Shown here piece after piece: positions 1-64,000 of a DNA stretch of 64,000 nucleotides. The DNA is from Leptolinea sp. UBA4782 (lineage in GTDB: Bacteria > Chloroflexota > Anaerolineae > Anaerolineales > Anaerolineaceae). Under the pieces are notes generated by a model. The model had not been told where the DNA came from and searched no databases. It saw nothing but the letters and a program-made list of their open reading frames with translations. Positions within the stretch are counted from its first letter, which is position 1. Each line of letters starts with the position of its first letter. Made by a program: the position numbers and the translations under genes. The stretch spans positions 1,732 through 65,731 of the forward strand of contig DHHC01000021.1 in the NCBI GenBank assembly GCA_002403095.1, in the 5' to 3' direction.

Positions 1-230
1 AACAGCACCCCGGGCTTGTTTCCTTTTCCTGGCAATCGCGCCAGGAGGCTCGAACGGTTCTGACCGTGGTTGATCACACTTACTTCCAGCGCAAGGTCTT
101 CCAGGTACCTGGCGCAATATTCTGCCAGCCGGGTTTCATTGCCAGGCGGGTTGATGCTGTTAATTTTTACCAGCTTGCTGCAAAGCTGTGCCAGCGCCTG
201 TGGGTCAGGGTCAGTTAAAAATGCAGGCAT
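1..230 (-). CDS. N-terminal fragment of an M20-family metallopeptidase/deacylase (ArgE/DapE-like); gene runs off the left edge
   Basis: Own translation of the minus strand from ATG (230..228): MPAFLTDPDPQALAQLCSKLVKINSINPPGNETRLAEYCARYLEDLALEVSVINHGQNRSSLLARLPGKGNKPGVL, open to position 1. This resembles M20 N-termini. AAAGGA lies upstream. It is absent from the ORF track because there is no stop in the window. Confidence 0.5.
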   Translation of the reverse strand, partial: MPAFLTDPDPQALAQLCSKLVKINSINPPGNETRLAEYCARYLEDLALEVSVINHGQNRSSLLARLPGKGNKPGVL

Positions 231-283
231 ACCAGATCCTTTTCTATCTGTATGGGCAGAGACCGAAAACGATTGTAAACAGG

Positions 284-1135
284 TTACTCCCGGTAGCCGC
301 ACAGCGCCAGGGCGCGCGGTCCGGTATTGATCCCGAGCACCGGCCCGGTGATGTTAATCATGATTTCTGCGGGTTTCAATTCAGCCTGGACCTTCTCAGC
401 CAGTTTTTCGGCTTCGGTAGGGGCATTGCCGTGCAACACAGCCACATGCAGGGCACCTTCACCCCGCAAGCCTTCCAGGAATTTCTTATACAGCAGATCC
501 ACCATGCCGTTATGGGTGCGCGCCAGTCCGGCTGGCTCTACCCGCCCGGTTTCATGGTTAATGGAAACCACCGGCTTGATCTGCAGTTTTGTGCCGATCC
601 ACTTGGCAGCATCGCCGATCCGCCCGCCATGCTGCAGGAATTCCATACTCTCCATGCCGACGATCTGCACCAGCTTGCGGCGGACGGTATCCACGCTCTC
701 GAGAATGGCTTTTACATCCAGTCCAAGGCTGCGCTTGCGCACCGTTTCCAGCACCTGCCAGCCCAGGGGCATGGTAGGCCCTTTCGAGTCCACCACGCTG
801 ACGGGGATATTGACCAGCTTGGCGGCGTTCAGTGCCATCTGGTATGCTCCGCTCATGGCGCTGCTCACGGTCAGTACGATCAAGTTCTTCGCGCCTTCAA
901 GGATCGCCTCTTCGTACTTCTTCACAAAGTCTTGAACGGTTGCCTGGGAAGTGGTGGGCTTAACGCTTTCTGTTTCCAGCTTCTGGTAGAACTCAACCGG
1001 CTGCAGGGTCACACGGTCGATGAATTCACGCTCACCCCACAGAATATAGTGGGAGACTACTTTTATGCCATACTGGTCAATAATTTCCTGGGGAATATCG
1101 CAGGTACTGTCTGTAATCACACCGATATGTTGCAT
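284..1135 (-). CDS. DegV-family fatty-acid-binding protein
   Basis: Track ORF 284..1180. Start moved to the internal ATG at 1135 (MQHIGVITDSTCDIP...), which has GAAGGAG 6 nt upstream. DegV-type N-terminus and length (~283 aa). Confidence 0.85.
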   Translation of the reverse strand: MQHIGVITDSTCDIPQEIIDQYGIKVVSHYILWGEREFIDRVTLQPVEFYQKLETESVKPTTSQATVQDFVKKYEEAILEGAKNLIVLTVSSAMSGAYQMALNAAKLVNIPVSVVDSKGPTMPLGWQVLETVRKRSLGLDVKAILESVDTVRRKLVQIVGMESMEFLQHGGRIGDAAKWIGTKLQIKPVVSINHETGRVEPAGLARTHNGMVDLLYKKFLEGLRGEGALHVAVLHGNAPTEAEKLAEKVQAELKPAEIMINITGPVLGINTGPRALALCGYRE

Positions 1136-1218
1136 TATTGCTCCTTCAAAACCACCCGTAATAACAGAAATTATACCCAATGCGCAGGAGAATGCCAGAG
1201 TTTCTGGCGGCAGGGTGA

Positions 1219-2043
1219 TCAGCCCTCGCGGTAAAGGTCAGCCAGGTACTGTGCCAGTTCCCCCAGGTGGGTAAAAATGTAATCCGGCTGGTACGGCGAT
1301 CCAGGCAGGTCTTCTGTACGGGTTTCCCCGCTCAACACCAGGATCGAAGTGATGCCTGCCTCGCGCCCGATAGCGATATCGGTGTACAGGCGGTCGCCTA
1401 CCATCGCCAGGCATTGCAGCGGCAGGTTCATCTTCCTGGCTGCTGCTTCGGCGATCATGCGGTTCGGTTTGCCGATGATGATGTCCGGGCTGCGCCCGGT
1501 GGAGGCTGTCACTGCCGCCAGGAAAGCCCCTATATCCGGCATGAAACCGTGCTCAGTGGGACAATTGATATCCGGATGGGTGGCAATAAAGGGCAGCCCG
1601 GCACGCACAAAATCGCACAATTCCCACAGTTTTTCATACGTCAGGGTGGTATCAAAACCCAGCACCACTGCCTCAGGGTTTTGGTCATCCAGGGTGAAAC
1701 CCCGGCTGCTAAATTCATTTAGCAGTGATGGCGTACCTGCCACGAAAAGCCGTTTGCCGGGGTAGTGCCCTTCCATGTAAATAGCTGTGGCTTCACCGGA
1801 AGTCAGCACTTGCTCCTCGCTCACCCGCAGCCCCATGCGGGAGATTTTCTCAGCGTACAAGTGCCGGTCTTTAGATGAATTATTTGTCAAGAAGAGGTAA
1901 CCGATCCCAAGTTTCTGCAGGGTCTCAATAAACCCCAGCGACCAGGGAAACAGTTTTTCACCCAGGTAAAAAGTTCCATCCATATCGAGCATGAAACAGC
2001 GAATCTCGGTCAGCGGCTGGAGGGTTCGGTTTTGTCCAATCAT
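1219..2043 (-). CDS. HAD-superfamily subfamily IIA phosphatase (NagD/AraL-like)
   Basis: Track ORF 1219..2151. MLDMDGTFYLG (DxDGT nucleophile motif), LTNNS and VGDRLYTDI motifs. Start set to ATG 2043, 4 nt after the stop of the upstream gene. Confidence 0.85.
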   Translation of the reverse strand: MIGQNRTLQPLTEIRCFMLDMDGTFYLGEKLFPWSLGFIETLQKLGIGYLFLTNNSSKDRHLYAEKISRMGLRVSEEQVLTSGEATAIYMEGHYPGKRLFVAGTPSLLNEFSSRGFTLDDQNPEAVVLGFDTTLTYEKLWELCDFVRAGLPFIATHPDINCPTEHGFMPDIGAFLAAVTASTGRSPDIIIGKPNRMIAEAAARKMNLPLQCLAMVGDRLYTDIAIGREAGITSILVLSGETRTEDLPGSPYQPDYIFTHLGELAQYLADLYREG

Positions 2044-2047
2044 TGGA

Positions 2048-3310
2048 TCAGAATACCCCTTCCGGCTTTGGAATAGACAGGATGCGGCCCAGGTTGAGGA
2101 TGGTGAAATATTTGCGCAGGTATAAACCGTATTCCAGGGCTTCGTGCACATCGGTATCGGTCAGCCCAAGCTGGCTGGGATGGGTAGCACCGCCAACCTT
2201 CACCAGCAGGTCTTTGATCTCTGCTGAGGCCGGTACAGTGGCAGCAAATTGCTGGATCAGTTCCCAGCTGTCTCCAATCTTACGGCACATCCGGGCGAAT
2301 TGCTCCGGGGTTTGCTGGAGCGCTTTTTGCTGCACAGCCAGGATCAACTCAGCAGCGGGACCAAATACAGAACGGATACGGGCAACTTCATCCTCTGCAG
2401 ATGGCATACGGGCAGCCTGTAACCTCTCCAAAGCTTCTTCACGGCTGATCTGGCGCAACAATTCATAGTAGCGTGCAACCAGGATGGCTGCCAGCCCTAC
2501 TTTTGCGCCGTGGAACACGGGCGGCCGGTCTTCGCGCGCCAGCTTCATTTCCCAGTAATGCGAAATGACATGTTCAGCGCCTGAAGCCGGGCGTGAATTG
2601 CCCTGCAGGAGCATACAAATGCCTTCCTCGACCAGTCCTTCCATTAACTTATGCATGGCAGTTTCCCACTGGTCGTGCAGAACAGGTACCTGGTCCACAC
2701 AGGTTTGCAGCGCCCTGCGCGAGCGGTCAGCCAGCTCCTGGCTGAAGGCTTCCCCGGCGATGTGGTAGCTGATCGGCCAGTCTGCCAGGGCAGTGTACTT
2801 GCCGAACATGTCGCCGAAGCCCGAAGCGATCAGCGGGCGCGGGGCATGGGTCAGGGTGTCCAGGTCAGCAAAGATCCCTACCGGGGCGGCTGCCATGATG
2901 GTTTGCTTGTATTTCTGGATGGTCAGGGCGCAGCCGGTGGATGCGAAGCCGTCCACCGAAGCGGCAGTCGGCAGGGAAATAAAGGGCATGCCTGCCCGGT
3001 GGCTACAAAAACGCACGATATCGGTCAGGGTTCCTGAACCCACCCCAAGATAGACCCGCCGGCGCTCATCCGGCTCCAGCAGCACCTGGATGAGGTAGGT
3101 CTCATCCGGGGTCGCATTGCCCGGCAGCACAATGGTGCGCAGGCTGCGGTCAATTTTACGGATGGCTGTCTCAACCTCCCGTCCCAGGGCTTCGTATTCG
3201 TTTTCATCCGTCACCAGCGTGAATGCAGTGTATTGCTGCTTAGTAATGAATTTTTCGAGCTCGCTGACGGCGTTTTTGCCAATGTACACTTCGGGAAGCT
3301 TTACGGGCAT
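2048..3310 (-). CDS. AraM-type sn-glycerol-1-phosphate dehydrogenase (iron-containing ADH / dehydroquinate synthase-like superfamily)
   Basis: 420 aa. Blocks VGSGTLTDIVRF, PFISLPTAASVDGFAS, FADLD, GFGDMFGKYTALADWPIS and SRPASGAEHVISH match Bacillus subtilis AraM as I recall it. GGAGAT lies 5 nt before the ATG. Confidence 0.8.
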   Translation of the reverse strand: MPVKLPEVYIGKNAVSELEKFITKQQYTAFTLVTDENEYEALGREVETAIRKIDRSLRTIVLPGNATPDETYLIQVLLEPDERRRVYLGVGSGTLTDIVRFCSHRAGMPFISLPTAASVDGFASTGCALTIQKYKQTIMAAAPVGIFADLDTLTHAPRPLIASGFGDMFGKYTALADWPISYHIAGEAFSQELADRSRRALQTCVDQVPVLHDQWETAMHKLMEGLVEEGICMLLQGNSRPASGAEHVISHYWEMKLAREDRPPVFHGAKVGLAAILVARYYELLRQISREEALERLQAARMPSAEDEVARIRSVFGPAAELILAVQQKALQQTPEQFARMCRKIGDSWELIQQFAATVPASAEIKDLLVKVGGATHPSQLGLTDTDVHEALEYGLYLRKYFTILNLGRILSIPKPEGVF

Positions 3311-3378
3311 GGGGATCTCCGGTGATATCTGCCAGCCAGCGGGTCAGGGCAGGCTGGTTTTTGGATAAGTCAGGTGGC

Positions 3379-4056
3379 TCAGGCGCATTTCTTCAGCAGC
3401 CAATCCACCCAGTCTGCCAGACCCTCTTTGGTGTAGGAGGAGGTCTCGATCACAGGCAAGCCGGGGTGGATGCGGTGTGCCATTTCAATGCACAGGTCTT
3501 TGTCGAATTTCAGGTAAGGCAGCAGGTCAACTTTCGTCAGAACCATCACGGTGGCAAGGTGAAAAGCGAGCGGATACTTGATCGGTTTATCCTCGCCTTC
3601 GGTCACGCTCATCACCACCACTTTTTCCTGTTCGCCCAGGTCGTAGCCTGCCGGGCAAACCAGGTTGCCGACATTCTCAATGAACAGCAAGTCGATCTCG
3701 TCCAGCGGCAGCTGGGCCAGAGCCTTTTGCACCAGGGGCGCATCCAGGTGACAGTTGCCGATGGTATTGATCTGCACCACCGGGACACCGGTCTGGGCGA
3801 TGCGGTCGGCATCGTTGCTGGTTTGCTGGTCACCCTCGATGACGGCACAGCGCAGTTTTCCCCGCAGGGCTTTCAGTGTTTCCACCAGCAGGGTGGTCTT
3901 GCCAGAACCGGGCGAGCTGATCAGGTTGATGGTGTAAACACTTTTTTGGCGCAATAATTCCCTGTTTTCGGCAGCCACAACATCATTGGCTGCCAGGATC
4001 TCCTCTTCCAGCCTGACCACTTTCACTTCAGACGGGATAATTTTTTGCTCTGTCAT
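3379..4056 (-). CDS. hypB: Hydrogenase/urease nickel-incorporation GTPase HypB
   Basis: P-loop SPGSGKTTL, GNCHLDA and ENVGNLVCPA motifs. GAAGGAG RBS overlaps the end of hypA. Confidence 0.9.
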   Translation of the reverse strand: MTEQKIIPSEVKVVRLEEEILAANDVVAAENRELLRQKSVYTINLISSPGSGKTTLLVETLKALRGKLRCAVIEGDQQTSNDADRIAQTGVPVVQINTIGNCHLDAPLVQKALAQLPLDEIDLLFIENVGNLVCPAGYDLGEQEKVVVMSVTEGEDKPIKYPLAFHLATVMVLTKVDLLPYLKFDKDLCIEMAHRIHPGLPVIETSSYTKEGLADWVDWLLKKCA

Positions 4057-4062
4057 TATCTA

Positions 4063-4422
4063 CTACTCCTTCTCAGTCTTTTTGTCTCCCGAAATAGACC
4101 GCACCAGCATCTCGCGTCCTTTACGGATCTCAAATACTTCATCCTTGCAATTCGGGCAGCGCAGGTCTTCCATATCCCCGGGATACTCAATCAAACAATG
4201 GGTGCAGAACAACACCAGCGGGGGACGCTCGATCTCCAGTGTGCTGCCCTCGGCAACGGTGCCTTTGCTGACGAACTCCCAGGCAAACTCCAGGGCATGC
4301 GGTTCCACCCCGCTGAACTGGCCGATCTCAACCAGCAGGCTGGTCACCTTGATCATGTTATTCTGCTCAGCCACCTGGCGGGTGATCTGCATGATACTTT
4401 CGGCTATCCCTACTTCGTGTAT
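4063..4422 (-). CDS. hypA: Nickel metallochaperone HypA, proposed ATA initiation
   Basis: The track ORF starts at ATG 4392. The 10 in-frame codons upstream read I-H-E-V-G-I-A-E-S-I, the canonical HypA MHE... N-terminus. AAGGAG lies 6 nt before the ATA (4422..4420). There is no ATG/GTG/TTG between the ATA and the upstream in-frame TAG. Zn site CTHC...CPNC is present. Confidence 0.75.
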   Translation of the reverse strand: MHEVGIAESIMQITRQVAEQNNMIKVTSLLVEIGQFSGVEPHALEFAWEFVSKGTVAEGSTLEIERPPLVLFCTHCLIEYPGDMEDLRCPNCKDEVFEIRKGREMLVRSISGDKKTEKE

Positions 4423-4502
4423 GGCGGACTCCTTTATTGCCTTGCTGCCTTGCGGCTCTTTATTCTAATGCACAAAACCGTTTTTGCAAGACGGCAGCCG
4501 GG

Positions 4503-5549
4503 TTACACACCCATTACCTTGCGGATGTTCTCAGTAAATGGCGGGTAGATCACCCCGCGCTCGGTAATAATGGCGGTGATCAGCTCCGCCGGGGTAACGT
4601 CAAAAGCCGGGTTACAGACAGGGGTTCCTTCCGGGGCGACCATCTCCTTACCAATACGGATGATCTCGTCTGCGCCTCTCTCTTCGATCTCGATAAAATC
4701 GCCTGAGGGAATGTCCAGGTCAATGGTGCTGGTCGGTCCAACGATATAGAATGGCACATGGTGAGCTTTTGCTACCAGCGCCAGATTATAGGTGCCCACT
4801 TTATTGGCGGTATCACCATTGGCTGCCACCCGGTCGCAGCCCACCGTTACCAGGTCAACCCCCCGGTTTTTCATAATATAGCCGGAGGCGCCATCCACGA
4901 TCAGGGCATGCGGAATGCCCAGGTGTTTCAGTTCCCAGGCAGTCAGTCGGGCACCTTGCAGCCTCGGCCTGGTTTCATCCACGTACACAAAGACTTCCCG
5001 TCCGTGTTCATGGGCGGTGCGGATCAGGCCCAGCGCAGTGCCGTAATCCACTGTAGCCAGGGCGCCGGTATTGCAGTGGTGAATGAAGGCGGCTTTTTGG
5101 GGGACCAGGGACAGCCCGTTCAAGCCGATCTGCTTGTTGGTCTCGATATCTTCCTGCTCCATCTTCTGTGCTTCCGCAAGCACTGCAGCCCGCAACTCGC
5201 CAGGGGCGCCTGATTTTAGTAAAGCAACCCTGTTCAACACCCTGTCCACCGCCCAGAACAGGTTGACGGCAGTTGGACGGGCAGCTTTCAGCATTGCACC
5301 TGCCTGCTGCAGTTCTTCAAGCAGGTCTTGTGTATATTCGGCTGTGCTGTTTCGTGCTGCTATGGCAAGCCCGTAGGCTGCCGCCACCCCGATGGCAGGA
5401 GCGCCGCGCACCACCATCTGGCGGATGGCATCCGCCACCCCCGCCGGGGAATCGTAGTCCACATATACCAGCTCCGCGGGCAATGCCCGCTGGTCAAGCA
5501 GGCGTAGCTTACCCTCGGGGAGCCATTTCATCGTAAAGTAATCGCTCAT
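4503..5549 (-). CDS. mtnA: S-methyl-5-thioribose-1-phosphate isomerase (eIF-2B alpha/beta/delta family)
   Basis: 348 aa. LLDQRALP...VRGAPAIGVAAAYG and the C-terminal NPAFDVTP motif are typical of MtnA. Confidence 0.9.
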   Translation of the reverse strand: MSDYFTMKWLPEGKLRLLDQRALPAELVYVDYDSPAGVADAIRQMVVRGAPAIGVAAAYGLAIAARNSTAEYTQDLLEELQQAGAMLKAARPTAVNLFWAVDRVLNRVALLKSGAPGELRAAVLAEAQKMEQEDIETNKQIGLNGLSLVPQKAAFIHHCNTGALATVDYGTALGLIRTAHEHGREVFVYVDETRPRLQGARLTAWELKHLGIPHALIVDGASGYIMKNRGVDLVTVGCDRVAANGDTANKVGTYNLALVAKAHHVPFYIVGPTSTIDLDIPSGDFIEIEERGADEIIRIGKEMVAPEGTPVCNPAFDVTPAELITAIITERGVIYPPFTENIRKVMGV

Positions 5550-5553
5550 AATA

Positions 5554-7398
5554 TCACTTCCGGGGAGACTTCTCTTGAGAAAAATACATCGATTGGATGA
5601 AGCTGTCGGTAAACCCTGGATAAATGGTCAACTCAATATAGTTGACCTCCCCTGCTAGCTGGCAGGCGGCTGCCCGGTTCTTCTTTGAGAGCAGCATCAT
5701 CTTGGCGCCGGCGCCGGCTGCATTGCCCACCTGGTGATACCGTTCCAGCGGCACATCCGGGAACATGCCGATGCGCACCGCGCTGGACAGGTCGAGGAAG
5801 GTTCCGAAAGCCCCGGCAATGATCCAGCGGTCAACTTCTTCCGCCCCGATTCCGGCGGTTTGCAGCAATACGTTGATACCGGTCCGGATGGCACTCTTCG
5901 CAAGCTGGATCTCGTGCACATCCTTGCGCGTGATCACAATGTCCCGGCCAACCCCTGAATCACCGGCTTCAACCAGCACAAACTCAGAATTGTTGTTTGC
6001 CAGGCGCACCCGTTCGTGTTCCCGGTCCATAGCCCCGCGCCGGTCAATAATATGCGCATCCAGCATTTCAGCGATGCCGCTCAAAATGCCCGTACCGCAG
6101 ATACCCACTGCTGGCACCCTGCCGATGGTGGTTACATGGACATTCCCATCCTCGATGCGTACTTTTTCAATGGCGCCGGCTGAAGCCCGCATACCATCCT
6201 TGATATGTGCCCCTTCGAAAGCCGGACCGGATGCGGTGGAACAGGAAAAGATCCGTCCGCGGTCAATCAGGCTGATCTCGGTATTGGTGCCGATATCCAC
6301 CAGCACCACCCGCTGGTCTTTTACTTCAGGATAAATACTTAGCAAGGCAGAAGTGTGGTCTCCGCCGATATACCCGGCGATGTTAGCCGGTGTGTGCAGG
6401 AGCGCTCCGTCCGCCAGTGCCAGCCCAACCTCACCCGCCAGGATATCAAGCGGCTCTGCCACTGCAGGTACATAAGGCGCGGCCCCCAGCTGCCTGACTG
6501 GCAGCCGGCAGAAGAAATGGTGCATGGCAGTGTTCCCCACCAGCACTGCATCCACCACCTGGCTGCGCGCAATCCCGGCTTCGGTACACATGCCTGTAAT
6601 GGCTTGGTTGAGGGTTTCTACCAGGCGGGTTTGCAGCAGCGTCTGGTTCTCAATCCCCTGGTTGGCAAAGGCAATCCGGCTGACAATGTCTTCACCGAAC
6701 GCGATCTGGGGGTTCATCACCCCGGTTTTGGCTGCGGTGATGCCGCTGGCAAGGTCAACCAGGTACAGGGCAAGTTTGGTCGAACCCATATCCACAGCCA
6801 GCCCGTACAGCGGTGTTCCGACAGGCAGCGTTGCCACCAGTATTGCCGCTTCATGGCCAGGTCTGACAGCCAAACGTACTTTCCAATCCTGTGCACGAAG
6901 CATCTCGCTCAGGCGGGTAATCCCTGCCAGGTCTGCCTGCAGCGGGGATAACCCCATTTTCTTCACTTCCTGGTCAACCCGGGTGAAATCTGAGCGCAGG
7001 TCGGTATTGGCAGGCAGCGGGATTTCCAGGTCAAGCGGCACTACCGCCGGATCCAGGTCGAAAAGCCTGTCCTGCCCGTCCACCTGCAGGCGCTGCATTG
7101 CCGGCATGGATTCGGGCGGTATTTCTATCCTGACATCCCCGGCAGGGTAAGCCTGGCAGGCAAGCCGGTAACCGGCATTCAGCTGATCTGCGGTTAATGT
7201 CTCTGTTTCAACCTCAGTAACCGCGGACAGCCTGCCCTTGATCAGCCTCACCTGGCAGGTTCCACAGATGCCTGCCCCGCCGCACACTGCAGCAAGGTCT
7301 GCACCTGCATGCTGTGCAGCTGCAAGCAGGCTGACATCCCCTGGTACTTCGAGGCGCCTGCCAATGGGGGTGAATTCGACCTTGTATTGTCCAATCAT
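5554..7398 (-). CDS. Reductive activase of corrinoid enzymes (RACo-type): N-terminal plant-type 2Fe-2S ferredoxin plus ASKHA ATPase domain
   Basis: Track ORF 5554..7455. Start set to MIGQYKVEF (ATG 7398), which forms an ATGA overlap with the upstream stop. CGGAGICGTCQV...ACQA is a Fer2 motif. DMGSTK and DIGTNTE are ASKHA phosphate motifs. Confidence 0.8.
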   Translation of the reverse strand: MIGQYKVEFTPIGRRLEVPGDVSLLAAAQHAGADLAAVCGGAGICGTCQVRLIKGRLSAVTEVETETLTADQLNAGYRLACQAYPAGDVRIEIPPESMPAMQRLQVDGQDRLFDLDPAVVPLDLEIPLPANTDLRSDFTRVDQEVKKMGLSPLQADLAGITRLSEMLRAQDWKVRLAVRPGHEAAILVATLPVGTPLYGLAVDMGSTKLALYLVDLASGITAAKTGVMNPQIAFGEDIVSRIAFANQGIENQTLLQTRLVETLNQAITGMCTEAGIARSQVVDAVLVGNTAMHHFFCRLPVRQLGAAPYVPAVAEPLDILAGEVGLALADGALLHTPANIAGYIGGDHTSALLSIYPEVKDQRVVLVDIGTNTEISLIDRGRIFSCSTASGPAFEGAHIKDGMRASAGAIEKVRIEDGNVHVTTIGRVPAVGICGTGILSGIAEMLDAHIIDRRGAMDREHERVRLANNNSEFVLVEAGDSGVGRDIVITRKDVHEIQLAKSAIRTGINVLLQTAGIGAEEVDRWIIAGAFGTFLDLSSAVRIGMFPDVPLERYHQVGNAAGAGAKMMLLSKKNRAAACQLAGEVNYIELTIYPGFTDSFIQSMYFSQEKSPRK

Positions 7399-8093
7399 GG
7401 CGTTTCCAGTGCCTGGTGATAGCTGCACATGCTGTTCATCGAGCAGAACTTGCATGGCTTGCCGCCCCTCTGGATTTGCCCACCCAGGCCGATGGCCATA
7501 GAGGCGGATTTACGCGGCAGCATCATGCCGCTAGGCAAGAGCCTGACCAGCTGCGGATCTGGCTGCAGGGCAGCAAACACCTGGGGCTGCCCCTGCTCAA
7601 CGCTCCACCCCAACATGCCGGGGCTGAAAGCAATAGTGGAAGATTGTCCTGCTGCCTCTGCCTGCTGCTCGATCTTCTGGCAATACCAGAAGGAAAGCAT
7701 ATCAACTGCCGCGTTCGCCAGGCCGTCCAGCGCCAGGCTTAGTGCCATATCGCCGTCATGCCCGGCCTGGTGAATTTTTTCCTCAAGCGCGGAACCAATC
7801 GTAACGATTGCCAGGGCTATCCTGTCTGCCCCGTCCAGCTGTTCGCTGATCAATTCCCCTGCCAGTGCGTATATTCCGTTCAGGAAGATACCCGTCTGTT
7901 TGTCCTTGCTGACCGAAAAAGTATCATGAATAACAGCAGGGCTTACCAGCCCTGCCCCAACATCGATCGCTTTTTCTGCCAGGTCCACCAGGACGGGACG
8001 GCGCACACGCACTACGGCCGGATCTGCCCCCTGACCCCGCAGGACCATATCTGCTGTGAAGTCCAGAGGAATATCTGTGTAGATTTGTGCCAA
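7395..8093 (-). CDS. Methionine synthase (MetH) activation-domain protein
   Basis: 232 aa. Overall resemblance to the stand-alone B12-dependent methionine synthase activation domain (SPG..GW, LP..MM.P..S blocks), with a C-terminal CxxC...C tail. TTG start with GAGG 7 nt upstream. Confidence 0.65.
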   Translation of the reverse strand: MAQIYTDIPLDFTADMVLRGQGADPAVVRVRRPVLVDLAEKAIDVGAGLVSPAVIHDTFSVSKDKQTGIFLNGIYALAGELISEQLDGADRIALAIVTIGSALEEKIHQAGHDGDMALSLALDGLANAAVDMLSFWYCQKIEQQAEAAGQSSTIAFSPGMLGWSVEQGQPQVFAALQPDPQLVRLLPSGMMLPRKSASMAIGLGGQIQRGGKPCKFCSMNSMCSYHQALETP

Positions 8094-8102
8094 ACTTAGC
8101 CT

Positions 8103-8999
8103 CTATGATGCAGCATCCAGCCGGGATACCGTGGCTGCAATGGCTGCCAGGTGTTCCGGGGATGTACCGCAGCACCCGCCTACCAGGCTGGCACCGGCTT
8201 CTACCCAGGCCGGGACATTATCGCCCATGTCTTGCGGGCTGACATCGTAAACGGTATTGCCGCTTTCGTCCACCCTCGGAAGGCCGGCATTGGGTTTAAA
8301 CCAGATCGGCAGGCTGGTAGCAGAACGCAGCTCTCTGAGCGCTTTCATGTTCTCATCCAGGCTGCGCCCGCAATTGATTCCGAGGATATCCACCTTGAAT
8401 TGCTGCAGCTCTGCAGCTGCCTGGGCGGGTTTTACCCCCATCATCGTGCGCCCGGCGCGCTCATAGCTGAAGGAGACCGCCAGAGGCAGGCTGGAGACTG
8501 AGCGCACCCCTTTCACCGCAGCCAAAGCCTCGCCGAGGTCGAACTGGGTCTCGATCACAAGCAGGTCCACCCCGGCTGCTGCCAGGCTGACAGCCTGGGC
8601 TGCGTAGGATGCTTCAGCGTCTGCCGGATCCAGGGTTCCCAACGGGGAAAGCATTTGCCCGGTTGGGCCAAGAGAACCAGCCACAAAGACATCCGTCCCT
8701 TCGGCCGCCTGCTTTGCCAGTGCAGCTGCCTTGCGGTTGATCTCATCGGCTTTATCCTGCAGGTTAGCATGCTGCAGCCGGTAGCGGTTGCCATTGAACG
8801 AACAGGTCAGGATGACATTCGCTCCCGCCTGGATGAAATCCTGGTGGAGCTGAAGGATCTTTTCCGGATGCTCGAGCATCCAGCTTTCACTTAACTGGCC
8901 GCTTTCCAGTCCGCGCGCTTGCAGGTTCGTGCCGGTCGCACCATCCAGCACGAGCACTTTGCCGGCTGCCAGTGTGGCTAAAATATCTTTTGGGGGCAT
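8103..8999 (-). CDS. Homocysteine S-methyltransferase-domain protein (MetH Hcy-module-like)
   Basis: 298 aa. LDGATGTNL N-terminus. Zn-ligand cysteines occur in GINCGRS and VGGCCGTSPEH. Confidence 0.85.
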   Translation of the reverse strand: MPPKDILATLAAGKVLVLDGATGTNLQARGLESGQLSESWMLEHPEKILQLHQDFIQAGANVILTCSFNGNRYRLQHANLQDKADEINRKAAALAKQAAEGTDVFVAGSLGPTGQMLSPLGTLDPADAEASYAAQAVSLAAAGVDLLVIETQFDLGEALAAVKGVRSVSSLPLAVSFSYERAGRTMMGVKPAQAAAELQQFKVDILGINCGRSLDENMKALRELRSATSLPIWFKPNAGLPRVDESGNTVYDVSPQDMGDNVPAWVEAGASLVGGCCGTSPEHLAAIAATVSRLDAAS

Positions 9000-9023
9000 G
9001 TTTCTCTTTTCCCTGAGAGCAGA

Positions 9024-9662
9024 TTACGATGCTGCCAGGCTCTTGGCCAGGGCAACTGCCCGGCTGGCATCCGGCGCAAACCCGTCAGCGCCGATTTCGT
9101 GGGCATACTGGCTGGTCACCGGCGCTCCACCGATCAGAACCTTCACTTTGCTGCGCAGCCCGGCTTCTTCCAGGGCTTCGATTGTAGTCTTCATGTTCGG
9201 CATGGTGGTGGTTAAAAGGGCAGACATAGCCACAAAATCAGCTTCATTCTCGCGCACGGCATCCACGAACTTTTGGGGAGGCACATCCGAGCCGAGGTCA
9301 ACAATCTCAAATGCGGCGCCTTCGAGCATCATGCTCACCAGGTTCTTACCAATATCATGCAGGTCGCCTTTTACCGTTCCTATAATGATCTTGCCGGCAG
9401 ATTTGTAGCTTTCCTTTACCAGGCGTGGCTTGAGGATGCTCAACCCGGCTTGCATTGCCTTGGCGGAGATCAGCATTTCGGGCACGAAATACTCGCCCTC
9501 TTCAAATAGCTTACCCACCTCGGTCATGGCAACAATCATACCTTCGTTCAGAATCAAAGCAGGATCCACACCTGCGTCCAGGGCTGTTTGCACTGCTGCA
9601 GCTGACTTATCGGCTGCCCCATCAATGATGGCGTTATAAATGGCTTTTAAGCTGTCTTCCAT
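9024..9662 (-). CDS. Cobalamin-binding corrinoid protein (MtmC/MtbC/MttC-like)
   Basis: 212 aa. B12-binding motifs GDLHDIGKN (DxHxxG), SALLTTT (SxL) and LIGGAP (GG). AAGGAG lies 8 nt before the ATG. Confidence 0.9.
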   Translation of the reverse strand: MEDSLKAIYNAIIDGAADKSAAAVQTALDAGVDPALILNEGMIVAMTEVGKLFEEGEYFVPEMLISAKAMQAGLSILKPRLVKESYKSAGKIIIGTVKGDLHDIGKNLVSMMLEGAAFEIVDLGSDVPPQKFVDAVRENEADFVAMSALLTTTMPNMKTTIEALEEAGLRSKVKVLIGGAPVTSQYAHEIGADGFAPDASRAVALAKSLAAS

Positions 9663-9801
9663 AAGGTCCGCTCCTTTTCCACAATTATACTAGCAACCCC
9701 GGCCTGGCCGGGTGCTGCCGTGTTTTCCATATTTATGCACTTCATGCCAATCAGCGCGGCCTTATTTACCCGCTGATTCGAAAAAAACAGAAAACTTCCT
9801 G

Positions 9802-11175
9802 CTACACTTCCAGGCCCAGGCTGCGCACTTCCTGCTTGACTTCATCGTACATGCGCTGCCACCCAGCAACCGGTTCAAGCGTTTCCAGGTTGTATGCCTG
9901 GTCAAAGCGCACACCCGGGTTGCCTTCCGGCAGGGAGAAAATGGGCTCATAGCGCTGCAGGAGCCGTGAAACCAGCTCGTTCACCTGGGCAGCATTCAAA
10001 CCCTGGCGGGTGACTGCATGCCCCACCTCGCCCATCCAGCGCACTTCCAGTCCGGTACCGTTGGGCAGGGCGCCGTCCGCCGCACCAACCCCTTCCAGGT
10101 GGGCGCCACTGTAAGAGATCACGGCGGCATTGGCTGCCACTTCATATAACAGCTCGCAGGTCAGTGCGCCCGATTTGGGGAAGATGTCTGCCACGATGAT
10201 GGCAGGCGAATTACGCGCAAAAGCCCGTGCCACCACGCCTTCAACCCACATCACCCCCCGGGTGGATGTGGCTACATGCCGGATGTGGATGGGATGCAGC
10301 AGGTGATAGTCTGCCTGGCATACCAGGTTTGCCAGCATGAAAGAAGCCGCCTGTACCACCGCTGCCCCAGGTGCATTCCCGGCCAGTCCGCCGACCATCA
10401 CGCATGCCAGCGAGGCGTTGCGCGCCCCGTAGGTCTTGCCGTTGGCAGCCCGCACCAGGCTGCCGCGGTCGATCATCAATTCGTTCAGCATCGGAACCAG
10501 GTGCGCATCCGTTGGGCGCAGGAAAGCCGGGTTCATCACGCACAGGTCGCCCAGCTCTGAGACACTGCTCTGGGCGGCCAGCAATCCCATGCCCGAGCGC
10601 CCTAGCTTGCGCAGCCCATCACGCAGCAGCGTCAGCTCGTTGCGAGTGGCATACACTTCTTCCGGCTCGCCGGAAACCACGGGATGACCCTTGTAAGTAA
10701 CCAGCGAACCGCAGGTTGCCAGGTCTACAATGGGTTCTTTCATCCAGCTCATCACCATCGGCTGGAAGATTTCTTCAGGCGTCGGGACTCCCGGGTTGCC
10801 AGCCCACACAGCGGGAGGGTTGGTATCCCTTTCTTTTCTCGCACGCAGCACCCGTGCATCACTGCCTTCGCCGAAAACCAGTTCACGCGGGGCGTTCTGC
10901 AAGCCTTCCTCGATCTCAGCACGGCTGAAGCGGATCACCTTACTGGTGGAAACATTATAAACACCCAGCGTTTCTGCCAGTTCAAGCGCCGCCTGAAATA
11001 CCCGGTCTACCAGGGCATCATCCAGCGGGATAATCTCCTGCGAATCCCACTTGATGTCATATTTCGAAACCAGGCTGCGGGTGGTCATAACCACCCCTTC
11101 AAAATCCCAGTCTTCTTTCTTGACCGTTTTTCCCGTACGTGACATTTCAAGTATATCGAGGAACTCTGTGGTCAT
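9802..11175 (-). CDS. MtmB-family (monomethylamine methyltransferase-like) protein without pyrrolysine codon
   Basis: Uninterrupted 457 aa. Collinear similarity over the whole length to Methanosarcina MtmB as I recall it (DWD, FGEGSDA..R.RK, GRSGMG, PIHIRH..TSTRG, GLEVRWMGEVG, C-terminal LGLEV). AGGAG lies 8 nt before the ATG. Confidence 0.8.
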   Translation of the reverse strand: MTTEFLDILEMSRTGKTVKKEDWDFEGVVMTTRSLVSKYDIKWDSQEIIPLDDALVDRVFQAALELAETLGVYNVSTSKVIRFSRAEIEEGLQNAPRELVFGEGSDARVLRARKERDTNPPAVWAGNPGVPTPEEIFQPMVMSWMKEPIVDLATCGSLVTYKGHPVVSGEPEEVYATRNELTLLRDGLRKLGRSGMGLLAAQSSVSELGDLCVMNPAFLRPTDAHLVPMLNELMIDRGSLVRAANGKTYGARNASLACVMVGGLAGNAPGAAVVQAASFMLANLVCQADYHLLHPIHIRHVATSTRGVMWVEGVVARAFARNSPAIIVADIFPKSGALTCELLYEVAANAAVISYSGAHLEGVGAADGALPNGTGLEVRWMGEVGHAVTRQGLNAAQVNELVSRLLQRYEPIFSLPEGNPGVRFDQAYNLETLEPVAGWQRMYDEVKQEVRSLGLEV

Positions 11176-11352
11176 AGTATCTCCTGAAAGTAATGTGGAT
11201 TTAAGTTTACCCTAAACCGCGTAACAATTCTGATTGAAAGGAGTATTATATCTATACTTAATTAGTTTTCATGTATACTAACAATAAGCAGTACCTTACA
11301 GACCCGAAAAGATACTCTGTTCAGAAATTAAAACCCAAAGGAGGTGGTGAAA

Positions 11353-11427
11353 GTGGCTTTATACATTCTGGTGAACGTGGTTATCCTGGTAGTGCTGGGC
11401 CTGATCGCCCGTTTCTTCAGTAAATGA
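11353..11427 (+). CDS. Candidate 24-aa single-pass membrane peptide (M)ALYILVNVVILVVLGLIARFFSK
   Basis: Own reading, below the track cutoff. GTG start preceded by AAAGGAGGTGGTGA, a strong SD. A hydrophobic core is followed by a basic tail. It ends 48 nt before the ECF S-component gene. Confidence 0.35.
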   Translation: MALYILVNVVILVVLGLIARFFSK

Positions 11428-11475
11428 AACCTGTAATACTTTCGTATCAAATCAATCTAGAGGAGGAGTAATTCA

Positions 11476-12042
11476 ATGGAAAAACGTGGTGGTTGGGATT
11501 TTAAATATAAAACTCGCGATATTGTCATAATCGCGGTTATTGCAGCAATTGCAGGTGTGGTCAATACCGGTATTGGCAACCTGTGGTACCTGGCAAATAC
11601 ATCGCTTGGCCCAATGGGTGGTGCATTGCTGCAAGGCGCATTCATGTGGGCTTATGTCCTGGTCATGTGGCTGGTCCGCCGTCCCGGTGCTGCCATTTTA
11701 CTTGGCATTATTGAAACAACCGTAGAGGTTTTAATGGGCAATGCCTCTGGTATCGGCACCCTGGGTTGGGGCCTTTTCCAGGGCCTGGGCGTTGAGGTAA
11801 TTATGGCCATCAGCGGTTACAAAAAATTCGGCCTGCTGGCTGCCATGATGGCTGCTGCGGGCGCTTCACAATTCGGTACCGTCTGGACCGCCATTCTCTT
11901 CGGCTGGGATCCAGCTTACGCCAAAGATGTCTGGCTGGCAATCCCGATCAACTTGATCTCGGGTCTTGTGATTAGTGGTTTGCTGGGGTATTATTTAGCC
12001 AAGGCGCTGGCAAAAACAGGTTTGATCCGCTCGGCTCAATAA
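11476..12042 (+). CDS. ECF transporter substrate-capture (S) component, YkoE family
   Basis: 188 aa and polytopic. RRPGAAILLGIIETTVEVLMGNASG, FQGLGVEV and LISGLVISGLLGYYLAKALAKTGLI match B. subtilis YkoE blocks as I recall them. GGAGGAG RBS. Confidence 0.8.
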   Translation: MEKRGGWDFKYKTRDIVIIAVIAAIAGVVNTGIGNLWYLANTSLGPMGGALLQGAFMWAYVLVMWLVRRPGAAILLGIIETTVEVLMGNASGIGTLGWGLFQGLGVEVIMAISGYKKFGLLAAMMAAAGASQFGTVWTAILFGWDPAYAKDVWLAIPINLISGLVISGLLGYYLAKALAKTGLIRSAQ

Positions 12043-12118
12043 CCTGAATTTAATTTTCCAGATCGGCGGGAAAGGGATGTGTCACCGTTCACCCTTTCCC
12101 GCTTTTCGGGACTAAACC

Positions 12119-13876
12119 ATGACTGAAACCAATATTATCGCCGAACTACGCAACGTTTCTTACACTCACTGGAACCACCAGGAACCCACGTTAAAGAATG
12201 TTACATTGCAGCTGCAAAGGGGAACACTTTCGGTCCTGGTTGGACCGGGAGGCAGCGGCAAGTCAACCCTGTGCGACCTGTTAAATGGCCGCATTCCCAA
12301 GCTGTTGGGCGGCCAGTTGACCGGCGAGGTGATTATCGACGGGCTGGATACCGCAAAGGTGGAAGTGAAAGAGCTCACCAAGCGGGTGGGGTCGGTCTCG
12401 CAGGATCCCGAAACCATGTTTGCCACCCTGTACGTCGAAGATGAGATCGCCTTTGGACCGGAAAACCTGCTGGTAGATGCGGATGAAATTCGCCTTACTG
12501 TGGAAGAACTGCTGGATGTGACCCAACTGCGCCCCCAACGGCGCAACCTGGTATGGCACCTTTCCGGCGGTCAGGTGCAAAAGCTGGGGCTGGCTACCGC
12601 CCTGGCTATGAAACCCTCCCTCATCATCCTGGATGAGCCCACCGCCAACCTGGACCCCATCGCCACCCTCAGCGTGTATGATATGGTCCTTAAATTACGC
12701 GAACAGGGTATGACCATCCTGCTGGTCATTCGGGAACTGGATGAATTCCTATCCTGTGCTGACCAGGTGCTCCTTTTGCAGGAAGGAACCCTCCTCACCT
12801 CCGGAACACCCCAGGAGGTGCTCAAATCTCACGGGGAAGCTATGTTCACCTCCCTGGGGGTTTGGCTGCCGGAGACGACCGAGATCGGCCTGACCCTCCG
12901 GAACCGGCACAATATCCAGATGCGGGACATTCCTATCACTGTACCGGAGACCATTGCCTTGCTGCAGGACAATCACCTGCTGGATCAGCCCCTGGTGCTC
13001 CCCGTCCGGGAAGCACAGCCTGCCACAGTACAGCCGGAACTGCTGGTTGAAGCCAAAAACCTCAGCTTCCGCTATGCGGAAGGCACGCATGCCCTAAAAG
13101 ATGTTTCTTTCAACATCCATGCTGGCGAGTTGCTGGCAATCGTCGGGCGCAACGGGGCAGGCAAGAGCACCCTGGCCAAGCTGCTGGTTGGCCTGCTTAA
13201 ACCGCAAGCCGGCAGCCTGACCTTGTTTGACAAACCGGCGGCACAGTGGAAGGTGGAAGACCTTGCCAACCACATTGCCCTGGTCTTCCAGAATCCCGAG
13301 CACCAGTTCCTTACTGACAAAGTGTGGGACGAGATCGACTACAGCCTGCTGGCGCGCAACGTAACCGACCTGGAAGTGCGCAAAGAGACCATCCAGGAAT
13401 CGCTAACCCGCCTGGGACTGGAAGCTGTGGTGGATAAGCACCCGTTCTCCTTGAGCGCCGGAATGAAACGCCGCCTGGGCGTTGCCACCATGCTGGTTTG
13501 CCGCCCGCGCATCCTGCTGGTGGATGAACCCACTTATGGGCAGGATAAACAGATGACGCAAACCCTGATGCACTTCATGGAAGAGATCCGGGCAGAAGGG
13601 ATAGCTGTAGTGATGATCACCCATGACATGCGCCTGGTGCAGGAGTATGCCCAGCGCGTGATCGTAATGAGCGAAGGGCAATTGCTGTTCGACGGCCAGC
13701 CCCAAGGCCTGTTCAACCAGGATGAGATCCTGCAGGCAGCCAACCTGCGCAAGACAGTTCTGCATGACCTGGTGAGTGAACTGACCGCCCGGGGCGTGCT
13801 TATCAGCGGCGAGGTGCGCACCACTTCTGACCTGCTGACAGCGCTCACCACCCGCGAGGAGGTGCAGAATGGCTGA
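12119..13876 (+). CDS. Fused double ATPase of an ECF transporter (YkoD/EcfA-EcfA')
   Basis: 585 aa with two ABC cassettes: Walker A GPGGSGKST and GRNGAGKST, signatures LSGGQ and LSAGM, Walker B ILDEP and LLVDEP. Confidence 0.9.
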   Translation: MTETNIIAELRNVSYTHWNHQEPTLKNVTLQLQRGTLSVLVGPGGSGKSTLCDLLNGRIPKLLGGQLTGEVIIDGLDTAKVEVKELTKRVGSVSQDPETMFATLYVEDEIAFGPENLLVDADEIRLTVEELLDVTQLRPQRRNLVWHLSGGQVQKLGLATALAMKPSLIILDEPTANLDPIATLSVYDMVLKLREQGMTILLVIRELDEFLSCADQVLLLQEGTLLTSGTPQEVLKSHGEAMFTSLGVWLPETTEIGLTLRNRHNIQMRDIPITVPETIALLQDNHLLDQPLVLPVREAQPATVQPELLVEAKNLSFRYAEGTHALKDVSFNIHAGELLAIVGRNGAGKSTLAKLLVGLLKPQAGSLTLFDKPAAQWKVEDLANHIALVFQNPEHQFLTDKVWDEIDYSLLARNVTDLEVRKETIQESLTRLGLEAVVDKHPFSLSAGMKRRLGVATMLVCRPRILLVDEPTYGQDKQMTQTLMHFMEEIRAEGIAVVMITHDMRLVQEYAQRVIVMSEGQLLFDGQPQGLFNQDEILQAANLRKTVLHDLVSELTARGVLISGEVRTTSDLLTALTTREEVQNG

Positions 13877-14654
13877 AGGTCAGCATAGTTTACGGTACAT
13901 TGAGCGCGATGCCGTCATGCACCGCATTTACCCGCTGGTGAAACTGGCCTGGGTTTTCATGGTTGCAGCCGGACTGTTCCTGTACAAAACCCCCTTATCC
14001 GGCGCCATCAATTTTGTGATCCTGCTGCTGCTGACTGTCTTCCTGGGGAAAATACCCCTGCGCGAGATCCTAAGCAGCTCCAAATTCATCCTGGGGCTCG
14101 GGTTGATCCTGATGTTTTTCCATTTAATCGCTGACCCCGGAAATGTTGTTTACCAGCTTGGACCTTTGAAAGTGACGGATACCGGCTTGATCCAGGGTCC
14201 AATCTTTTTCTTCCGCCTATCAGTGGTCGTGCTGGCAAGTTTTGTGCTGATCTGGACAACCGACACGCGCGACCTGATGGTTTCCCTTGCCAAGGCGGGC
14301 ATACCCTACCGGTTCGCCTTTGCCGTATTCCTGGCGCTGCGCTTCCTGCCGCTTGTTCAGCAGGAGGTAGATGCCGTCCGCTCAGCCCACGCCATCCGCG
14401 GCAGGGCTTCGAAATCTTCGCTCGGTCACCGCATCAAGCTCTGGCAGCGCTATATGTTCACCGTCCTGGTGAATGGCCTTCGCAAGGCCGAAGCAGCAGC
14501 CGCTGCGCTGGAATGCCGCGCCTTTGGCAGCAGCCCGACACGGACGTATGTGAAGGATGTCCATTTTCACGCCGTTGACCTGGTCCTATTGATCGTAACT
14601 GCTGCAATTATCACCGTCCTGGTCCTGAGGGAAAGGACCGGTTTCCTGTTCTAG
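13869..14654 (+). CDS. ECF transporter transmembrane (T) component (EcfT/CbiQ/YkoC family)
   Basis: 261 aa and polytopic. AIRGRA-type coupling helix motif (AHAIRGRAS). 8-nt overlap with the ATPase gene. Confidence 0.85.
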   Translation: MAEGQHSLRYIERDAVMHRIYPLVKLAWVFMVAAGLFLYKTPLSGAINFVILLLLTVFLGKIPLREILSSSKFILGLGLILMFFHLIADPGNVVYQLGPLKVTDTGLIQGPIFFFRLSVVVLASFVLIWTTDTRDLMVSLAKAGIPYRFAFAVFLALRFLPLVQQEVDAVRSAHAIRGRASKSSLGHRIKLWQRYMFTVLVNGLRKAEAAAAALECRAFGSSPTRTYVKDVHFHAVDLVLLIVTAAIITVLVLRERTGFLF

Positions 14655-14673
14655 GGGGCAGCGCTAATCCAAC

Positions 14674-15576
14674 ATGCGGGTCTTTTTCGCTGATCATATA
14701 ACGGTGCCTTTACCGGACAACCACCGCTTCCCTATGGCAAAGTATGCCATGCTGCATCATGCCCTTGTTGCCGAAGGTATATTACAGCCAGAGGAACTGG
14801 TTCCGCCTGAGCCAGCCACCCGGGCGCAGGTGACCGTGGCTCACACCCCGGAGTATTTCGATGCCTTTGTGGATGGCAGCCTGGCGCCCGAGGTCATCCG
14901 CGAAATCGGCATCCCCTGGAGCCCTGAATTTGTTCAGCGTACCCTGGCAAGCATGGGCGGATCTATCGCAGCCGCCAGGCAGGCCTTGAAAGACGGATTC
15001 TCCGGCAACCTGGCCGGGGGTACGCATCACGCTCTGGCAGACCGCGGAGGGGGATTTTGCGTTTTCAACGACATTGCCATTGTCAGCAAGCTGCTGCTGC
15101 AGGAAGGCGCTGCAGAGCGGATTGCTGTGGTTGACCTGGATGTCCACCAGGGGAATGGCACCGCCGCTATCCTGGCAGGCGAACCGCGCACGTTCCTGTT
15201 CAGTATGCACGGACAGAAGAATTTCCCATTCCGCAAAGTACCCTCCACCCTCGATATCGGCCTGCCGGACAATGCCTCGAATACAGTATTCCTTACTTCA
15301 CAACAGACAGGGTTGGATGAAGTACGCGCTTTCTCCCCGGACCTGGTCATTTACCAGGCTGGTGTCGATCCGCTGGAAACCGACCGCCTGGGACGCCTGA
15401 ACCTGACCATGGACGGCCTGGCAGAGCGCGACAGGATGGTACTGCAGTTGTGCCGGGATACCCGCATCCCTGTCGTCATGCTGATGGGCGGCGGTTACGC
15501 CAAACCGATCGAGGATACTGTCCTGGCGCATGTCCAATCCTACAGGATAGCCCGCCAGGTGTTTTCCAGCCTGTAA
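14674..15576 (+). CDS. Histone deacetylase-family amidohydrolase (class II HDAC / AcuC-like)
   Basis: 300 aa. GGTHHA, GFCVFND and VDLDVHQGNGT motifs. Confidence 0.85.
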   Translation: MRVFFADHITVPLPDNHRFPMAKYAMLHHALVAEGILQPEELVPPEPATRAQVTVAHTPEYFDAFVDGSLAPEVIREIGIPWSPEFVQRTLASMGGSIAAARQALKDGFSGNLAGGTHHALADRGGGFCVFNDIAIVSKLLLQEGAAERIAVVDLDVHQGNGTAAILAGEPRTFLFSMHGQKNFPFRKVPSTLDIGLPDNASNTVFLTSQQTGLDEVRAFSPDLVIYQAGVDPLETDRLGRLNLTMDGLAERDRMVLQLCRDTRIPVVMLMGGGYAKPIEDTVLAHVQSYRIARQVFSSL

Positions 15577-15649
15577 GCTCAGCTACACTACATTCCTTGC
15601 CGGTTACGGTATAATCCCGGCAGGGGAAAATCATCCCGAGGGAATATCT

Positions 15650-16354
15650 ATGCAGCTTTATTTTGTACGGCACGGCCAATCAGAAAACAACCTGTTATGG
15701 GAAATACACGGGTATGAACTGGGACGCAGCGATGACCCGGATCTGACCGAACGCGGCCAATTACAGGCACAGGCAGTCGCTGGCCTGATTGCATCCGGTC
15801 ACCCGCAATATCCATGCCTGGGAAATCCAGGCGGATTCGGCATTACGCATGTGTACAGCAGCCTGATGGTGCGGGCTGCTGCCACCGGGCACGCCATCGC
15901 AGACCGTCTTGACCTGCCACTGACCGCCTGGCCAGAGGTGCATGAGACTGGCGGGATTTACCATGACATTGAAGACCAGCAGGTCGGGCAGCCCGGCAAA
16001 ACCCGCTCTTATTTACAGGAACGCTTCCCGCGATTGGTCTTGCCCAATTGGGTGGATGAAAACGGCTGGTGGAACCGCCCCTTCGAAGAGCGGCCGGAGC
16101 GCATCCTGCGCGCCAGGAAGGTTGTGGAACAGCTATACGAAAGACACGGGGGTACAGACGATAAAGTTGTGATGGTCAGCCATGGCGGTTTCTACAATTA
16201 CCTGCTGGCTGCTCTGATGGACCTGCCAGCCCGCAACCCGGTCTGGTACCTGCTGAACAACACAGCAATCAGCCGGATCGATTTCAACAGAGATGAGGTA
16301 CTGGTGGTTTACCAGAACCGCATCGACCACCTCGGACCGGATCTGCTAGAGTAA
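15650..16354 (+). CDS. Histidine phosphatase family protein (phosphoglycerate mutase-like)
   Basis: The YFVRHGQSENN catalytic RHG motif is at the N-terminus. GAGGGA RBS. Confidence 0.8.
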   Translation: MQLYFVRHGQSENNLLWEIHGYELGRSDDPDLTERGQLQAQAVAGLIASGHPQYPCLGNPGGFGITHVYSSLMVRAAATGHAIADRLDLPLTAWPEVHETGGIYHDIEDQQVGQPGKTRSYLQERFPRLVLPNWVDENGWWNRPFEERPERILRARKVVEQLYERHGGTDDKVVMVSHGGFYNYLLAALMDLPARNPVWYLLNNTAISRIDFNRDEVLVVYQNRIDHLGPDLLE

Positions 16355-16398
16355 GAACGAAGATAAGCCAGGGCAAAACCCCTCTGGCGTGCATTAAT

Positions 16399-16534
16399 TG
16401 TCATTCTGAACGAAGTGAAGAATCTCGCCCTGAAAGTCCAAAACAAGAACCTTCGGCCGCAATCGCCCTCAGGAAGACGACGTAGACTGATCTGTCATCC
16501 TGACAAATCGAAGAGAATTGCTCTTAAAAGCATA
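16399..16534. repeat. Interspersed hairpin-forming repeat: one full unit (16399..16480) plus a partial unit (16493..16534)
   Basis: TGTCATTCTGAACGAAGTGAAGAATCTCGCC...GAACCTTCGGCCGCAA...CCTCAGGAAGACGA. The termini are inverted (TGTCAT.CTGA / CCTCAGGA.GACA). The same family occurs at 25707..25970. Confidence 0.75.
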
Positions 16535-16540
16535 AGAAAA

Positions 16541-16566
16541 ACCCGGCTCCTTGTGATCCGGGTTTT
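16541..16566. terminator. Hairpin between convergent genes (candidate bidirectional terminator)
   Basis: ACCCGG-N-CCGGGT stem flanked by an A-run on the left and TTTTGG on the right. It lies between 15650..16354 (+) and 16573..17346 (-). Confidence 0.5.
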
Positions 16567-16572
16567 GGTTCC

Positions 16573-17346
16573 CTAGAACGAAAAATGCCTGACCTGCTTC
16601 AACGCGGCAGCTGTCTGCCTGGCAGCATCATCCAGGTATTTTTCTCCACGCGCAGGGTCAGCTGTGTGGGGATTGCCCAGTACCCCCTCCGAGGCAATAT
16701 CATCCGTCAGCCAGGCAAAATTTAAAGCGCCCATGAACGGCGGGGTTTCCTGTGCCAGCAGCCTCTCCGGAATGCCGTGCGGAGCCTGATCCATGTGCAC
16801 CAGGTCCGGTGTACAACTTAGCAGGACCGAGGTCTCCACATCCCCGGCGTGGATGCCGAAGACTTTCTCGCTCTCGCTTAATCCTTCCTCCGGCACCGCA
16901 ACCCGCAGGAAGAGGTGTAAAGCGAACACCATCAGCCCGGTCTTCTCGCGGATGTCGCGGATGGCAAAGTCGATCACTTCGGTATTGCCGCCGTGACCGT
17001 TGAGGATGACAAAGCGCTTGAACCCGCTGCGGGCAACGCTCTCTCCGATCTCCATTAGCACATGCAGCAGGGTTTCTGCGGTCAGGGTAACGGTGCCGGC
17101 AAAGTGGATGTGCTCATTGCTCTTACCGTATGCCTGGTGCGGGAGGGTATAGATGCCCGGCTCATCGCCCAACAAGCTCAGGCTGCGCTGCAGCACTTCC
17201 TGGGTGATGATGCTGTCGGTGTAAACCGGCAGGTGTGGGCCGTGCTGCTCAATGGAGGCAACCGGTAAAACCACAACCGCATGTTCTTTATCCGGCAGGG
17301 TTGCAATCTGGCGGCTGGTCAGGTGGGGTAAAAAGTGTGCATCCAT
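16573..17346 (-). CDS. Creatininase-family amidohydrolase
   Basis: Track ORF 16573..17382 (TTG). The ATG at 17346 (MDAHFLPHL...) lies 4 nt after the PPK2 stop. SIEQHGPHLP and ILNGHGGN motifs. Confidence 0.8.
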   Translation of the reverse strand: MDAHFLPHLTSRQIATLPDKEHAVVVLPVASIEQHGPHLPVYTDSIITQEVLQRSLSLLGDEPGIYTLPHQAYGKSNEHIHFAGTVTLTAETLLHVLMEIGESVARSGFKRFVILNGHGGNTEVIDFAIRDIREKTGLMVFALHLFLRVAVPEEGLSESEKVFGIHAGDVETSVLLSCTPDLVHMDQAPHGIPERLLAQETPPFMGALNFAWLTDDIASEGVLGNPHTADPARGEKYLDDAARQTAAALKQVRHFSF

Positions 17347-17350
17347 GTGC

Positions 17351-18163
17351 TTACCCGACCAACTCTGTGCGGTATTTTTCAATATCCTCAGCCGGTTGAG
17401 GATATTTCATTTTCAGTTTTTCCAGGGTGGCAACCATGATGCGTGATATCGCCAGGTTGCGGTACCATTTCTTATCCGATGGGATCACATACCAGGGCGC
17501 CCACTGGCGGCTGGTCTTCTCCAGCACAGCTTCGTAGGCTTTCTGGTATTCATCCCACTGCGCCCGCGTGTCCAGGTCACCCGGGTTGAACTTCCAGCGT
17601 TTGGCAGGGTCGTCCACCCTCTCCAGCAGGCGTTCACGCTGTTCATCTTTGTTGACGTGCAGGAAGAATTTCAAGATAGTAGTGCCTTCATCCGCCAGCA
17701 TGCGCTCGAAAGCGTTGATGTGGTCGAAACGTTTTTTCCAGACATTATCGGGAACCAGCTTGAGCACCCTGACAGCCAGCACATCTTCATACTGGCTGCG
17801 GTTGAAGATGACAATCTCGCCTTTCGCGGGGGTGTACTTGTGGATCCTCCACAGGTAATCATGGGAGAGTTCTTCGGGGGTGGGCACCTTGAAAGAGGCT
17901 ACTTTTACCCCCTGCGGGTTGACCCCGTCAAATACATGCCGGATGACTCCGTCCTTGCCGGCTGCATCCATGCCCTGCAGGATGATGAGCAGTTTATGCT
18001 TGCCTTCTGCGTACAGCAGTTCTTGCAGCGACTCCAGCTTAGCATTCAGCTTTTCGATTTCCGGAGCGGCATCCGCCTTTTTGCCCTCAAAATCAGGCGT
18101 GCTGTCTGTTTTCCATTCATTTAGATCGACTTTCTTCCCGGGTTCGACATAAAATTGTTTCAC
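17351..18163 (-). CDS. ppk2: Polyphosphate kinase 2 family (polyphosphate:nucleotide phosphotransferase)
   Basis: 270 aa. LQGMDAAGKDG Walker A-like motif and YLWR/FNRSQYEDVL blocks. GTG start with AGGAGGTG 5 nt upstream. Confidence 0.85.
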   Translation of the reverse strand: MKQFYVEPGKKVDLNEWKTDSTPDFEGKKADAAPEIEKLNAKLESLQELLYAEGKHKLLIILQGMDAAGKDGVIRHVFDGVNPQGVKVASFKVPTPEELSHDYLWRIHKYTPAKGEIVIFNRSQYEDVLAVRVLKLVPDNVWKKRFDHINAFERMLADEGTTILKFFLHVNKDEQRERLLERVDDPAKRWKFNPGDLDTRAQWDEYQKAYEAVLEKTSRQWAPWYVIPSDKKWYRNLAISRIMVATLEKLKMKYPQPAEDIEKYRTELVG

Positions 18164-18292
18164 TGTTCACCTCCTGAGCAGAGCTCCCTGGATTATTAGT
18201 AATCTCTCACGCACTTTTCCTATTTTACAATGGAATGGCACCGTGAATTCAAATATAATAGGATAAATGTATTAAGGGGACGGAGGTTAACA

Positions 18293-18652
18293 ATGTACAT
18301 GTGCATGTTCGTTTTAAATGATCCAGACCGGCTGGATGAAATTCTCGAAGCCTGGAACGCAGCCGGCATCAGCGGCGCAACCATTTTGGAAAGCACCGGC
18401 AGTTACCGTTACCGCGCCAATTTGAGCAAGCTGCATATGCGCTTCTTGCCTGAAGCACACCAATTGATGTCTGACCAGTTCAACTATACCCTTTTTGTGC
18501 TGGTGAGGGAAAGAGCCCAGGTGGATGCCTGCCTGCAGGTTATCGAACAGGTCATCGGTGACCTGAACAATCCAGACACTGGCGTTTTCGCTGCCTGGCC
18601 GCTGGAAGTGATCGAGGGAGTGTCTTCAGGTGCTGTAAAGGAAGGCTCCTGA
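18293..18652 (+). CDS. Small P-II-like (GlnB-fold-like) protein, family uncertain
   Basis: Track ORF 18230..18652. Start moved to ATG 18293 behind GGAGG. The beta-alpha-beta pattern MCMFVLNDPDRLDEILEAWNAAGISGATILESTG resembles P-II. Its stop overlaps the next start (TGATG). Confidence 0.5.
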   Translation: MYMCMFVLNDPDRLDEILEAWNAAGISGATILESTGSYRYRANLSKLHMRFLPEAHQLMSDQFNYTLFVLVRERAQVDACLQVIEQVIGDLNNPDTGVFAAWPLEVIEGVSSGAVKEGS

Positions 18653-19641
18653 TGGTCTGGATTGAATTTGTTGTTTCTGCATTACTCATTGTCTATGTCG
18701 CCATTAAACTGGCGGAATACGGGGATGCCCTCGCAGCCCGTACCGGGTTGGGTGGACTTTTTGTGGGCACCCTGTTGATAGCAGGAACAACATCCCTGCC
18801 CGAAGTGCTGACCTCCATCAGCTCGTTGCAGCTGGGTGAACCCAACCTGGCAGCTGGCAACCTGTTTGGAAGTAACATGTTCAATATGTTCCTGCTGGCA
18901 GTGGTTGACATGGTGAACCACAGGAAGCGCATCCTGCGCGGAGCAGCAATGAAGCATACCCTGACGGGCAGCCTGACCATGCTGCTTGTCGCGTTCGCCG
19001 TATTTTTCATCCTGGCAGATATTGACCTGAGTCTGGGCTGGATAGGGGCTGACAGCATTGTAATCATGCTGCTGTATATTGTGGCTGTCTGGCTGATCTA
19101 CCGGCAAAGCCCCCAGCCGGGTCACGGCCACGCAGCACCACCCATTCCTGACTCGGTACCCAAACTTGGTGTTGCCATTTTTGGGTTTGCCCTGGCTGCA
19201 GCCGGCTTGATCTTTATTACACCCTGGATGGTACGTACCAGCAATGATATTGCCACAATCACCGGGCTGGGAACAACATTCATCGGGACAACCCTGGTTG
19301 CCCTGGTCACTTCTTTGCCGGAACTGGTCACCACCATCACTGCCATCCGCCTGGGAGCAGCCGATATGGCAGTGGGCAACCTGTTCGGCAGCAACATGTT
19401 CAACATGTTTGCCCTCGGGCTGACGGATGTATTCTTCACCCAGGGACGTTTCTTATCCGTTGTGGACCCGGCATTCCTGGTCATTGCCAGCCTGGGATTG
19501 ATCATGACCGGAATGGCATTGATCGGAAACCTCGCCCGCCTTGAGCGTAGAGTGTTGTTCATTGAACTGGACGCCCTTGCACTGTTACTGGTGTATTTTG
19601 GCGGTATCTGGCTACTGTATACCAGGGGCATTGCCCCCTGA
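18652..19641 (+). CDS. Ca2+/cation antiporter family (CaCA, YrbG-like Na+/Ca2+ exchanger)
   Basis: 329 aa and polytopic. Two alpha-repeat signatures GNLFGSNMFNMF. Confidence 0.85.
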   Translation: MVWIEFVVSALLIVYVAIKLAEYGDALAARTGLGGLFVGTLLIAGTTSLPEVLTSISSLQLGEPNLAAGNLFGSNMFNMFLLAVVDMVNHRKRILRGAAMKHTLTGSLTMLLVAFAVFFILADIDLSLGWIGADSIVIMLLYIVAVWLIYRQSPQPGHGHAAPPIPDSVPKLGVAIFGFALAAAGLIFITPWMVRTSNDIATITGLGTTFIGTTLVALVTSLPELVTTITAIRLGAADMAVGNLFGSNMFNMFALGLTDVFFTQGRFLSVVDPAFLVIASLGLIMTGMALIGNLARLERRVLFIELDALALLLVYFGGIWLLYTRGIAP

Positions 19642-19672
19642 GCCTGGCTGAGGGGATTGAAAAGAGTAGACT

Positions 19673-20158
19673 ATGCGCAAGTTAATCGGGTTGCTGGCAG
19701 CCGCTGTCATCCTCCTCTCCATGGCATGTTCATGGTTCCAGGTTGAGCCCACGCCCGTCCAGCCGACCGCGACCATAACACCTGCACCTACTGCAACCAT
19801 CCTGCCAACTCCCGGATTGCAGATGCAAGCCAGCACGGTCACAATTGCTCCCGGCGAGCAGTTATCAATCACCGTGACCGTGGTCAACGTGCTCGATGCA
19901 ACCTGCACCAGCCTGTACTATAAAGACGGATCCATGACGGCATACGCCTGGCTGGGGGAAAGTGATTCGCAGTTACTCGAGCTCGCTTCAGAGATCAAGC
20001 CTTCCGGCAACCTTACCTTTACCTTAACCGGCAAGTCTCCCGGTACAGCAGAAATCAAGGCAGCCTGTGCGGGTAATGTCCGTTTCCAGCATGGAAAAGA
20101 AACTATCCTGGACCAGTGGTACGGGGTGAGCGAACCGGTTTTCATCACCATCCGGTAA
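19673..20158 (+). CDS. Hypothetical lipoprotein
   Basis: Signal peptide with lipobox LLSMAC, a Thr/Pro linker, then a beta-rich domain. No family recognised. Confidence 0.6.
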   Translation: MRKLIGLLAAAVILLSMACSWFQVEPTPVQPTATITPAPTATILPTPGLQMQASTVTIAPGEQLSITVTVVNVLDATCTSLYYKDGSMTAYAWLGESDSQLLELASEIKPSGNLTFTLTGKSPGTAEIKAACAGNVRFQHGKETILDQWYGVSEPVFITIR

Positions 20159-20178
20159 GCAAGTAAATACACACAAAC

Positions 20179-20209
20179 GGGCAGCCATTTGTGAGAGAGA
20201 ATGGCTGCC
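20179..20209. terminator. Bidirectional intrinsic terminator between convergent genes
   Basis: GGGCAGCCATT / AATGGCTGCC stem with a 10-nt loop, followed by TGTCTTTT on the plus strand. Confidence 0.7.
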
Positions 20210-20237
20210 TGTCTTTTAATAATACCAACCTGGCAGG

Positions 20238-21638
20238 CTAATTTACCGTTGGGCTGGGCGTTGGTGTATTTGTCGGTGTATCTGTCACTGTGGGTGTGGC
20301 AGTATCAGTTGGAGTAGGCGTTACAGTCGGGGTATCAGTAGCCGTACTGGTGGGTGTGACGGTTGGGGTGGGTGTGGCAGTGCTGGTGACAGTTGGTGTC
20401 CGGGTGGGAGGGATGTTATAGATCCTCGGCGCAAGCCATAACGCCTGGGCAGCGTTGGGGCTGCCGTTGTCCTTCACCGAAAGGATGAAACGGATGCTTT
20501 TTCCAACCAGCCCATCCAGGTTCACGGTAGCCTTATGGATGACTCCATCGCTGGTTTCCTTCCAGGTCCCCAGGTTGACCAGCGTGCCGTCATCTTTTTT
20601 ATAATCCAGCTTGTAGGTAATATTGCAGGCATTGAACCCGTAGGCACACCCGACCCAGGCGCTGAACATGTCACCCTTCTGTACCATGTACTTCGGGTAA
20701 ACAGCTTCCACAAAGCCCTGGTTTGGGTGCATCCACAAAGTACGTTCATCATCCACCCGGCCGCCTTCAAATTTGGGCGCCTTCAGCACAAGCCCCCAGG
20801 CATACTGGTAGCTGCTGTTTGCACAGGGCAGGGTCACCTTATCAACTCCCTCGCCGCTCTTCCAGGTTGCGGTGCACATTGAGGCAACAAAATCCAGGGG
20901 ATAAATAGCGGAGGGTACCGGGTCACTGGCTGGAGCATTTACCTTAATGGACGCCTTGAATGGATCTTTAGCGCCAGCGCCGGTGCCAAACATCTTCCCG
21001 CCGGCATTGCGCAGCATCCAATCACCGCTGAATGTACCCGGGCTGGCCGGAGCACGCAGGCTAATGGACAGGTCGATGCTCTGCCCCGGGGTAATGTTGG
21101 AGGTGAAGTTGTATACGCTCTGTCCCTCCATCCGGCTGCCGTTCACAAAGACCAGCGCGTACCCGGTTGTCCAGGTGCACGTTCCGGTGTTCTTTATGCG
21201 CCAACTCTTGGAGAAGAAATCACCCGGGAGAAATGTACTTCCATCCGGGATGGTGGTGCTGACCAGGGCAGCGCTGTCACAGGCGGTGCCTGAGGTTGGG
21301 GAGGCGGTTTTCCCGGGGGTTAAAGAACTGAATGGGGTTACGGATTTGAACGGGGTCAGGCTTGGGAATGGCGTCCGGGTGACCGCCTGGGTGCGCCCGG
21401 TTGTCGGGGTCATTGTCCCTATATTGATGCCTCCAGGTGTATCTGTTGCGATCAACCCCCAATCCGGGGTATTCTGCTGGCCTCCACCGGCATCACGGGT
21501 TAATTGTGCAGAAACCCCTTCGGCAACAGCAGTTTTCTCAGCTGAATCAACATCAACGGTCCCGGAAGGGAAAGCGCATCCTGATAGGAGAATGACCACA
21601 GCGATCCAGAGGATTGCCTGGTTGACTTTTTTAATCAT
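20238..21638 (-). CDS. Secreted lipoprotein with NBR1-like Ig domain, conserved C-terminal beta domain and Thr/Pro tail
   Basis: Track ORF to 21662 (GTG). The ATG at 21638 gives MIKKVNQAILWIAVVILLSGC (lipobox). The SKSWRIKNTGTCTW...FSGDWMLRN block is typical of the NBR1-type Ig-like domain. Paralogue of 21730..22875. Confidence 0.7.
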   Translation of the reverse strand: MIKKVNQAILWIAVVILLSGCAFPSGTVDVDSAEKTAVAEGVSAQLTRDAGGGQQNTPDWGLIATDTPGGINIGTMTPTTGRTQAVTRTPFPSLTPFKSVTPFSSLTPGKTASPTSGTACDSAALVSTTIPDGSTFLPGDFFSKSWRIKNTGTCTWTTGYALVFVNGSRMEGQSVYNFTSNITPGQSIDLSISLRAPASPGTFSGDWMLRNAGGKMFGTGAGAKDPFKASIKVNAPASDPVPSAIYPLDFVASMCTATWKSGEGVDKVTLPCANSSYQYAWGLVLKAPKFEGGRVDDERTLWMHPNQGFVEAVYPKYMVQKGDMFSAWVGCAYGFNACNITYKLDYKKDDGTLVNLGTWKETSDGVIHKATVNLDGLVGKSIRFILSVKDNGSPNAAQALWLAPRIYNIPPTRTPTVTSTATPTPTVTPTSTATDTPTVTPTPTDTATPTVTDTPTNTPTPSPTVN

Positions 21639-21729
21639 TTTGGTACCTGTTTTTCTTTCCACGCTATTATTGCGGTTAAGCGTTGATCTCCTTCATTTCG
21701 GTAGAGGTTGGTTTTTACGGCCCGAGGAT

Positions 21730-22875
21730 TCACCTATCGATAACAGGCGCTGTCCAGAACGCACGGTCGTCACTGGACGACCCGTTGTTTTGGACGGTGA
21801 AGATGAATTCCACCGATTTCCCGGCCAGGGATGAAAGGTCAATATCAATGTTGGTGTAGCTGCCATCAGACACTTCGCTCCAGCCGCCGAGCGCAGTAAC
21901 TGCGCCGCCGTCTGCAACATAAGCAAGCTGGAAGAGGACATTGCAGCTGGGGCTTTTATCCAGGCACCCGATCAGGGCTTTCAGCCGGTCACCGGACTGG
22001 ATGGAGATGGCAGGGAAGCGTCCGCTGATGTATCCGCCGCTCCCGTTGGATGGGATTGCCACAATGGTCGGCTCATCTTCCTGGTAACCGCCTTCCAGTT
22101 TGGGGGTTGTCTGCAGGGTAACTGAACCATTGGTAAAGTCATTCCCGCTGCCAGGGCACGGCAGTGCACCGGTTGAGCTGCTCCAGCGGGCGACACACAT
22201 ATTGTGGGCAAAGTCGAGTGGTTTAGCGGGGTCAAGGGTGGCCAGGGCAGTGACCTGGATTTTGACCCAAAAATAAGCCTTAGCAGATGAACCCAGGCCA
22301 AATGAGGTACCAGAAGCGTTTTTAAGCAGCCAGTTGGAGGTGTAGCTGCCGGTTGCACTTGGAGCGGTCATCCCTACAGAGACATCCACCGTTCCACCAG
22401 GGGCAACTGTGGTGTTGATCTTTACTGATGCGGGTGCGCCCATGGAGCTGCCCTCCACGAAGACGATAGTGTACTCCGGCGTCCAGGTGCAGGTGCCAAT
22501 GTTCTTCAAGCGCCAGGTTTTGGTGAATGCCTGCCCGGGCAGCAGCAGCGAGTCGTCCGGAATACTGACATCTTCCACCAGGCTGGCCCAGTCACAGGGA
22601 GTTGGTACAGGTGTGGAGGTTGCTGGCGTCATCTGCGGAGCAACGGTGTTTGTGGGTACAGCGGTTGCCTGCCCGGTGGGTAATCCCTGCCCGGGTTGGG
22701 CAGTAAGGGTGGCAACCATGGTTTCAAACGCCCCTTGCGTCTGGCGCACCTGGACTGTTTGGGCAACCGAGGTCTGTACCGAGTCAGAATTAACTGAGCC
22801 TGGTTTGGCGGGCATGTAGCAGGCTGAAAGTGCAAGCACGGTGATAAGCATAAACAGGGTAAATATCTTTTTCAT
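21730..22875 (-). CDS. Secreted lipoprotein with NBR1-like Ig domain (paralogue of 20238..21638)
   Basis: The ATG at 22875 gives MKKIFTLFMLITVLALSAC. TKTWRLKNIGTCTW...YTSNWLLKN. The C-terminal domain aligns with its neighbour. Confidence 0.7.
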   Translation of the reverse strand: MKKIFTLFMLITVLALSACYMPAKPGSVNSDSVQTSVAQTVQVRQTQGAFETMVATLTAQPGQGLPTGQATAVPTNTVAPQMTPATSTPVPTPCDWASLVEDVSIPDDSLLLPGQAFTKTWRLKNIGTCTWTPEYTIVFVEGSSMGAPASVKINTTVAPGGTVDVSVGMTAPSATGSYTSNWLLKNASGTSFGLGSSAKAYFWVKIQVTALATLDPAKPLDFAHNMCVARWSSSTGALPCPGSGNDFTNGSVTLQTTPKLEGGYQEDEPTIVAIPSNGSGGYISGRFPAISIQSGDRLKALIGCLDKSPSCNVLFQLAYVADGGAVTALGGWSEVSDGSYTNIDIDLSSLAGKSVEFIFTVQNNGSSSDDRAFWTAPVIDR

Positions 22876-22936
22876 GGTTTTCTCTCTACCCTCCTGACGA
22901 ACAAATCCTTCATTTTGTTCCATACATTTAAATAAT

Positions 22937-22968
22937 AACAGAGACTGGGATATTTTTCAGTCTCTGTT
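22937..22968 (-). terminator. Intrinsic terminator after 23035..23655
   Basis: Perfect 11-bp stem AACAGAGACTG / CAGTCTCTGTT with a 10-nt loop, followed on the minus strand by ATTATTT. Confidence 0.65.
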
Positions 22969-23034
22969 TTGGTCTCTGTTTACCGGTAAAGGGATTTTAC
23001 AGGTTGTTTTCGGTTCAATACAAGTAAGTTTTCC

Positions 23035-23655
23035 TTAGTTGCAGGATTCAAACGCGGGCAGGTGATTGTTGAGCGACACCCACTGCAACCGTTCGTATAC
23101 CCGCTGCAGGTCGGTATTGGTGGTGACCGCCATCAATTCGTCATACAGGGCACCATCGGCAACTTCCGTTTCAACACCTGCCTGGCAGGCTTCAACCAGT
23201 GAGCTAAAGCTGACCGGGGTGGTTAATCCCGGATTATCCGGCACCTCAACACCGTATTTCTCTGCCTGGCGGATGAGCACATTAACATGCATCTGCTCAG
23301 AGCGGACGATCCTGACAAACGGATTCACCTCGATGAACTGGTCAACGATGGCACTGTAGAGGTTGTAGGCGCCGTACTCTTCCAGGATGGCATCCTGGAG
23401 GGCGGTTTTCTCCTCATCCGATAAAGGCGTAAGGCTTACGCCGGAGGAATACCCCTGCCGCATCCCCCCTCCTGCCGGTGTGCCGTCACAGGTTTCGCCG
23501 CAACCGCCATAACCTCCCCCGCCGCCCGGTCCGCCTTTATTCTCTGCTGCTGCTGCAACAGTGCCTGCAGGTAGAAATGCCGCCAGGCTAATGGCGAGGA
23601 TGAACGCAGCCGTTAATACAGTCATCACAACACGTGTTTTATTTTTAGATTTCAT
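23035..23655 (-). CDS. Secreted ferritin-like DUF2202-type protein
   Basis: Start at ATG 23655 (MKSKNKTRVV...) behind AAGGAG. TM/signal segment, Gly-rich segment, then LSDEEKTALQDAILEEYGAYNLY...EQMHVNVL, typical of DUF2202. Confidence 0.65.
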   Translation of the reverse strand: MKSKNKTRVVMTVLTAAFILAISLAAFLPAGTVAAAAENKGGPGGGGGYGGCGETCDGTPAGGGMRQGYSSGVSLTPLSDEEKTALQDAILEEYGAYNLYSAIVDQFIEVNPFVRIVRSEQMHVNVLIRQAEKYGVEVPDNPGLTTPVSFSSLVEACQAGVETEVADGALYDELMAVTTNTDLQRVYERLQWVSLNNHLPAFESCN

Positions 23656-23754
23656 GGTTTTTCTCCTTGTTGTATTTGTTCCAATGAACAAGGCAAGGAT
23701 ACCGCGCCCAGGTGAAGGGACAACAAAGAGTTTGTAAAAATTCAGTAAAGAAAG

Positions 23755-25641
23755 TCAGCCAGCAGCAGGGCGCCTTATGACTTCGATCCTGTGCAGCCCG
23801 CCCCGTTCGGCAGGGATGTACTGCCAAACCTGGGGCATTTCACACGGGAGGAGTTCCCCATCCGAAACCTTAAAGGAGAAACCATGCGGATATTGCAGGT
23901 CCGAGAGAAAGATTTCGGTTGGCTGCGTAACAGCCGGGTCGTCCTGAAATTCGAACAGAAATTTCCCGCTGCGGAAATCGAAGGCCAGCTTCTGCAGCCT
24001 GCCTGCAATCCGCATGGGATACGGCCGGACAAATGCCTTTGTTGCCCTCCCGCCGGAATCGGGATCCTGCGGATCGTGTTGCTGGTCGCGCGAGAAGATG
24101 GAGAAGTCCTCATCATTCCATTTATCCCCGCGCTGGTTGGTGTTATCGGCGCAGTAATTCCAGAGCGCGGTGCTGAGCAAGTTTGCCTCCATCACCTGGT
24201 AAGAGGTATCCAGAGTGCGGACCTGGGCGCTGAAATCACCCGTCTGGTATGCCTTTTTCCTGTGCATATCGTAGGGGATGCCAAACTCTCCCACCAGGCT
24301 GGGAATTCCACCCAATTTATGTTCAGAGAATTCCCTGATCCTGCCAACTTGCCGTGTAAAAGTTTTCAGAATGTTCTTCTTCCCCAGGATCGGTTTTTCG
24401 GTATCAACATCCATGGTAAAGAATGGTATGTGCCGTTTCGAGACCAAGGTGATATCATCGTACCAGTGGGTGGCATTCACCAGCCCCTCGGGTTGGTTGG
24501 ATTCCCAGTGCGGCATCTCCCCATGCGGGTCGCCCTCGATGAACATGAACGCCTCCGGGTGAACCGCCCGGATGGTATAGGTGAACTTGTCGATGAACGG
24601 TCGCAGGTACTGCTGGGCATAATTGACCGGCTGCCCATTCTGTAGAGCAAAGTAATCCGGCTGCAGCAGAACCGGCTTGCCAGCCTGGTTGTAATCCCAT
24701 ACACCATGCTGACGCCAAATGCAGCCGCGCCCATCCGACCAGGCGCTCTCTCTTTCCTGGTTGAGCAGCGGCTTCCCGGTTCTTACAAAACCCGTCAGAC
24801 CAATCTTCCAGGTATCCACCTGGAGCGGGTTGCCGTCTCCCAGCACCATACCCTCATAAGGCGTGGGGCAGTATCCCCAGCGTACCCTGAGAGGAAATTT
24901 ATCCAGGTCCTGGATGCCGATATATCCGGCAGATGGCTCGTTCAGGGTGTCATACCCGATCACATGAGGCATGTCTTTCAACCGCATAGCAACCTGGCTG
25001 ACCGCCTGGATGTAATGGTTCTGCAGGTAATCCTGGATGGGCTGCCCATCTACCTGCAATTGCGGTGCAAAGTCGTTGCCCCCGAAGAACAGGGTGAACA
25101 TGGTGCTACAGGCAAGCTTGGCGGCATTCGTCGCCCAGATCATGCGCGGCAGCGGGTCGCCCACCTGGCTGTGAACTACAGCTGCTCCATTTTTGGTGAA
25201 GCGGGTCATCTCCAACCCGGCCGCTTCCAGCGTCCATCCGGGAGCGCCGTCTCCGCCGGTGAAACGGCTCCACACGTCCTGGTGGGGGTTGATGAACACG
25301 GAAAAACCATATTCTCCCGCCCTGCGGACAACTTCCTCAATATAATCCAGGTACTCCGTGTCGTACTCGCCTGGCCCGGCATACTCAATGGCTTCCCAGG
25401 TGACCAGGAACCGCAGCAGCGTGAATCCCCAGCGGCGCAGGCGGGAAAAATGCTCATCTGCCTCTTCCAGCGGGAAAGGCCTGCCGACAAAGGAGACATT
25501 GCGGTGGTCAAAGAAGCCTTCACGGCGGTAGGTTGAACCGTCGGGTCGGTATGGCACTTTGGAACTGCCCCCCAGGTTCACCCCCCGCAGCAAGAGCTGC
25601 CTGCCATGTTCATCGATGAAAGTGTCGCCTTGAATGTGCAT
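23755..25641 (-). CDS. Glycoside hydrolase family 5 (endoglycoceramidase/glucosylceramidase-like)
   Basis: RGVNLGG, FLVTWEAIE, INPHQDVWSRFTGGDGAP, and YDTLNEPS (catalytic acid NEP). Start chosen at ATG 25641 behind GGGAGAAGG. Confidence 0.8.
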   Translation of the reverse strand: MHIQGDTFIDEHGRQLLLRGVNLGGSSKVPYRPDGSTYRREGFFDHRNVSFVGRPFPLEEADEHFSRLRRWGFTLLRFLVTWEAIEYAGPGEYDTEYLDYIEEVVRRAGEYGFSVFINPHQDVWSRFTGGDGAPGWTLEAAGLEMTRFTKNGAAVVHSQVGDPLPRMIWATNAAKLACSTMFTLFFGGNDFAPQLQVDGQPIQDYLQNHYIQAVSQVAMRLKDMPHVIGYDTLNEPSAGYIGIQDLDKFPLRVRWGYCPTPYEGMVLGDGNPLQVDTWKIGLTGFVRTGKPLLNQERESAWSDGRGCIWRQHGVWDYNQAGKPVLLQPDYFALQNGQPVNYAQQYLRPFIDKFTYTIRAVHPEAFMFIEGDPHGEMPHWESNQPEGLVNATHWYDDITLVSKRHIPFFTMDVDTEKPILGKKNILKTFTRQVGRIREFSEHKLGGIPSLVGEFGIPYDMHRKKAYQTGDFSAQVRTLDTSYQVMEANLLSTALWNYCADNTNQRGDKWNDEDFSIFSRDQQHDPQDPDSGGRATKAFVRPYPMRIAGRLQKLAFDFRSGKFLFEFQDDPAVTQPTEIFLSDLQYPHGFSFKVSDGELLPCEMPQVWQYIPAERGGLHRIEVIRRPAAG

Positions 25642-25706
25642 TGCCTTCTCCCTGTCGAGCAATCGTCCCTACTATTATATACAAGGCCGCCTGTGCCTGC
25701 CCCCTA

Positions 25707-25970
25707 CGCATTGCAAGAGGTCTCGCCTCGAAAAGTCCAATGCGAGATCCTTCGGTCGCAAGCTTCCTCAGGATGACAAAAAGGTACATCCTTCATTCAC
25801 ATTTTTCTGTCACTCTGGGCAGAGCGATGAATCCCGGCTTGCTGTTTTTGTCACCCTGAACGCAGTGAAGGGTCTCGCCTTTACCCGTTTGTCATTTTGA
25901 GCGAAGCGAAAAATCTAGCCTTGAAAGAATCAGAGCAAGATCCTTTGGTCATTCTTCCCTCAGGATGGCA
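25707..25970. repeat. Cluster of 4-5 full and partial units of the same interspersed repeat family as 16399..16534
   Basis: Left-half units start at 25808 (degenerate), 25849 and 25890 (TGTCAYYYTGARCGMAGYGAAGRRTCTCGCC). Right-half units end at 25778 and 25970 (GATCCTTYGG...CCTCAGGATGRCA). The repeats generate the spurious ORF 25897..26397 (MSEAKNL...). Confidence 0.75.
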
Positions 25971-26025
25971 AATACATATAAAAGAGAGAGCGGATCATCT
26001 CCGCTCTCTCTTGGTTTCGGTTCGC

Positions 26026-27933
26026 TTACATTACTTCCACAACCCAGTCCAGCTTCAGTTCAGCCAGTTTTTCGGGGGTAGGGTTGCCGGTCTGGATATC
26101 CCAGCCCATCAGGCGGTAGTATTCATCCTTCATCCCTTCGAACTCTTCGCGGGTGTAATGGATACCCTTGGAAGGCCCGGTGCCCTGCAGCGGGCGAAAG
26201 AATTTGGGTGCCAGGTCATCATCCTTGCGGGTGAAGCCCTCGCGCATATTGAACGCCCGCAGCAAATTGATACGCCGCTCGCCGTACTCAAAGACATCTT
26301 CCATGCTCAGGTCCCACCCGGTAACCGCACGCAGCATCTCAACCAGTTCAGCCGGGAAGTAGAGCACCCAGCCGACACCCCAAACGAAGGAGCATAGTCC
26401 CATCATATCCACACAGGAGAGCACTTTCTGGGTCACTGCCACGAGTTTGGAACGCTCTTTATCAATAACACCCGGTTTGATGAAGTTGGTCATGCCGATC
26501 TGGCTCATGCGCAGGCGGGCATCTTCACCGGCTGTCTCTTCAATGCTGCCGTCATGCTCAGTCTGGGTGTGGTCAGCGCCGAAGGGGTTGACAGCATAGA
26601 TCAAACCCATCGACCGTTTCACCTGCGGCATGTGTGCCGGGGCTTCCTGCCCTTTGGCGGTTGCCAGGTTATCCTCAGTGCCCCTACCGATGATCTTAGA
26701 TGCCTTGGCCGACCCTTCAGCCAGGATGTTTCCGAAACCTTCGCGTTTAGCGATCAGTTCGACCATCTTTAGCATGGCATCGGCATTGCCGAAATGCAGG
26801 TCAATCCCGCCGGTATCTTCCAGGGTGAGCTGTCCTTTTTCAAAAGACTCCATCGCCCAGGCAATGGTGGCGCCGCAGGTGATGGTGTCCAGCCCGTTCT
26901 GGTTGCACATCTGGTTGGCCAGGGCGATTGCGCTCAGGTCGGATATGGCACAATAGGAGCCAAAGGTGCCGATGGTCTCATACTCGGGGCCGCCAAAGCG
27001 CCCTTCCACCTTGATGCCCTTGTACTCGGTTTCGACAACCCTCTTGCAGCGGATGGTGCAGGAGAAGCAGGTATCGCGCTTGACCAGGATGGTATTGGTC
27101 ATCACATCTCCGCCGATGGTCTCGTGGCCTTCAAACTGGCCCTCGTTGTAATTGCGGGTGGGAAGCCCGCCGGTAAAGTTCTGCCAGCCCACACCGCCGG
27201 CGGTTCCATCGACATGCAGGCCGTGGCTCGAGGGGGTATCTGGGATGCGCTTGGTGCCGCGCAGGAAGAGTTCGGTCAACGCCTTGGGGTCTGCAGCTTT
27301 CTTCCTCAATGCGCCCTGGACAACAATAGCCTTGAGGTTCTTGGAACCCATGACAGCACCCATGCCGGTACGCCCGTTGGCGCGGTTCATCATACTGATG
27401 ATGGCAGCAAACCTGACCTTGTTCTCGCCGGCAGGTCCAATTTGCAGGATCTGCACATTGGTGTCTTTAAGCTCCTGTTTGATCAGCTCTTCAGATTCAT
27501 GGGTTTGCTTGCCCCAGAGGTGGGCAGCATCACGGATCTCAACCTCGCCTTCGTTGATCCACAGGTATACCGGGCTGGCGGCTTTCCCCCGCACCACGAT
27601 CCCGTCAAAACCGGCATGTTTCAGCCTGGCAGGGAAGAACCCGCCACTCTGGCTGTCGCCGATTGCGCCGGTGAGGGGCGACTTCGCGTTCACACTGATC
27701 CTGGATTGCCCGGAGATGAGCAGCCCGGTGGGCATACCAGTAAAGAAAGTCATTACATTGGCAGGATCGAAGGCGTCAATACCCTTGGGGGTCTCTTTGA
27801 GGATGTAAGTTAACCCCATCGCGCTTCCGCCGCCATAGGTGCGATAAAAGGATTCCGGGGGTTCTTCTACCCACGTAGTCCGTTTGGTGAGGTCAACGTG
27901 CAAAATCTTTCCATTGATGCATTCAAGTGCCAT
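26026..27933 (-). CDS. Aldehyde:ferredoxin oxidoreductase family (tungsto/molybdopterin enzyme)
   Basis: Start at ATG 27933 (MALECINGKILHVDL...) behind GGAGAAAG. AOR N-terminal domain pattern and the CFSCTIRCKR 4Fe-4S motif. ~635 aa. Confidence 0.85.
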   Translation of the reverse strand: MALECINGKILHVDLTKRTTWVEEPPESFYRTYGGGSAMGLTYILKETPKGIDAFDPANVMTFFTGMPTGLLISGQSRISVNAKSPLTGAIGDSQSGGFFPARLKHAGFDGIVVRGKAASPVYLWINEGEVEIRDAAHLWGKQTHESEELIKQELKDTNVQILQIGPAGENKVRFAAIISMMNRANGRTGMGAVMGSKNLKAIVVQGALRKKAADPKALTELFLRGTKRIPDTPSSHGLHVDGTAGGVGWQNFTGGLPTRNYNEGQFEGHETIGGDVMTNTILVKRDTCFSCTIRCKRVVETEYKGIKVEGRFGGPEYETIGTFGSYCAISDLSAIALANQMCNQNGLDTITCGATIAWAMESFEKGQLTLEDTGGIDLHFGNADAMLKMVELIAKREGFGNILAEGSAKASKIIGRGTEDNLATAKGQEAPAHMPQVKRSMGLIYAVNPFGADHTQTEHDGSIEETAGEDARLRMSQIGMTNFIKPGVIDKERSKLVAVTQKVLSCVDMMGLCSFVWGVGWVLYFPAELVEMLRAVTGWDLSMEDVFEYGERRINLLRAFNMREGFTRKDDDLAPKFFRPLQGTGPSKGIHYTREEFEGMKDEYYRLMGWDIQTGNPTPEKLAELKLDWVVEVM

Positions 27934-28005
27934 AGCGCTTTCTCCAATCTTAATCTGTTGTGTTAAAAGTGTCCTTTGCCAGGCCCCGGAGGGCAAACCT
28001 GCACC

Positions 28006-28239
28006 CTACCCGCCGCCGACCGGGCGGAAAACCTGGACGGTATCATCGGGCTTCAAATTCATCTGGCGCCCGGTAACGATCTCATCATTAATGGAAACCG
28101 CTACTTCCCCCTGGATGCCAAGCTGGTCGAGCAAGTCTTGCAGTATTGCCTGATCATGGATCTCAAGCGCGCCCTTCCCGTTCTTTTCAGGCGGCAGCAA
28201 TAAGCGTAATGAGGAATAGAGGACAACATTAACTATCAT
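28006..28239 (-). CDS. MoaD/ThiS-family ubiquitin-like sulfur-carrier protein
   Basis: 77 aa ending in ...FRPVGGG (C-terminal Gly-Gly). AAGGGA RBS. Lies 72 nt upstream of the AOR gene. Confidence 0.75.
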   Translation of the reverse strand: MIVNVVLYSSLRLLLPPEKNGKGALEIHDQAILQDLLDQLGIQGEVAVSINDEIVTGRQMNLKPDDTVQVFRPVGGG

Positions 28240-28396
28240 AATTTCCCTTGTACCAAGCAGGCTAAACCATTTTACGGGAAAACGCCGCTTAATAACAGGG
28301 CATTCGGGTATTTCATCATGGAATGCTTAATTTGACTGCAGGCTCCCAAAAATATATCCTGCCGGCATAATCCAAACAATTCACAGCCGCCAGCAC

Positions 28397-28795
28397 TTAA
28401 GACTGGCTGGATGAGGTTTTTTCCAGTTTTTCCCGCAGGGAGAGTGGGAAAACGATATTCCAGTCATAGCGCGGACTACGGGATGGTTGTTTCATCGACG
28501 CGATATCGATATCCCCGGCTTCATAATCTGCCATAAACCGGATCAATGCCAGCGAGACAAACTGGCTGGCAGGGATATGCTCCTGCTCACTCAAATTCTT
28601 CAGGTACTTGCGCAATTCTGGCAGGATGTCATATGTTGCCCGGTTCTCTTTGCGGGCCTGGATTTTCATCCGTTCCCTTTGCTGCCGTTTTTGCTTTTTC
28701 TCTTCGCTGGGCGGCTCATTTGCACCCTGAATGGACGCATTTACCAGCCCAAAAATGGAATTATCCGCATTAGCATCTGAAGTGTTCATGCGCAT
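28397..28795 (-). CDS. Hypothetical protein, possible ribbon-helix-helix DNA-binding fold
   Basis: 132 aa. A basic K/R/Q/E stretch is followed by ATYDILPELRKYLKNLSEQEHIPASQFVSLALIRF (strand-helix-helix pattern). No family recognised. Confidence 0.45.
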   Translation of the reverse strand: MRMNTSDANADNSIFGLVNASIQGANEPPSEEKKQKRQQRERMKIQARKENRATYDILPELRKYLKNLSEQEHIPASQFVSLALIRFMADYEAGDIDIASMKQPSRSPRYDWNIVFPLSLREKLEKTSSSQS

Positions 28796-28883
28796 AAGGA
28801 TAACACAAATTTCAAGGGACGCCCCTTCTTATACAGGGAAGTAAATGCGTTGCTGGACACTACTGGAACCCGGGTTATTCGGG

Positions 28884-29813
28884 TCAATACTCGCTGGCAG
28901 ATCCCTCTTCGCGCAGCTTGAGATAGGATTCATAGCGCTGCGGGTGAATCTTGCCCTTCTCTACAGCCGCCCTGACGGCACAACCCGGCTCGGTACGGTG
29001 GGTGCAGTCATTGAACTGGCAGTGTTCCACCAGCCCCCTCAGTTCAGGGAAATACCCGTCCAGTTCCTCCGGGGAGGTATCCCACAACGCCAGCGAGCGC
29101 AGCCCTGGCATATCTGCCACATAACCGCCGTTGAGTAGGGGGAACATCTGCCTTACCACGGTGGTGTGCCTGCCCTTGTTGTGCCAGCTGCTGACCTCGC
29201 GGACGGTTAATCCCAATTCGGGCTGGATAGCATTCAGCAGGGAAGTTTTCCCCACGCCAGAAGGTCCGGTAAAGGCGCTTAATTTATCCTCCAGCAGGGC
29301 ATGCAACTGGCCGATGCCTGTGCCGGATTTTGTCGAGGTAAAAATAATGGGGTATCCCAGGGGTTTATACAGCGCAAACATTTCGTGCGCCTGGTCTTCC
29401 CCCACCAGGTCAATTTTGTTTGCCACGATCACTGCCGGTAGCGACTGTTTTTCGCATACCACCAGGAAGCGGTCCAGCATGCGTAAATGCGGTTCAGGGC
29501 GGGCGCAGGCAAACACCAGCACAACCTGGTCGGCATTGGCGAGCATCACCTGGGGCTGCATGCCGCCCGGGGTTGGGGCCAACCTCACCAGGGCAGACCG
29601 GCGCGGAAGCATCTCTTCGATTGATCCGGTTCCGTCATCCTGCAGGGAAATTTTTACCAGGTCGCCAATGGCAATGAATTCCTGGCCGCTCAAGCCGCGT
29701 TTGATCCGCTTGCGCATCTGGCAGGTGACCTCACCCCGCCCGGTTTGTACCGTATAAAATCCAGACTGCAGCCGCAGCACCTGTCCCTCGAGCAGACCAA
29801 CTGTTTCAGGCAA
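28884..29813 (-). CDS. rsgA: Ribosome small-subunit-dependent GTPase A
   Basis: MPE...LQSGFYTV N-terminus resembles B. subtilis YloQ. NKIDL, GPSGVGKTSLLN and the CxFxDCxHxxEPGCAV zinc knuckle are present. TTG start. Confidence 0.9.
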   Translation of the reverse strand: MPETVGLLEGQVLRLQSGFYTVQTGRGEVTCQMRKRIKRGLSGQEFIAIGDLVKISLQDDGTGSIEEMLPRRSALVRLAPTPGGMQPQVMLANADQVVLVFACARPEPHLRMLDRFLVVCEKQSLPAVIVANKIDLVGEDQAHEMFALYKPLGYPIIFTSTKSGTGIGQLHALLEDKLSAFTGPSGVGKTSLLNAIQPELGLTVREVSSWHNKGRHTTVVRQMFPLLNGGYVADMPGLRSLALWDTSPEELDGYFPELRGLVEHCQFNDCTHRTEPGCAVRAAVEKGKIHPQRYESYLKLREEGSASEY

Positions 29814-29876
29814 GGAGCAAAAACCCTTTCATAAACAGGAAATCTGCACGGCGGAACAAAAACGGTGCGGGTATCA

Positions 29877-32093
29877 TCATGGGGTGGGTGTCACCTCGGG
29901 CGTTTCGGTTGGTTCAGGTGTATCGGTGTACAGCGGTGTGGGGGTCTTGGTGGAATAGTAAGTCGATTCCCAGGGGTAGAGGGTGGTCGGCGCACCGCGG
30001 TAGTAAAGTTCCAGCACCCTGCGGAAGATCGGGACAGCAAACTCTGAACCCTCGCCCACGTTCTCAACCAGCACCACAACGGCGATATCAGGCCTGTCTG
30101 TGCGGTTGTCATCGGTATAGCCGGCAAACCAGGCATGCGGTTTACCCATCGGGTTGGTGGCAGTGCCGGTTTTGCCGTAAATGGTATAGCCGGTAGTCAC
30201 CAGGCGGTGGGCTGTGCCGCGTTCATGTTCCACCACGCTGCGCATGGCATCCTGGATGATCTCCAGGTTTTCCGTGCTGATGGGCAGCTTTCCGCGTGTC
30301 ACCGGGCTGAACTCTTTGGTTACCGTCCCGTCAATGGCGACCACTTTATCCACCACCTGGGGCTGCAGCAGGGTTCCGCCATTGCCGATAGCTGCAATGA
30401 AATCCGCCACCTGCAGGGGTGTTACCAGCATGGCGCCCTGCCCGATCCCCTGCTGGACAGCATCACCTTCGTTTTGCGGGTAAGGAATGCTGCCGATATC
30501 TTCCGCTACCTGCCCGATACCGGTCGCGGAACCTAATCCGAATCCTTTCGCCATTTCCGTCACTGCATCCGGCTCATTCTGGCGGAAGAGCTCCAGCCCG
30601 ATATGGTAAAACCACGGGTTGCAGGAGCGCATCAAGCCTTCCGGCAGGGTCAGGTCGCCGCTGGGAGCAACACCCCTTTCATAGGTCCAATCGTAAAAAA
30701 CCTGCCCGGGCAATTCAGTGAATTCGTGTCCGCAATAGTAACTGGAATATTGGTTAAATATCCCGGTCTCAAGGGCAGCGGCCATGGTGACGATCTTGAA
30801 TACCGAGCCAAGCGGGTACCCGCCTTGGGTAGCCCGGTTGAGCAATGGCTGCTCTTCAGAGGCAAATAGGTCCTGCAGCAGGTAACTGCTGTTGGCATTG
30901 GAGGTTTCAAAGGAATTGGGGTCAAAGGCGGGGGAGGAAGCTATGGCAACCACTTTGCCGGTATCGACTTCCAGAACCACAATGGCGCCCCTGAACCCGG
31001 CAATGGCTTGCTGCACGCCGCGCTGGAATTCGCTGTCGATGGTCGTATAAATAGTTTGCGCGGCGACCGAATCGCGTTTCCCGAGGCGGGTTACAATCTG
31101 GCCTTGCGGATCCACCACCAGCAAGCTGGCCCCACGCGTGCCGGCCAGGTATTCTTCACCCCATTTTTCAATACCAGCCGCACCAACCTTCTCATCGCCG
31201 CGGTAACCCAGTCGGCGGTATTCGTCCACCTCTTCTGCAAAAATTGACTGGACATACCCGATTGTATGGGGGGCAACCCCGCCGTAATTGTAAAACCGGG
31301 CGCTGTACTTGGTCATCCACAAGCCGGTAAACTTCGAAAGGACATTGAAACGCGCCTCCACTTCGCTGGCAGAAGCTTCCCCAACCGGGACATACCAATT
31401 TGCATCGCGGATGTCATCGTACAGGTTTTGGATGGCAGCGATGGGTTTATCGATCAGGTTTGAAAGCTCTGCGAGCAGCGAGCCTTCTGCGTCCCCAATT
31501 TCAGCCGGGACAACTCCCAGCGCTACCGCATCCTGCTGGGCAGCCAGCGGCTCACCGTTCCGGTCAAAGATGATCCCGCGCGAAGGGACGGTAATATCCA
31601 TCATCAGGTAATTGCCGCCCTTAAGCTCCGGCATGATCATGCCATCATCCCACAGGATCTTCCAGGTACCGTCCCCCATTTCCAGGTTCATGACCATATC
31701 CCGCTCCAGCGTTCCCACCATGCTGGTGTTGTATGTGACACCATATGAAACCTGGGCATTGCCGGGGTTGGTGAGGGTGGAATTGATCTTGTATGCAAGC
31801 GAAACCAGGCTGAGGTTGATCGCGGTGTTGTTATACCTTTTTGTGAAATCTTCCTGGCTGATGGCATCCTGGCTGACGCGCGCAAGCATGGCGTACATGG
31901 CCGGATAATCTTCAGCGGCCCAGGCATCCAGAAAAGCCCCGGCTGCCGCGGCGGCATCCGGCGCGCTGGTGACATTCACCACCGGCGTGGGAAGGGAGAT
32001 TGTAGGCGTACCTGTTACCTCGCCTGCGGGTGGATTAACCGAGCAGGCGGTGATCACAATCAAAACCAGTATCGACCAGATGCGTTTTTTCAT
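29877..32093 (-). CDS. Class B penicillin-binding protein (PBP2-type transpeptidase) with lipoprotein signal and Thr/Pro tail
   Basis: 738 aa. LIVITAC lipobox. SVFK (SxxK), SCN (SxN) and KTGTA (KTG) motifs. ATGA overlap with the maf stop. Confidence 0.85.
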   Translation of the reverse strand: MKKRIWSILVLIVITACSVNPPAGEVTGTPTISLPTPVVNVTSAPDAAAAAGAFLDAWAAEDYPAMYAMLARVSQDAISQEDFTKRYNNTAINLSLVSLAYKINSTLTNPGNAQVSYGVTYNTSMVGTLERDMVMNLEMGDGTWKILWDDGMIMPELKGGNYLMMDITVPSRGIIFDRNGEPLAAQQDAVALGVVPAEIGDAEGSLLAELSNLIDKPIAAIQNLYDDIRDANWYVPVGEASASEVEARFNVLSKFTGLWMTKYSARFYNYGGVAPHTIGYVQSIFAEEVDEYRRLGYRGDEKVGAAGIEKWGEEYLAGTRGASLLVVDPQGQIVTRLGKRDSVAAQTIYTTIDSEFQRGVQQAIAGFRGAIVVLEVDTGKVVAIASSPAFDPNSFETSNANSSYLLQDLFASEEQPLLNRATQGGYPLGSVFKIVTMAAALETGIFNQYSSYYCGHEFTELPGQVFYDWTYERGVAPSGDLTLPEGLMRSCNPWFYHIGLELFRQNEPDAVTEMAKGFGLGSATGIGQVAEDIGSIPYPQNEGDAVQQGIGQGAMLVTPLQVADFIAAIGNGGTLLQPQVVDKVVAIDGTVTKEFSPVTRGKLPISTENLEIIQDAMRSVVEHERGTAHRLVTTGYTIYGKTGTATNPMGKPHAWFAGYTDDNRTDRPDIAVVVLVENVGEGSEFAVPIFRRVLELYYRGAPTTLYPWESTYYSTKTPTPLYTDTPEPTETPEVTPTP

Positions 32094-32791
32094 TCTTTGT
32101 TACCTGTTATGCTCTCTGCTTGCTTGTATCTGCCCTGCCAGCCAAGTACCTGTGCATACACCGGGCAGGCATAATTCAGGTTCTGCTGGCAGATCCCGGA
32201 AACATCCTGCTGGAAGGGCATACCTGCACTCTTCAAGGACCGTGCCAGGTGGCATAAAGGCATCCCCATGATGCAGGCAAAACAACCATTGAGCGAATCA
32301 ACCGGTTTGAAACCGGCATGCTGAATAGCGTAAGCGCCGGCTTTATCCAGCGGGTCTCCGCTGGCGATGTACGCTTCCATTTCAATGTCGGAATACTTGC
32401 GCATGGCAACATCTTCGCAACACAGGTCCTGGACCGGCTGGCCTTTTCCCACAGGAATGACGGCAAGCGCGGTATAGACCTGGTGCACCCTGCCGCGCAA
32501 CTGTACCAGCATGCTGCGCGCTTCAGCCTGGTCCTGCGGTTTGCCCAGCAGGGTGGGTCCGTCGGCCACGATGGTGTCTGCCGCCACAACCCATTCAGCG
32601 GGCTGGGCGAACTTGCGGGCAGAAACGGCTTTCTCGTATGCCAGCCGGCAGACATAACGCGAGGGGTGTTCCCCTGGGAGGGGGGATTCATCCACATCCT
32701 GTGCCTGCACCCGGAATGTCCATCCCAGCCAGGAAAACATTTCTTTCCTGCGGGGCGAATTGGATGCAAGCAATAATGGTGCATTTAACAT
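32090..32791 (-). CDS. maf: Maf-family nucleoside triphosphate pyrophosphatase with Cys-rich C-terminal extension
   Basis: LLASNSPRRKE, DTIV and GAYAIQ motifs. About 45 extra C-terminal residues contain 6 Cys. Confidence 0.85.
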   Translation of the reverse strand: MLNAPLLLASNSPRRKEMFSWLGWTFRVQAQDVDESPLPGEHPSRYVCRLAYEKAVSARKFAQPAEWVVAADTIVADGPTLLGKPQDQAEARSMLVQLRGRVHQVYTALAVIPVGKGQPVQDLCCEDVAMRKYSDIEMEAYIASGDPLDKAGAYAIQHAGFKPVDSLNGCFACIMGMPLCHLARSLKSAGMPFQQDVSGICQQNLNYACPVYAQVLGWQGRYKQAESITGNKE

Positions 32792-32856
32792 GATGGTATG
32801 GATTCTAACACAACCGGAATTCGATTTTGGAATGGATGGGAATTGGGTGCAGCAGG

Positions 32857-33621
32857 CTATTTGGAGCCGGTAGGTGTTGGCAGGGGTACGTTTTCCAGAG
32901 GGGCAGCCACAATGATCAGGCGGTGGGTATTGGAGGTTTCGGGCCAGCAGGTTACCACGGTCAGGCGCTCATCCGTTGATGGCATCAGCCACTGGGCGTT
33001 TTCCAGGCGTTTCTCCACGGGCATATCGCGCTCTTCCACCAGGAGCTTGTTGACCACCTCATAACGGTACAGACGCTCTTCCCCGTACACTTCTATCTCA
33101 TCTCCCGGGACAAGGTAGATCAATTTTTCAAAGACCTTGCCATATACGTTGTGGTGGCCGATGAGGACGGTGTTCCCGGGTACGCCCAGCCCTGCCGATG
33201 TTGTCTGCCAGCCGGCCGCTTTTTCATCCGGCGCCGCCCATTGCTGGAACACCTTGCCATCCAGTTCCACCAGCTGCACCAGGGCAGAAATAACCGGGGT
33301 GTCGATTCCAAGCTCCTTTATTACAAAGCGCTGCGGGGTCTCGCCTACCGGTACCGGCGTGGCAGATGGAACAGGTGTTGCTTCTGGCAATCCCGGGTTA
33401 CTGGTTGCCTCAGGATTGGCTGGCAGCGTAGCAGTACTCACCTCCAGGGCATAAGGCACAAAGCCGGTGGCAATGACCTTCTCTCCCCCCGAACCGCTCT
33501 GGCGCTGCATGCGGAAGCCGTTCTGAATGGCAATCACCGTGCTGGCAATCCCCCAGCCGAGCAGGAGGAAGCCCACGCCGTACAGCATATACCCTTTAAG
33601 GAACTCTTTCAGTTTACTCAT
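32857..33621 (-). CDS. Sortase-family transpeptidase (membrane-anchored)
   Basis: N-terminal TM segment, Thr/Pro linker, catalytic-type His in LIGHHN, Cys in LTVVTCWP (TLxTC motif), and a downstream Arg (HRLIIVA). Confidence 0.8.
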   Translation of the reverse strand: MSKLKEFLKGYMLYGVGFLLLGWGIASTVIAIQNGFRMQRQSGSGGEKVIATGFVPYALEVSTATLPANPEATSNPGLPEATPVPSATPVPVGETPQRFVIKELGIDTPVISALVQLVELDGKVFQQWAAPDEKAAGWQTTSAGLGVPGNTVLIGHHNVYGKVFEKLIYLVPGDEIEVYGEERLYRYEVVNKLLVEERDMPVEKRLENAQWLMPSTDERLTVVTCWPETSNTHRLIIVAAPLENVPLPTPTGSK

Positions 33622-33680
33622 TGCGTGGATTGATTATAAAAAATGGAGTGGACAAATGCAATAGGCAATTCTGACGCGCC

Positions 33681-33712
33681 TAGACTGCTGGCTGGAAAAA
33701 GCCAGCAGTCTA
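33681..33712 (-). terminator. Strong hairpin between the substrate gene and the sortase gene (terminator/attenuator)
   Basis: Perfect 13-bp stem TAGACTGCTGGCT / AGCCAGCAGTCTA with a 6-nt loop. No clear trailing U-tract on the minus strand. Confidence 0.45.
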
Positions 33713-33742
33713 TGAGTTGAACTCTCTTCTTATAGCAGAAGA

Positions 33743-34552
33743 TTAATGATTCTTGCTGATGCGGTATGTAACTGCCTGCAACACCATGGCCATACCAAAG
33801 AACAAAATACTCAAGTTCATAGTCAGGCTGCGGGCAAATGGGATAACATTGCCTCTAATATCTACACCGGTTACTGGGATCAGGACTCCCGCCGGAGGAT
33901 TGGGATCCTGGGGCGGCTGCTGTGTTGGGTCTCCTGGTGGTACATCCGTAGGATCCTGTGGCGGATTGTCAGTTGGTACCTGGGTAGGGACATCAGTTGG
34001 TACCTGGGTAGGGACATCAGTTGGTACCTGGGTAGGTACATCGGTCGGCACCTGGGTCGGGACATCGGTTGGTACCTGGGTCGGGACATCAGTTGGTACC
34101 TGGGTCGGTACATCAGTCGGTACCTGGGTCGGGACACCAGTGGGTACCTGGGTCGGGACACCAGTGGGTACCTGGGTCGGGACACCAGTCGGTACCTGGG
34201 TCGGGACACCAGTGTTCACAACGCATGCCCCGGAGTGATCCCCTGCATGCAGGATATTACCCGATGCATCAATGTGACCGCCTTGCCCATTACTAATAAG
34301 TGCATTTATGGATGGTGATATCGTGTTGCATTGTCCATTGGGCATGCAGTGACACCAGATAATCTCGCATGTGTTATTGTAATCATTAGGGCAGGGATCC
34401 CAGGAATCATCATACCCGTCACCATCGGAATCTGCTGCCTTGACGGGGATATTAACCATCCCAAGTACCATGGCTGCCAGGAGCAGGCCCGCCCCGCACA
34501 CATACAATATTCTGGTTAGTTTACGCAACTGGGTTAAATGCTTTTCGTTCAT
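33743..34552 (-). CDS. Secreted repeat protein with IPVTG-type C-terminal sorting signal (candidate sortase substrate 1)
   Basis: 269 aa. Signal/TM segment. DSDGDGYDDSWDPCPND (TSP type-3-like Ca-binding repeat). Cys/His domain WCHCMPNG...GHIDASGNILHAGDHSGAC. 4x TGVPTQVP plus 6x TDVPTQVP. VLIPVTGVD (IPVTG = 33866..33880), a TM helix and a basic tail. Confidence 0.75.
   Translation of the reverse strand: MNEKHLTQLRKLTRILYVCGAGLLLAAMVLGMVNIPVKAADSDGDGYDDSWDPCPNDYNNTCEIIWCHCMPNGQCNTISPSINALISNGQGGHIDASGNILHAGDHSGACVVNTGVPTQVPTGVPTQVPTGVPTQVPTGVPTQVPTDVPTQVPTDVPTQVPTDVPTQVPTDVPTQVPTDVPTQVPTDVPTQVPTDNPPQDPTDVPPGDPTQQPPQDPNPPAGVLIPVTGVDIRGNVIPFARSLTMNLSILFFGMAMVLQAVTYRISKNH
33975..34214. repeat. 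Tandem repeat, 10 x 24 nt, inside 33743..34552
   Basis: Units GGTACCTGGGT(A/C)GG(G/T)ACA(T/C)C(A/G)GT(T/C/G), counted directly. There are 6 units of the ACATC type (Asp) and 4 of the ACACC type (Gly). Confidence 0.95.
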
Positions 34553-34607
34553 AGCGTCTCTCTTTCTCTACGTTCACTTGTAAGACAAATTCAGCAGTTC
34601 TTACTAT

Positions 34608-35372
34608 CTATTCAATCCTCAGCTTATATCCCAGGCGGTCCACATTGATCAGGAGATCACTATCTGGATAAATATCGGCAAATTTCTGGCGGATCAGATA
34701 AATAAGGTATTTAATTCGGCGATAGGTTTCTTCTGAATCAATGCCCCATACCTGCGTGGCGATAGCCTGGTAGGACACTACCGTCGGGGCTGCTTTAGCA
34801 AGAGTTGCCAGTACTGCAAATTCTTTGGGGGTCAGGTCAATAAACCTCTCTCGATATTTCACCTCCTGGTTTACCATATCAATTACCAGCTGCACCGCCG
34901 GGAATACCAGGCGGGTAACTTCACTTTGGCTGCCAGCCCGCCGCAGCACAGCTTTTACGCGCGCCACCACTTCGGAATTGTAAAACGGCTTGGTGATGTA
35001 GTCATCCACTCCCTCTTGCAGCCCTTTGACCACATCTTCCTTGCTGCCTAAAGCCGAGATAATAATCACCGGAACATCAGTCATGGTGCGCAGATGCTGC
35101 AGGGTCTCCCAGCCGTCCATCTCGGGCATCATCAGGTCGAGCAGGACGAGGTGGGGCCTATCCTCCACCACCTTCCGCAGCGCTTCCTTTCCGCTGCTGG
35201 CGCTCATGACGTTATATCCGCCAACCTTCAGGATATGCTTCAACAGGTAGGTGGTGTCCAGATCGTCTTCCACGATCAACAACCTCGGACGTTCGACTGC
35301 CATCTGGTCAAGGTCTACCCCCATCTCGGCTATTGGTTGGCTCAGGTTAAAGGCTGTTGTCACTGCTACCAT
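34608..35372 (-). CDS. OmpR/PhoB-type response regulator (receiver plus winged helix), no adjacent histidine kinase
   Basis: LLIVEDDLD...LVLLDLMMPEMDG receiver motifs and a C-terminal trans_reg_C pattern (LTPKEF..L..L, GYKL). Alternative starts lie at 35324 and 35303. Confidence 0.85.
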   Translation of the reverse strand: MVAVTTAFNLSQPIAEMGVDLDQMAVERPRLLIVEDDLDTTYLLKHILKVGGYNVMSASSGKEALRKVVEDRPHLVLLDLMMPEMDGWETLQHLRTMTDVPVIIISALGSKEDVVKGLQEGVDDYITKPFYNSEVVARVKAVLRRAGSQSEVTRLVFPAVQLVIDMVNQEVKYRERFIDLTPKEFAVLATLAKAAPTVVSYQAIATQVWGIDSEETYRRIKYLIYLIRQKFADIYPDSDLLINVDRLGYKLRIE

Positions 35373-35394
35373 TGTTTACCCCAGATTTACACAA

Positions 35395-35430
35395 ATTAAA
35401 ATAAAAACCGACCTTGTGTGTGGCCGGTTT
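35395..35430 (-). terminator. Intrinsic terminator/attenuator 25 nt upstream of the response-regulator start codon
   Basis: Minus strand: AAACCGGCC-ACACACAA-GGTCGGTTT (9 bp including one G.U), followed by TTATTTTAATTT. Confidence 0.65.
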
Positions 35431-35578
35431 CGCTGCTCTGCTCCCCAGGTGCACCGCTTATCAAAAAAAATAAGCAAGCGACCAGATTAGTACGCCTGGA
35501 TCATCGCATCCATTTTCTATGCAATTTGAAAACAAGAAATTCAATAATGGAACTGCAAGGTTTTATTACTGTAAAAAT

Positions 35579-35607
35579 ATTATAGCAGACTAGTAACGGT
35601 ATGTCAA
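35579..35607 (-). promoter_or_regulatory. Consensus sigma-70-type promoter TTGACA-17-TATAAT
   Basis: Minus strand: TTGACA (35607..35602), a 17-nt spacer, then TATAAT (35584..35579). Predicted TSS near 35572. Confidence 0.65.
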
Positions 35608-35671
35608 CAATCAATTTTTACATTACCAGAAAATAACCGTGTTTTCATGCCAGTACAGGGAAATTAAAGGC

Positions 35672-35699
35672 GTACCAGCGGGATGGCGCCCGCTGGTAC
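35672..35699 (-). terminator. Intrinsic terminator after 35736..36449
   Basis: Perfect 11-bp stem GTACCAGCGGG / CCCGCTGGTAC with a 6-nt loop, followed on the minus strand by GCCTTTAATTT. Confidence 0.7.
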
Positions 35700-35735
35700 A
35701 CTCTTACAAACCTGCCTCAACAAAAGAAGGAGGGG

Positions 35736-36449
35736 TTAATTCAATTTTTTACTGACTGCTGTCAAGACCAGAGCCAAACCCATGAAGGCAAATCCAAGGT
35801 TGAATGACAACTCTTTCATGAAGTTGATTGACCCGAATGGATTGCCGGTCAAATCAATGCCAGTGACGGGGATCAGTACACCTGGATCACCCTGGACCAC
35901 GGGTGGGGGCAGGTCCGGATCGCCTGGATCTTCAGTTGGGTCCGGGGGCACTTCCGTTGGCACCTGGGTGGGTACAGATGTTTGGGTGGGAATAGCAGTT
36001 GGACCACCCGGAGTATTTGTTGGCGTATAAGTAGGTGTTACCTTCGGGGTGTCAGTCGGTGTGCTGGTTGGAGTATTTGTAGGTGTGCTGGTAGAAGCCA
36101 CCGGGGTATTGGTAGGTGTATTGGTGGGGGTGGCTGTCGGCGGAACCGGGGTGTTGGTTGGAACTGGAGTGGGCTCTTCTGTAGGATCCTCACAAGGTCC
36201 TTCATGGTCGCCCGCATGCAGCGGCGATCCTGAGGCACTGACATGCCCCGCATTAATCAATGCTGCCATTGCCAAATTCAATGTCTGGCTGTTGCCGTTG
36301 GGTTCATAATGGCACCAGGTAACAATTTCCTGTTGTGCCGCAACAGGTGTTCCAACCATGCTTAAGATTAATCCTGCAAGCAGGAACGCTGAACCGAGCA
36401 GATACGATCCCCTCATCGCACGCCGGATGATACTACTTTTCGGTTTCAT
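35736..36449 (-). CDS. Secreted Thr/Pro-rich protein with IPVTG-type C-terminal sorting signal (candidate sortase substrate 2)
   Basis: Start at ATG 36449 ([10 protein letters not shown]...) behind GAGAGGAG. Signal peptide. WCHYEPNG...[19 protein letters not shown] domain. TP-rich linker. VLIPVTGID (IPVTG = 35859..35873), a TM helix and a KKLN tail. Confidence 0.75.
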
Positions 36450-36496
36450 GACGTCTCCTCTCATTGATAAGAACCGATAACTACAAGAACAATACA

Positions 36497-36518
36497 GATA
36501 AATATGATAATATTTATC
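36497..36518. promoter_or_regulatory. 22-bp AT-rich palindrome in the divergent region upstream of dnaN
   Basis: GATAAATAT-GATA-ATATTTATC with 9-bp perfect arms. Function unknown. Confidence 0.25.
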
Positions 36519-36676
36519 CTAATATTAGAGTCATTATAGCGTTTGAAATGCGTTTGTCAATAGTCAATTCTCTGGATTCGAAAATTCTAATATTTCAGGG
36601 TGTGATATACTTTAATTTCGAAAGTATCCTTTCCATCATCATCCGGCAGCAATTTCCGCCAGAGAGGTCGCCCACA

Positions 36677-37807
36677 GTGAAAGTTACCGTTTCGCAACAA
36701 CAACTTGCTCATGGACTGAGCCTGGTCTCAAGGGCTGTTGCCCCCCGCAGCACCCTGCCTGTACTGGCAAACATCCTGGTTGCAACCGATGAAGGCCGGG
36801 TGCGCCTTTCGGCCACCAACCTCGAACTGGGGATTTCCTGCTGGATCGGCGGTCAGATCGCTGAAGAAGGCGCCATTACCGTGCCTGCCCGCACCCTGAG
36901 CGACCTGGTAAACACCCTGCCGAACGATCCCGTGCTGCTTGAATTGAATCCGAAGAACCAGGTCCTCAACGTCCGCTGCGGCACCTCCATAACCGACATA
37001 AAAGGCATTGACGCCCAGGAATATCCTCCTATCCCGGTTCCTGACCTGGCTGACGGGCTTGAACTGAACGTCAGCGACTTTAAAGAAATGATCCAGCAGG
37101 TGGTCTTTGCGGTTTCCACCGATGAAGCCCGCCCTGTGCTGCAAGGCGTGCAGATGTCAGTGAACGGCACCTTCATCACCATGGCAGCCACCGACGGCTA
37201 CCGCGTTTCTGTCCGCAAGGCAGAGCTTGAGCATCCTGCTGCCAGCCCTTTTTCCATCATCATCCCAGCCCGCGCCCTCAGCGAACTTGCCCGCATTGCC
37301 TCTGACGGAGACCAGAAGATTGTCATGGTCACCCCACCCGGGCGAGGGCAGGTGCTTTTCCACCTGCGGGACGCTGAGCTGGTTTCCTCGCTGATCGAAG
37401 GCAATTTCCCGCCGTATGACAAGATCATCCCCACCAGCTTCAAGACCAAAACCATCTTATCCACCGCCGAGTTCCTGAAATCCTGCCGCCAGGCGGAGAT
37501 CATCGCCCGCGACGGCAACAATATTGTCCGGTTGGATATCCAGCCCGCAGTCGAAGGGGCACCAGGGGTGGTGGAAATCTCCGCCCAATCCGAAGAAACC
37601 GGTTTCAGTGAGATCAAGCTGGCTGCCAACGTTGAAGGACCCGGACTGTTAATCGCCTTCAACGTCCGCTTCCTGCGGGAAGTACTGGATGTGATGAAAT
37701 CGCCCAATATTGTGCTGCAGACCAACGCCAACAATACTCCAGGTCTGTTGCAGCAGACCGGCGATGACAGTTTCATCCATGTCATCATGCCGATGCATCT
37801 CGGCTGA
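36677..37807 (+). CDS. dnaN: DNA polymerase III beta sliding clamp
   Basis: The track ORF starts at TTG 36464, but its first 71 codons are AT-rich intergenic-like sequence. GTG 36677 gives (M)KVTVSQQQLAHGLSLVSRAV..STLPVLANILV, the canonical DnaN N-terminus, with AGAGAGG upstream. ~376 aa. Confidence 0.85.
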   Translation: MKVTVSQQQLAHGLSLVSRAVAPRSTLPVLANILVATDEGRVRLSATNLELGISCWIGGQIAEEGAITVPARTLSDLVNTLPNDPVLLELNPKNQVLNVRCGTSITDIKGIDAQEYPPIPVPDLADGLELNVSDFKEMIQQVVFAVSTDEARPVLQGVQMSVNGTFITMAATDGYRVSVRKAELEHPAASPFSIIIPARALSELARIASDGDQKIVMVTPPGRGQVLFHLRDAELVSSLIEGNFPPYDKIIPTSFKTKTILSTAEFLKSCRQAEIIARDGNNIVRLDIQPAVEGAPGVVEISAQSEETGFSEIKLAANVEGPGLLIAFNVRFLREVLDVMKSPNIVLQTNANNTPGLLQQTGDDSFIHVIMPMHLG

Positions 37808-37815
37808 CATGTACT

Positions 37816-40164
37816 ATGCCAGGCGAAGTCAGCTTTCTGCCCAGTTCTAACGAACGGTACCTCTCTATCGCCCTGGCTTTAGCCCAATATCCGATACTCA
37901 GTAGCCGCATCCGTGAAAGGATGCGGCAGTTCTTATTCACCAACGGTATCATCCAGCACCAGGTGTTTGAATCCCAGGTGCGCGAGGCTGCCATCCGCTC
38001 GCAGCAGCGCGAAGGGATGGAGCAGCCTTACGAGGAAGAGCCAACGGAGATATGGGAGCTGCGCGTGCAGCGTATGCGCGACCAGCTGACCGACTTGCGT
38101 TTCAGTCACTTTTTCAAGTTTGAGACCTTTGAAAAGATCGTCAACGAGGTGCTGGAAGAACGCGGGCTGCAGGTGGATAACCTGATGTTCTCGATGAACC
38201 CCGAACTGGCGCCCCTGGAAACGGTTTTTGAACAGGCCATGTCGCTCGAGCGCATGGACCTGAGCCAGAGGCAACACTATGCCCACCGGCTGCAGGAATT
38301 AAAAGTCGTCCTCATCCGCGCCTTGATCAGCGACCAGCTGCGTTACATCAATATAGCCAAGGAATGGTTCACCATTCATGACCTCTCGGATATCCGCCGC
38401 AGGCGGATAGGCGCCGGACGCATCGGCGGAAAATCGGCCGGTATGCTGCTGGCCACTCGCGTTATCACCGACAGCCTGGAACTGCCGCCTGATGTGACAG
38501 TGGACACGCCCGAATCGTATTACATCGGTTCGCAGGAACTGTACACCTACATGTCGATTAACAACCTGGCGCACTGGAATGACCAGAAATACAAGACCGA
38601 AGAGGAGATGCGCGCCGATTACCCGACCATTGTGGATGACTTCCTGAAGGGCGAGCTTCCCCCGGATATCACCGCCCGCCTGGAAGGCGTTATGGCTTCG
38701 GTGGGCAAACGCCCGGTTATCGTGCGTTCATCCAGCCTGCTGGAAGACAACTTTGGCACCTCTTTTGCAGGAAAGTATGAAAGCATCTTCCTGCCCAACC
38801 AGGCATCTCCAGCCGAGAATATGCACGCCCTCACCCGCGCCATAGCCCAGATCTATGCATCCACCCTTAACCCCAACGCCCTGCTCTACCGCCGCAGCAA
38901 AGGATTGCTGGATTATGACGAACGCATGGCCATCCTCATCCAGGTGGTGCAGGGTGAATCGTACGGGAAATACTACCTGCCCCAGGCAGCCGGGGTTGCG
39001 TTCAGCCACAATCTGTTCCGCTGGTCGCCCCAGCTGCGCAAAGAGGATGGGTTTGTGCGCCTGGTGTGGGGTCTCGGCACCCGGGCAGTGGACAGGGTGG
39101 GTAACGATTACCCCCGCCTGGTCGCCCTCAGCCACCCACTGCTGCGCCCCTCCACCAAGCCGTCTATCATCCAGCATTATTCCCAGCAGTACGTGGACCT
39201 GCTGGACCTGGAAGAGAATGTATTCAAGACCCTGCCTGTCCATGAGGTGGCAAAACAGGATTACCCGGTGCTGCGCTATCTCTTCCAGACCTTCGAAGAC
39301 GGCTACTTTACCACCCTGCGGTCCAACCTGCTGCCTTCAGATAACCACAACCTGGTGTTGACCTATGATGAATTCCTGCGGTCCACCCCGTTTGCTGAAA
39401 AAATGCGCCATATCCTGCAAACCCTTGAGCAGGTCTACCACGCCCCGGTTGATTTGGAATTCACCGCCCATTTGCGGAAAGGTGAGGGATCCAGGCGCAT
39501 CCTGCAGATCACAGTCCTGCAATGCCGGCCGCAAAGCCAGCTGGCTGCTACCGAACAGGTGCCCTTCCCGACCGGACTTAAGGAAGACAAGGTCATCTTC
39601 TCCACCCGTTTTGTGGTGCCTCAAGGGTATATCGAGAAGGTCGATTATGTGGTCTATGTACCGCCGGAAGGCTACTTTGCCCTGCCGACGATGAACCTGC
39701 GGATCGAACTGGCACGTGCCATCGGCAAGCTGAATGCCGCCCTGGCAGATAAGTCATTCATCTGCATTGGGCCGGGGCGCTGGGGCAGCTCAAACTCCGA
39801 CCTGGGGGTGCCTATCAGCTATGGAGATATCTACCACACCAAATCGCTTGTAGAGCTTGCAGGTCCGGGCATCGGCCCCGAACCGGAACCCTCCCTGGGC
39901 ACCCACTTTTTCCAGGACCTGCTGGAATCGCAAATCTACCCCCTGGCGATCGAACTGGATAACACCAACAGCTCATTCAACCATACGTTTCTTAATGAAA
40001 GCCCAAACCGGGTAAACGAATTCATCAAGCTGGATGCCTCCCTCAAGGATTCGTTGCGCCTGGTGCGGGTGACAGATTATGCCCCCGACCATCATATTTG
40101 CATCATAATGAATGAGGAAAAGGGACAGGCATTAGCCTACCTCGAACCCGAATCCCCCTTCTAA
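37816..40164 (+). CDS. PEP/pyruvate-binding (PPDK_N, ATP-grasp) domain protein
   Basis: 782 aa. GGKSAGMLLA and VIVRSSSLLEDNFGTSFAGKYES are typical of the pyruvate phosphate dikinase / PEP synthase nucleotide-binding domain. No PEP-utiliser His domain is recognised. Confidence 0.7.
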   Translation: MPGEVSFLPSSNERYLSIALALAQYPILSSRIRERMRQFLFTNGIIQHQVFESQVREAAIRSQQREGMEQPYEEEPTEIWELRVQRMRDQLTDLRFSHFFKFETFEKIVNEVLEERGLQVDNLMFSMNPELAPLETVFEQAMSLERMDLSQRQHYAHRLQELKVVLIRALISDQLRYINIAKEWFTIHDLSDIRRRRIGAGRIGGKSAGMLLATRVITDSLELPPDVTVDTPESYYIGSQELYTYMSINNLAHWNDQKYKTEEEMRADYPTIVDDFLKGELPPDITARLEGVMASVGKRPVIVRSSSLLEDNFGTSFAGKYESIFLPNQASPAENMHALTRAIAQIYASTLNPNALLYRRSKGLLDYDERMAILIQVVQGESYGKYYLPQAAGVAFSHNLFRWSPQLRKEDGFVRLVWGLGTRAVDRVGNDYPRLVALSHPLLRPSTKPSIIQHYSQQYVDLLDLEENVFKTLPVHEVAKQDYPVLRYLFQTFEDGYFTTLRSNLLPSDNHNLVLTYDEFLRSTPFAEKMRHILQTLEQVYHAPVDLEFTAHLRKGEGSRRILQITVLQCRPQSQLAATEQVPFPTGLKEDKVIFSTRFVVPQGYIEKVDYVVYVPPEGYFALPTMNLRIELARAIGKLNAALADKSFICIGPGRWGSSNSDLGVPISYGDIYHTKSLVELAGPGIGPEPEPSLGTHFFQDLLESQIYPLAIELDNTNSSFNHTFLNESPNRVNEFIKLDASLKDSLRLVRVTDYAPDHHICIIMNEEKGQALAYLEPESPF

Positions 40165-40179
40165 CCACCCGATGAAAGT

Positions 40180-40725
40180 CTACTGTCCCGCTTTCCAGCC
40201 CAGGATAAACTGGGACTGGGTTTCTGTTTCTGGAGACGAGTATTTCCCATAAGGCATGTGTTTGCGCAATTCATTCATACAGGTGATAGCCTGGTCTGCG
40301 GGGATGCCGTGGCGTACCAGGTGGCACCCAACCACCATGCCGGTGCGGCCAATGCCAGCCATGCAATGCACATATACCGCCAGGTTATCGATCAGCGCCT
40401 GGTCGATCCTGTCCAGGATGGCAACCATTTCGTCTTCAGTTGGCACGCCCATATCTTTAATGGGCATGCGGACATGTTCCACTTTTACATTATGGCGGCG
40501 GGCTTCCTGGCGGAGCAGGTCACGGTAATCTTCCCCTTCACCCGGCTTACTTAAGTCGATGATCACATTGATATCAAACTCCACCAGCGCTTGCATGCGC
40601 TCGCGGACCATATCATCGGTGCGGAAGACATAACCGGTACGCGAACCCGGATATTCTCCCGCCAGCAGCTGCCCGGGACGCACCCAATAAGCATTTTCAA
40701 AAGGGGTAGCAGGGATGTTTGTCAT
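40180..40725 (-). CDS. Dual-specificity / tyrosine protein phosphatase
   Basis: VHCMAGIGRTG (HCx5R P-loop). Start placed at ATG 40725 because the longer form would begin inside a TATAAT element. Confidence 0.75.
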   Translation of the reverse strand: MTNIPATPFENAYWVRPGQLLAGEYPGSRTGYVFRTDDMVRERMQALVEFDINVIIDLSKPGEGEDYRDLLRQEARRHNVKVEHVRMPIKDMGVPTEDEMVAILDRIDQALIDNLAVYVHCMAGIGRTGMVVGCHLVRHGIPADQAITCMNELRKHMPYGKYSSPETETQSQFILGWKAGQ

Positions 40726-41002
40726 GGTAATCTCACGGCGATTATAGCCCAAACCGGGAAGTTTTTCCCAGGGCAGCAGGTAGAAGCAGCGGCTATTCGC
40801 GTAGCCTTAACGGTTCATTGCTGTGCAAAAGGGATTGGATAACTGATTTGAAGTCCATAGTGAGACTTTGCCTTTCAATCAACGCACAACCCATCCTGGT
40901 CGGGATCTTCATATAAAGGGATGGGCTGGCCAAGGCTGATATCACCTGCTTTGGTAACCGTTACATCAACCCGGTAATTGGGATGCGGTCCGCAAGTGAA
41001 GA

Positions 41003-41644
41003 CTATGTTTTGGTGCCGCATTCTGCACAGAACTTGGCTCCCGGCTGAAGCGGCTTGCCGCATTCCTTACAATATGAACCTTTCAGGCTAGCGCCGCAGT
41101 TGGGGCAGAATTTTGCATCTGTAGCCAGGGGAGCTTCGCATTTCGGGCAGGTCGCCTTGATGTTTTCCTTCCAGGTCTCTGCTTTCAAGTGCCGGTCGCC
41201 ATCAGCCATACGGGCATGGCGGTGAATTTCTTCCACCGACCTATCGGATTGGGCGGCTGCCATTTCTACCCCGAGGTCGGGAGCGCAGCTTTTACAGAGC
41301 CCGTGGGTGCTGTTCCAGCAGGACTTGCGGCACACCCAGGCGGAACAGCGCGGGCATTGGATAAATTGCGGGCGGATTTCTTCAACCGCTTCGGCGAAGG
41401 CATTGTCATGGGCTTTCTGCCAGGCTGCTGAACGCGCTTTCTCCCCCAGGGTGGCAGCCGTGTTCATAAACCCGCCGAACAGGCTGCTGGCGGTATCCAA
41501 TACATTGGCAACACTACCCACAGCCCAGGCCTGCATTTCGGTGCGGTAACCACTCCCGCAGCGGTTGCACTCGAATTCGAACTGAAACCCGTGTTCTGTA
41601 CTCAGGTCATTGTAATTGCTGACAAACTCGATGTATTTTGCCAT
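41003..41644 (-). CDS. Zinc-ribbon domain protein
   Basis: Several CxxC pairs. The C-terminus CPKC...CPNCG...CKECG...CAECG is a double zinc ribbon. ATG 41644 lies behind GGGAGG. Confidence 0.6.
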   Translation of the reverse strand: MAKYIEFVSNYNDLSTEHGFQFEFECNRCGSGYRTEMQAWAVGSVANVLDTASSLFGGFMNTAATLGEKARSAAWQKAHDNAFAEAVEEIRPQFIQCPRCSAWVCRKSCWNSTHGLCKSCAPDLGVEMAAAQSDRSVEEIHRHARMADGDRHLKAETWKENIKATCPKCEAPLATDAKFCPNCGASLKGSYCKECGKPLQPGAKFCAECGTKT

Positions 41645-41681
41645 CAAATCCTCCCGGTAAAGAATGATTTCCTTGTGTTGT

Positions 41682-42269
41682 TTATCGGCGTTTTTTCTTA
41701 AAGAGAACCATGAAGAGCAGCAGGAATGTAGACAATGGCCAGATCCAAGCCAGGTCTCCCGGGCCGTCCTTGCCTGTCCGGGCAGCGCTGGGGCGCAGCC
41801 GCACGATCCGGTATATTTTCAACAATTCTTCCAGCTCTTCAGGCCGCATGGTTTGCGGATCGAGGTCGAACAGGCGGGAGACGAAACCGCTGGCGATCAG
41901 CACCTGGCGCAGGATCTCTTTCGCCTGCGGGTGGCTGCTGGCATCCTCAGCGGTCCCAACCCACCAGCCGTCCGGCATCCACAGCTCCACCTGGGGATTT
42001 GCGAGGATGTTCCGGTACCAGTCGGCTTTGCTGCCAAACCCTGCCGTGCAGTAAACCTCATCATTCACCACGGCATAATTTACCGGTGTACGGTATTGCT
42101 TGCTGCTGTTCCTGCCTTTATGGGTAATAACCAGGATCTGCCCGCCTACCCTGGGAGAAAGATTAACCCAGCCTCCCAGCCCAAGCCGCCAGAGCCCTAC
42201 CATGAAATAATTAAAGACCTTAAACCCGCACCGCAGGCGGTCCTCAGTTTCAGGATTTGAAATGGTCAT
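41682..42269 (-). CDS. Deazaflavin (F420)-dependent nitroreductase-family protein (DDN/DUF385-like) with C-terminal TM helix
   Basis: ITHKGRNSSKQYRTPVNYAVVNDEVYCTAGFGSKADWYRNILANPQV matches the DDN-family core. Hydrophobic tail plus KKKRR. Confidence 0.7.
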   Translation of the reverse strand: MTISNPETEDRLRCGFKVFNYFMVGLWRLGLGGWVNLSPRVGGQILVITHKGRNSSKQYRTPVNYAVVNDEVYCTAGFGSKADWYRNILANPQVELWMPDGWWVGTAEDASSHPQAKEILRQVLIASGFVSRLFDLDPQTMRPEELEELLKIYRIVRLRPSAARTGKDGPGDLAWIWPLSTFLLLFMVLFKKKRR

Positions 42270-42343
42270 TTCTCTGCCTCCTGTTCTACTGCTGTACCTT
42301 AATCATACAACGGGATTGGCAGGAATGGAAATGCAAACCGGGA

Positions 42344-43033
42344 TTATTCGTCTAAACCGTGGAAATCTTCAGGAACCGGGCGGGCGGGAACCAGTTTGGC
42401 AGCCTCCCCGTGCAGGTGGTCTGCATTCGCCCAGTCCACCAGGCTGGCAAACAGCATACCGTCCACTGCTTCAGCTTCCATCGTGGTAATCGAACAGTTG
42501 TGGTTCTCTTCCCGCTTAAGCATATGTCCGCTTACGTTCTGGCAGATATCATTCAGGGTGAAGTTGAACATGCCGAAATGCCCCACCAGCGCCACCACAC
42601 TGTTGGTATGCCCGTGGATTACCTTTAGCAGCCCGGCGCGGGTACGCCCGAGCAGGCTGTGGTAATCATCACCACCGGGGAAGCGGGCATCCGGTTCGCC
42701 GTGCTGCCAGCGCTCGATAATGGCATCATGCGCCTGCCAGATCTCATATGTGGAGCGCACCTTTTCCATTTCGCCGACATCGATCTCAATCAATTCATCC
42801 AGCACGGTTGGCACCAGCCCGATGTACGTGCCGACGATTTCGGCTGTCTGCTTGGCCCGCTTCAGCGGGGAACAAAACAGCGCCTTAATTCCCCTTCCCG
42901 CCAGGGCTTCGCCTGTCTGCTGTGCCTGCAAAATTCCTTTTTCAGTCAGGGGGTAGTCAACCAGTTTGCTCGAAAGCTGCTTGATCAGGTTGGCATGGTT
43001 TTCTCCATGCCGGATGATGTAAATCGTATTCAT
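42344..43033 (-). CDS. Histidine phosphatase family protein
   Basis: MNTIYIIRHGENHAN (RHG motif). ATG 43033 lies behind AAAGGTG. Confidence 0.8.
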   Translation of the reverse strand: MNTIYIIRHGENHANLIKQLSSKLVDYPLTEKGILQAQQTGEALAGRGIKALFCSPLKRAKQTAEIVGTYIGLVPTVLDELIEIDVGEMEKVRSTYEIWQAHDAIIERWQHGEPDARFPGGDDYHSLLGRTRAGLLKVIHGHTNSVVALVGHFGMFNFTLNDICQNVSGHMLKREENHNCSITTMEAEAVDGMLFASLVDWANADHLHGEAAKLVPARPVPEDFHGLDE

Positions 43034-43109
43034 TATGCACACCTTTATATCAGCGCAGCCTGTTGCCCTGCGCTGTGGAAGTTCACTTTCACATTCGCAT
43101 GAAACGGGA

Positions 43110-43787
43110 TTATTCTATGCAGCCGTGCTGGCGCAGAAAGACCGCCGCCAGTTCATTGCCGTATTTTACCGCAGTCCCCAGCGGCGTCAACCCGTCGGCT
43201 TCAAGGCGGGGGTTGGAGTCCGGATGGTGGTCCATCAAAAGCTTCAGGGCTTCCACATCTCCATTTTGGGCGGCAATATGCAACGGCGTGTACCCGCCGG
43301 ATTCTGCCAGGTTCACATCTGCCCCATGTTCCAAAAAGACTTTCACAAGGGTGTTGTTGTGCACAGCCAGGGCCGAGTGCAGCGGGGCAGCTCCCAGCGC
43401 ATTCTGTGAGCGGCTATTCACCTGGGCGCCTCGCTCCAGCAGCAACTGTGCCATGGCATTGTGCCCGAAGAATGCTGCAAGCCCGAGCGGCTGGAACCCG
43501 TCAAAATTGAGGGCGTTTGCCAGGTCAGGATCCTCTGCCAGCAGGGTTTCTGCCTGGCGGGTATCCCCCAGGGAAGCCGCTTCGAAAATATCCAGCGGTT
43601 TAACATACTTGCCAAGGAACCGGGCAATCTCCGGCTGGTTGTAATACAGGGCAACCAGGATCGCGCTGATCCCCTGCTCGTTGCGGGTGCGGGCAAGCGC
43701 AGGGTGGTCGCCCACCAACTCTTTTACCAGCGCCTGGTCGCCTGCCTGAATGGCAGAAAAGAGAACATCTGGATCTGAACCTTGCAT
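43110..43787 (-). CDS. Ankyrin-repeat protein
   Basis: Repeated G.TPLH.AA..G....V..LL..GAD.N units (e.g. GYTPLHIAAQNGDVEALKLL). Confidence 0.85.
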   Translation of the reverse strand: MQGSDPDVLFSAIQAGDQALVKELVGDHPALARTRNEQGISAILVALYYNQPEIARFLGKYVKPLDIFEAASLGDTRQAETLLAEDPDLANALNFDGFQPLGLAAFFGHNAMAQLLLERGAQVNSRSQNALGAAPLHSALAVHNNTLVKVFLEHGADVNLAESGGYTPLHIAAQNGDVEALKLLMDHHPDSNPRLEADGLTPLGTAVKYGNELAAVFLRQHGCIE

Positions 43788-43803
43788 ACGCCATCCTCTC
43801 TTT

Positions 43804-44523
43804 CTATGGACGGTATTTCCAAAAAATGCCGGTACATTCCGGCAGGGTCACTTCGCTGCCAGCCTTAATCCGGCTGAGCATTTCTTCCCCAAAAAAGAAG
43901 CGGGTGAGTGTTTCAGCTTCCTGCCGCGATTCAAACCGGTAATCGGTGCGGATCCAGTCGAAATTGAAACCTGCCTGGTGCAGGTAGCCCAGGTATGGCA
44001 GCATGTGGGCCGGCGGGTCTGGCTGCTCCCAGCCGGTGCCCTGGGTCTCAACCAGGAGGATCAGCCCCCCGGGCTGCAACACCCGGGAAATCTCCTCCAA
44101 ACCACGTTCCAGTTCGGATTTCCAGTTTTCCGGGTTCCAGGTCGCCAGGTAGCACACACTCCAGCCTGAAGCTGCCAGTGTCACACTTTGCGCGGCAACC
44201 GGCAAAGCCCGGTGGTCAGCTGCGGCCATGAGAGGTAGGGGCGCGGCGGATACACCAGCCAGGTATTCGCTGGCCTGCACAAGCATAGCCGGGGCGAGGT
44301 CCAGCGCGGTCACCCTGCTGGCGTGAGGGGTGATCATAGCTGTCAGCCGGCCTGTTCCAGCCCCCAGTTCCAGCGCCTCCCACACTCTGCCGGCCAACAA
44401 ACCGTTTACCGCCTGTTCAAGGTTATGCTGGTAATCCTCACGCATAACCAGCAGGTGATAAAGGTCTGCTTCACGCTGGTAAGCTTTTTTGTGGTCCGGC
44501 ATGCTGTTATCCTTCATGTTCAC
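43804..44523 (-). CDS. Class I SAM-dependent methyltransferase
   Basis: ALELGAGTGRLT (motif I), LQPGGLILLVE. The first codon is GTG; an alternative ATG lies at 44517. Confidence 0.75.
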   Translation of the reverse strand: MNMKDNSMPDHKKAYQREADLYHLLVMREDYQHNLEQAVNGLLAGRVWEALELGAGTGRLTAMITPHASRVTALDLAPAMLVQASEYLAGVSAAPLPLMAAADHRALPVAAQSVTLAASGWSVCYLATWNPENWKSELERGLEEISRVLQPGGLILLVETQGTGWEQPDPPAHMLPYLGYLHQAGFNFDWIRTDYRFESRQEAETLTRFFFGEEMLSRIKAGSEVTLPECTGIFWKYRP

Positions 44524-44543
44524 TGGCTTTCTTTTAACAGGCG

Positions 44544-44882
44544 CTATCCCCTCACAAAATGGGGCATATTATCCGGTATTTCCAGTGACAACTCAACCAG
44601 TCCGGCAAATTCGCCATCCTGGTACCACGGGCTTTGGTAGATCAGCTTATGTTTGCCTTTTTTCTCAATTGTGTATACATTCTTCTCAGCCTTAGCAAGC
44701 ATCTGCCTCAGCTTGGCCCGTGCCGGCTCGGGGTGGCAGTCCAACAGGTTGCTGCCAACCAGGTCGGCATCCCCTTCCTCGGTAAATGTGCTGCGGGATT
44801 TATCATTCATGTACAGAATGATGCCGTCACGGTCGCAAACCGTAACCGCTCCCGGAAATTCTTGCATCCAGTCAGTGTTCAT
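44544..44882 (-). CDS. Stand-alone PAS-domain protein
   Basis: 112 aa. VTVCDRDGIILYMNDKS....GSNLLDCHPE pattern of a PAS fold. Confidence 0.6.
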   Translation of the reverse strand: MNTDWMQEFPGAVTVCDRDGIILYMNDKSRSTFTEEGDADLVGSNLLDCHPEPARAKLRQMLAKAEKNVYTIEKKGKHKLIYQSPWYQDGEFAGLVELSLEIPDNMPHFVRG

Positions 44883-44958
44883 GGGTTGTCCTTGTTCTTG
44901 GGTTCAATGCGATGGTTTTTACAGTATACCGCAGGTGAATGAAAGAGGATTGTTGCCT

Positions 44959-45162
44959 CTAATGGTGTGCCTGGCGCGCTTCTCCCGGGCGCAGGGCAAT
45001 CAGCAGGATTGGGCCCAGTACCGGGATAACCAGGGCTACCAGACCCCAGAAAACATACCCTGCCGGGGGCAGTTCGCGTTTCCACAGGTAACCCAGCGCC
45101 ATGCCTGCCAGCAGGAGAATGACAGCGAAAAGGAATACTTTGATGACGGTTTCAGCGGGCAA
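44959..45162 (-). CDS. Small two-TM membrane protein (PLD N-terminal-domain-like)
   Basis: 67 aa with two hydrophobic helices separated by WKRELPPAG. TTG start with GGAG ~10 nt upstream. Confidence 0.45.
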   Translation of the reverse strand: MPAETVIKVFLFAVILLLAGMALGYLWKRELPPAGYVFWGLVALVIPVLGPILLIALRPGEARQAHH

Positions 45163-45245
45163 TCCAGGATCTCCGTTTGTTATTGTATGCCGGGATCAAG
45201 TTTTGGACAAGCCGGCAATCCAGCTTTCCTGGTTTTTGCTGCTTC

Positions 45246-46136
45246 TTACTGTTTCCTGCGCAGCAGCAGCGGTCCGGCCAAGTCCACTGCCCAGCCCGCG
45301 GCATTGTACAGGGCAGGCACAATCCCGATCCAGAAAGGCACATACACCACCTTGCGCGGCCGGCGAATCAAGCGGGCAACCGCTTTAGCCACCCGCTCGG
45401 CTGGTATGGCAAACCGTTCCGCCGGGATTCGCCGCCCGTTTGGGCTTTGCTCAGTGCGGTCGAAGAATTCGGTAATGATCGGACCGGGGCGCATCACGCT
45501 GACGGTCACCCCGCTCCCGCGCAGTTCACGGTAAAGGGAAATACTGAAGGTATCCAGGAATGATTTGGATGCGCTGTACATGACGGTTCCCTGGGTCGGC
45601 ATCTTTCCGATGATCGACCCAATGTTCACCACCAACCCGCTACCGCGGCTGACCATCCCGGGCAGGAAGCGGCGCGTCATGTGCATGACAGCCTCCACGT
45701 TGAGCTGGCACAGGCTGCGGGCGGTCTCCCATTTCATTTCATGGTAGTACCCGTACCAGGCTATCCCGGCATTATTGACCAGGACATCCGGTGTACCCCA
45801 TTCCCGGGTAACCTGATCAAATACGCTTTCCCGCTCTTCAAGACTGGTAAGGTCTGCCCGAATGAAGGCGGCTTCACCGTTCTTTGAACGGATTTCGTCC
45901 ACCAGGGATTCCAGTCTGTCCTGCCGGCGCGCCACCAGGATGACCATCAACCCCTCCTGCGCCAGACGCAGGGCAGTGGCAGCGCCTATCCCGCTGGATG
46001 CACCGGTGACCAGGGCGGTCTTTTGTGTTTCTCGGGTTTCTGGTATCACTTCCACATCAACTTCATTGTACGTCTTTAAGAAAAGCAGGTTATCAAAACT
46101 TGCAGTAAAACAAACAGCGCCTCCATGATAGTTCAT
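45246..46136 (-). CDS. Short-chain dehydrogenase/reductase (SDR)
   Basis: TALVTGASSGIG, NNAG and YSASK motifs. The N-terminal ~35 aa are uncertain. Confidence 0.8.
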   Translation of the reverse strand: MNYHGGAVCFTASFDNLLFLKTYNEVDVEVIPETRETQKTALVTGASSGIGAATALRLAQEGLMVILVARRQDRLESLVDEIRSKNGEAAFIRADLTSLEERESVFDQVTREWGTPDVLVNNAGIAWYGYYHEMKWETARSLCQLNVEAVMHMTRRFLPGMVSRGSGLVVNIGSIIGKMPTQGTVMYSASKSFLDTFSISLYRELRGSGVTVSVMRPGPIITEFFDRTEQSPNGRRIPAERFAIPAERVAKAVARLIRRPRKVVYVPFWIGIVPALYNAAGWAVDLAGPLLLRRKQ

Positions 46137-46161
46137 GGAGGCGCTCTATCAATTGTTTGAA

Positions 46162-47448
46162 TTATACCCAGCCGCGCAGCTGCATGGCCTTGACCACCTT
46201 GGCAATGGCTACCATATAGGCCGCATCGCGCATATATGCTTTGCGCTCGAGCGACATATCCAGCACACTCTTGAAGGCTTCGGTCATCTTGGTGTCCAGC
46301 TTTTCGAGGACCTCTTCTTTGGTCCAGTAGAAGTTCATATCGTTCTGCACGCCCTCAAAGTACGAAACCGTCACACCGCCGGCGTTGCACAGGAAATCGG
46401 GCACCACGAAGATGCCGCGGGATTTAATGACCTCGTCGGCTTCAGGGGTGGTGGGTCCGTTGGCGCCTTCAGCGATCAGTTTGACCTTCGGGCTGATCTT
46501 GTGGACGGTCTCTCCATTGATCTGCCCTTCCAGCGCAGCTGGGATGAGCACATCTACATCCTTGCTGATCCAGGCATCTCCTGGTTCGATCACATACCCG
46601 GCTTCGCGGGCTTTATCCTTGTTGATGCTGCCATACTGGTCAGTGATGGAGTGCAGGAAGTGCGGGTCGATGCCGTCTTCCTTCGAAACAGTATAGCTTA
46701 CCCGGTCTTCGCGGTCCCAGTAGGATACACAAACCACAGTCCCTTTGAGTTTTTCAATAAACCCGATGGCTGCATACTGGGCAACATTGCCAAAACCCTG
46801 GATGGCTGCCTTGCATTTGGAAGCATCGATCTTGAGGTGTTTTAACGCCTCGCGCACGGTGAAAATTACTCCGTACCCGGTGGCTTCTGTGCGTCCGAGC
46901 GAGCCGCCGCCGCCAACTGGTTTGCCGGTGATCACGCCGGGAGTGTACTTCCCGCTGAGTTTGGAATACTCGTCCATCATCCAGCCCATCATCTGCGGGG
47001 TGGTGCCGACGTCAGGCGCAGGCACATCGTTGCGCGGGCCAATGTTCTTCCAGATCACCTGGATATAACCGCGCACCAGGCGTTCTTTTTCTGAATCTGA
47101 CAAGGTGGCAGGATCCACTACCACGCCGCCTTTGCCGCCCCCCAGCGGAATATCGGCGACAGCGCATTTCCAGGTCATCCAGGTTGCCAGGGCACGGACG
47201 GTGTCCACTGTCTCGGCTGGATGAAAACGGATGCCGCCTTTATTGGGTCCGCGGGCATCGTTGTGCTGAACGCGGAAGCCCTGGAAGACGCGGATGCTGC
47301 CGTCATCCATGCGGACAGGGATGCGGAAGTGGTATTCGCGCATCGGCCAGCGCAGCATTTCGCAGACTTGCGGATCAAGCTGCAGCATTTCTGCAACATG
47401 ATCAAATTGCGCTTGCGCCATTTCAAATGCATTGGTTGTTGATGCCAT
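46162..47448 (-). CDS. gdhA: Glutamate dehydrogenase (Glu/Leu/Phe/Val dehydrogenase family)
   Basis: 428 aa. NKGGIRFHP, PLGGGKGG and GFGNVA motifs. AGGAG RBS. Confidence 0.9.
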   Translation of the reverse strand: MASTTNAFEMAQAQFDHVAEMLQLDPQVCEMLRWPMREYHFRIPVRMDDGSIRVFQGFRVQHNDARGPNKGGIRFHPAETVDTVRALATWMTWKCAVADIPLGGGKGGVVVDPATLSDSEKERLVRGYIQVIWKNIGPRNDVPAPDVGTTPQMMGWMMDEYSKLSGKYTPGVITGKPVGGGGSLGRTEATGYGVIFTVREALKHLKIDASKCKAAIQGFGNVAQYAAIGFIEKLKGTVVCVSYWDREDRVSYTVSKEDGIDPHFLHSITDQYGSINKDKAREAGYVIEPGDAWISKDVDVLIPAALEGQINGETVHKISPKVKLIAEGANGPTTPEADEVIKSRGIFVVPDFLCNAGGVTVSYFEGVQNDMNFYWTKEEVLEKLDTKMTEAFKSVLDMSLERKAYMRDAAYMVAIAKVVKAMQLRGWV

Positions 47449-47520
47449 TCATTCACTCCTGAACATAAGGTGATTTCTGGATTCATTGCAAGGAAATAAC
47501 TGGCTGATGAAAAGATGATA

Positions 47521-47545
47521 AGCGGGCACCACGGTGGTGCCCGCT
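47521..47545 (-). terminator. Intrinsic terminator after 47713..48144
   Basis: Perfect 10-bp stem AGCGGGCACC / GGTGCCCGCT with a 4-5-nt loop. The minus strand continues TATCATCTTTTC. Confidence 0.6.
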
Positions 47546-47712
47546 CTATTCTTTCAGCCGGATAAACCCTGCAAAAGAACCTCCCTGAGCCTTTGCTCTG
47601 CATTAAGGGTAGCAAAGTTGAAGGCGTGAGTCAATATGATGAAAGTCGGATTTAGGGGGTGTAGAAAGGAAGGATGTTTTTAATACAAACGAGATAGATA
47701 TTCAACCCAGGT

Positions 47713-48144
47713 TTACTTGCATTTAACCTGGACTGCATTGCTGACCGGGTAGTACTGCCCGGCGTACCAGGCTTTCAATTGAATGCTGTACCTGCCTGGA
47801 GAGAAATAGCGGTATTCAAATTCATCTTCAGCATCCCGTTCCAGCACAATTTGATCAGTTCCGAGGTCAGTCACCACCCAGGTGAGCATGCGCACAGGAG
47901 TATACCCCTCCACCTCAGTCCTGGCCACACTGCACCCGTCAACCTTTACCGTGATCTCGGCATACGCATCAGGCGCCGCCTCCGGGATTGCTGTTTCCTG
48001 CACCACAGAGCGGAACGAAAAGACAGCTGCGGCTGCAGCGGCAACACACAGGCACACCAGAACCAGGGCACCAATGCCAACGATAAGCAGGGTTTTCCCC
48101 TGTTTGCTTTTTTCTGGAGGATTAGCGGTTGCTGAAGTTGTCAT
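47713..48144 (-). CDS. Hypothetical membrane-anchored protein with Ig/PKD-like beta domain
   Basis: N-terminal TM segment (LLIVGIGALVLVCLCVAAAAAAVF) and a beta-rich C-terminus. No family recognised. Confidence 0.5.
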   Translation of the reverse strand: MTTSATANPPEKSKQGKTLLIVGIGALVLVCLCVAAAAAAVFSFRSVVQETAIPEAAPDAYAEITVKVDGCSVARTEVEGYTPVRMLTWVVTDLGTDQIVLERDAEDEFEYRYFSPGRYSIQLKAWYAGQYYPVSNAVQVKCK

Positions 48145-48167
48145 AAGTGGGAAGTTCTTGTTCCATA

Positions 48168-49643
48168 CTAAAATTCAGGCCGTCTGGTATGCCAGTCTGT
48201 AAAAAGCTGATAGGTATGAGCAGCCTGCAGCAGAGTCTGCTCGTCAAAATGGCGCCCCATCAGCTGCATCCCAATCGGGAGCCCTTCCCCGTCAAACCCA
48301 ACCGGGAAGGCCAGCCCGGGCACCCCTGCCAGGTTGGCCGGAAGGGTGAACACATCCTCCAGGTACATCGCCAGCGGGTCTTCATTATGTTCGCCGATTT
48401 TGAAAGCGGTGCTCGGGGTGACGGGTGCAGCGATTACATCCACCTGTTCAAAGGCTTTCTCAAAATCCTGCTTGATCAGGGTGCGCACTTTTTGCGCCTG
48501 CCCGTAGTAGGCATCATAATACCCGGCTGATAGCGCATAGGTCCCCAGCATGATGCGCCGTTTTACCTCCGGCCCAAACCCTGCCCCGCGGCTCTTGCGG
48601 GTAAGGGCGGTCATATTCGGGTCATCCACCCGCAACCCAAAACGCACACCGTCATACCGTGCCAGGTTGGCAGACGCCTCAGCCGGGGCGATCAGGTAGT
48701 ACACCGGCAGGGCGTATTTTGTATGCGGCAGGGATATCTCAACAACTTCAGCGCCCAGGCCTTGCATGGCAGTAATGGCATTCCTGACTGCCTGCTCCAC
48801 CTCATGCTGTATGCCGGTGATGAAGTATTGCTCCGGTACACCAATCCGCAGCCCGCGCATATCACGTTTATCCTGCAGGCTGTACCGCGGCACAGGCACA
48901 TCCATGGCTGATGCATCCAGAGGATCATACCCTGCCATGTGCTGGAAAAGCATGGCTGCATCTGCCGCGCTGCGCGCCAGGACCCCCACGCTGTCCAGTG
49001 ATGAACCGTAAGCAATCAATCCATAGCGCGGCACCCTGCCGTAGGTCGGCTTTAACCCTGTAACGCCGCAAAAAGCTGCCGGCTGGCGTACGCTTCCGCC
49101 CGTATCTGTACCCAGCGCCAGGGGAGCCATTGCACTCGCTACCGCCGCTGCTGAACCGCCGCTTGAACCGCCCGGGACGCGGGTCAAATTCCACGGGTTG
49201 CGGGTAATCTGGTAGGCCGAATTCTCGGTTGACGAACCCATCGCAAACTCATCGGTATTGGTCTTGCCCAGCGTGACCACCCCGGCATCCAGCAAGCGCT
49301 GGACCGCTGTTGCAGAATAAGGGGGAATGAAATTCTCGAGGATGCGCGATCCGCAGGTTGTGCGCACCCCTCTCTGGCAAAGCAGGTCCTTGATCACTAT
49401 GGGCAGCCCGGTAAGGGGTGGAAGGAGTCTGGCTGTATCTTTACGCCACTCAAAGAGCACCTGGTCTGCCAGGTCCGCCTGCTGCAATGCCAGATCAGGT
49501 GTCAAGGTCAGGAAAGCCTGCAGCTTTGGCTCAAGTGCATCAATCCGTTCCAGGTATGCCCTGGTAAGCGCGCGGCTGGAAACCTCGCCTTTTCGCAGCG
49601 CCTGGCACAGTTCAACAGCAGAAAGTGTACAAACATTCCCCAT
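48168..49643 (-). CDS. gatA: Glu-tRNA(Gln)/Asp-tRNA(Asn) amidotransferase subunit A
   Basis: 491 aa. Amidase signature GGSSGGSAAAVA; collinear with GatA. Confidence 0.95.
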   Translation of the reverse strand: MGNVCTLSAVELCQALRKGEVSSRALTRAYLERIDALEPKLQAFLTLTPDLALQQADLADQVLFEWRKDTARLLPPLTGLPIVIKDLLCQRGVRTTCGSRILENFIPPYSATAVQRLLDAGVVTLGKTNTDEFAMGSSTENSAYQITRNPWNLTRVPGGSSGGSAAAVASAMAPLALGTDTGGSVRQPAAFCGVTGLKPTYGRVPRYGLIAYGSSLDSVGVLARSAADAAMLFQHMAGYDPLDASAMDVPVPRYSLQDKRDMRGLRIGVPEQYFITGIQHEVEQAVRNAITAMQGLGAEVVEISLPHTKYALPVYYLIAPAEASANLARYDGVRFGLRVDDPNMTALTRKSRGAGFGPEVKRRIMLGTYALSAGYYDAYYGQAQKVRTLIKQDFEKAFEQVDVIAAPVTPSTAFKIGEHNEDPLAMYLEDVFTLPANLAGVPGLAFPVGFDGEGLPIGMQLMGRHFDEQTLLQAAHTYQLFTDWHTRRPEF

Positions 49644-49646
49644 GGG

Positions 49647-49931
49647 CTATTCAATCGCCGGGGGAACCCGGAATTGTTTCTGATCCACGCGGGGGGCATT
49701 CCGCAGTACGTCATCCAGGCTCAGACCTGGGCGGGGCTCATCCGGCCGCAAAACACCGTGCGGCGGCAGCACACTGGATGTCGGGGCGATCTCGCTGGTA
49801 TCCAGTTCCTGCAGGCTGGCTGCATATTCCAGGATGGCAGAAAGCTGCCGGCGGTAGAGCTCGGTTTCTTCTGCGCTTAGTTCCAGGCGTGCCAGCGCAG
49901 CGATATGTTCCACTTCTTCACGGGTCAGCAT
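49647..49931 (-). CDS. gatC: Glu-tRNA(Gln)/Asp-tRNA(Asn) amidotransferase subunit C
   Basis: MLTREEVEHIAALARLELS..EE is the canonical GatC start. Its stop is 3 nt before the gatA ATG. Confidence 0.9.
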   Translation of the reverse strand: MLTREEVEHIAALARLELSAEETELYRRQLSAILEYAASLQELDTSEIAPTSSVLPPHGVLRPDEPRPGLSLDDVLRNAPRVDQKQFRVPPAIE

Positions 49932-49941
49932 TATGATGTGC

Positions 49942-49950
49942 ATTATATCA
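49942..49950 (-). promoter_or_regulatory. Extended -10 element TGATATAAT upstream of gatC (very short or absent 5' UTR)
   Basis: Minus strand TGATATAAT. The -10 ends 10 nt before the gatC ATG (49931). No SD sequence. It lies just downstream of terminator 49976..50005. Confidence 0.4.
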
Positions 49951-49975
49951 AAGAGATTCGGGCAGGCTGGAGATA

Positions 49976-50005
49976 TAAAAAGCGGCAGCCAGGCAGCCGC
50001 CGCTT
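49976..50005 (-). terminator. Intrinsic terminator after 50025..50681
   Basis: Minus strand AAGCGGCGGC-TGCCTG-GCTGCCGCTT (10 bp including one G.U), followed by TTTTAT. Confidence 0.65.
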
Positions 50006-50024
50006 ATTCCGCTTAACAACCAGG

Positions 50025-50681
50025 CTAGACTACTTTGGTCTCGCGTGCATCCAAAATTTCGACAATAAAGGGGGCGATTGCTTCCTTTAGAACATCCATG
50101 CTTACACCGGAGACTTTCATCATCATTTCCCCGATCCCGCTCTGGCTGCCGGTAAAGGTTCCCATGGTGATGATATCTCCCCCGATCTCGCTGACGGCAT
50201 GGCTGAGTTTGGCCAGCTGGCCAGGTTTGTTGGCGATCAGGAAGGAAAGGCGGATGCCGCTTTGCCGGGCACCCATCATCTCTAAGAAAACTTTGAAAAT
50301 GTCCGACTCAGTCAGCATTCCCACCACTTTGTTTCCGCGTACTACAGGCAGACCGCTGACTTTTTTATCTGCCATGATGCGGGCAGCTTCCTCCAGCAGA
50401 ACGTCTTCCGTCAGGGTGATCATTTGCCGGGTCATAACCTTTTCCACCGGTAAGGTGCTCATCAGGCTCTTGATCTCCCATTTATCCAGCAGAGTCGCTT
50501 CAGAGGGCGAGGCTTTGATCAGGTCCTGTTCAGTAACGATACCAACCAGGCTGCCATCTCTATCCACCACCGGCAGGCGGCGGACGTGCTCCTTTTCCAT
50601 GATGGACAGGGCATCATCCAGGGATGTTTCCGGTGATATGGTGTAAACAGGTTTACTCATGCGGTTACCAACTAACATCAT
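50025..50681 (-). CDS. CBS-pair plus ACT domain protein (AcuB-like)
   Basis: Two CBS motifs (VRRLPVVD..G.LVGIVT..DL; VSGLPVV.G.KVVGMLTESD) and a C-terminal ACT-like segment. Confidence 0.8.
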   Translation of the reverse strand: MMLVGNRMSKPVYTISPETSLDDALSIMEKEHVRRLPVVDRDGSLVGIVTEQDLIKASPSEATLLDKWEIKSLMSTLPVEKVMTRQMITLTEDVLLEEAARIMADKKVSGLPVVRGNKVVGMLTESDIFKVFLEMMGARQSGIRLSFLIANKPGQLAKLSHAVSEIGGDIITMGTFTGSQSGIGEMMMKVSGVSMDVLKEAIAPFIVEILDARETKVV

Positions 50682-50790
50682 GACCTCTTTTCTGTGTTCT
50701 ACAGCCAGGATTATGGTTTAAATATACTATGAATATTAGCAGTCTTTTTACAGAAGGCAATAGGGGAATTTTACTAAATTTCTGCTGTGC

Positions 50791-51687
50791 TTATGGCGAT
50801 AGCACTTCACCGTACCAGAGCAGGTAGTCCCTTACATGTGCCGACCAGTATTCATCAGCATGCACTCCCGGCTGCACCACCCACTCATGCGGGATCTCCA
50901 GCCGGTTTAATAACGCATCAAAATCCCTGGCGTTCCTGTACTCTACATCTTCGGCGCCAATATCCATGTACAGCTTGGGCATCGAACCGGGAGGGATAGT
51001 TCTGATCCACTCCGCCAGCGGGAGGAATGGCAGCGGCATGCTGTGCAGCCCGGCAACACCAAACACCTCCCAGCGGGTGAAGACCAGGCGCGCCGCCCAG
51101 CCAGCCCCGCGCGAAAGTCCCCCAATTGCAGTGCATTCCCTCTCCTGGCACAGGTTGTACTGGCTGTGAAGATATGGCAGCAACTCATCGACCAGAACTT
51201 CCGCAAAGGTCGTTTCTGCGTAAGATTTAGTGTTGTAATACTCTTCCGGTAAGATAATGACCAGGGGGTCAATTTTCCCATCTGCTATCAGGTCATCTGC
51301 TGCTTCCAGCAAGCCCAGGTCTTCCCACTGGCTACCTTTGCCAGTCAATCCATGCAGCATTACCAGGACAGGATAAGGCGTTTTACGGTCAGGATCGTAA
51401 CCCGGCGGCAGATAAACCCGGGTTATGATGTCTTTGGGATAGTTGCTGCTTTCGAAAAAGAGGACTTCCACCCTGTTGGTCGTAACAACCGGCCGGGAGG
51501 GAGAAGGGGATGGTGTCGCTGGCGGCACGGTAACGGTTGGTGTTGGTGGATTACCTGTTTCTGTCGCTGGTATTTTTACTTCAGCTTCAGGCTGAATGAA
51601 TCCAGAGCATCCTATGAGAACCGCAAGGAGCAGAAGAACGGCGAAGATCCGTAATGCATTTTTCTTTCGGACCAATAAGGAGTTCAT
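50791..51687 (-). CDS. Secreted alpha/beta-hydrolase esterase (esterase D / enterochelin esterase-like) lipoprotein
   Basis: The ATG at 51687 gives MNSLLVRKKNALRIFAVLLLLAVLIGC (lipobox). PVLVMLHG and GGLSRG (GxSxG nucleophile elbow). Confidence 0.75.
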   Translation of the reverse strand: MNSLLVRKKNALRIFAVLLLLAVLIGCSGFIQPEAEVKIPATETGNPPTPTVTVPPATPSPSPSRPVVTTNRVEVLFFESSNYPKDIITRVYLPPGYDPDRKTPYPVLVMLHGLTGKGSQWEDLGLLEAADDLIADGKIDPLVIILPEEYYNTKSYAETTFAEVLVDELLPYLHSQYNLCQERECTAIGGLSRGAGWAARLVFTRWEVFGVAGLHSMPLPFLPLAEWIRTIPPGSMPKLYMDIGAEDVEYRNARDFDALLNRLEIPHEWVVQPGVHADEYWSAHVRDYLLWYGEVLSP

Positions 51688-51733
51688 CAAACGCCCGCCG
51701 GATCACTGCCTTGTTTTTTTGAAAATATAGTCC

Positions 51734-51763
51734 TTGACGCCTTAACGTCATTCCGATTATACT
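51734..51763 (+). promoter_or_regulatory. Promoter of tRNA-Pro: TTGACG-18-TATACT
   Basis: TTGACG 51734..51739 and TATACT 51758..51763. The mature tRNA 5' end lies 9 nt downstream. Confidence 0.6.
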
Positions 51764-51771
51764 CGATGGGT

Positions 51772-51844
51772 CGGGGTGTAGCGCAGTTGGTAGCGCACCG
51801 TGTTTGGGACGCGGGGGTCGGCGGTTCGAGTCCGCCCACCCCGA
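51772..51844 (+). tRNA. tRNA-Pro (anticodon UGG), CCA not encoded
   Basis: Hand-folded. Acceptor CGGGGTG/CACCCCG, D arm GCGC-AGTTGGTA-GCGC, anticodon arm CCGTG-TTTGGGA-CGCGG, variable loop GGGTC, T arm GGCGG-TTCGAGT-CCGCC, discriminator A. C1-G72, G37 and A73 fit bacterial tRNA-Pro. Confidence 0.9.
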
Positions 51845-51909
51845 CTGGACAGCCGCCGGATCATTTCCGGCGGTTTGGTATAACAGGGAATATAATTACC
51901 ATAACCATC

Positions 51910-52632
51910 ATGGAAACCCCTTTCCTTTCCCTTATTTTTCCTGCCCATAATGAAGAAGAACGCCTGCCGCAAACGCTGGAGGTGGTTGACCGCTTTCTCA
52001 AACAGCAGCCTTACACGGCCGAAGTGATCGTGGTGGAAAACGGCAGCAGCGACCGCACACTCGAGCTGGCAAATGAATACCGATCGAGGATGCCCGCGCT
52101 GAAAGTGCTGCATGAAGATGGGCGAGGCAAAGGGCTGGCTATCAGGCGCGGTATGCTGGAGGCCTGCGGGGAATACCGCTTCTTCCTGGATGTGGACCTT
52201 TCCATGCCGGTCGAACAGGTCAACCGTTTTCTCCCGCCTGAGCTGCCGGAAGTGCAGATCGCGATCGCCTCGCGCGAGGGCAAAGGTGCTGAACGTTTCA
52301 ATGAACCTGCCTACCGGCACTGGATCGGGCGCGGTTTCAACGCCCTGGTGCGGCTTATGGCTTTACCCCGCCTGCACGATTCACAATGCGGCTTTAAGTG
52401 CTTCCGGGGCGACATTGCAGATGTGCTCTTTCCCATGCAAACCATCATGGGTTGGACTTTTGATGTCGAGATCCTGTACATCGCCCTCATGAAGGGTTAC
52501 CGGGTGACCGAGATTCCCATCCCCTGGTACCACAACCCTAAAAGCAAGGTGCGGGTCTGGAGGGATTCGATCCAGATGGCACGCGACCTGCTGTCCATCC
52601 GCCGCAATGCCCGCCGCGGGCTGTATGGCTAG
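51910..52632 (+). CDS. Family 2 glycosyltransferase (polyprenyl-phosphate glycosyltransferase-like)
   Basis: The track ORF 51766..52632 reads through the tRNA. The real start is ATG 51910 (METPFLSLIFPAHNEEERL). VENGSSD and DVD (DxD) motifs. Confidence 0.8.
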   Translation: METPFLSLIFPAHNEEERLPQTLEVVDRFLKQQPYTAEVIVVENGSSDRTLELANEYRSRMPALKVLHEDGRGKGLAIRRGMLEACGEYRFFLDVDLSMPVEQVNRFLPPELPEVQIAIASREGKGAERFNEPAYRHWIGRGFNALVRLMALPRLHDSQCGFKCFRGDIADVLFPMQTIMGWTFDVEILYIALMKGYRVTEIPIPWYHNPKSKVRVWRDSIQMARDLLSIRRNARRGLYG

Positions 52633-52661
52633 CCCAGTCTCTGCTTTCAGATATTCAAAAA

Positions 52662-53315
52662 ATGGCACATCATATCCAACCAGACCTGCGGTATGAAATC
52701 CCCTTCTGGCAGGCCGGGCTGCTGCAAATCTGCGGGATCGATGAAGCCGGCAGGGGTGCACTGGCCGGTGCGGTGTTTGCGGCTGCTGTCATCCTTCCGG
52801 CAGATGTTCAGGTATTGCAGGCGCTGCCGGGCGTGCGTGACTCAAAACAAATGACGCCTGCCCAGCGCGAGGCCTGGGAGAGTAAGATCAAAGATACATC
52901 CCTTGCCTGGGGAGTGGGGAATGCAACAAACCAGGAGATTGACGCCTTCGGCATCCTGCCTGCCACCCGCCTGGCCATGCAGCGCGCTGTAGAAGCCCTG
53001 CAAATTACCCCTAATCACCTGTTGATCGATGCGGTCATCCTCCGCCAGGTCGATATCCCCCAATCTGCGCTGATTAAAGGGGATGTGCACTGCCTGAGCA
53101 TCGCCTGTGCATCTGTGCTGGCAAAAACGGCCCGCGACCGCGAGATGACCGGATTGGATGCGCTTTATCCCTTGTATGGATTTGCCCGCCACAAAGGCTA
53201 CGGAACACTGCAGCACCGGAACGCATTGAAACACTTCGGCGCCTGCACCCTGCACCGTATGAGCTATGAACCTGTGCGGTTAAGTTTACCGGAAAACCAA
53301 TCCTGCCCTGATTAA
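52662..53315 (+). CDS. rnhB: Ribonuclease HII
   Basis: GIDEAGRGALAGAV, DSKQM and KGD motifs. 217 aa. Confidence 0.9.
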   Translation: MAHHIQPDLRYEIPFWQAGLLQICGIDEAGRGALAGAVFAAAVILPADVQVLQALPGVRDSKQMTPAQREAWESKIKDTSLAWGVGNATNQEIDAFGILPATRLAMQRAVEALQITPNHLLIDAVILRQVDIPQSALIKGDVHCLSIACASVLAKTARDREMTGLDALYPLYGFARHKGYGTLQHRNALKHFGACTLHRMSYEPVRLSLPENQSCPD

Positions 53316-53318
53316 ACC

Positions 53319-54116
53319 TTACTTCATCCAGCCCTGCAGGCTGTACACTGCCATACCGATATATTCTTTCATCACATTGGTGGTAAGGGCGATGTTCCCG
53401 CTTGAAGGAACCAGCCCAGTCAGGATAGACTCAAAACTGCTGGACCACAACGCCTCCCAGCCTTGCTGGGTTACAGTGTAATCTGCTGGGGCAGGGATAA
53501 CGGTGATGCCCTGAGCCTCAAATAACGGGACAGAGCGCGGCATATGCATGGCGGAAGTGATCAACAGCACTGTATCTACATCATGGTCCCGCAGGATCTC
53601 TGCACTGAAGAGGGCGTTCTCGTAGGTATTTAATGAATCCGGTTCGATCCACATGGCGCTTTCCGGGACACCCATCAGCACCAGGATCTCTTTCATTTCC
53701 TCCGCCGGCGAGAGCCGTTCGCTGCCAGCCCAGGGGATGTACCCGCCCGTCAGCAGGATGGTGTCAATCTTTCCCTGCTTGTAGAGGTTCGCAGCATACA
53801 GCACCCGGTCCCCGGCGCTGTTCAACTCGACCATCGTGCGCGGGTATTGCATTGATTCAGTCCCTCCGCTCAGTAAAACCGCCACCCTGGTATCAAGGAA
53901 TTCTGCCGGCGGGAAGTAGCGCCATTCAAGTGAGCGCGCCAGGCTCATTGCCACCCAGCGGTTGCCGCTCAGGTAAATCAGCAACAGGGCAAAGATGATC
54001 AGCCCGTTGCGCAGCCGTTTCTTGTTGCGCAGGATGAGCGCCAGGGTGAGCAGAATGAAGGTCAAACCAACCGGGTAGATGAAATTGGGCAGAAATTTGG
54101 ATAAAAAGACAAACAT
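53319..54116 (-). CDS. DUF218 / YdcF-ElyC-SanA family membrane protein
   Basis: N-terminal TM helices. VLLSGG...ILLTGG...LLITSAMHMPRS is the DUF218 pattern. Confidence 0.7.
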   Translation of the reverse strand: MFVFLSKFLPNFIYPVGLTFILLTLALILRNKKRLRNGLIIFALLLIYLSGNRWVAMSLARSLEWRYFPPAEFLDTRVAVLLSGGTESMQYPRTMVELNSAGDRVLYAANLYKQGKIDTILLTGGYIPWAGSERLSPAEEMKEILVLMGVPESAMWIEPDSLNTYENALFSAEILRDHDVDTVLLITSAMHMPRSVPLFEAQGITVIPAPADYTVTQQGWEALWSSSFESILTGLVPSSGNIALTTNVMKEYIGMAVYSLQGWMK

Positions 54117-54165
54117 AGTTGTATTCTATCCGAAAAATCCGCTGTTAAAGCTGGAAAATCTACAC

Positions 54166-54202
54166 TTGACTGGTCTTCACTTATATCGTATATTTACGAT
54201 AT
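54166..54202 (+). promoter_or_regulatory. arsR promoter (TTGACT-17-TATATT) with overlapping perfect palindrome ATATCGTA-TATT-TACGATAT (candidate ArsR operator)
   Basis: -35 at 54166..54171, -10 at 54189..54194, inverted repeat at 54183..54202. All read directly. Confidence 0.6.
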
Positions 54203-54220
54203 AAAGAAACCATACAAACT

Positions 54221-54544
54221 ATGTCCCCTCAAACAATTACACCTGAAAAAGAACGCCTGGTTGCCATGTTAAAGGCTTTGAGCAATCCTATACGATTTCA
54301 GATCATGGAGATGCTGGCTGAATGCCAGACTTGCATCACCAATGATATTGTCCTTCAGACACCCCTGGCCCAGGCAACTATCAGCCAGCATTTGAAGGTA
54401 CTGCGCGAAGCAGGCTTGATACAGGGAACCACATCAGGGCCTGCTACCTGTTATTGCATCAACGATGAGAGCATCCACTGGCTTAAAGAACAGATCGGGC
54501 AGTGGTTGCCGGATTGCTGCCATCAAGGAAAGGAACACCAATGA
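54221..54544 (+). CDS. arsR: ArsR/SmtB-family metalloregulator
   Basis: LKALSNPIRFQIMEMLAE...ISQHLKVLREAGL wHTH. Cys residues in ECQTC and a C-terminal DCC. Confidence 0.85.
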   Translation: MSPQTITPEKERLVAMLKALSNPIRFQIMEMLAECQTCITNDIVLQTPLAQATISQHLKVLREAGLIQGTTSGPATCYCINDESIHWLKEQIGQWLPDCCHQGKEHQ

Positions 54545-55893
54545 CCATCGAAAACAACATAAATGGTGAGGCTAATCCAATCAATACCACAGGTGCACAG
54601 GGGGAAAATTCTGCAGGATATGTGGAAGTTATTATCCAGAAAGCATACTTGCGCCCGGAGTATGCCGTATTGCTCTCTGGAGGAGTATCAGGCGAAATGC
54701 TCAGGCAGGCTGCATCCCAGGCTTACAAAGTTTACCTCGCGGCGGATGCCGCTAAAACCATAGACGAATTCAATGAAACAGGTATGACTGCAAGCGTGGA
54801 AATACTGCAGCCCGTTGAGGTGCAGGCGCAAATTCCGCCCGAAAGCATGGATGCAGTTATAGCCGTAATTGACCCGGAAAATGGAAACCAGCCGCTTCCT
54901 TTTATGAAAACTATGGCTGCGCTGCTTCGCCCTGCTGGCAGGCTGGTGCTGGTTGTCAAGGAACCGCGTTCAGGATCATGGGACTTGGATGGAAGTAGAC
55001 TAAAAGTCTTGATGCACAAGGCAGATCTGGTCAATGTCATCCTGCAGAGTGAACCGGATAAATTAGCAGCACATGATACCTCAATCCAAGAGTGCTTTTT
55101 CCTGGCAGGAAGTAAGAATGTTGCGGGTGCACGGAGCAACGTGAGAAAACGCTATCAAAGCCTGGCTGAGGAAAGCTCTTGCTGTGGTGAGACTGAACCA
55201 TCCTGTTGTTGCTCTTCTTCCTGCTGCTGCGGCACGGAAGAGGTGGATTCCACTGTAACCTTCAATACCGGTTATTCCATCGAGGACATCCAACCTTTGC
55301 CGGAAGAATCTGCCAGCCTGACCCTGGGCTGCGGCAATCCGATCGCCCGAGCAAACTTGCAGCCGGGAGAACAAGTCCTGGATATCGGAAGCGGGGCAGG
55401 CATTGATGTGCTGCTAGCGGCTCGGATCGTAGGGGAGAAAGGAAAGGCGGTGGGGGTGGATATGACCCCAGCGATGCTGGAAAGAGCGCGCCTGGCTGCC
55501 AGCAAAGGGAAGTTCTCCAATGTCGAATTCAAGATGGGTCATGCTGAGGCTTTGCCGTTGGAGGACAATACCTTTGATGCAGTTATTTCCAATTGTGTCA
55601 TCAACCTGTGTGAAGACAAGGGCAAGGTGTTTGAGGAGATTTACCGGGTTCTCCATTCCGGCGGGCGCATGGTGATCAGCGATATCGTCACCGATGGAGA
55701 TCTACCGCTGGAAGCCCGGCTGGAAGCTGCCGGCTGGGCAGCCTGTATTTCTGGCGCCCTGCCTCATACCGAATACCTGGGCCTGTTGAAACAGGCTGGT
55801 TTTTCCATTGAAGGTGTCCAGCAAGGCATCAGCGGCGGAACCCTGGGCGATACCCGGGTTTACAGCCTCGAGATCACCGCCTGGAAACCTTGA
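54541..55893 (+). CDS. arsM: Arsenite S-adenosylmethionine methyltransferase-like protein with extra N-terminal domain
   Basis: ATG 54541 overlaps the arsR stop (ATGA). The C-terminal half has LGCGNP, VLDIGSGAGIDV and ISNCVINL, which are ArsM hallmarks. Cys-rich linker SCCGETEPSCCCSSSCCCG. The ~190-aa N-terminal domain is unrecognised. Confidence 0.75.
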   Translation: MTIENNINGEANPINTTGAQGENSAGYVEVIIQKAYLRPEYAVLLSGGVSGEMLRQAASQAYKVYLAADAAKTIDEFNETGMTASVEILQPVEVQAQIPPESMDAVIAVIDPENGNQPLPFMKTMAALLRPAGRLVLVVKEPRSGSWDLDGSRLKVLMHKADLVNVILQSEPDKLAAHDTSIQECFFLAGSKNVAGARSNVRKRYQSLAEESSCCGETEPSCCCSSSCCCGTEEVDSTVTFNTGYSIEDIQPLPEESASLTLGCGNPIARANLQPGEQVLDIGSGAGIDVLLAARIVGEKGKAVGVDMTPAMLERARLAASKGKFSNVEFKMGHAEALPLEDNTFDAVISNCVINLCEDKGKVFEEIYRVLHSGGRMVISDIVTDGDLPLEARLEAAGWAACISGALPHTEYLGLLKQAGFSIEGVQQGISGGTLGDTRVYSLEITAWKP

Positions 55894-55968
55894 CAACCAT
55901 ACCCGAACCCGTCATTTGGAAACCGCCTTTTATGCGTATAATAGTAATATATGCAAGAAAAGGATATT

Positions 55969-56742
55969 ATGACTACTTTAAATAACATTCCCGGCGGACG
56001 CCGGATTGCCGTCCTGATCGACGGTGATAACGCCCAACCCTCCCTCCTGGAAAAAATGCTGGCTGAAACCAGCAAGTACGGTCTCGTGACCATCCGGCGC
56101 ATTTACGGTGATTGGACGACCTCTAGTATGGGCGGCTGGAAAGATGTGCTGCACACCTTCGCCATCCAGCCCATCCAGCAGTTCCGCTTTACAATCGGCA
56201 AGAACGCCACCGACAGCGCTATGATCATCGATGCCATGGATATTTTGTACACCGGCGGGGTGGATGGTTTTTGCCTGGTCTCCAGCGACAGCGATTACAC
56301 CCGCCTGGCTACCCGCATACGCGAAAAGGGGTTCTTCGTAATGGGCATCGGCAAGAAGACCACCCCGCGTGCCTTCGTGAACGCCTGCGACCTGTTCGTA
56401 TACACCGAGAACCTGGTGCCCCGCAAGGAACCGAAAGAACAAAAACCGCATACCCAGAAGAAGAAACCGGGCGCCGAACCGGTTGAACAACCTGAGCCTG
56501 TCACCCCCGATCCGCTGCCCCTGCTGCGCGATGCTTTCGACATTGCAGCCCAGGAGGACGGCTGGGCATTTCTGGGAACCCTGGGGCATCACATGCGCCA
56601 GCTGGATCCCGGCTTTGACCCCCGCACTTACGGGTTCAAGCAGCTCTCCCAGCTGATCCGCGGCTACCCCAAAGTGTTCGACGTGAAAGAGAACCGCGGC
56701 GAAGACGGCACACTGGTGATCTACGTCCACCTGAAAGAGTAA
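55969..56742 (+). CDS. NYN-domain (PIN-like nuclease fold) plus OST-HTH/LOTUS domain protein
   Basis: RIAVLIDGDNAQ...IRRIYGDW...LVSSDSDYT (NYN), and a C-terminal GWAFLGTLGHHMRQLDPGFDPRTYGFKQLSQL (OST-HTH). ATG 55969 has AAGGA upstream; an alternative ATG lies at 55951. Confidence 0.75.
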   Translation: MTTLNNIPGGRRIAVLIDGDNAQPSLLEKMLAETSKYGLVTIRRIYGDWTTSSMGGWKDVLHTFAIQPIQQFRFTIGKNATDSAMIIDAMDILYTGGVDGFCLVSSDSDYTRLATRIREKGFFVMGIGKKTTPRAFVNACDLFVYTENLVPRKEPKEQKPHTQKKKPGAEPVEQPEPVTPDPLPLLRDAFDIAAQEDGWAFLGTLGHHMRQLDPGFDPRTYGFKQLSQLIRGYPKVFDVKENRGEDGTLVIYVHLKE

Positions 56743-56787
56743 AAGACCGCACCTAAACTGGGTGCCAAATTTCAAGCAAATAATAAA

Positions 56788-56815
56788 CTTCCCGGGAATT
56801 CACACCCGGGAAGTC
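56788..56815. terminator. Hairpin between convergent genes (terminator, clearest for the minus-strand gene)
   Basis: Perfect 10-bp stem ACTTCCCGGG / CCCGGGAAGT with an 8-nt loop. The minus strand continues TTTATTATTT. Confidence 0.65.
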
Positions 56816-56848
56816 CTATGTACTCCTAAGAAGTGGTACTGTAAGCGT

Positions 56849-57424
56849 TCAATTGTGCCGGTGTTCCATTTCCCATTCAATTACAACCGGGGTGGCATTC
56901 TGGGGAACCAGGTCATAAGCATCCGCCAGGTTGGTTCCCCTGGCTTTACTCAGCAGGGTGGCAAGCGACATGCCATGCGAGACCACCAGCACACGCTCCC
57001 CCGGGTGGGACAGGGCAATTTCGTTGGCAGCCTGAACCATCCTCCTGGCCAGGTCGCCGTAGGTCTCTGCCCCTTCCGGTGCAAAGTGAACCGGGTCTGA
57101 CTTGCGCTTTGCGAACATTTCAGGGTACCTATCCTGCACCTGTTGCCAGGTCAGGCCTTCCCACAACCCCAGGCTGATCTCCTTCAAGCGGTCGTCTGTA
57201 CGGATGGGCAATCCGAGCAGCTGCGCAATGGTAGATGCAGTCTGGTGAGCCCTTCTGGCAGGGCTGGAGTAAATCGCATCAAAATGGGTATCTTTCAGCT
57301 TTTGGGCAAGAGCATGTGCCTGTTCAATCCCGGTGGCATTCAAGGGCTTATCGATCGAGCCCTGTATCCTGAATTCAGTATTCCAATCGGTCTGCCCGTG
57401 CCGAACGAGCCAGAGTTCTGTCAT
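56849..57424 (-). CDS. Histidine phosphatase family protein
   Basis: ATG 57424 (MTELWLVRHGQTDWN) lies behind GAGGTG. Confidence 0.85.
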   Translation of the reverse strand: MTELWLVRHGQTDWNTEFRIQGSIDKPLNATGIEQAHALAQKLKDTHFDAIYSSPARRAHQTASTIAQLLGLPIRTDDRLKEISLGLWEGLTWQQVQDRYPEMFAKRKSDPVHFAPEGAETYGDLARRMVQAANEIALSHPGERVLVVSHGMSLATLLSKARGTNLADAYDLVPQNATPVVIEWEMEHRHN

Positions 57425-57487
57425 GTTCACCTCGAAAAAAGCTGAGGTATTGTACCAGACTCAACAGGCAATACTAATAATCTGCAG

Positions 57488-58948
57488 TTACGGTATCCAC
57501 ACAGGATCAGACTCATCTGCCAGGGAATTCATCACCCTCAACTGGTCAGCCCCGGTTGCAGTCATGCGGTACAACTGGAAGACCCCGGTCTGATCCCGGT
57601 CGGAGATAAAAAGCAGGGCAGAGCCGTCCACCGACCAGGCCGGCTGCATGTCAGCAGCCAGGTTGCTGGTCAGGGTTGTGACCTCGCCCGTATCCAGGGT
57701 GTACAGGCAGATTTCCCAGTCCCCGCCAGCCAGGCGGGAGAAAGCCAGCATGCTGCCGTCAGGCGAAAGGGAAGGGTCAGCTTCATCTTCGGGGCTGGTG
57801 AAAACCGCTTCAACCAGGGCTTCATCACCAGGTTGAAAGGTCTCTCCGATCCGGATGATCATGGGGTCTTCATTGCGGATAAAGACGATTCCTTCTGCTC
57901 CCCAATCCGGCTGGCTGTCCATATCTGCTCCGCTGGTCAATTGCAGCGGAAGAGCCCCTGCAGTCTCCATATCGAGCAGGTACAGATCGGCATTACCGTC
58001 CATCTCGTTGCTGAACACCATCCACTTCCCTCCTGGAGAGAGGGAGGGGCTGCGGTTGGAACCTTCAGGCAGGCTGGTTACCAAAACCGGGGCTGCAGCA
58101 GTGTCTCTCAAATTCAATTTACAGATACCGGTTAGTGCCGGCGACCCGCACATCCCTTCAAACAGCAGGCTGGAACCATCAGGAAATACTTCTGCACTCA
58201 GGCTAGGTATATCTGGATATGAATACAGTTGTGTCTGGCTGCTCACCGTACTGCCGTATAAACCGGCTTTCCACAACGAACTGACATACCCTGATTGAGA
58301 TGGAGCAGAAAAAACGATCCATTCCGGTGTCTCGGTTGCAGTGGGAGAGGCGGTGGGCGATGGAAGCGTAGCTGTTCTGGTTGGGCTGGGCGATACGGTG
58401 GGAGTTAAGGTAATGGTAGGTGTCAGTGTAACCGTTGCGGTCATAGTGGTGGTTGCTGTGACTGTGGCGGTATTCGCAGGCTGTGTTTTGGTTTTGGTGG
58501 GGGTTCGTGAACGGTAATAAATGGAGGTCCTGGTCCAGGGTTTGGCGGCAGTTGGGAACTTGATCCCCGTAACAACCACCGTCTTGCCTGGCGTTTTCGC
58601 AGTTGTAGACCGGGTCGGCTGGATACTGCTGGTTTTCCTGGGAGGTTGGGTCATTGACGGGAGAAAGGTACCCATTGCAGCAGCACGGGTTATGGTTTGC
58701 GCCTGCATGGTGCTGGTTACAGAAGGCAGGGGTGTGCCTTCCTGCCAGACCAGAGTGGGCGTTATGGTATTGAATAAAACCGTGCTCACCTGTGGGGTAT
58801 TTTCGAGAGGCTGGGTAAGTGAACAAGCCAGCATAAAAAGAATGAAAACAGGCAGGATGATCAGCACCCGCCAGGGTGAGTTCCTTGCCTGTATCGATGA
58901 ACCAGTTGTTTCTCTCTTCATTCTTAAGTCCATTATAACGATTTCCAA
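57488..58948 (-). CDS. Membrane-anchored Thr/Pro-rich protein with PD40 (TolB-like beta-propeller) repeats
   Basis: TM segment VLIILPVFILFMLAC and a T/P-rich linker. Repeats SPGGKWMVFSNEMDGNADLY, SPDGSMLAFSR and SVDGSALLFISDRD. The start is uncertain (TTG 58948, ATG 58933 or 58921). Confidence 0.7.
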   Translation of the reverse strand: MEIVIMDLRMKRETTGSSIQARNSPWRVLIILPVFILFMLACSLTQPLENTPQVSTVLFNTITPTLVWQEGTPLPSVTSTMQAQTITRAAAMGTFLPSMTQPPRKTSSIQPTRSTTAKTPGKTVVVTGIKFPTAAKPWTRTSIYYRSRTPTKTKTQPANTATVTATTTMTATVTLTPTITLTPTVSPSPTRTATLPSPTASPTATETPEWIVFSAPSQSGYVSSLWKAGLYGSTVSSQTQLYSYPDIPSLSAEVFPDGSSLLFEGMCGSPALTGICKLNLRDTAAAPVLVTSLPEGSNRSPSLSPGGKWMVFSNEMDGNADLYLLDMETAGALPLQLTSGADMDSQPDWGAEGIVFIRNEDPMIIRIGETFQPGDEALVEAVFTSPEDEADPSLSPDGSMLAFSRLAGGDWEICLYTLDTGEVTTLTSNLAADMQPAWSVDGSALLFISDRDQTGVFQLYRMTATGADQLRVMNSLADESDPVWIP

Positions 58949-59001
58949 AAAAACGGTCTGCGGTAAAAAATGCCCCTTCCAGAATTACCGAAACCTGCAC
59001 A

Positions 59002-59010
59002 TGGTATAAT
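59002..59010 (+). promoter_or_regulatory. Extended -10 element TGGTATAAT placed for a leaderless dsbA-like mRNA
   Basis: TGGTATAAT at 59002..59010, then CTCGCC, then ATG at 59017. The A of the ATG lies 7 nt after the -10. No SD sequence. Confidence 0.5.
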
Positions 59011-59016
59011 CTCGCC

Positions 59017-59727
59017 ATGCAGCCTACTTTCCCCCAAATAGACGATTCAACGCAAACAAAAACTGAAATAAAGAACAGGAACGGGACCTGGTTGTATTAC
59101 TTGCTGGTGGGGCTGGCGCTTGCTGCCGGGCTGGCACTGGGATATTTGTTCTGGGGCAGGCAATCTTTTATCCTGCAAAATACATCCAGCCAGGACCAGG
59201 TCTGGCAGGCTTTGCTGAAGGATGCCCCTGCGCTGGGTCCTGATGATGCACCGGTAACGATCGTGGAGTTCAGCGATTTCCAATGCCCGTTTTGCGCCCG
59301 CTGGCACCAGGAAGTATGGCCGCAGATCAGCGAAACCTACCAGGGCAAGGTTCGCCTGGTATACCGTGATTTTCCCCTGGTGCAAGCCCACCCTTACGCA
59401 CAAGATGCTGCTATTGCTGCCCGCTGTGCCGGACAGCAGGATCACTACTGGGAATATCATGGTCTCCTGTTTGCCGGAGAAATGGAATTAAGCGATTTGG
59501 CATTCGATGCTTTTGCAGCCCGCCTTGAGCTGGACCAAACTTTATTTGATAAATGCCTTGCAAATCCTGAAGTCTTAAGCCAGGTTCAGGCCGACCTCAG
59601 CCTGGGCGAGATGGTTGGTATCGATGGAACACCGACCTTCTTTATAAACGGGTACCGCATCAAAGGCGCCCAGCCGTTTGAAGAATTCCAGAAAGTAATC
59701 GATTCCATCCTGGTCGGGTTGGAATAA
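59017..59727 (+). CDS. DsbA-family thiol:disulfide oxidoreductase (membrane-anchored)
   Basis: TM segment LYYLLVGLALAAGLALGYLF and the thioredoxin active site FQCPFCARW. Confidence 0.85.
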   Translation: MQPTFPQIDDSTQTKTEIKNRNGTWLYYLLVGLALAAGLALGYLFWGRQSFILQNTSSQDQVWQALLKDAPALGPDDAPVTIVEFSDFQCPFCARWHQEVWPQISETYQGKVRLVYRDFPLVQAHPYAQDAAIAARCAGQQDHYWEYHGLLFAGEMELSDLAFDAFAARLELDQTLFDKCLANPEVLSQVQADLSLGEMVGIDGTPTFFINGYRIKGAQPFEEFQKVIDSILVGLE

Positions 59728-59740
59728 CCGGGGGCAGGTT

Positions 59741-60403
59741 ATGACAAAGAAATTCATCGTGGTAGCAGGCAACATAGGGGTAGGAAAATCCACCCTGGTA
59801 GACCTGTTGTGCAGCCGGCTGGGGTTTCAGCCTTTTTATGAACCGGTCACAGAAAACCCCTATTTAGCAGATTTTTACCGCCAGATGGAATCCTGGAGTT
59901 TCCATTCACAGGTATTCTTCCTGGCACACCGGCTGCAGCTGCACCAGGATGTGCTGCGATTCCCATCATCCTCCATCCAGGACCGTTCCATTTATGAAGA
60001 TGCCGAGGTGTTTGCCCGCAACCTCTTCCTGCAGGGTCACATGAGCCAGCGCGATTTTGAAACATACAGCACACTGTACCATTCCGTCACCGGCATGCTG
60101 CCCCCGCCCGATCTTGTCATTTACCTCAAAGCGAATGAAGACACTTTACTTAAAAGGATATCCATGCGTGGCAGGGAGTATGAGCGTAAGATCAGCCGTG
60201 AATACTTATCCCAGCTGAACGGTCTTTACACCCAATGGATCGATGACTTTACCCTGTGCCCGGTGCTGACCGTACCTGCAGATAACCTGGATTATGTTGC
60301 CCAGGCACGCCACCTGGAACTGGTTGCTCAAAAAGTGGAACAAAAGCTGACAGGAAAAGACGAAGTCGTGTTTTCGGATCTGGAAGTCAACGGTTTCAAA
60401 TAG
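59741..60403 (+). CDS. Deoxynucleoside kinase (dCK/dGK family)
   Basis: VVAGNIGVGKSTL P-loop, FYEP...NPYL..FY, DRSIYED and RGREYE (lid). Confidence 0.85.
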   Translation: MTKKFIVVAGNIGVGKSTLVDLLCSRLGFQPFYEPVTENPYLADFYRQMESWSFHSQVFFLAHRLQLHQDVLRFPSSSIQDRSIYEDAEVFARNLFLQGHMSQRDFETYSTLYHSVTGMLPPPDLVIYLKANEDTLLKRISMRGREYERKISREYLSQLNGLYTQWIDDFTLCPVLTVPADNLDYVAQARHLELVAQKVEQKLTGKDEVVFSDLEVNGFK

Positions 60404-60410
60404 AGAAAAA

Positions 60411-60439
60411 GATACACCTGTCAGTAAAACAGGTGTATC
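60411..60439. terminator. Bidirectional intrinsic terminator between convergent genes
   Basis: Perfect 11-bp stem GATACACCTGT / ACAGGTGTATC with a 7-nt loop. T-rich on both outer flanks (plus: GGAATTTTCTT; minus: TTTTTCTCTA). Confidence 0.75.
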
Positions 60440-60456
60440 GGAATTTTCTTAATCAA

Positions 60457-60717
60457 CTAGCGGGGTTCAACGACCAGTTTTATTGCGGTTCTTACTTTTC
60501 CTTCTATATCAACATCCACAAATTCAGGCACGCAGACTATATTGATGCCATCTTCTGCCAGGTAACCGGTGGCCAATACGAGCGCTTTGATTGCCTGGTT
60601 CACTGCGCCAGCTCCGATTGCCTGAACATCAGCCCTTTTATGTTCACGGACTACACCGGCGATTGCTCCTGCCACAGCTGCGGTACGGGAGTTAGCTTTG
60701 ACTTTTATGATGTCCAT
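60457..60717 (-). CDS. spoVS: Stage V sporulation protein S family
   Basis: The track ORF extends to 60873. ATG 60717 behind GGGAGG gives the 86-aa MDIIKVKANSRTAAVAGAIAGVVREHKRADVQAIGAGAVNQAIKA..., collinear with SpoVS. Confidence 0.85.
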   Translation of the reverse strand: MDIIKVKANSRTAAVAGAIAGVVREHKRADVQAIGAGAVNQAIKALVLATGYLAEDGINIVCVPEFVDVDIEGKVRTAIKLVVEPR

Positions 60718-60806
60718 TGTATGCCTCCCAGCAAAGTATTCAATTGAGATCCAACACTGTTTGATGATGGAATGATGGTGTGTTTTTCTCGCCTGGATGC
60801 ATAATG

Positions 60807-60835
60807 ATTGTACAAAAATCAACAGCACTTTACAA
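60807..60835 (-). promoter_or_regulatory. Possible spoVS promoter TTGTAA-17-TACAAT
   Basis: Minus strand: TTGTAA (60835..60830), a 17-nt spacer, then TACAAT (60812..60807). Confidence 0.3.
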
Positions 60836-60883
60836 GAACCATTAATTAATGGAATTTTAAGTAATCTTGACAACTGTTACCAC

Positions 60884-61270
60884 TGTCCACATATTAATAA
60901 ACATGGATGTTAATTAAATAGTAGTAGCAGTAGGGGGTGTGTATATGTGGATGTTCCTTGGAGAACTGAGAAATTCCCGTATATATGGTGAACAGAAAGT
61001 ATCAGCTTCCATATATGGTGGATTAATTCTATTTAATTTCCACAGGGTAACAGGGACAAACAGGGGAGGAAAAAGGATAACTTCAGTCACTTTCCACAGG
61101 GTTATCCACATCCCCTATATAAAGATTTATTTACCTTTTCTTCCCTTTATCCAGGAGGTTTTCTGCGAAGTTTTCATAACTTTTATAATAGTTTTGAATC
61201 TTTTTCCACAAAAAAGGAGAGTTATCCACAGATATAAACAGGTTATCCACAGCCTGAGGTGGACGGATAA
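60884..61270. other. Candidate chromosomal replication origin (oriC): DnaA-box cluster with AT-rich flank
   Basis: Perfect TTATCCACA at 61102..61110, 61222..61230 and 61243..61251. Variants: TGTCCACA 60884, ACATCCACA (reverse) 60946..60954, ATTTCCACA 61036, CTTTCCACA 61090, TTATCCAGG 61147, TTTTCCACA 61202, TTATCCGTC (reverse) 61262..61270. AT-rich tract at 60841..60930. Non-coding 568-nt gap. Confidence 0.65.
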
Positions 61271-61285
61271 AAGATATTATTTTTC

Positions 61286-62299
61286 CTACTCTTCAGACAG
61301 GCTGTTCTTGCGTTTGAAAGAATCAAAATAGGCTTCGATCTCTTCCAGGAACCGGTCCAAACCAGCTATGCGCTGGCTGTAATATTCAGGGCTTAGTTCC
61401 AGCAGGGAACACATGCCATTAAAAGTATCCAGGAGAGGGGAATCTTTGGGAAGGAAGGTTACAGCGTCCGTCCAGGTTTTCACCATCAGCCATATGGCTC
61501 CCGCCGGGGATTTCTCCCAGGTGGAACAGGAAGCGTTGAAAAGGTAAGGATGGCGGATGGAAGAAAGTTCGACCGGGCAATTCTCCTGCGAGGATACCTG
61601 GGAGAGGCAGGCTTTCCATTCTGGCTGCCAGGCCAGCCAGGCTTCATCAGTCACCGCCGGGGAGGTCACCAATTCGGCCAATGAGCCCGCCAGGTTGGGA
61701 AGTCCTGCTCCCTGTGCCCGCATGGCAAACTGGGCGAACATGCGCCGTTCAGCCAGGGGAAGGCCAACCAGGCATGCCAGGGCGTTGGCTGCGTCTTCAA
61801 TGCTGCGCAGGTAAGCCCTGAGGGTAAAAACACCCGGCTTGTGGGTGCCCGAAAAACATTCCATCCAGCACTGCCGGGCGCTGTCGATCAAAGGCTGGGC
61901 GCGCTGCAAGGCATACTCGGGGCGGAAGAACTGGGAACACACACTGGCCTGCGTAAACTCAAACCAGTGTCCATTGTCATGCAGCACGAGCGGGTTCTCG
62001 CATAAAAACGAACCGATCCAGACATCACTGCGCAGCTGGCGCGGCTGGTCAAAGCGGGTGATATCATAATGGCGGATATCCAGGTGTACATCCGGGGTTA
62101 GGGGGATCAGTTCGCGCTCCACTGCAGGCTGAAGGTTGTGAATACAGACGAGGTCGATATCTGTACAACCACCCAGAAGGAAATCCTCTGTACAGACAGA
62201 GCCAGTCAGGTAAATGCACAGCGGGCGGGGTTTCTTTTGAAGCCTCTCCGCAACGTGGGTTTTGGCAAACCGGATCAATAAGTCTTTGGTCAGTTTCAT
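61286..62299 (-). CDS. Hypothetical protein with nucleotidyltransferase-fold-like N-terminus
   Basis: 337 aa. IYLTGSVCTEDFLLGGCTDIDLVCI resembles the GS...DxD motif of pol-beta-type nucleotidyltransferases. The rest is unrecognised. Confidence 0.45.
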   Translation of the reverse strand: MKLTKDLLIRFAKTHVAERLQKKPRPLCIYLTGSVCTEDFLLGGCTDIDLVCIHNLQPAVERELIPLTPDVHLDIRHYDITRFDQPRQLRSDVWIGSFLCENPLVLHDNGHWFEFTQASVCSQFFRPEYALQRAQPLIDSARQCWMECFSGTHKPGVFTLRAYLRSIEDAANALACLVGLPLAERRMFAQFAMRAQGAGLPNLAGSLAELVTSPAVTDEAWLAWQPEWKACLSQVSSQENCPVELSSIRHPYLFNASCSTWEKSPAGAIWLMVKTWTDAVTFLPKDSPLLDTFNGMCSLLELSPEYYSQRIAGLDRFLEEIEAYFDSFKRKNSLSEE

Positions 62300-62326
62300 A
62301 CAGAATTCCCCACTACATCTAATCGC

Positions 62327-62968
62327 TTAATCCACCAGGGGCAGCTGGGGCTGATAGGGAGCAAGTTGGAGAGCCTGGCGGATGCGCAGGTCAACTTTTT
62401 GCAGGTCTTCAACCCGGTTCACAAAATCCAGGCTGTTGGTATCGATGGTTAACACCGGGGAGGGATGGCTTTTCTCCTCGATATAAAATGCATCATATGC
62501 CAGGTTCAGCTCATCGATATAACTGCGTTCCATCTGGCGTTCGTACGGCCGGTCGCGCAGGGCGATGCGCGCCATGAGGACATCTGTATCCGCCCGCAGG
62601 TACACCAGCAGGTCAGGGCAGATGATCTTCTCGCCGAGGGCTTCATGCACCTTGTAATACATTTGCAGTTCATCGCCCACCAGGTTGATGCGGGCAAACA
62701 GGCTGTCTTTCTCGAAGGTGTAATCGCTGAAGAGATGTTTTCCGCTCTCTAGCAAACCTGGCACAGCGGCGCTTTGCTGCCTGTAGCGGCTGAGCAGGAA
62801 GAATATCTGGGTCTGGAAGGCATACCGCTGCCGGTCGGCGTAAAAATCACTTAAGAAAGGATTTTCTTCAAAAACCTCGAGCAGGACATTTGCATCAAAT
62901 GATGGTTGAAGCAGCCTGGCAAGTGTGGTCTTGCCCACCCCGATGACACCTTCAATCGCAATGTACAT
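62327..62968 (-). CDS. Deoxynucleoside kinase (dGK/dAK-like), second paralogue
   Basis: IAIEGVIGVGKTTL P-loop, ENPFLSDFY, FSDYTFEKD and RDRPYE lid. GAGGG RBS. Confidence 0.85.
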   Translation of the reverse strand: MYIAIEGVIGVGKTTLARLLQPSFDANVLLEVFEENPFLSDFYADRQRYAFQTQIFFLLSRYRQQSAAVPGLLESGKHLFSDYTFEKDSLFARINLVGDELQMYYKVHEALGEKIICPDLLVYLRADTDVLMARIALRDRPYERQMERSYIDELNLAYDAFYIEEKSHPSPVLTIDTNSLDFVNRVEDLQKVDLRIRQALQLAPYQPQLPLVD

Positions 62969-63079
62969 GCTGTACCCTCAAACTTGAAGTGATGAGAGAG
63001 CCCTGAAGCGAAATCATGCCAGACAGGGCTCTCTTGTATTATATAACGGTGTAACTGCAGATCGGCAATATCAGGCTGG

Positions 63080-64000
63080 TTAACCCTGCAACTCTTTCAC
63101 CATCTCGGCGATCACATCAAAACCGCCCTGCCAGAATGCAGCCGAGTAAACATCAATGCCGGCAGCAGACAGTATCTTGATCGGGGCTTCGGACCCGCCG
63201 GCTGCCAGGAGCTGGATGTAGCGCGGCTTGAAAGACTCGCCCTCTTCCTTGAACTGCTTGTAAAGCGAAAGCACCAGCAGCTGCCCGAAGCTGTAGGCAT
63301 AGACATAGAATGGGTAATTGTAGATGTGCGGGATCGAAACCCATTCCCATTTGAACTCGTCGCTGACATCCACTGCATCCCCAAACTGGGTGCGCAGGTT
63401 TTCCAGGTAAGCGGCTGCCATTTCATCTACCGAAGCGCCATTGATCACCATTTCATGCGCTTCGCGTTCGTAGAGGGCAAAGAATGCCTGGCGCTGGATG
63501 GTGGCATAGGCATCATCCACCTGCCTGAAGACGATATCGCGGCGTACTGCCGGATCGGGTTCTTCACGCAGCAGGCGGTCGACCAGCATCATTTCGCCAA
63601 AGGTGGATGCGGTTTCTGCCAGAGGCAGGCAGGAATGCTGGGTGAAGACGGTGTGGTGCTCAGCCAGCATGGCGTGGATGGCATGCCCCAGCTCATGCGC
63701 CATGGTGGTAACGTCATCTGAGCGGCTCTGGTAGTTCAACATCACCCACGGGGTAAGGCTGGGGACTGCGGTGGCACAGAATGCTCCGCTGGTTTTGCCT
63801 TTGCGGATTTCGCTGTCGAGATGGTTCTCGTCGAACACCCGTTTCGCCAGTTTTGCGAAGCGGGGATGGAACTCTTTAAATGAATCGAACACCATCTTCG
63901 CTGCTTTGCTGTAGGGGTAACGTTTGTCCGACTTGCTGACAGGGGCATAAATGTCGTACCGGCGCAGGCGGTCCACTCCCAGGATCTTGGCTTTAGCTTT
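63080..64000 (-). CDS. pepF: Oligoendopeptidase F-like M3B metallopeptidase, C-terminal ~306 aa; gene runs off the right edge
   Basis: HELGHAIH zinc motif. The frame stays open from 63976 to 64000 (..KAKAKILGVDRLRRYDIY..), so the track's GTG 'M' is an internal Val. Confidence 0.8.
   Translation of the reverse strand, partial: KAKAKILGVDRLRRYDIYAPVSKSDKRYPYSKAAKMVFDSFKEFHPRFAKLAKRVFDENHLDSEIRKGKTSGAFCATAVPSLTPWVMLNYQSRSDDVTTMAHELGHAIHAMLAEHHTVFTQHSCLPLAETASTFGEMMLVDRLLREEPDPAVRRDIVFRQVDDAYATIQRQAFFALYEREAHEMVINGASVDEMAAAYLENLRTQFGDAVDVSDEFKWEWVSIPHIYNYPFYVYAYSFGQLLVLSLYKQFKEEGESFKPRYIQLLAAGGSEAPIKILSAAGIDVYSAAFWQGGFDVIAEMVKELQG

Follow-up and report, generated by a model that had tools for sequence, protein, structure and literature searches.

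Which proteins does the sortase of this locus serve, what do they display, and what decides when they are made? The locus lies in a 64 kb stretch of DNA (the window) from a filamentous, Leptolinea-like Anaerolineae bacterium. An earlier note had described a sortase gene close to two secreted proteins (here A and B) with a similar C-terminal end, an orphan response regulator between these two, and maf and PBP2 behind the sortase. All of these open reading frames are present, the sortase, A and B included, and all are on the minus strand (Table 1). The note took them for a sortase and substrate system dedicated to an uncharacterised surface domain, possibly under its own regulation, and this holds in part: a sortase with cognate substrates, a non-canonical extended signal, an unrecognised domain and separate regulation are supported, while dedication to the domain is not.

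Table 1. Features of the sortase locus, in coordinates of the window.
Feature	Position	Strand	Basis or remark
PBP2/mrdA	29877-32093	-	ORF and Pfam; downstream of maf
maf	32090-32791	-	ORF and Pfam; directly downstream of sortase
Sortase, 254 aa	32857-33621	-	Pfam Sortase, E 8e-20, 71 bits
Substrate A, 269 aa	33743-34552	-	Signal peptide, TSP3-like motif, Cys/His domain, stalk, sorting signal
Sorting signal of A, LIPVTGVD	33746-33883	-	Motif search
24-bp tandem repeat, 10.2 copies, encoding PT stalk of A	33969-34213	-	
Cys/His domain of A	34223-34369	-	Alignment with B
TSP3-like acidic motif of A	34382-34432	-	TSP_3 profile, sub-threshold
OmpR/PhoB-family response regulator	34608-35372	-	Profile search; receiver and winged-helix domain
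Terminator hairpin GAAACCGGCC-ACACACAA-GGUCGGUUUU plus U-run (putative expression platform)	35404-35431	-	Homologue comparison, MFE fold
c-di-GMP-II-type aptamer, leader of regulator gene	35413-35520	-	Rfam RF01786 and own model R1
Predicted sigma-70-type promoter of regulator/A/sortase operon, TTGACA-17-TATAAT, 12/12	35579-35607	-	Consensus match
Intrinsic-terminator-like hairpin after B	35670-35701	-	13-bp stem, 9 GC pairs, T-rich tail
Substrate B, 237 aa	35736-36449	-	ORF; long signal peptide, Cys/His domain, Pro/Thr-rich stalk, LIPVTGID
Sorting signal of B, LIPVTG-ID, ~15 aa spacer, TM helix, KKLN tail	35739-35876	-	Motif count/alignment
Cys/His domain of B	36192-36329	-	BLASTP against A; 511 family representatives; AF2
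Predicted sigma-70-type promoter of B, TTGACA-16-TATAAT, 12/12	36533-36560	-	Consensus match

Both substrates end, as had been noticed, in VLIPVTG(V/I)D followed by a spacer, a transmembrane (TM) helix and a basic tail. LIPVTG stands exactly 40 residues before the stop in A and in B, and no further such site occurs in the window. In six-frame translations of 1.02 Mb, comprising the window and related loci, the motif was found 39 times, 38 of them 30-48 residues before a stop, and three permuted versions were not found at all in the same translations. The motif, for which the earlier note had proposed a search of C-termini in relatives, is therefore far above chance. Of 35 motif matches (two in ORFs that are clearly spurious), 32-35 retain each of L, I, P, V, T and G, and 33 have D or E two residues past the Gly. 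With classical LPXTG signals (PF00746 Gram_pos_anchor, TIGR01167) the substrates share a five-residue motif with TG at its end, a hydrophobic helix, a basic tail and a signal peptide. Unlike these, the motif is lengthened to a nearly invariant (V/I/L)LIPVTG(A/V/I)(D/E), the spacer is ~15 aa long and the helix opens with a conserved NLG or NFG; neither of those two models, nor any other in Pfam or NCBIfam, matches the signal even at E<=10.

Of the 45 Anaerolineae genome loci, 24, spanning genera, encode a LIPVTG-ending protein, whose gene usually ends 100-500 bp before the sortase. These proteins range from 104 to 1188 aa and carry cargo other than the Cys/His domain of A and B. The pairing also recurs in distant relatives, such as locus L002, where a sortase 51% identical to that of the window lies in an unrelated genomic context. 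LIPVTGxD might instead be no more than a conserved juxtamembrane stretch in membrane proteins anchored at their C-terminus, which neighbour a sortase by coincidence, and the distance from Gly to the TM helix, longer than in classical LPXTG signals, would fit this. We give that reading almost no credence, given the x-P-x-T-G form, the fixed distance to the stop, the helix with its basic tail, and the adjacency to sortases across genera. LIPVTG(A/V/I)(D/E), with its spacer and a TM start of the form xNLGxxFxG, appears from these alignments to be the general signal of an Anaerolineae sortase family.

In the sortase, a TM helix at the N-terminus is followed by a disordered linker, and the catalytic domain spans residues ~96-245. 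It contains the motifs LIGHHN (153-158), TVVTCWP (221-227) and THRLI (232-236), and by motif and alignment the H-C-R triad would be formed by a His of LIGHHN (H156 or H157), C225 and R234. Classification, also proposed in the note, places it in a large Anaerolineae family (at least 2304 members) whose nearest relatives are class E. Class E is the best NCBIfam class at 53.5 bits, well under its cut-off of 160, and the sortase reaches the cut-off of no NCBIfam sortase class. In PDB it comes closest, in sequence as well as in fold, to class E sortases, namely S. coelicolor SrtE1 (5CUW), T. fusca SrtE and A. oris SrtA (5UTT), with a Foldseek E of ~1e-10 for the AF2 model. The membrane anchor and linker are common to both, and the 9-residue spacing of catalytic Cys and Arg is that of SrtE1. 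However, identity to these enzymes is only 21-27%. The class E housekeeping sortases of Actinobacteria recognise LAXTG, whereas the substrates here have Pro in place of Ala at the second motif position, fixed Ile and Val, and an acidic residue two positions past the Gly.

The segment common to A and B is a domain of ~47 aa (BLASTP E 9e-18 between the two N-terminal segments). It had been called unrecognised, and indeed no Pfam or NCBIfam model matches it, even at E<=10, and no structural match was found in PDB or BFVD. It represents a broad unnamed family (511 clusters/representatives), whose 13-sequence seed alignment shows no variation at C, H, T, GH, G, H, D, G and C. An extra Cys pair is present in 34 cases, absent in 36 and single in only two; that it is nearly always both or neither indicates a disulfide. 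Structure prediction, another of the proposed checks, gave the domain of B an AF2 pLDDT of 93.9. Most likely the domain is disulfide-clamped with an invariant His3-Asp cluster; more speculatively, it would most likely be a metal-stabilised binding or adhesion head.

Whether the sortase is dedicated to this domain, as sortase B is to IsdC, with the adjacent orphan regulator controlling it, can be judged from the distribution of both. The domain is carried by both substrates of the window, and x[PA]xTG with a TM helix and basic tail was found in 64 of 142 family members sampled (~45%), the signals being LPxTG, IPxTG or (M/L/F/Y)AxTG. Genes for it lie directly upstream of sortases of at least three unrelated lineages, with three different motifs (L053, L061, L065, L069, L070 and L060, the last with two domain proteins), which marks the domain as habitual sortase cargo. 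As in srtB-isdC, the substrate gene is directly upstream of its sortase and the motif is non-canonical; in contrast to that operon, the signal serves many cargo types class-wide and no uptake system is linked. Against dedication, most Anaerolineae loci combine the same sortase family and signal with non-homologous cargo. In these loci only near relatives and one other clade have the domain (L001, L008, L009, L054, L055, L060 and the L002 clade). Many of the domain proteins lack an anchor, and phages encode some of them. Dedication, which the earlier note had favoured, is thus unlikely.

The remainder of A and B is mainly stalk, which in A has the form (VPTQVPTD/G)n. A thrombospondin type 3 repeat had been suggested in A; an acidic TSP3-like motif is present, but it scores only E 0.022 and 14.9 bits with TSP_3, against a cut-off of 25. 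B matches no Pfam or NCBIfam model. An alternative ATG at 36464 would extend it to 242 aa; the homologues P0001 and P0002 begin at the position equivalent to 36449. The clustering of two substrates with one sortase could point to a pilus-type polymerase, class C-like in function, which would polymerise A and B as pilin-like subunits rather than anchor them singly, and in large proteins the Cys/His domain does co-occur with SpaA-like, DUF11, SdrD_B and VWA domains, which characterise pilins and adhesins. This is very improbable for A and B, which have neither an Ig-like or SpaA-type pilin domain nor a recognisable pilin motif and consist for most of their length of low-complexity PT linker. In addition, the nearest sortases are of the housekeeping class E, and the NCBIfam class C model gives only 34.6 bits.

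The regulator had been seen as an orphan that sits between the two substrate genes. Rather, it heads an operon, behind a riboswitch-like leader, and appears to be co-transcribed with A and the sortase. In its receiver domain IVEDD (33-37) forms the acidic pocket, LLDLMMP (77-83) contains the acceptor Asp and ITKPF (126-130) follows; no histidine kinase was found near the regulator. By neighbour clustering, related regulators are near the sortase in 26 of 45 loci, mostly just upstream and on the same strand (45-65% identical where found by tblastn). YebC, RuvC and RuvA are equally conserved (24-26 loci), so this adjacency lies partly within a wider synteny. In the operon promoter a TG precedes the -10 hexamer. 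The terminator-like hairpin after B indicates that B is a separate transcription unit, probably served by the promoter predicted ~75 nt upstream of its ATG at 36449. At the other end, maf follows the sortase after 65 bp and overlaps PBP2 by 4 bp. The stretch from 32500 to the end of substrate A contains nothing that resembles a terminator, and maf and PBP2 may be co-transcribed with the operon; their adjacency to the sortase is kept only in the close relatives L001, L008 and L009.

The locus does appear to be under its own regulation, through an element that the earlier note overlooked, a c-di-GMP-II-type riboswitch in the leader of the regulator gene. RF01786 matches it over the full model with 36.6 bits (E 2e-5 and 1.8e-6), under the Rfam gathering score of 53.5. 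P2, P3 and the pseudoknot (GGUCGC / GCGA..CC) are present, P1 is only ~3 bp, and there is an extra inserted hairpin, P3a. A model built from this leader (R1) scores it at 100.9 bits and, run over 1.02 Mb of related loci, found 39 copies, all 10-306 nt upstream of an ORF. Regulator genes follow 30 of the copies and LIPVTG proteins seven, which suggests that riboswitch, regulator, substrate and sortase form a unit; the other two precede Cys/His-domain ORFs in which a LIPVTG end was not detected. B is without a riboswitch in the window, whereas its orthologues in L001 and L009 have one. P3 shows compensatory changes at all eight of its pairs, and 93% of its alignment cells are paired compared with 35-50% in slid controls. 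The 5' arm of the terminator hairpin, GAAACCGGCC, is the invariant 3' segment of the aptamer, so that the two overlap. In 33 of 39 homologues a terminator sharing GAAACCGGCC follows, and the ligand-free minimum-free-energy fold includes the hairpin.

The sub-threshold score, the extra hairpin and a pseudoknot that departs from the consensus, by our reading of the alignment in a compensatory manner, would also suit a variant of the c-di-GMP-II fold for another cyclic dinucleotide or related nucleotide, by which a signal other than c-di-GMP would gate the operon. Some related copies better fit the c-di-GMP-II-GAG model than the canonical one, and gathering scores are reached with it (44.8 and 43.6 bits). 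This alternative is a possible though doubtful one, as the copy in L033 passes the canonical threshold with 54.3 bits, and surface proteins with a sortase downstream fit what is known of genes under class II c-di-GMP switches. A point against the c-di-GMP reading is that the window contains no GGDEF or EAL gene. On balance the leader is probably a c-di-GMP RNA switch.

Sortase substrates controlled by class II riboswitches were reportedly described in C. difficile by Peltier and colleagues in 2015. In that species class II c-di-GMP riboswitches turn on the sortase substrates CD2831 (Cdi-2-3) and CD3246 (Cdi-2-1) (PMC6366702). The locus studied here resembles this in that genes for surface proteins that depend on a sortase are preceded by an aptamer of class II type and a terminator platform, as in an ON switch. 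It differs in that the switch precedes an OmpR-type regulator co-transcribed with substrate and sortase; with the sortase in the riboswitch operon, the anchoring enzyme would be gated too. The host is a member of the Chloroflexota, the aptamer has the extra hairpin, LIPVTGxD takes the place of the C. difficile sorting motif, and no release protease like ZmpI/PPEP-1 was seen in the region examined. A second comparison is offered by Cap/CbpA of B. thuringiensis, which is wall-anchored. This collagen adhesin of the cell surface is reported to be controlled by the class I c-di-GMP riboswitch Bc2 (PMC4933901, PMC7423583). There too a c-di-GMP-type riboswitch stands ahead of a surface protein, although it is of another class and in another phylum, with no linked regulator or sortase.

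Taken as a mechanism, transcription from the operon promoter would run into the riboswitch. If ligand is absent, GAAACCGGCC would pair downstream in the intrinsic terminator, and transcription would halt. Bound ligand would hold GAAACCGGCC in the pseudoknot and P1, leading to read-through by RNA polymerase, which would make it an ON switch. Read-through would yield the regulator, A and the sortase, possibly also maf and PBP2. A, and B from its own transcript, would be exported by their long signal peptides, with the C-terminal TM helix and basic tail keeping them in the membrane. There the sortase, itself membrane-anchored, would by analogy cut LIPVTG between Thr and Gly and join both to peptidoglycan precursors, such that each would present its Cys/His mini-domain atop a Pro/Thr-rich stalk.

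The LIPVTG sorting signal and the small Cys/His surface domain are previously undescribed. With a probability of roughly 70%, the locus is a c-di-GMP-gated module for the display of surface proteins in this Leptolinea-like member of the Anaerolineae.

Between 29.9 and 36.5 kb of the window every gene lies on the minus strand, and these genes include two secreted proteins (A and B), an OmpR-type response regulator and a sortase. The earlier note had reported that A and B share a LIPVTG sorting signal and a segment rich in Cys and His, and the open reading frames (ORFs), motif positions and alignment bear this out. LIPVTG lies exactly 40 residues ahead of the stop in both, with no third site in the 64 kb, and the N-terminal Cys/His segments align with an E-value of 9e-18. 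Read from their sequences, both proteins have an N-terminal signal peptide and, at the C-terminus, xPxTG followed by a hydrophobic helix and a tail of basic residues. B gave no match in Pfam or NCBIfam. An upstream ATG of B at 36464 is a less likely start, as the related proteins P0001 and P0002 begin at the MKP... position.

Features of the sortase locus in the window, in order of transcription
Feature	Position	Strand	Remarks
Promoter of B	36560-36533	-	perfect consensus
B	35736-36449	-	first in transcription order
Terminator after B	35701-35670	-	strong
Second promoter	35607-35579	-	perfect; ~200 nt upstream of regulator gene
c-di-GMP-II match (RF01786)	35413-35520		whole model
OmpR-type response regulator	34608-35372	-	Response_reg and Trans_reg_C (Pfam)
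A	33743-34552	-	only low-complexity PT repeat matched
Sortase	32857-33621	-	Pfam Sortase, E 8e-20
maf	32090-32791	-	Pfam Maf
PBP2	29877-32093	-	PBP2 domains in Pfam
rsgA	28884-29813	-	Pfam RsgA

The order dnaN-B-regulator-A-sortase-maf-PBP2-rsgA is kept in one related locus (L001) and, up to the contig end within maf, in a second (L008); in a third (L009) the order from dnaN to rsgA is conserved but rearranged. In the window dnaN is divergent from B (36464-37807, plus strand; the listed ORF opens with a TTG well before the probable start codon) and adjoins a gene for a PPDK_N-domain protein (37816-40164, plus strand), while an aldehyde:ferredoxin oxidoreductase gene (26026-27996, minus strand) lies further downstream.

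The stalk of A, (VPTQVPTD/G)n, is encoded by a 24-bp tandem repeat of 10.2 copies with 93% matches (33969-34213). Its length appears to be polymorphic, since close homologues differ in overall length (P0194, 265 residues; P0003, 204; P0004, 212). The thrombospondin type-3-like repeat that had been suggested for A did not hold up: the isolated 30-residue segment scored 14.9 bits against PF02412, under the gathering score of 25 (E 0.022), and the resemblance is at motif level only. In L009 the orthologue of B (13276-14023, minus strand) is split over two frames, the domain in one and the LIPVTG tail in the other, which is a frameshift or assembly error within the PT-repeat region.

The sortase exceeds the gathering score of PF04203 (peptidase C60; 71.3 against 26.6 bits) and carries the motifs LIGHHN at residues 153-158, TVVTCWP with C225 and THRLI with R234. 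The catalytic His, Cys (TxxTC) and Arg expected within the 8-stranded sortase barrel are invariant across 28 family members, and the AF2 model (pLDDT 79.9) matches solved sortases in Foldseek with E-values of about 1e-10. By both sequence and fold the nearest solved relatives are class E enzymes (Actinomyces oris SrtA 5UTT, T. fusca SrtE and S. coelicolor SrtE1), at 21-27% identity. The class E model of NCBIfam (NF033747) is likewise the top class model at 53.5 bits, below its cut-off of 160, ahead of classes F (38 bits), C (34.6) and D (28.2); no NCBIfam class cut-off is passed. Class E sortases act on LAXTG substrates, whereas here the motif is LIPVTG in A, B and 32 of the 35 motif hits in related loci, with LIAVTG in one locus and LLPQTG in another. 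Because the enzyme falls below the HMM cut-off and its motif is other than LAXTG, it falls outside class E by the tests applied.

With a profile that combined the window sortase with two relatives, at least 2304 proteins were recovered at E<=1e-10, and the few that bear a source name come from Anaerolineaceae or Anaerolineales. Scanning one genome per GTDB species yielded 45 sortase loci, nearly all labelled as Anaerolineae genera or as Chloroflexi/Chloroflexia MAGs; the genera include Leptolinea (88% identity), Thermanaerothrix, Levilinea, Ornatilinea, Bellilinea and Longilinea. A conserved membrane protein of ~245 residues, typified by L011:10649-11386 (minus strand), has its gene immediately after the sortase gene in convergent orientation, with homologues in 26 of the 45 Anaerolineae loci; the window lacks such a gene, and the protein has no Pfam match. 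In hhalign (E 0.086) its motifs AHNH...LVLQTC...GRLFVIA fall opposite the His, Cys and Arg of the sortase, and the protein is possibly a sortase-like enzyme that has diverged strongly.

ORFs ending in a LIPVTG-type signal occur in 24 of the 45 loci, usually 100-500 bp ahead of the sortase start. They range from 104 to 1188 residues and mostly bear no relation to A or B; with such cargo, the signal is not one kept for the Cys/His domain, and the proposal of a sortase dedicated to that domain is not supported. The signal has the consensus (V/I/L)-L-I-P-V-T-G-(A/V/I)-(D/E)-(L/F/V)-(S/T), with L, I, P, V, T and G in 32-35 of 35 motif hits and D or E in 33 (two evidently spurious ORFs are counted among the 35). 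From Gly to stop there are 35-45 residues across loci, and NLG or NFG begins the transmembrane (TM) helix. Six-frame translations of 1.02 Mb contain LIPVTG 39 times, all but one (38/39) within 30-48 residues before a stop; three permuted hexapeptide controls occur 0 times in the same 1.02 Mb. In L002-L004, where the sortase is 51% identical and the genomic context unrelated, a VLIPVTGVD protein again lies directly ahead of it. From this position and linkage we conclude that LIPVTGxD is the probable cognate signal of the window's sortase family. A and B would be cleaved between Thr and Gly, and then attached to peptidoglycan. The signal gave zero matches to PF00746 and TIGR01167 in Pfam and NCBIfam, even at E<=10, and a C-terminal signal profile run against an index of 5.8 billion proteins returned only 10 short matches, a short query being probably ill-suited to a word index. 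The literature searched held no relevant report on IPVTG, or on sortase together with Chloroflexi or Anaerolineae.

The leader of the regulator gene matches the c-di-GMP-II riboswitch model at 36.6 bits against a gathering score of 53.5 (E 2e-5 when 4.4 kb were searched and 1.8e-6 for the 363-nt intergenic region), and this score below the gathering score hides it at default thresholds. Across the 64 kb only one Rfam match reaches its gathering threshold, a tRNA (51772-51844, plus strand, 65.8 bits), which is overlapped by a mechanically listed ORF (51766-52632, plus strand). The window leader keeps GGA.GCGAUGA, GGAGC and AACCGGCC, and contains one inserted hairpin. In our own reading of the alignment, its pseudoknot GGUCGC/GCGA..CC differs from the consensus GGGCAC/GUGC..CC in a compensatory manner, and it is invariant within the set of copies. 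The window copy was aligned with eight elements from other loci found by motif search; all eight P3 pairs (8/8) show compensatory changes, and 92.6% of cells pair, compared with 28-43% for slid partners.

The covariance model R1, derived from these nine copies, gave 39 matches (E<=4e-7) in the 1.02 Mb, with 93.5% of cells paired against 35-50% in slid controls and 165 cells doubly changed. Changes on both sides affect 8/8 P3, 1/3 P2 and 3/3 P3a pairs, values reached by 0 of 500 shuffles; covariation thus supports the conserved helices and pseudoknot of c-di-GMP-II. Three matches in the seven loci tested pass Rfam gathering thresholds, one to c-di-GMP-II (L033:8731-8835, 54.3 bits) and two to the c-di-GMP-II-GAG variant (RF03169, gathering score 40; L060:4892-4997 at 44.8 bits and L033:6203-6301 at 43.6 bits). 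An expression platform competes with the aptamer: the 5' arm of an intrinsic terminator is the invariant aptamer 3' segment GAAACCGGCC in 33 of the 39 copies, and the ligand-free minimum-free-energy fold in the window includes the terminator (z -3.0). The element is a predicted variant of the c-di-GMP-II clan (CL00127) with an extra hairpin. Its ligand is presumably c-di-GMP, binding of which would allow read-through of the terminator, making it an ON switch, and co-transcription may continue through maf and PBP2. ON logic is described for the Clostridioides difficile class II switches that govern the sortase substrates CD2831 and CD3246 (PMC6366702). Searches of the literature for c-di-GMP-II with Chloroflexi returned nothing relevant, and no credible gene within the window has GGDEF, EAL or HD-GYP motifs.

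All 39 matches sit 10-306 nt upstream of an ORF. Thirty precede OmpR-type regulator genes and seven precede LIPVTG proteins, so that 37 of 39 copies are tightly linked to the system; the other two, in L062 and at the frameshifted L009 orthologue of B, lie before Cys/His ORFs in which no LIPVTG end was detected. Several regulator genes have riboswitches in tandem pairs, and in L023 and L031 whole riboswitch-regulator-substrate cassettes are duplicated beside the sortase. In each pair both aptamers have their own terminator ahead of a single regulator gene (L023:10723-10950; L031, twice, at 10909-11137 and 13981-14204; L047:7209-7444), an arrangement that would sharpen the response and make it more digital. 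Orthologues of B have their own riboswitch in L001 (9829-9937) and L009 (13969-14078). None was detected before B in the window, L008 or L054; in the window (36465-36560) a short leader of ~75 nt follows the promoter. Riboswitch control of B has accordingly been lost or gained within the clade.

The regulator is of the OmpR/PhoB type (Response_reg 98.6 bits, Trans_reg_C 53.4 bits), with a canonical receiver and the acceptor Asp present. It reaches no named NCBIfam equivalog cut-off, the best being MtrA at 163.5 against 300 bits. Histidine-kinase motifs were absent within 10 kb either side of any sortase locus and from the 64-kb window, by a regex scan, which does pick up the kinase known from L002 and which divergent kinases could escape. 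Neighbour clustering places related regulators near the sortase in 26 of the 45 loci, mostly just upstream and on the same strand; the tblastn matches, kept at >=45% identity, are mostly 50-65% identical. Downstream, in 24-26 loci, conservation is just as high for YebC, RuvC, RuvA and a predicted RNA methyltransferase, so the adjacency of regulator and sortase is partly plain synteny. In the Leptolinea-like clade (the window, L001, L008, L009 and L054) the flanks differ (maf-PBP2, dnaN) and the regulator and substrates stay with the sortase. This retention despite different flanks, the riboswitch travelling with the regulator, and the duplicated cassettes argue for regulator, substrate and sortase as a likely functional unit. 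A feed-forward role of the regulator is speculative.

Cys/His domains make up a wide family without a name and are habitual sortase cargo. Searched against 1.84 billion representatives, a 13-sequence profile found 511 proteins at E<=1e-3, 106 of them at E<=1e-10, and the family comprises at least 511 clusters at 50% identity. It has two subfamilies, one reading CH.EPNGN.QTL.LP..AL..AGH..A.GNPLHAGDH.G.C and the other CHAAGQ.GT..F.TLT..Y.A.FGQAGHFNEDGTP.AGHE.DYLG.C; C, H, T, G-H, G, H, D, G and C are invariant in the seed alignment of 13. An additional Cys pair (CHC...NGNC) is all-or-none in 70 of 72 members (34 with both, 36 with neither, 2 with a single Cys), a pattern that indicates a probable disulfide and, with it, an extracytoplasmic domain. 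AF2 predicts a beta-hairpin, a short helix and loops (pLDDT 93.9). Foldseek found no fold match for this model (best E 0.47 in PDB and 0.14 in BFVD), an HMM search of PDB sequences gave no match, and in PHROGs the domain was unmatched, only the low-complexity linker of the phage-type proteins meeting phrog_15511.

The domain usually stands right behind the signal peptide (median start ~residue 40), and 64 of 142 sampled members end in x[PA]xTG, a TM helix and a basic tail, among them 25 with LPxTG, 13 with IPxTG and 20 with (M/L/F/Y)AxTG. In large proteins it occurs alongside SpaA-type, DUF11, SdrD_B and VWA adhesin modules. Four giant surface proteins (P0202, P0208, P0213 and P0251) carry tandem repeats of a shorter motif relative, KITICHYPPGN..NPQTL.IP.SAW.AH.AHGD..G.C, which has no Pfam model. 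Heme binding of the CXXCH type, considered for the WCH motif, was rejected for the absence of CXXCH. Our preferred guess, held with low confidence, is a metal-stabilised binding head, given that a conserved His3-Asp cluster lies next to what is probably a disulfide clamp, that the domain sits at the tip of a PT stalk, and that it keeps company with adhesin modules; a metal-binding or adhesive role is speculative.

Context look-ups place a Cys/His gene directly upstream of a sortase in unrelated lineages. One example is L053 (GC 35%), with the signal QAVLGASTMASTG and a sortase only 21% identical to that of the window; others are L061, L065 (two sortases), L069 and L070 (1319 residues, LPATGG). 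In L060, two Cys/His-domain proteins with LIPVTG are followed by an Anaerolineae-type sortase. The low-GC (35-48%) contigs L053 (8001-9225), L061 (5794-7268), L065 (5911-7619) and L069 share a second type of sorting signal, QVLGAST(M/D/Y)AxTG with a TM helix and a Lys-rich tail, and a small sortase follows directly or overlaps. This small sortase is 21% identical to the window enzyme and under every NCBIfam class cut-off.

Many small members are unanchored, for example P0009 (L007), ending in ...SDGRSDGKSDG..C..C...G(W/Y)K, which is not a wall anchor. Cys/His-domain proteins are also encoded on phage or virus-labelled contigs. The L007 gene (8001-8474) lies on a contig with terminase, portal and capsid genes; in L005 (8001-8489) and L006 (1957-2445) an SLT_3 lysin gene and then a small ORF come before the Cys/His gene; and a narrower domain alignment found a single viral contig, from IMG/VR (L056/L072:2864-3622). 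On a contig of 42% GC, L062, a weaker riboswitch match (432-520, 38 bits) lies directly before an ORF (521-5392) for a 1613-residue Cys/His-domain protein with an LPATG-type anchor, and a weak sortase-like ORF lies at 6304-6894. With a riboswitch match before an LPATG-anchored domain protein, the link between riboswitch and Cys/His domain may reach beyond the LIPVTG clade.

The most far-reaching reading of these observations is a tentative one, to which we give a probability of roughly 0.3. Riboswitch, OmpR-type regulator, LIPVTG protein and sortase would then be the parts of a second-messenger effector cassette that is modular, can be duplicated and is specific to Anaerolineae; in it c-di-GMP would gate adhesins, their anchoring enzyme and a transcription factor, the last of these prolonging the response in a feed-forward circuit. 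On this reading the Cys/His mini-domain would represent a new recognition fold that binds metal outside the cell, common to several bacterial lineages (probably monoderm) and their phages, and an ancestral, preferred sortase cargo. The system in the window would work like the c-di-GMP-controlled sortase substrates of Firmicutes, and it also resembles the housekeeping systems of class E sortases. Four features seem to be new to the libraries and literature searched: the LIPVTGxD signal, the cassette of riboswitch, regulator, substrate and sortase, the gating of a sortase, and the Cys/His family.

Riboswitch control of sortase substrates would hereby be extended beyond Firmicutes, c-di-GMP being the presumed ligand, and in the literature searched we found no report of such gating for the sortase itself or for a co-transcribed response regulator. 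Default annotation overlooks the window riboswitch, which is sub-threshold, and the sorting signal and Cys/His domain, for which there are no models. The domain is a candidate new Pfam family and structural target, as it is confidently folded, lacks a structural relative and recurs by sortases and in phages.

Filamentous Anaerolineae abound in sludge granules, sediments and biofilms, and there is debate over how the Chloroflexota envelope is built; to our knowledge, almost nothing is known of Anaerolineae surface biology. The riboswitch-regulator-sortase unit is also carried by the cultured relatives Ornatilinea apprima (L041), Levilinea saccharolytica (L045) and Thermanaerothrix daxensis (L016), and is therefore directly testable. 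A class-wide sortase family with a near-invariant signal allows the wall-anchored proteins of Anaerolineae to be listed directly.
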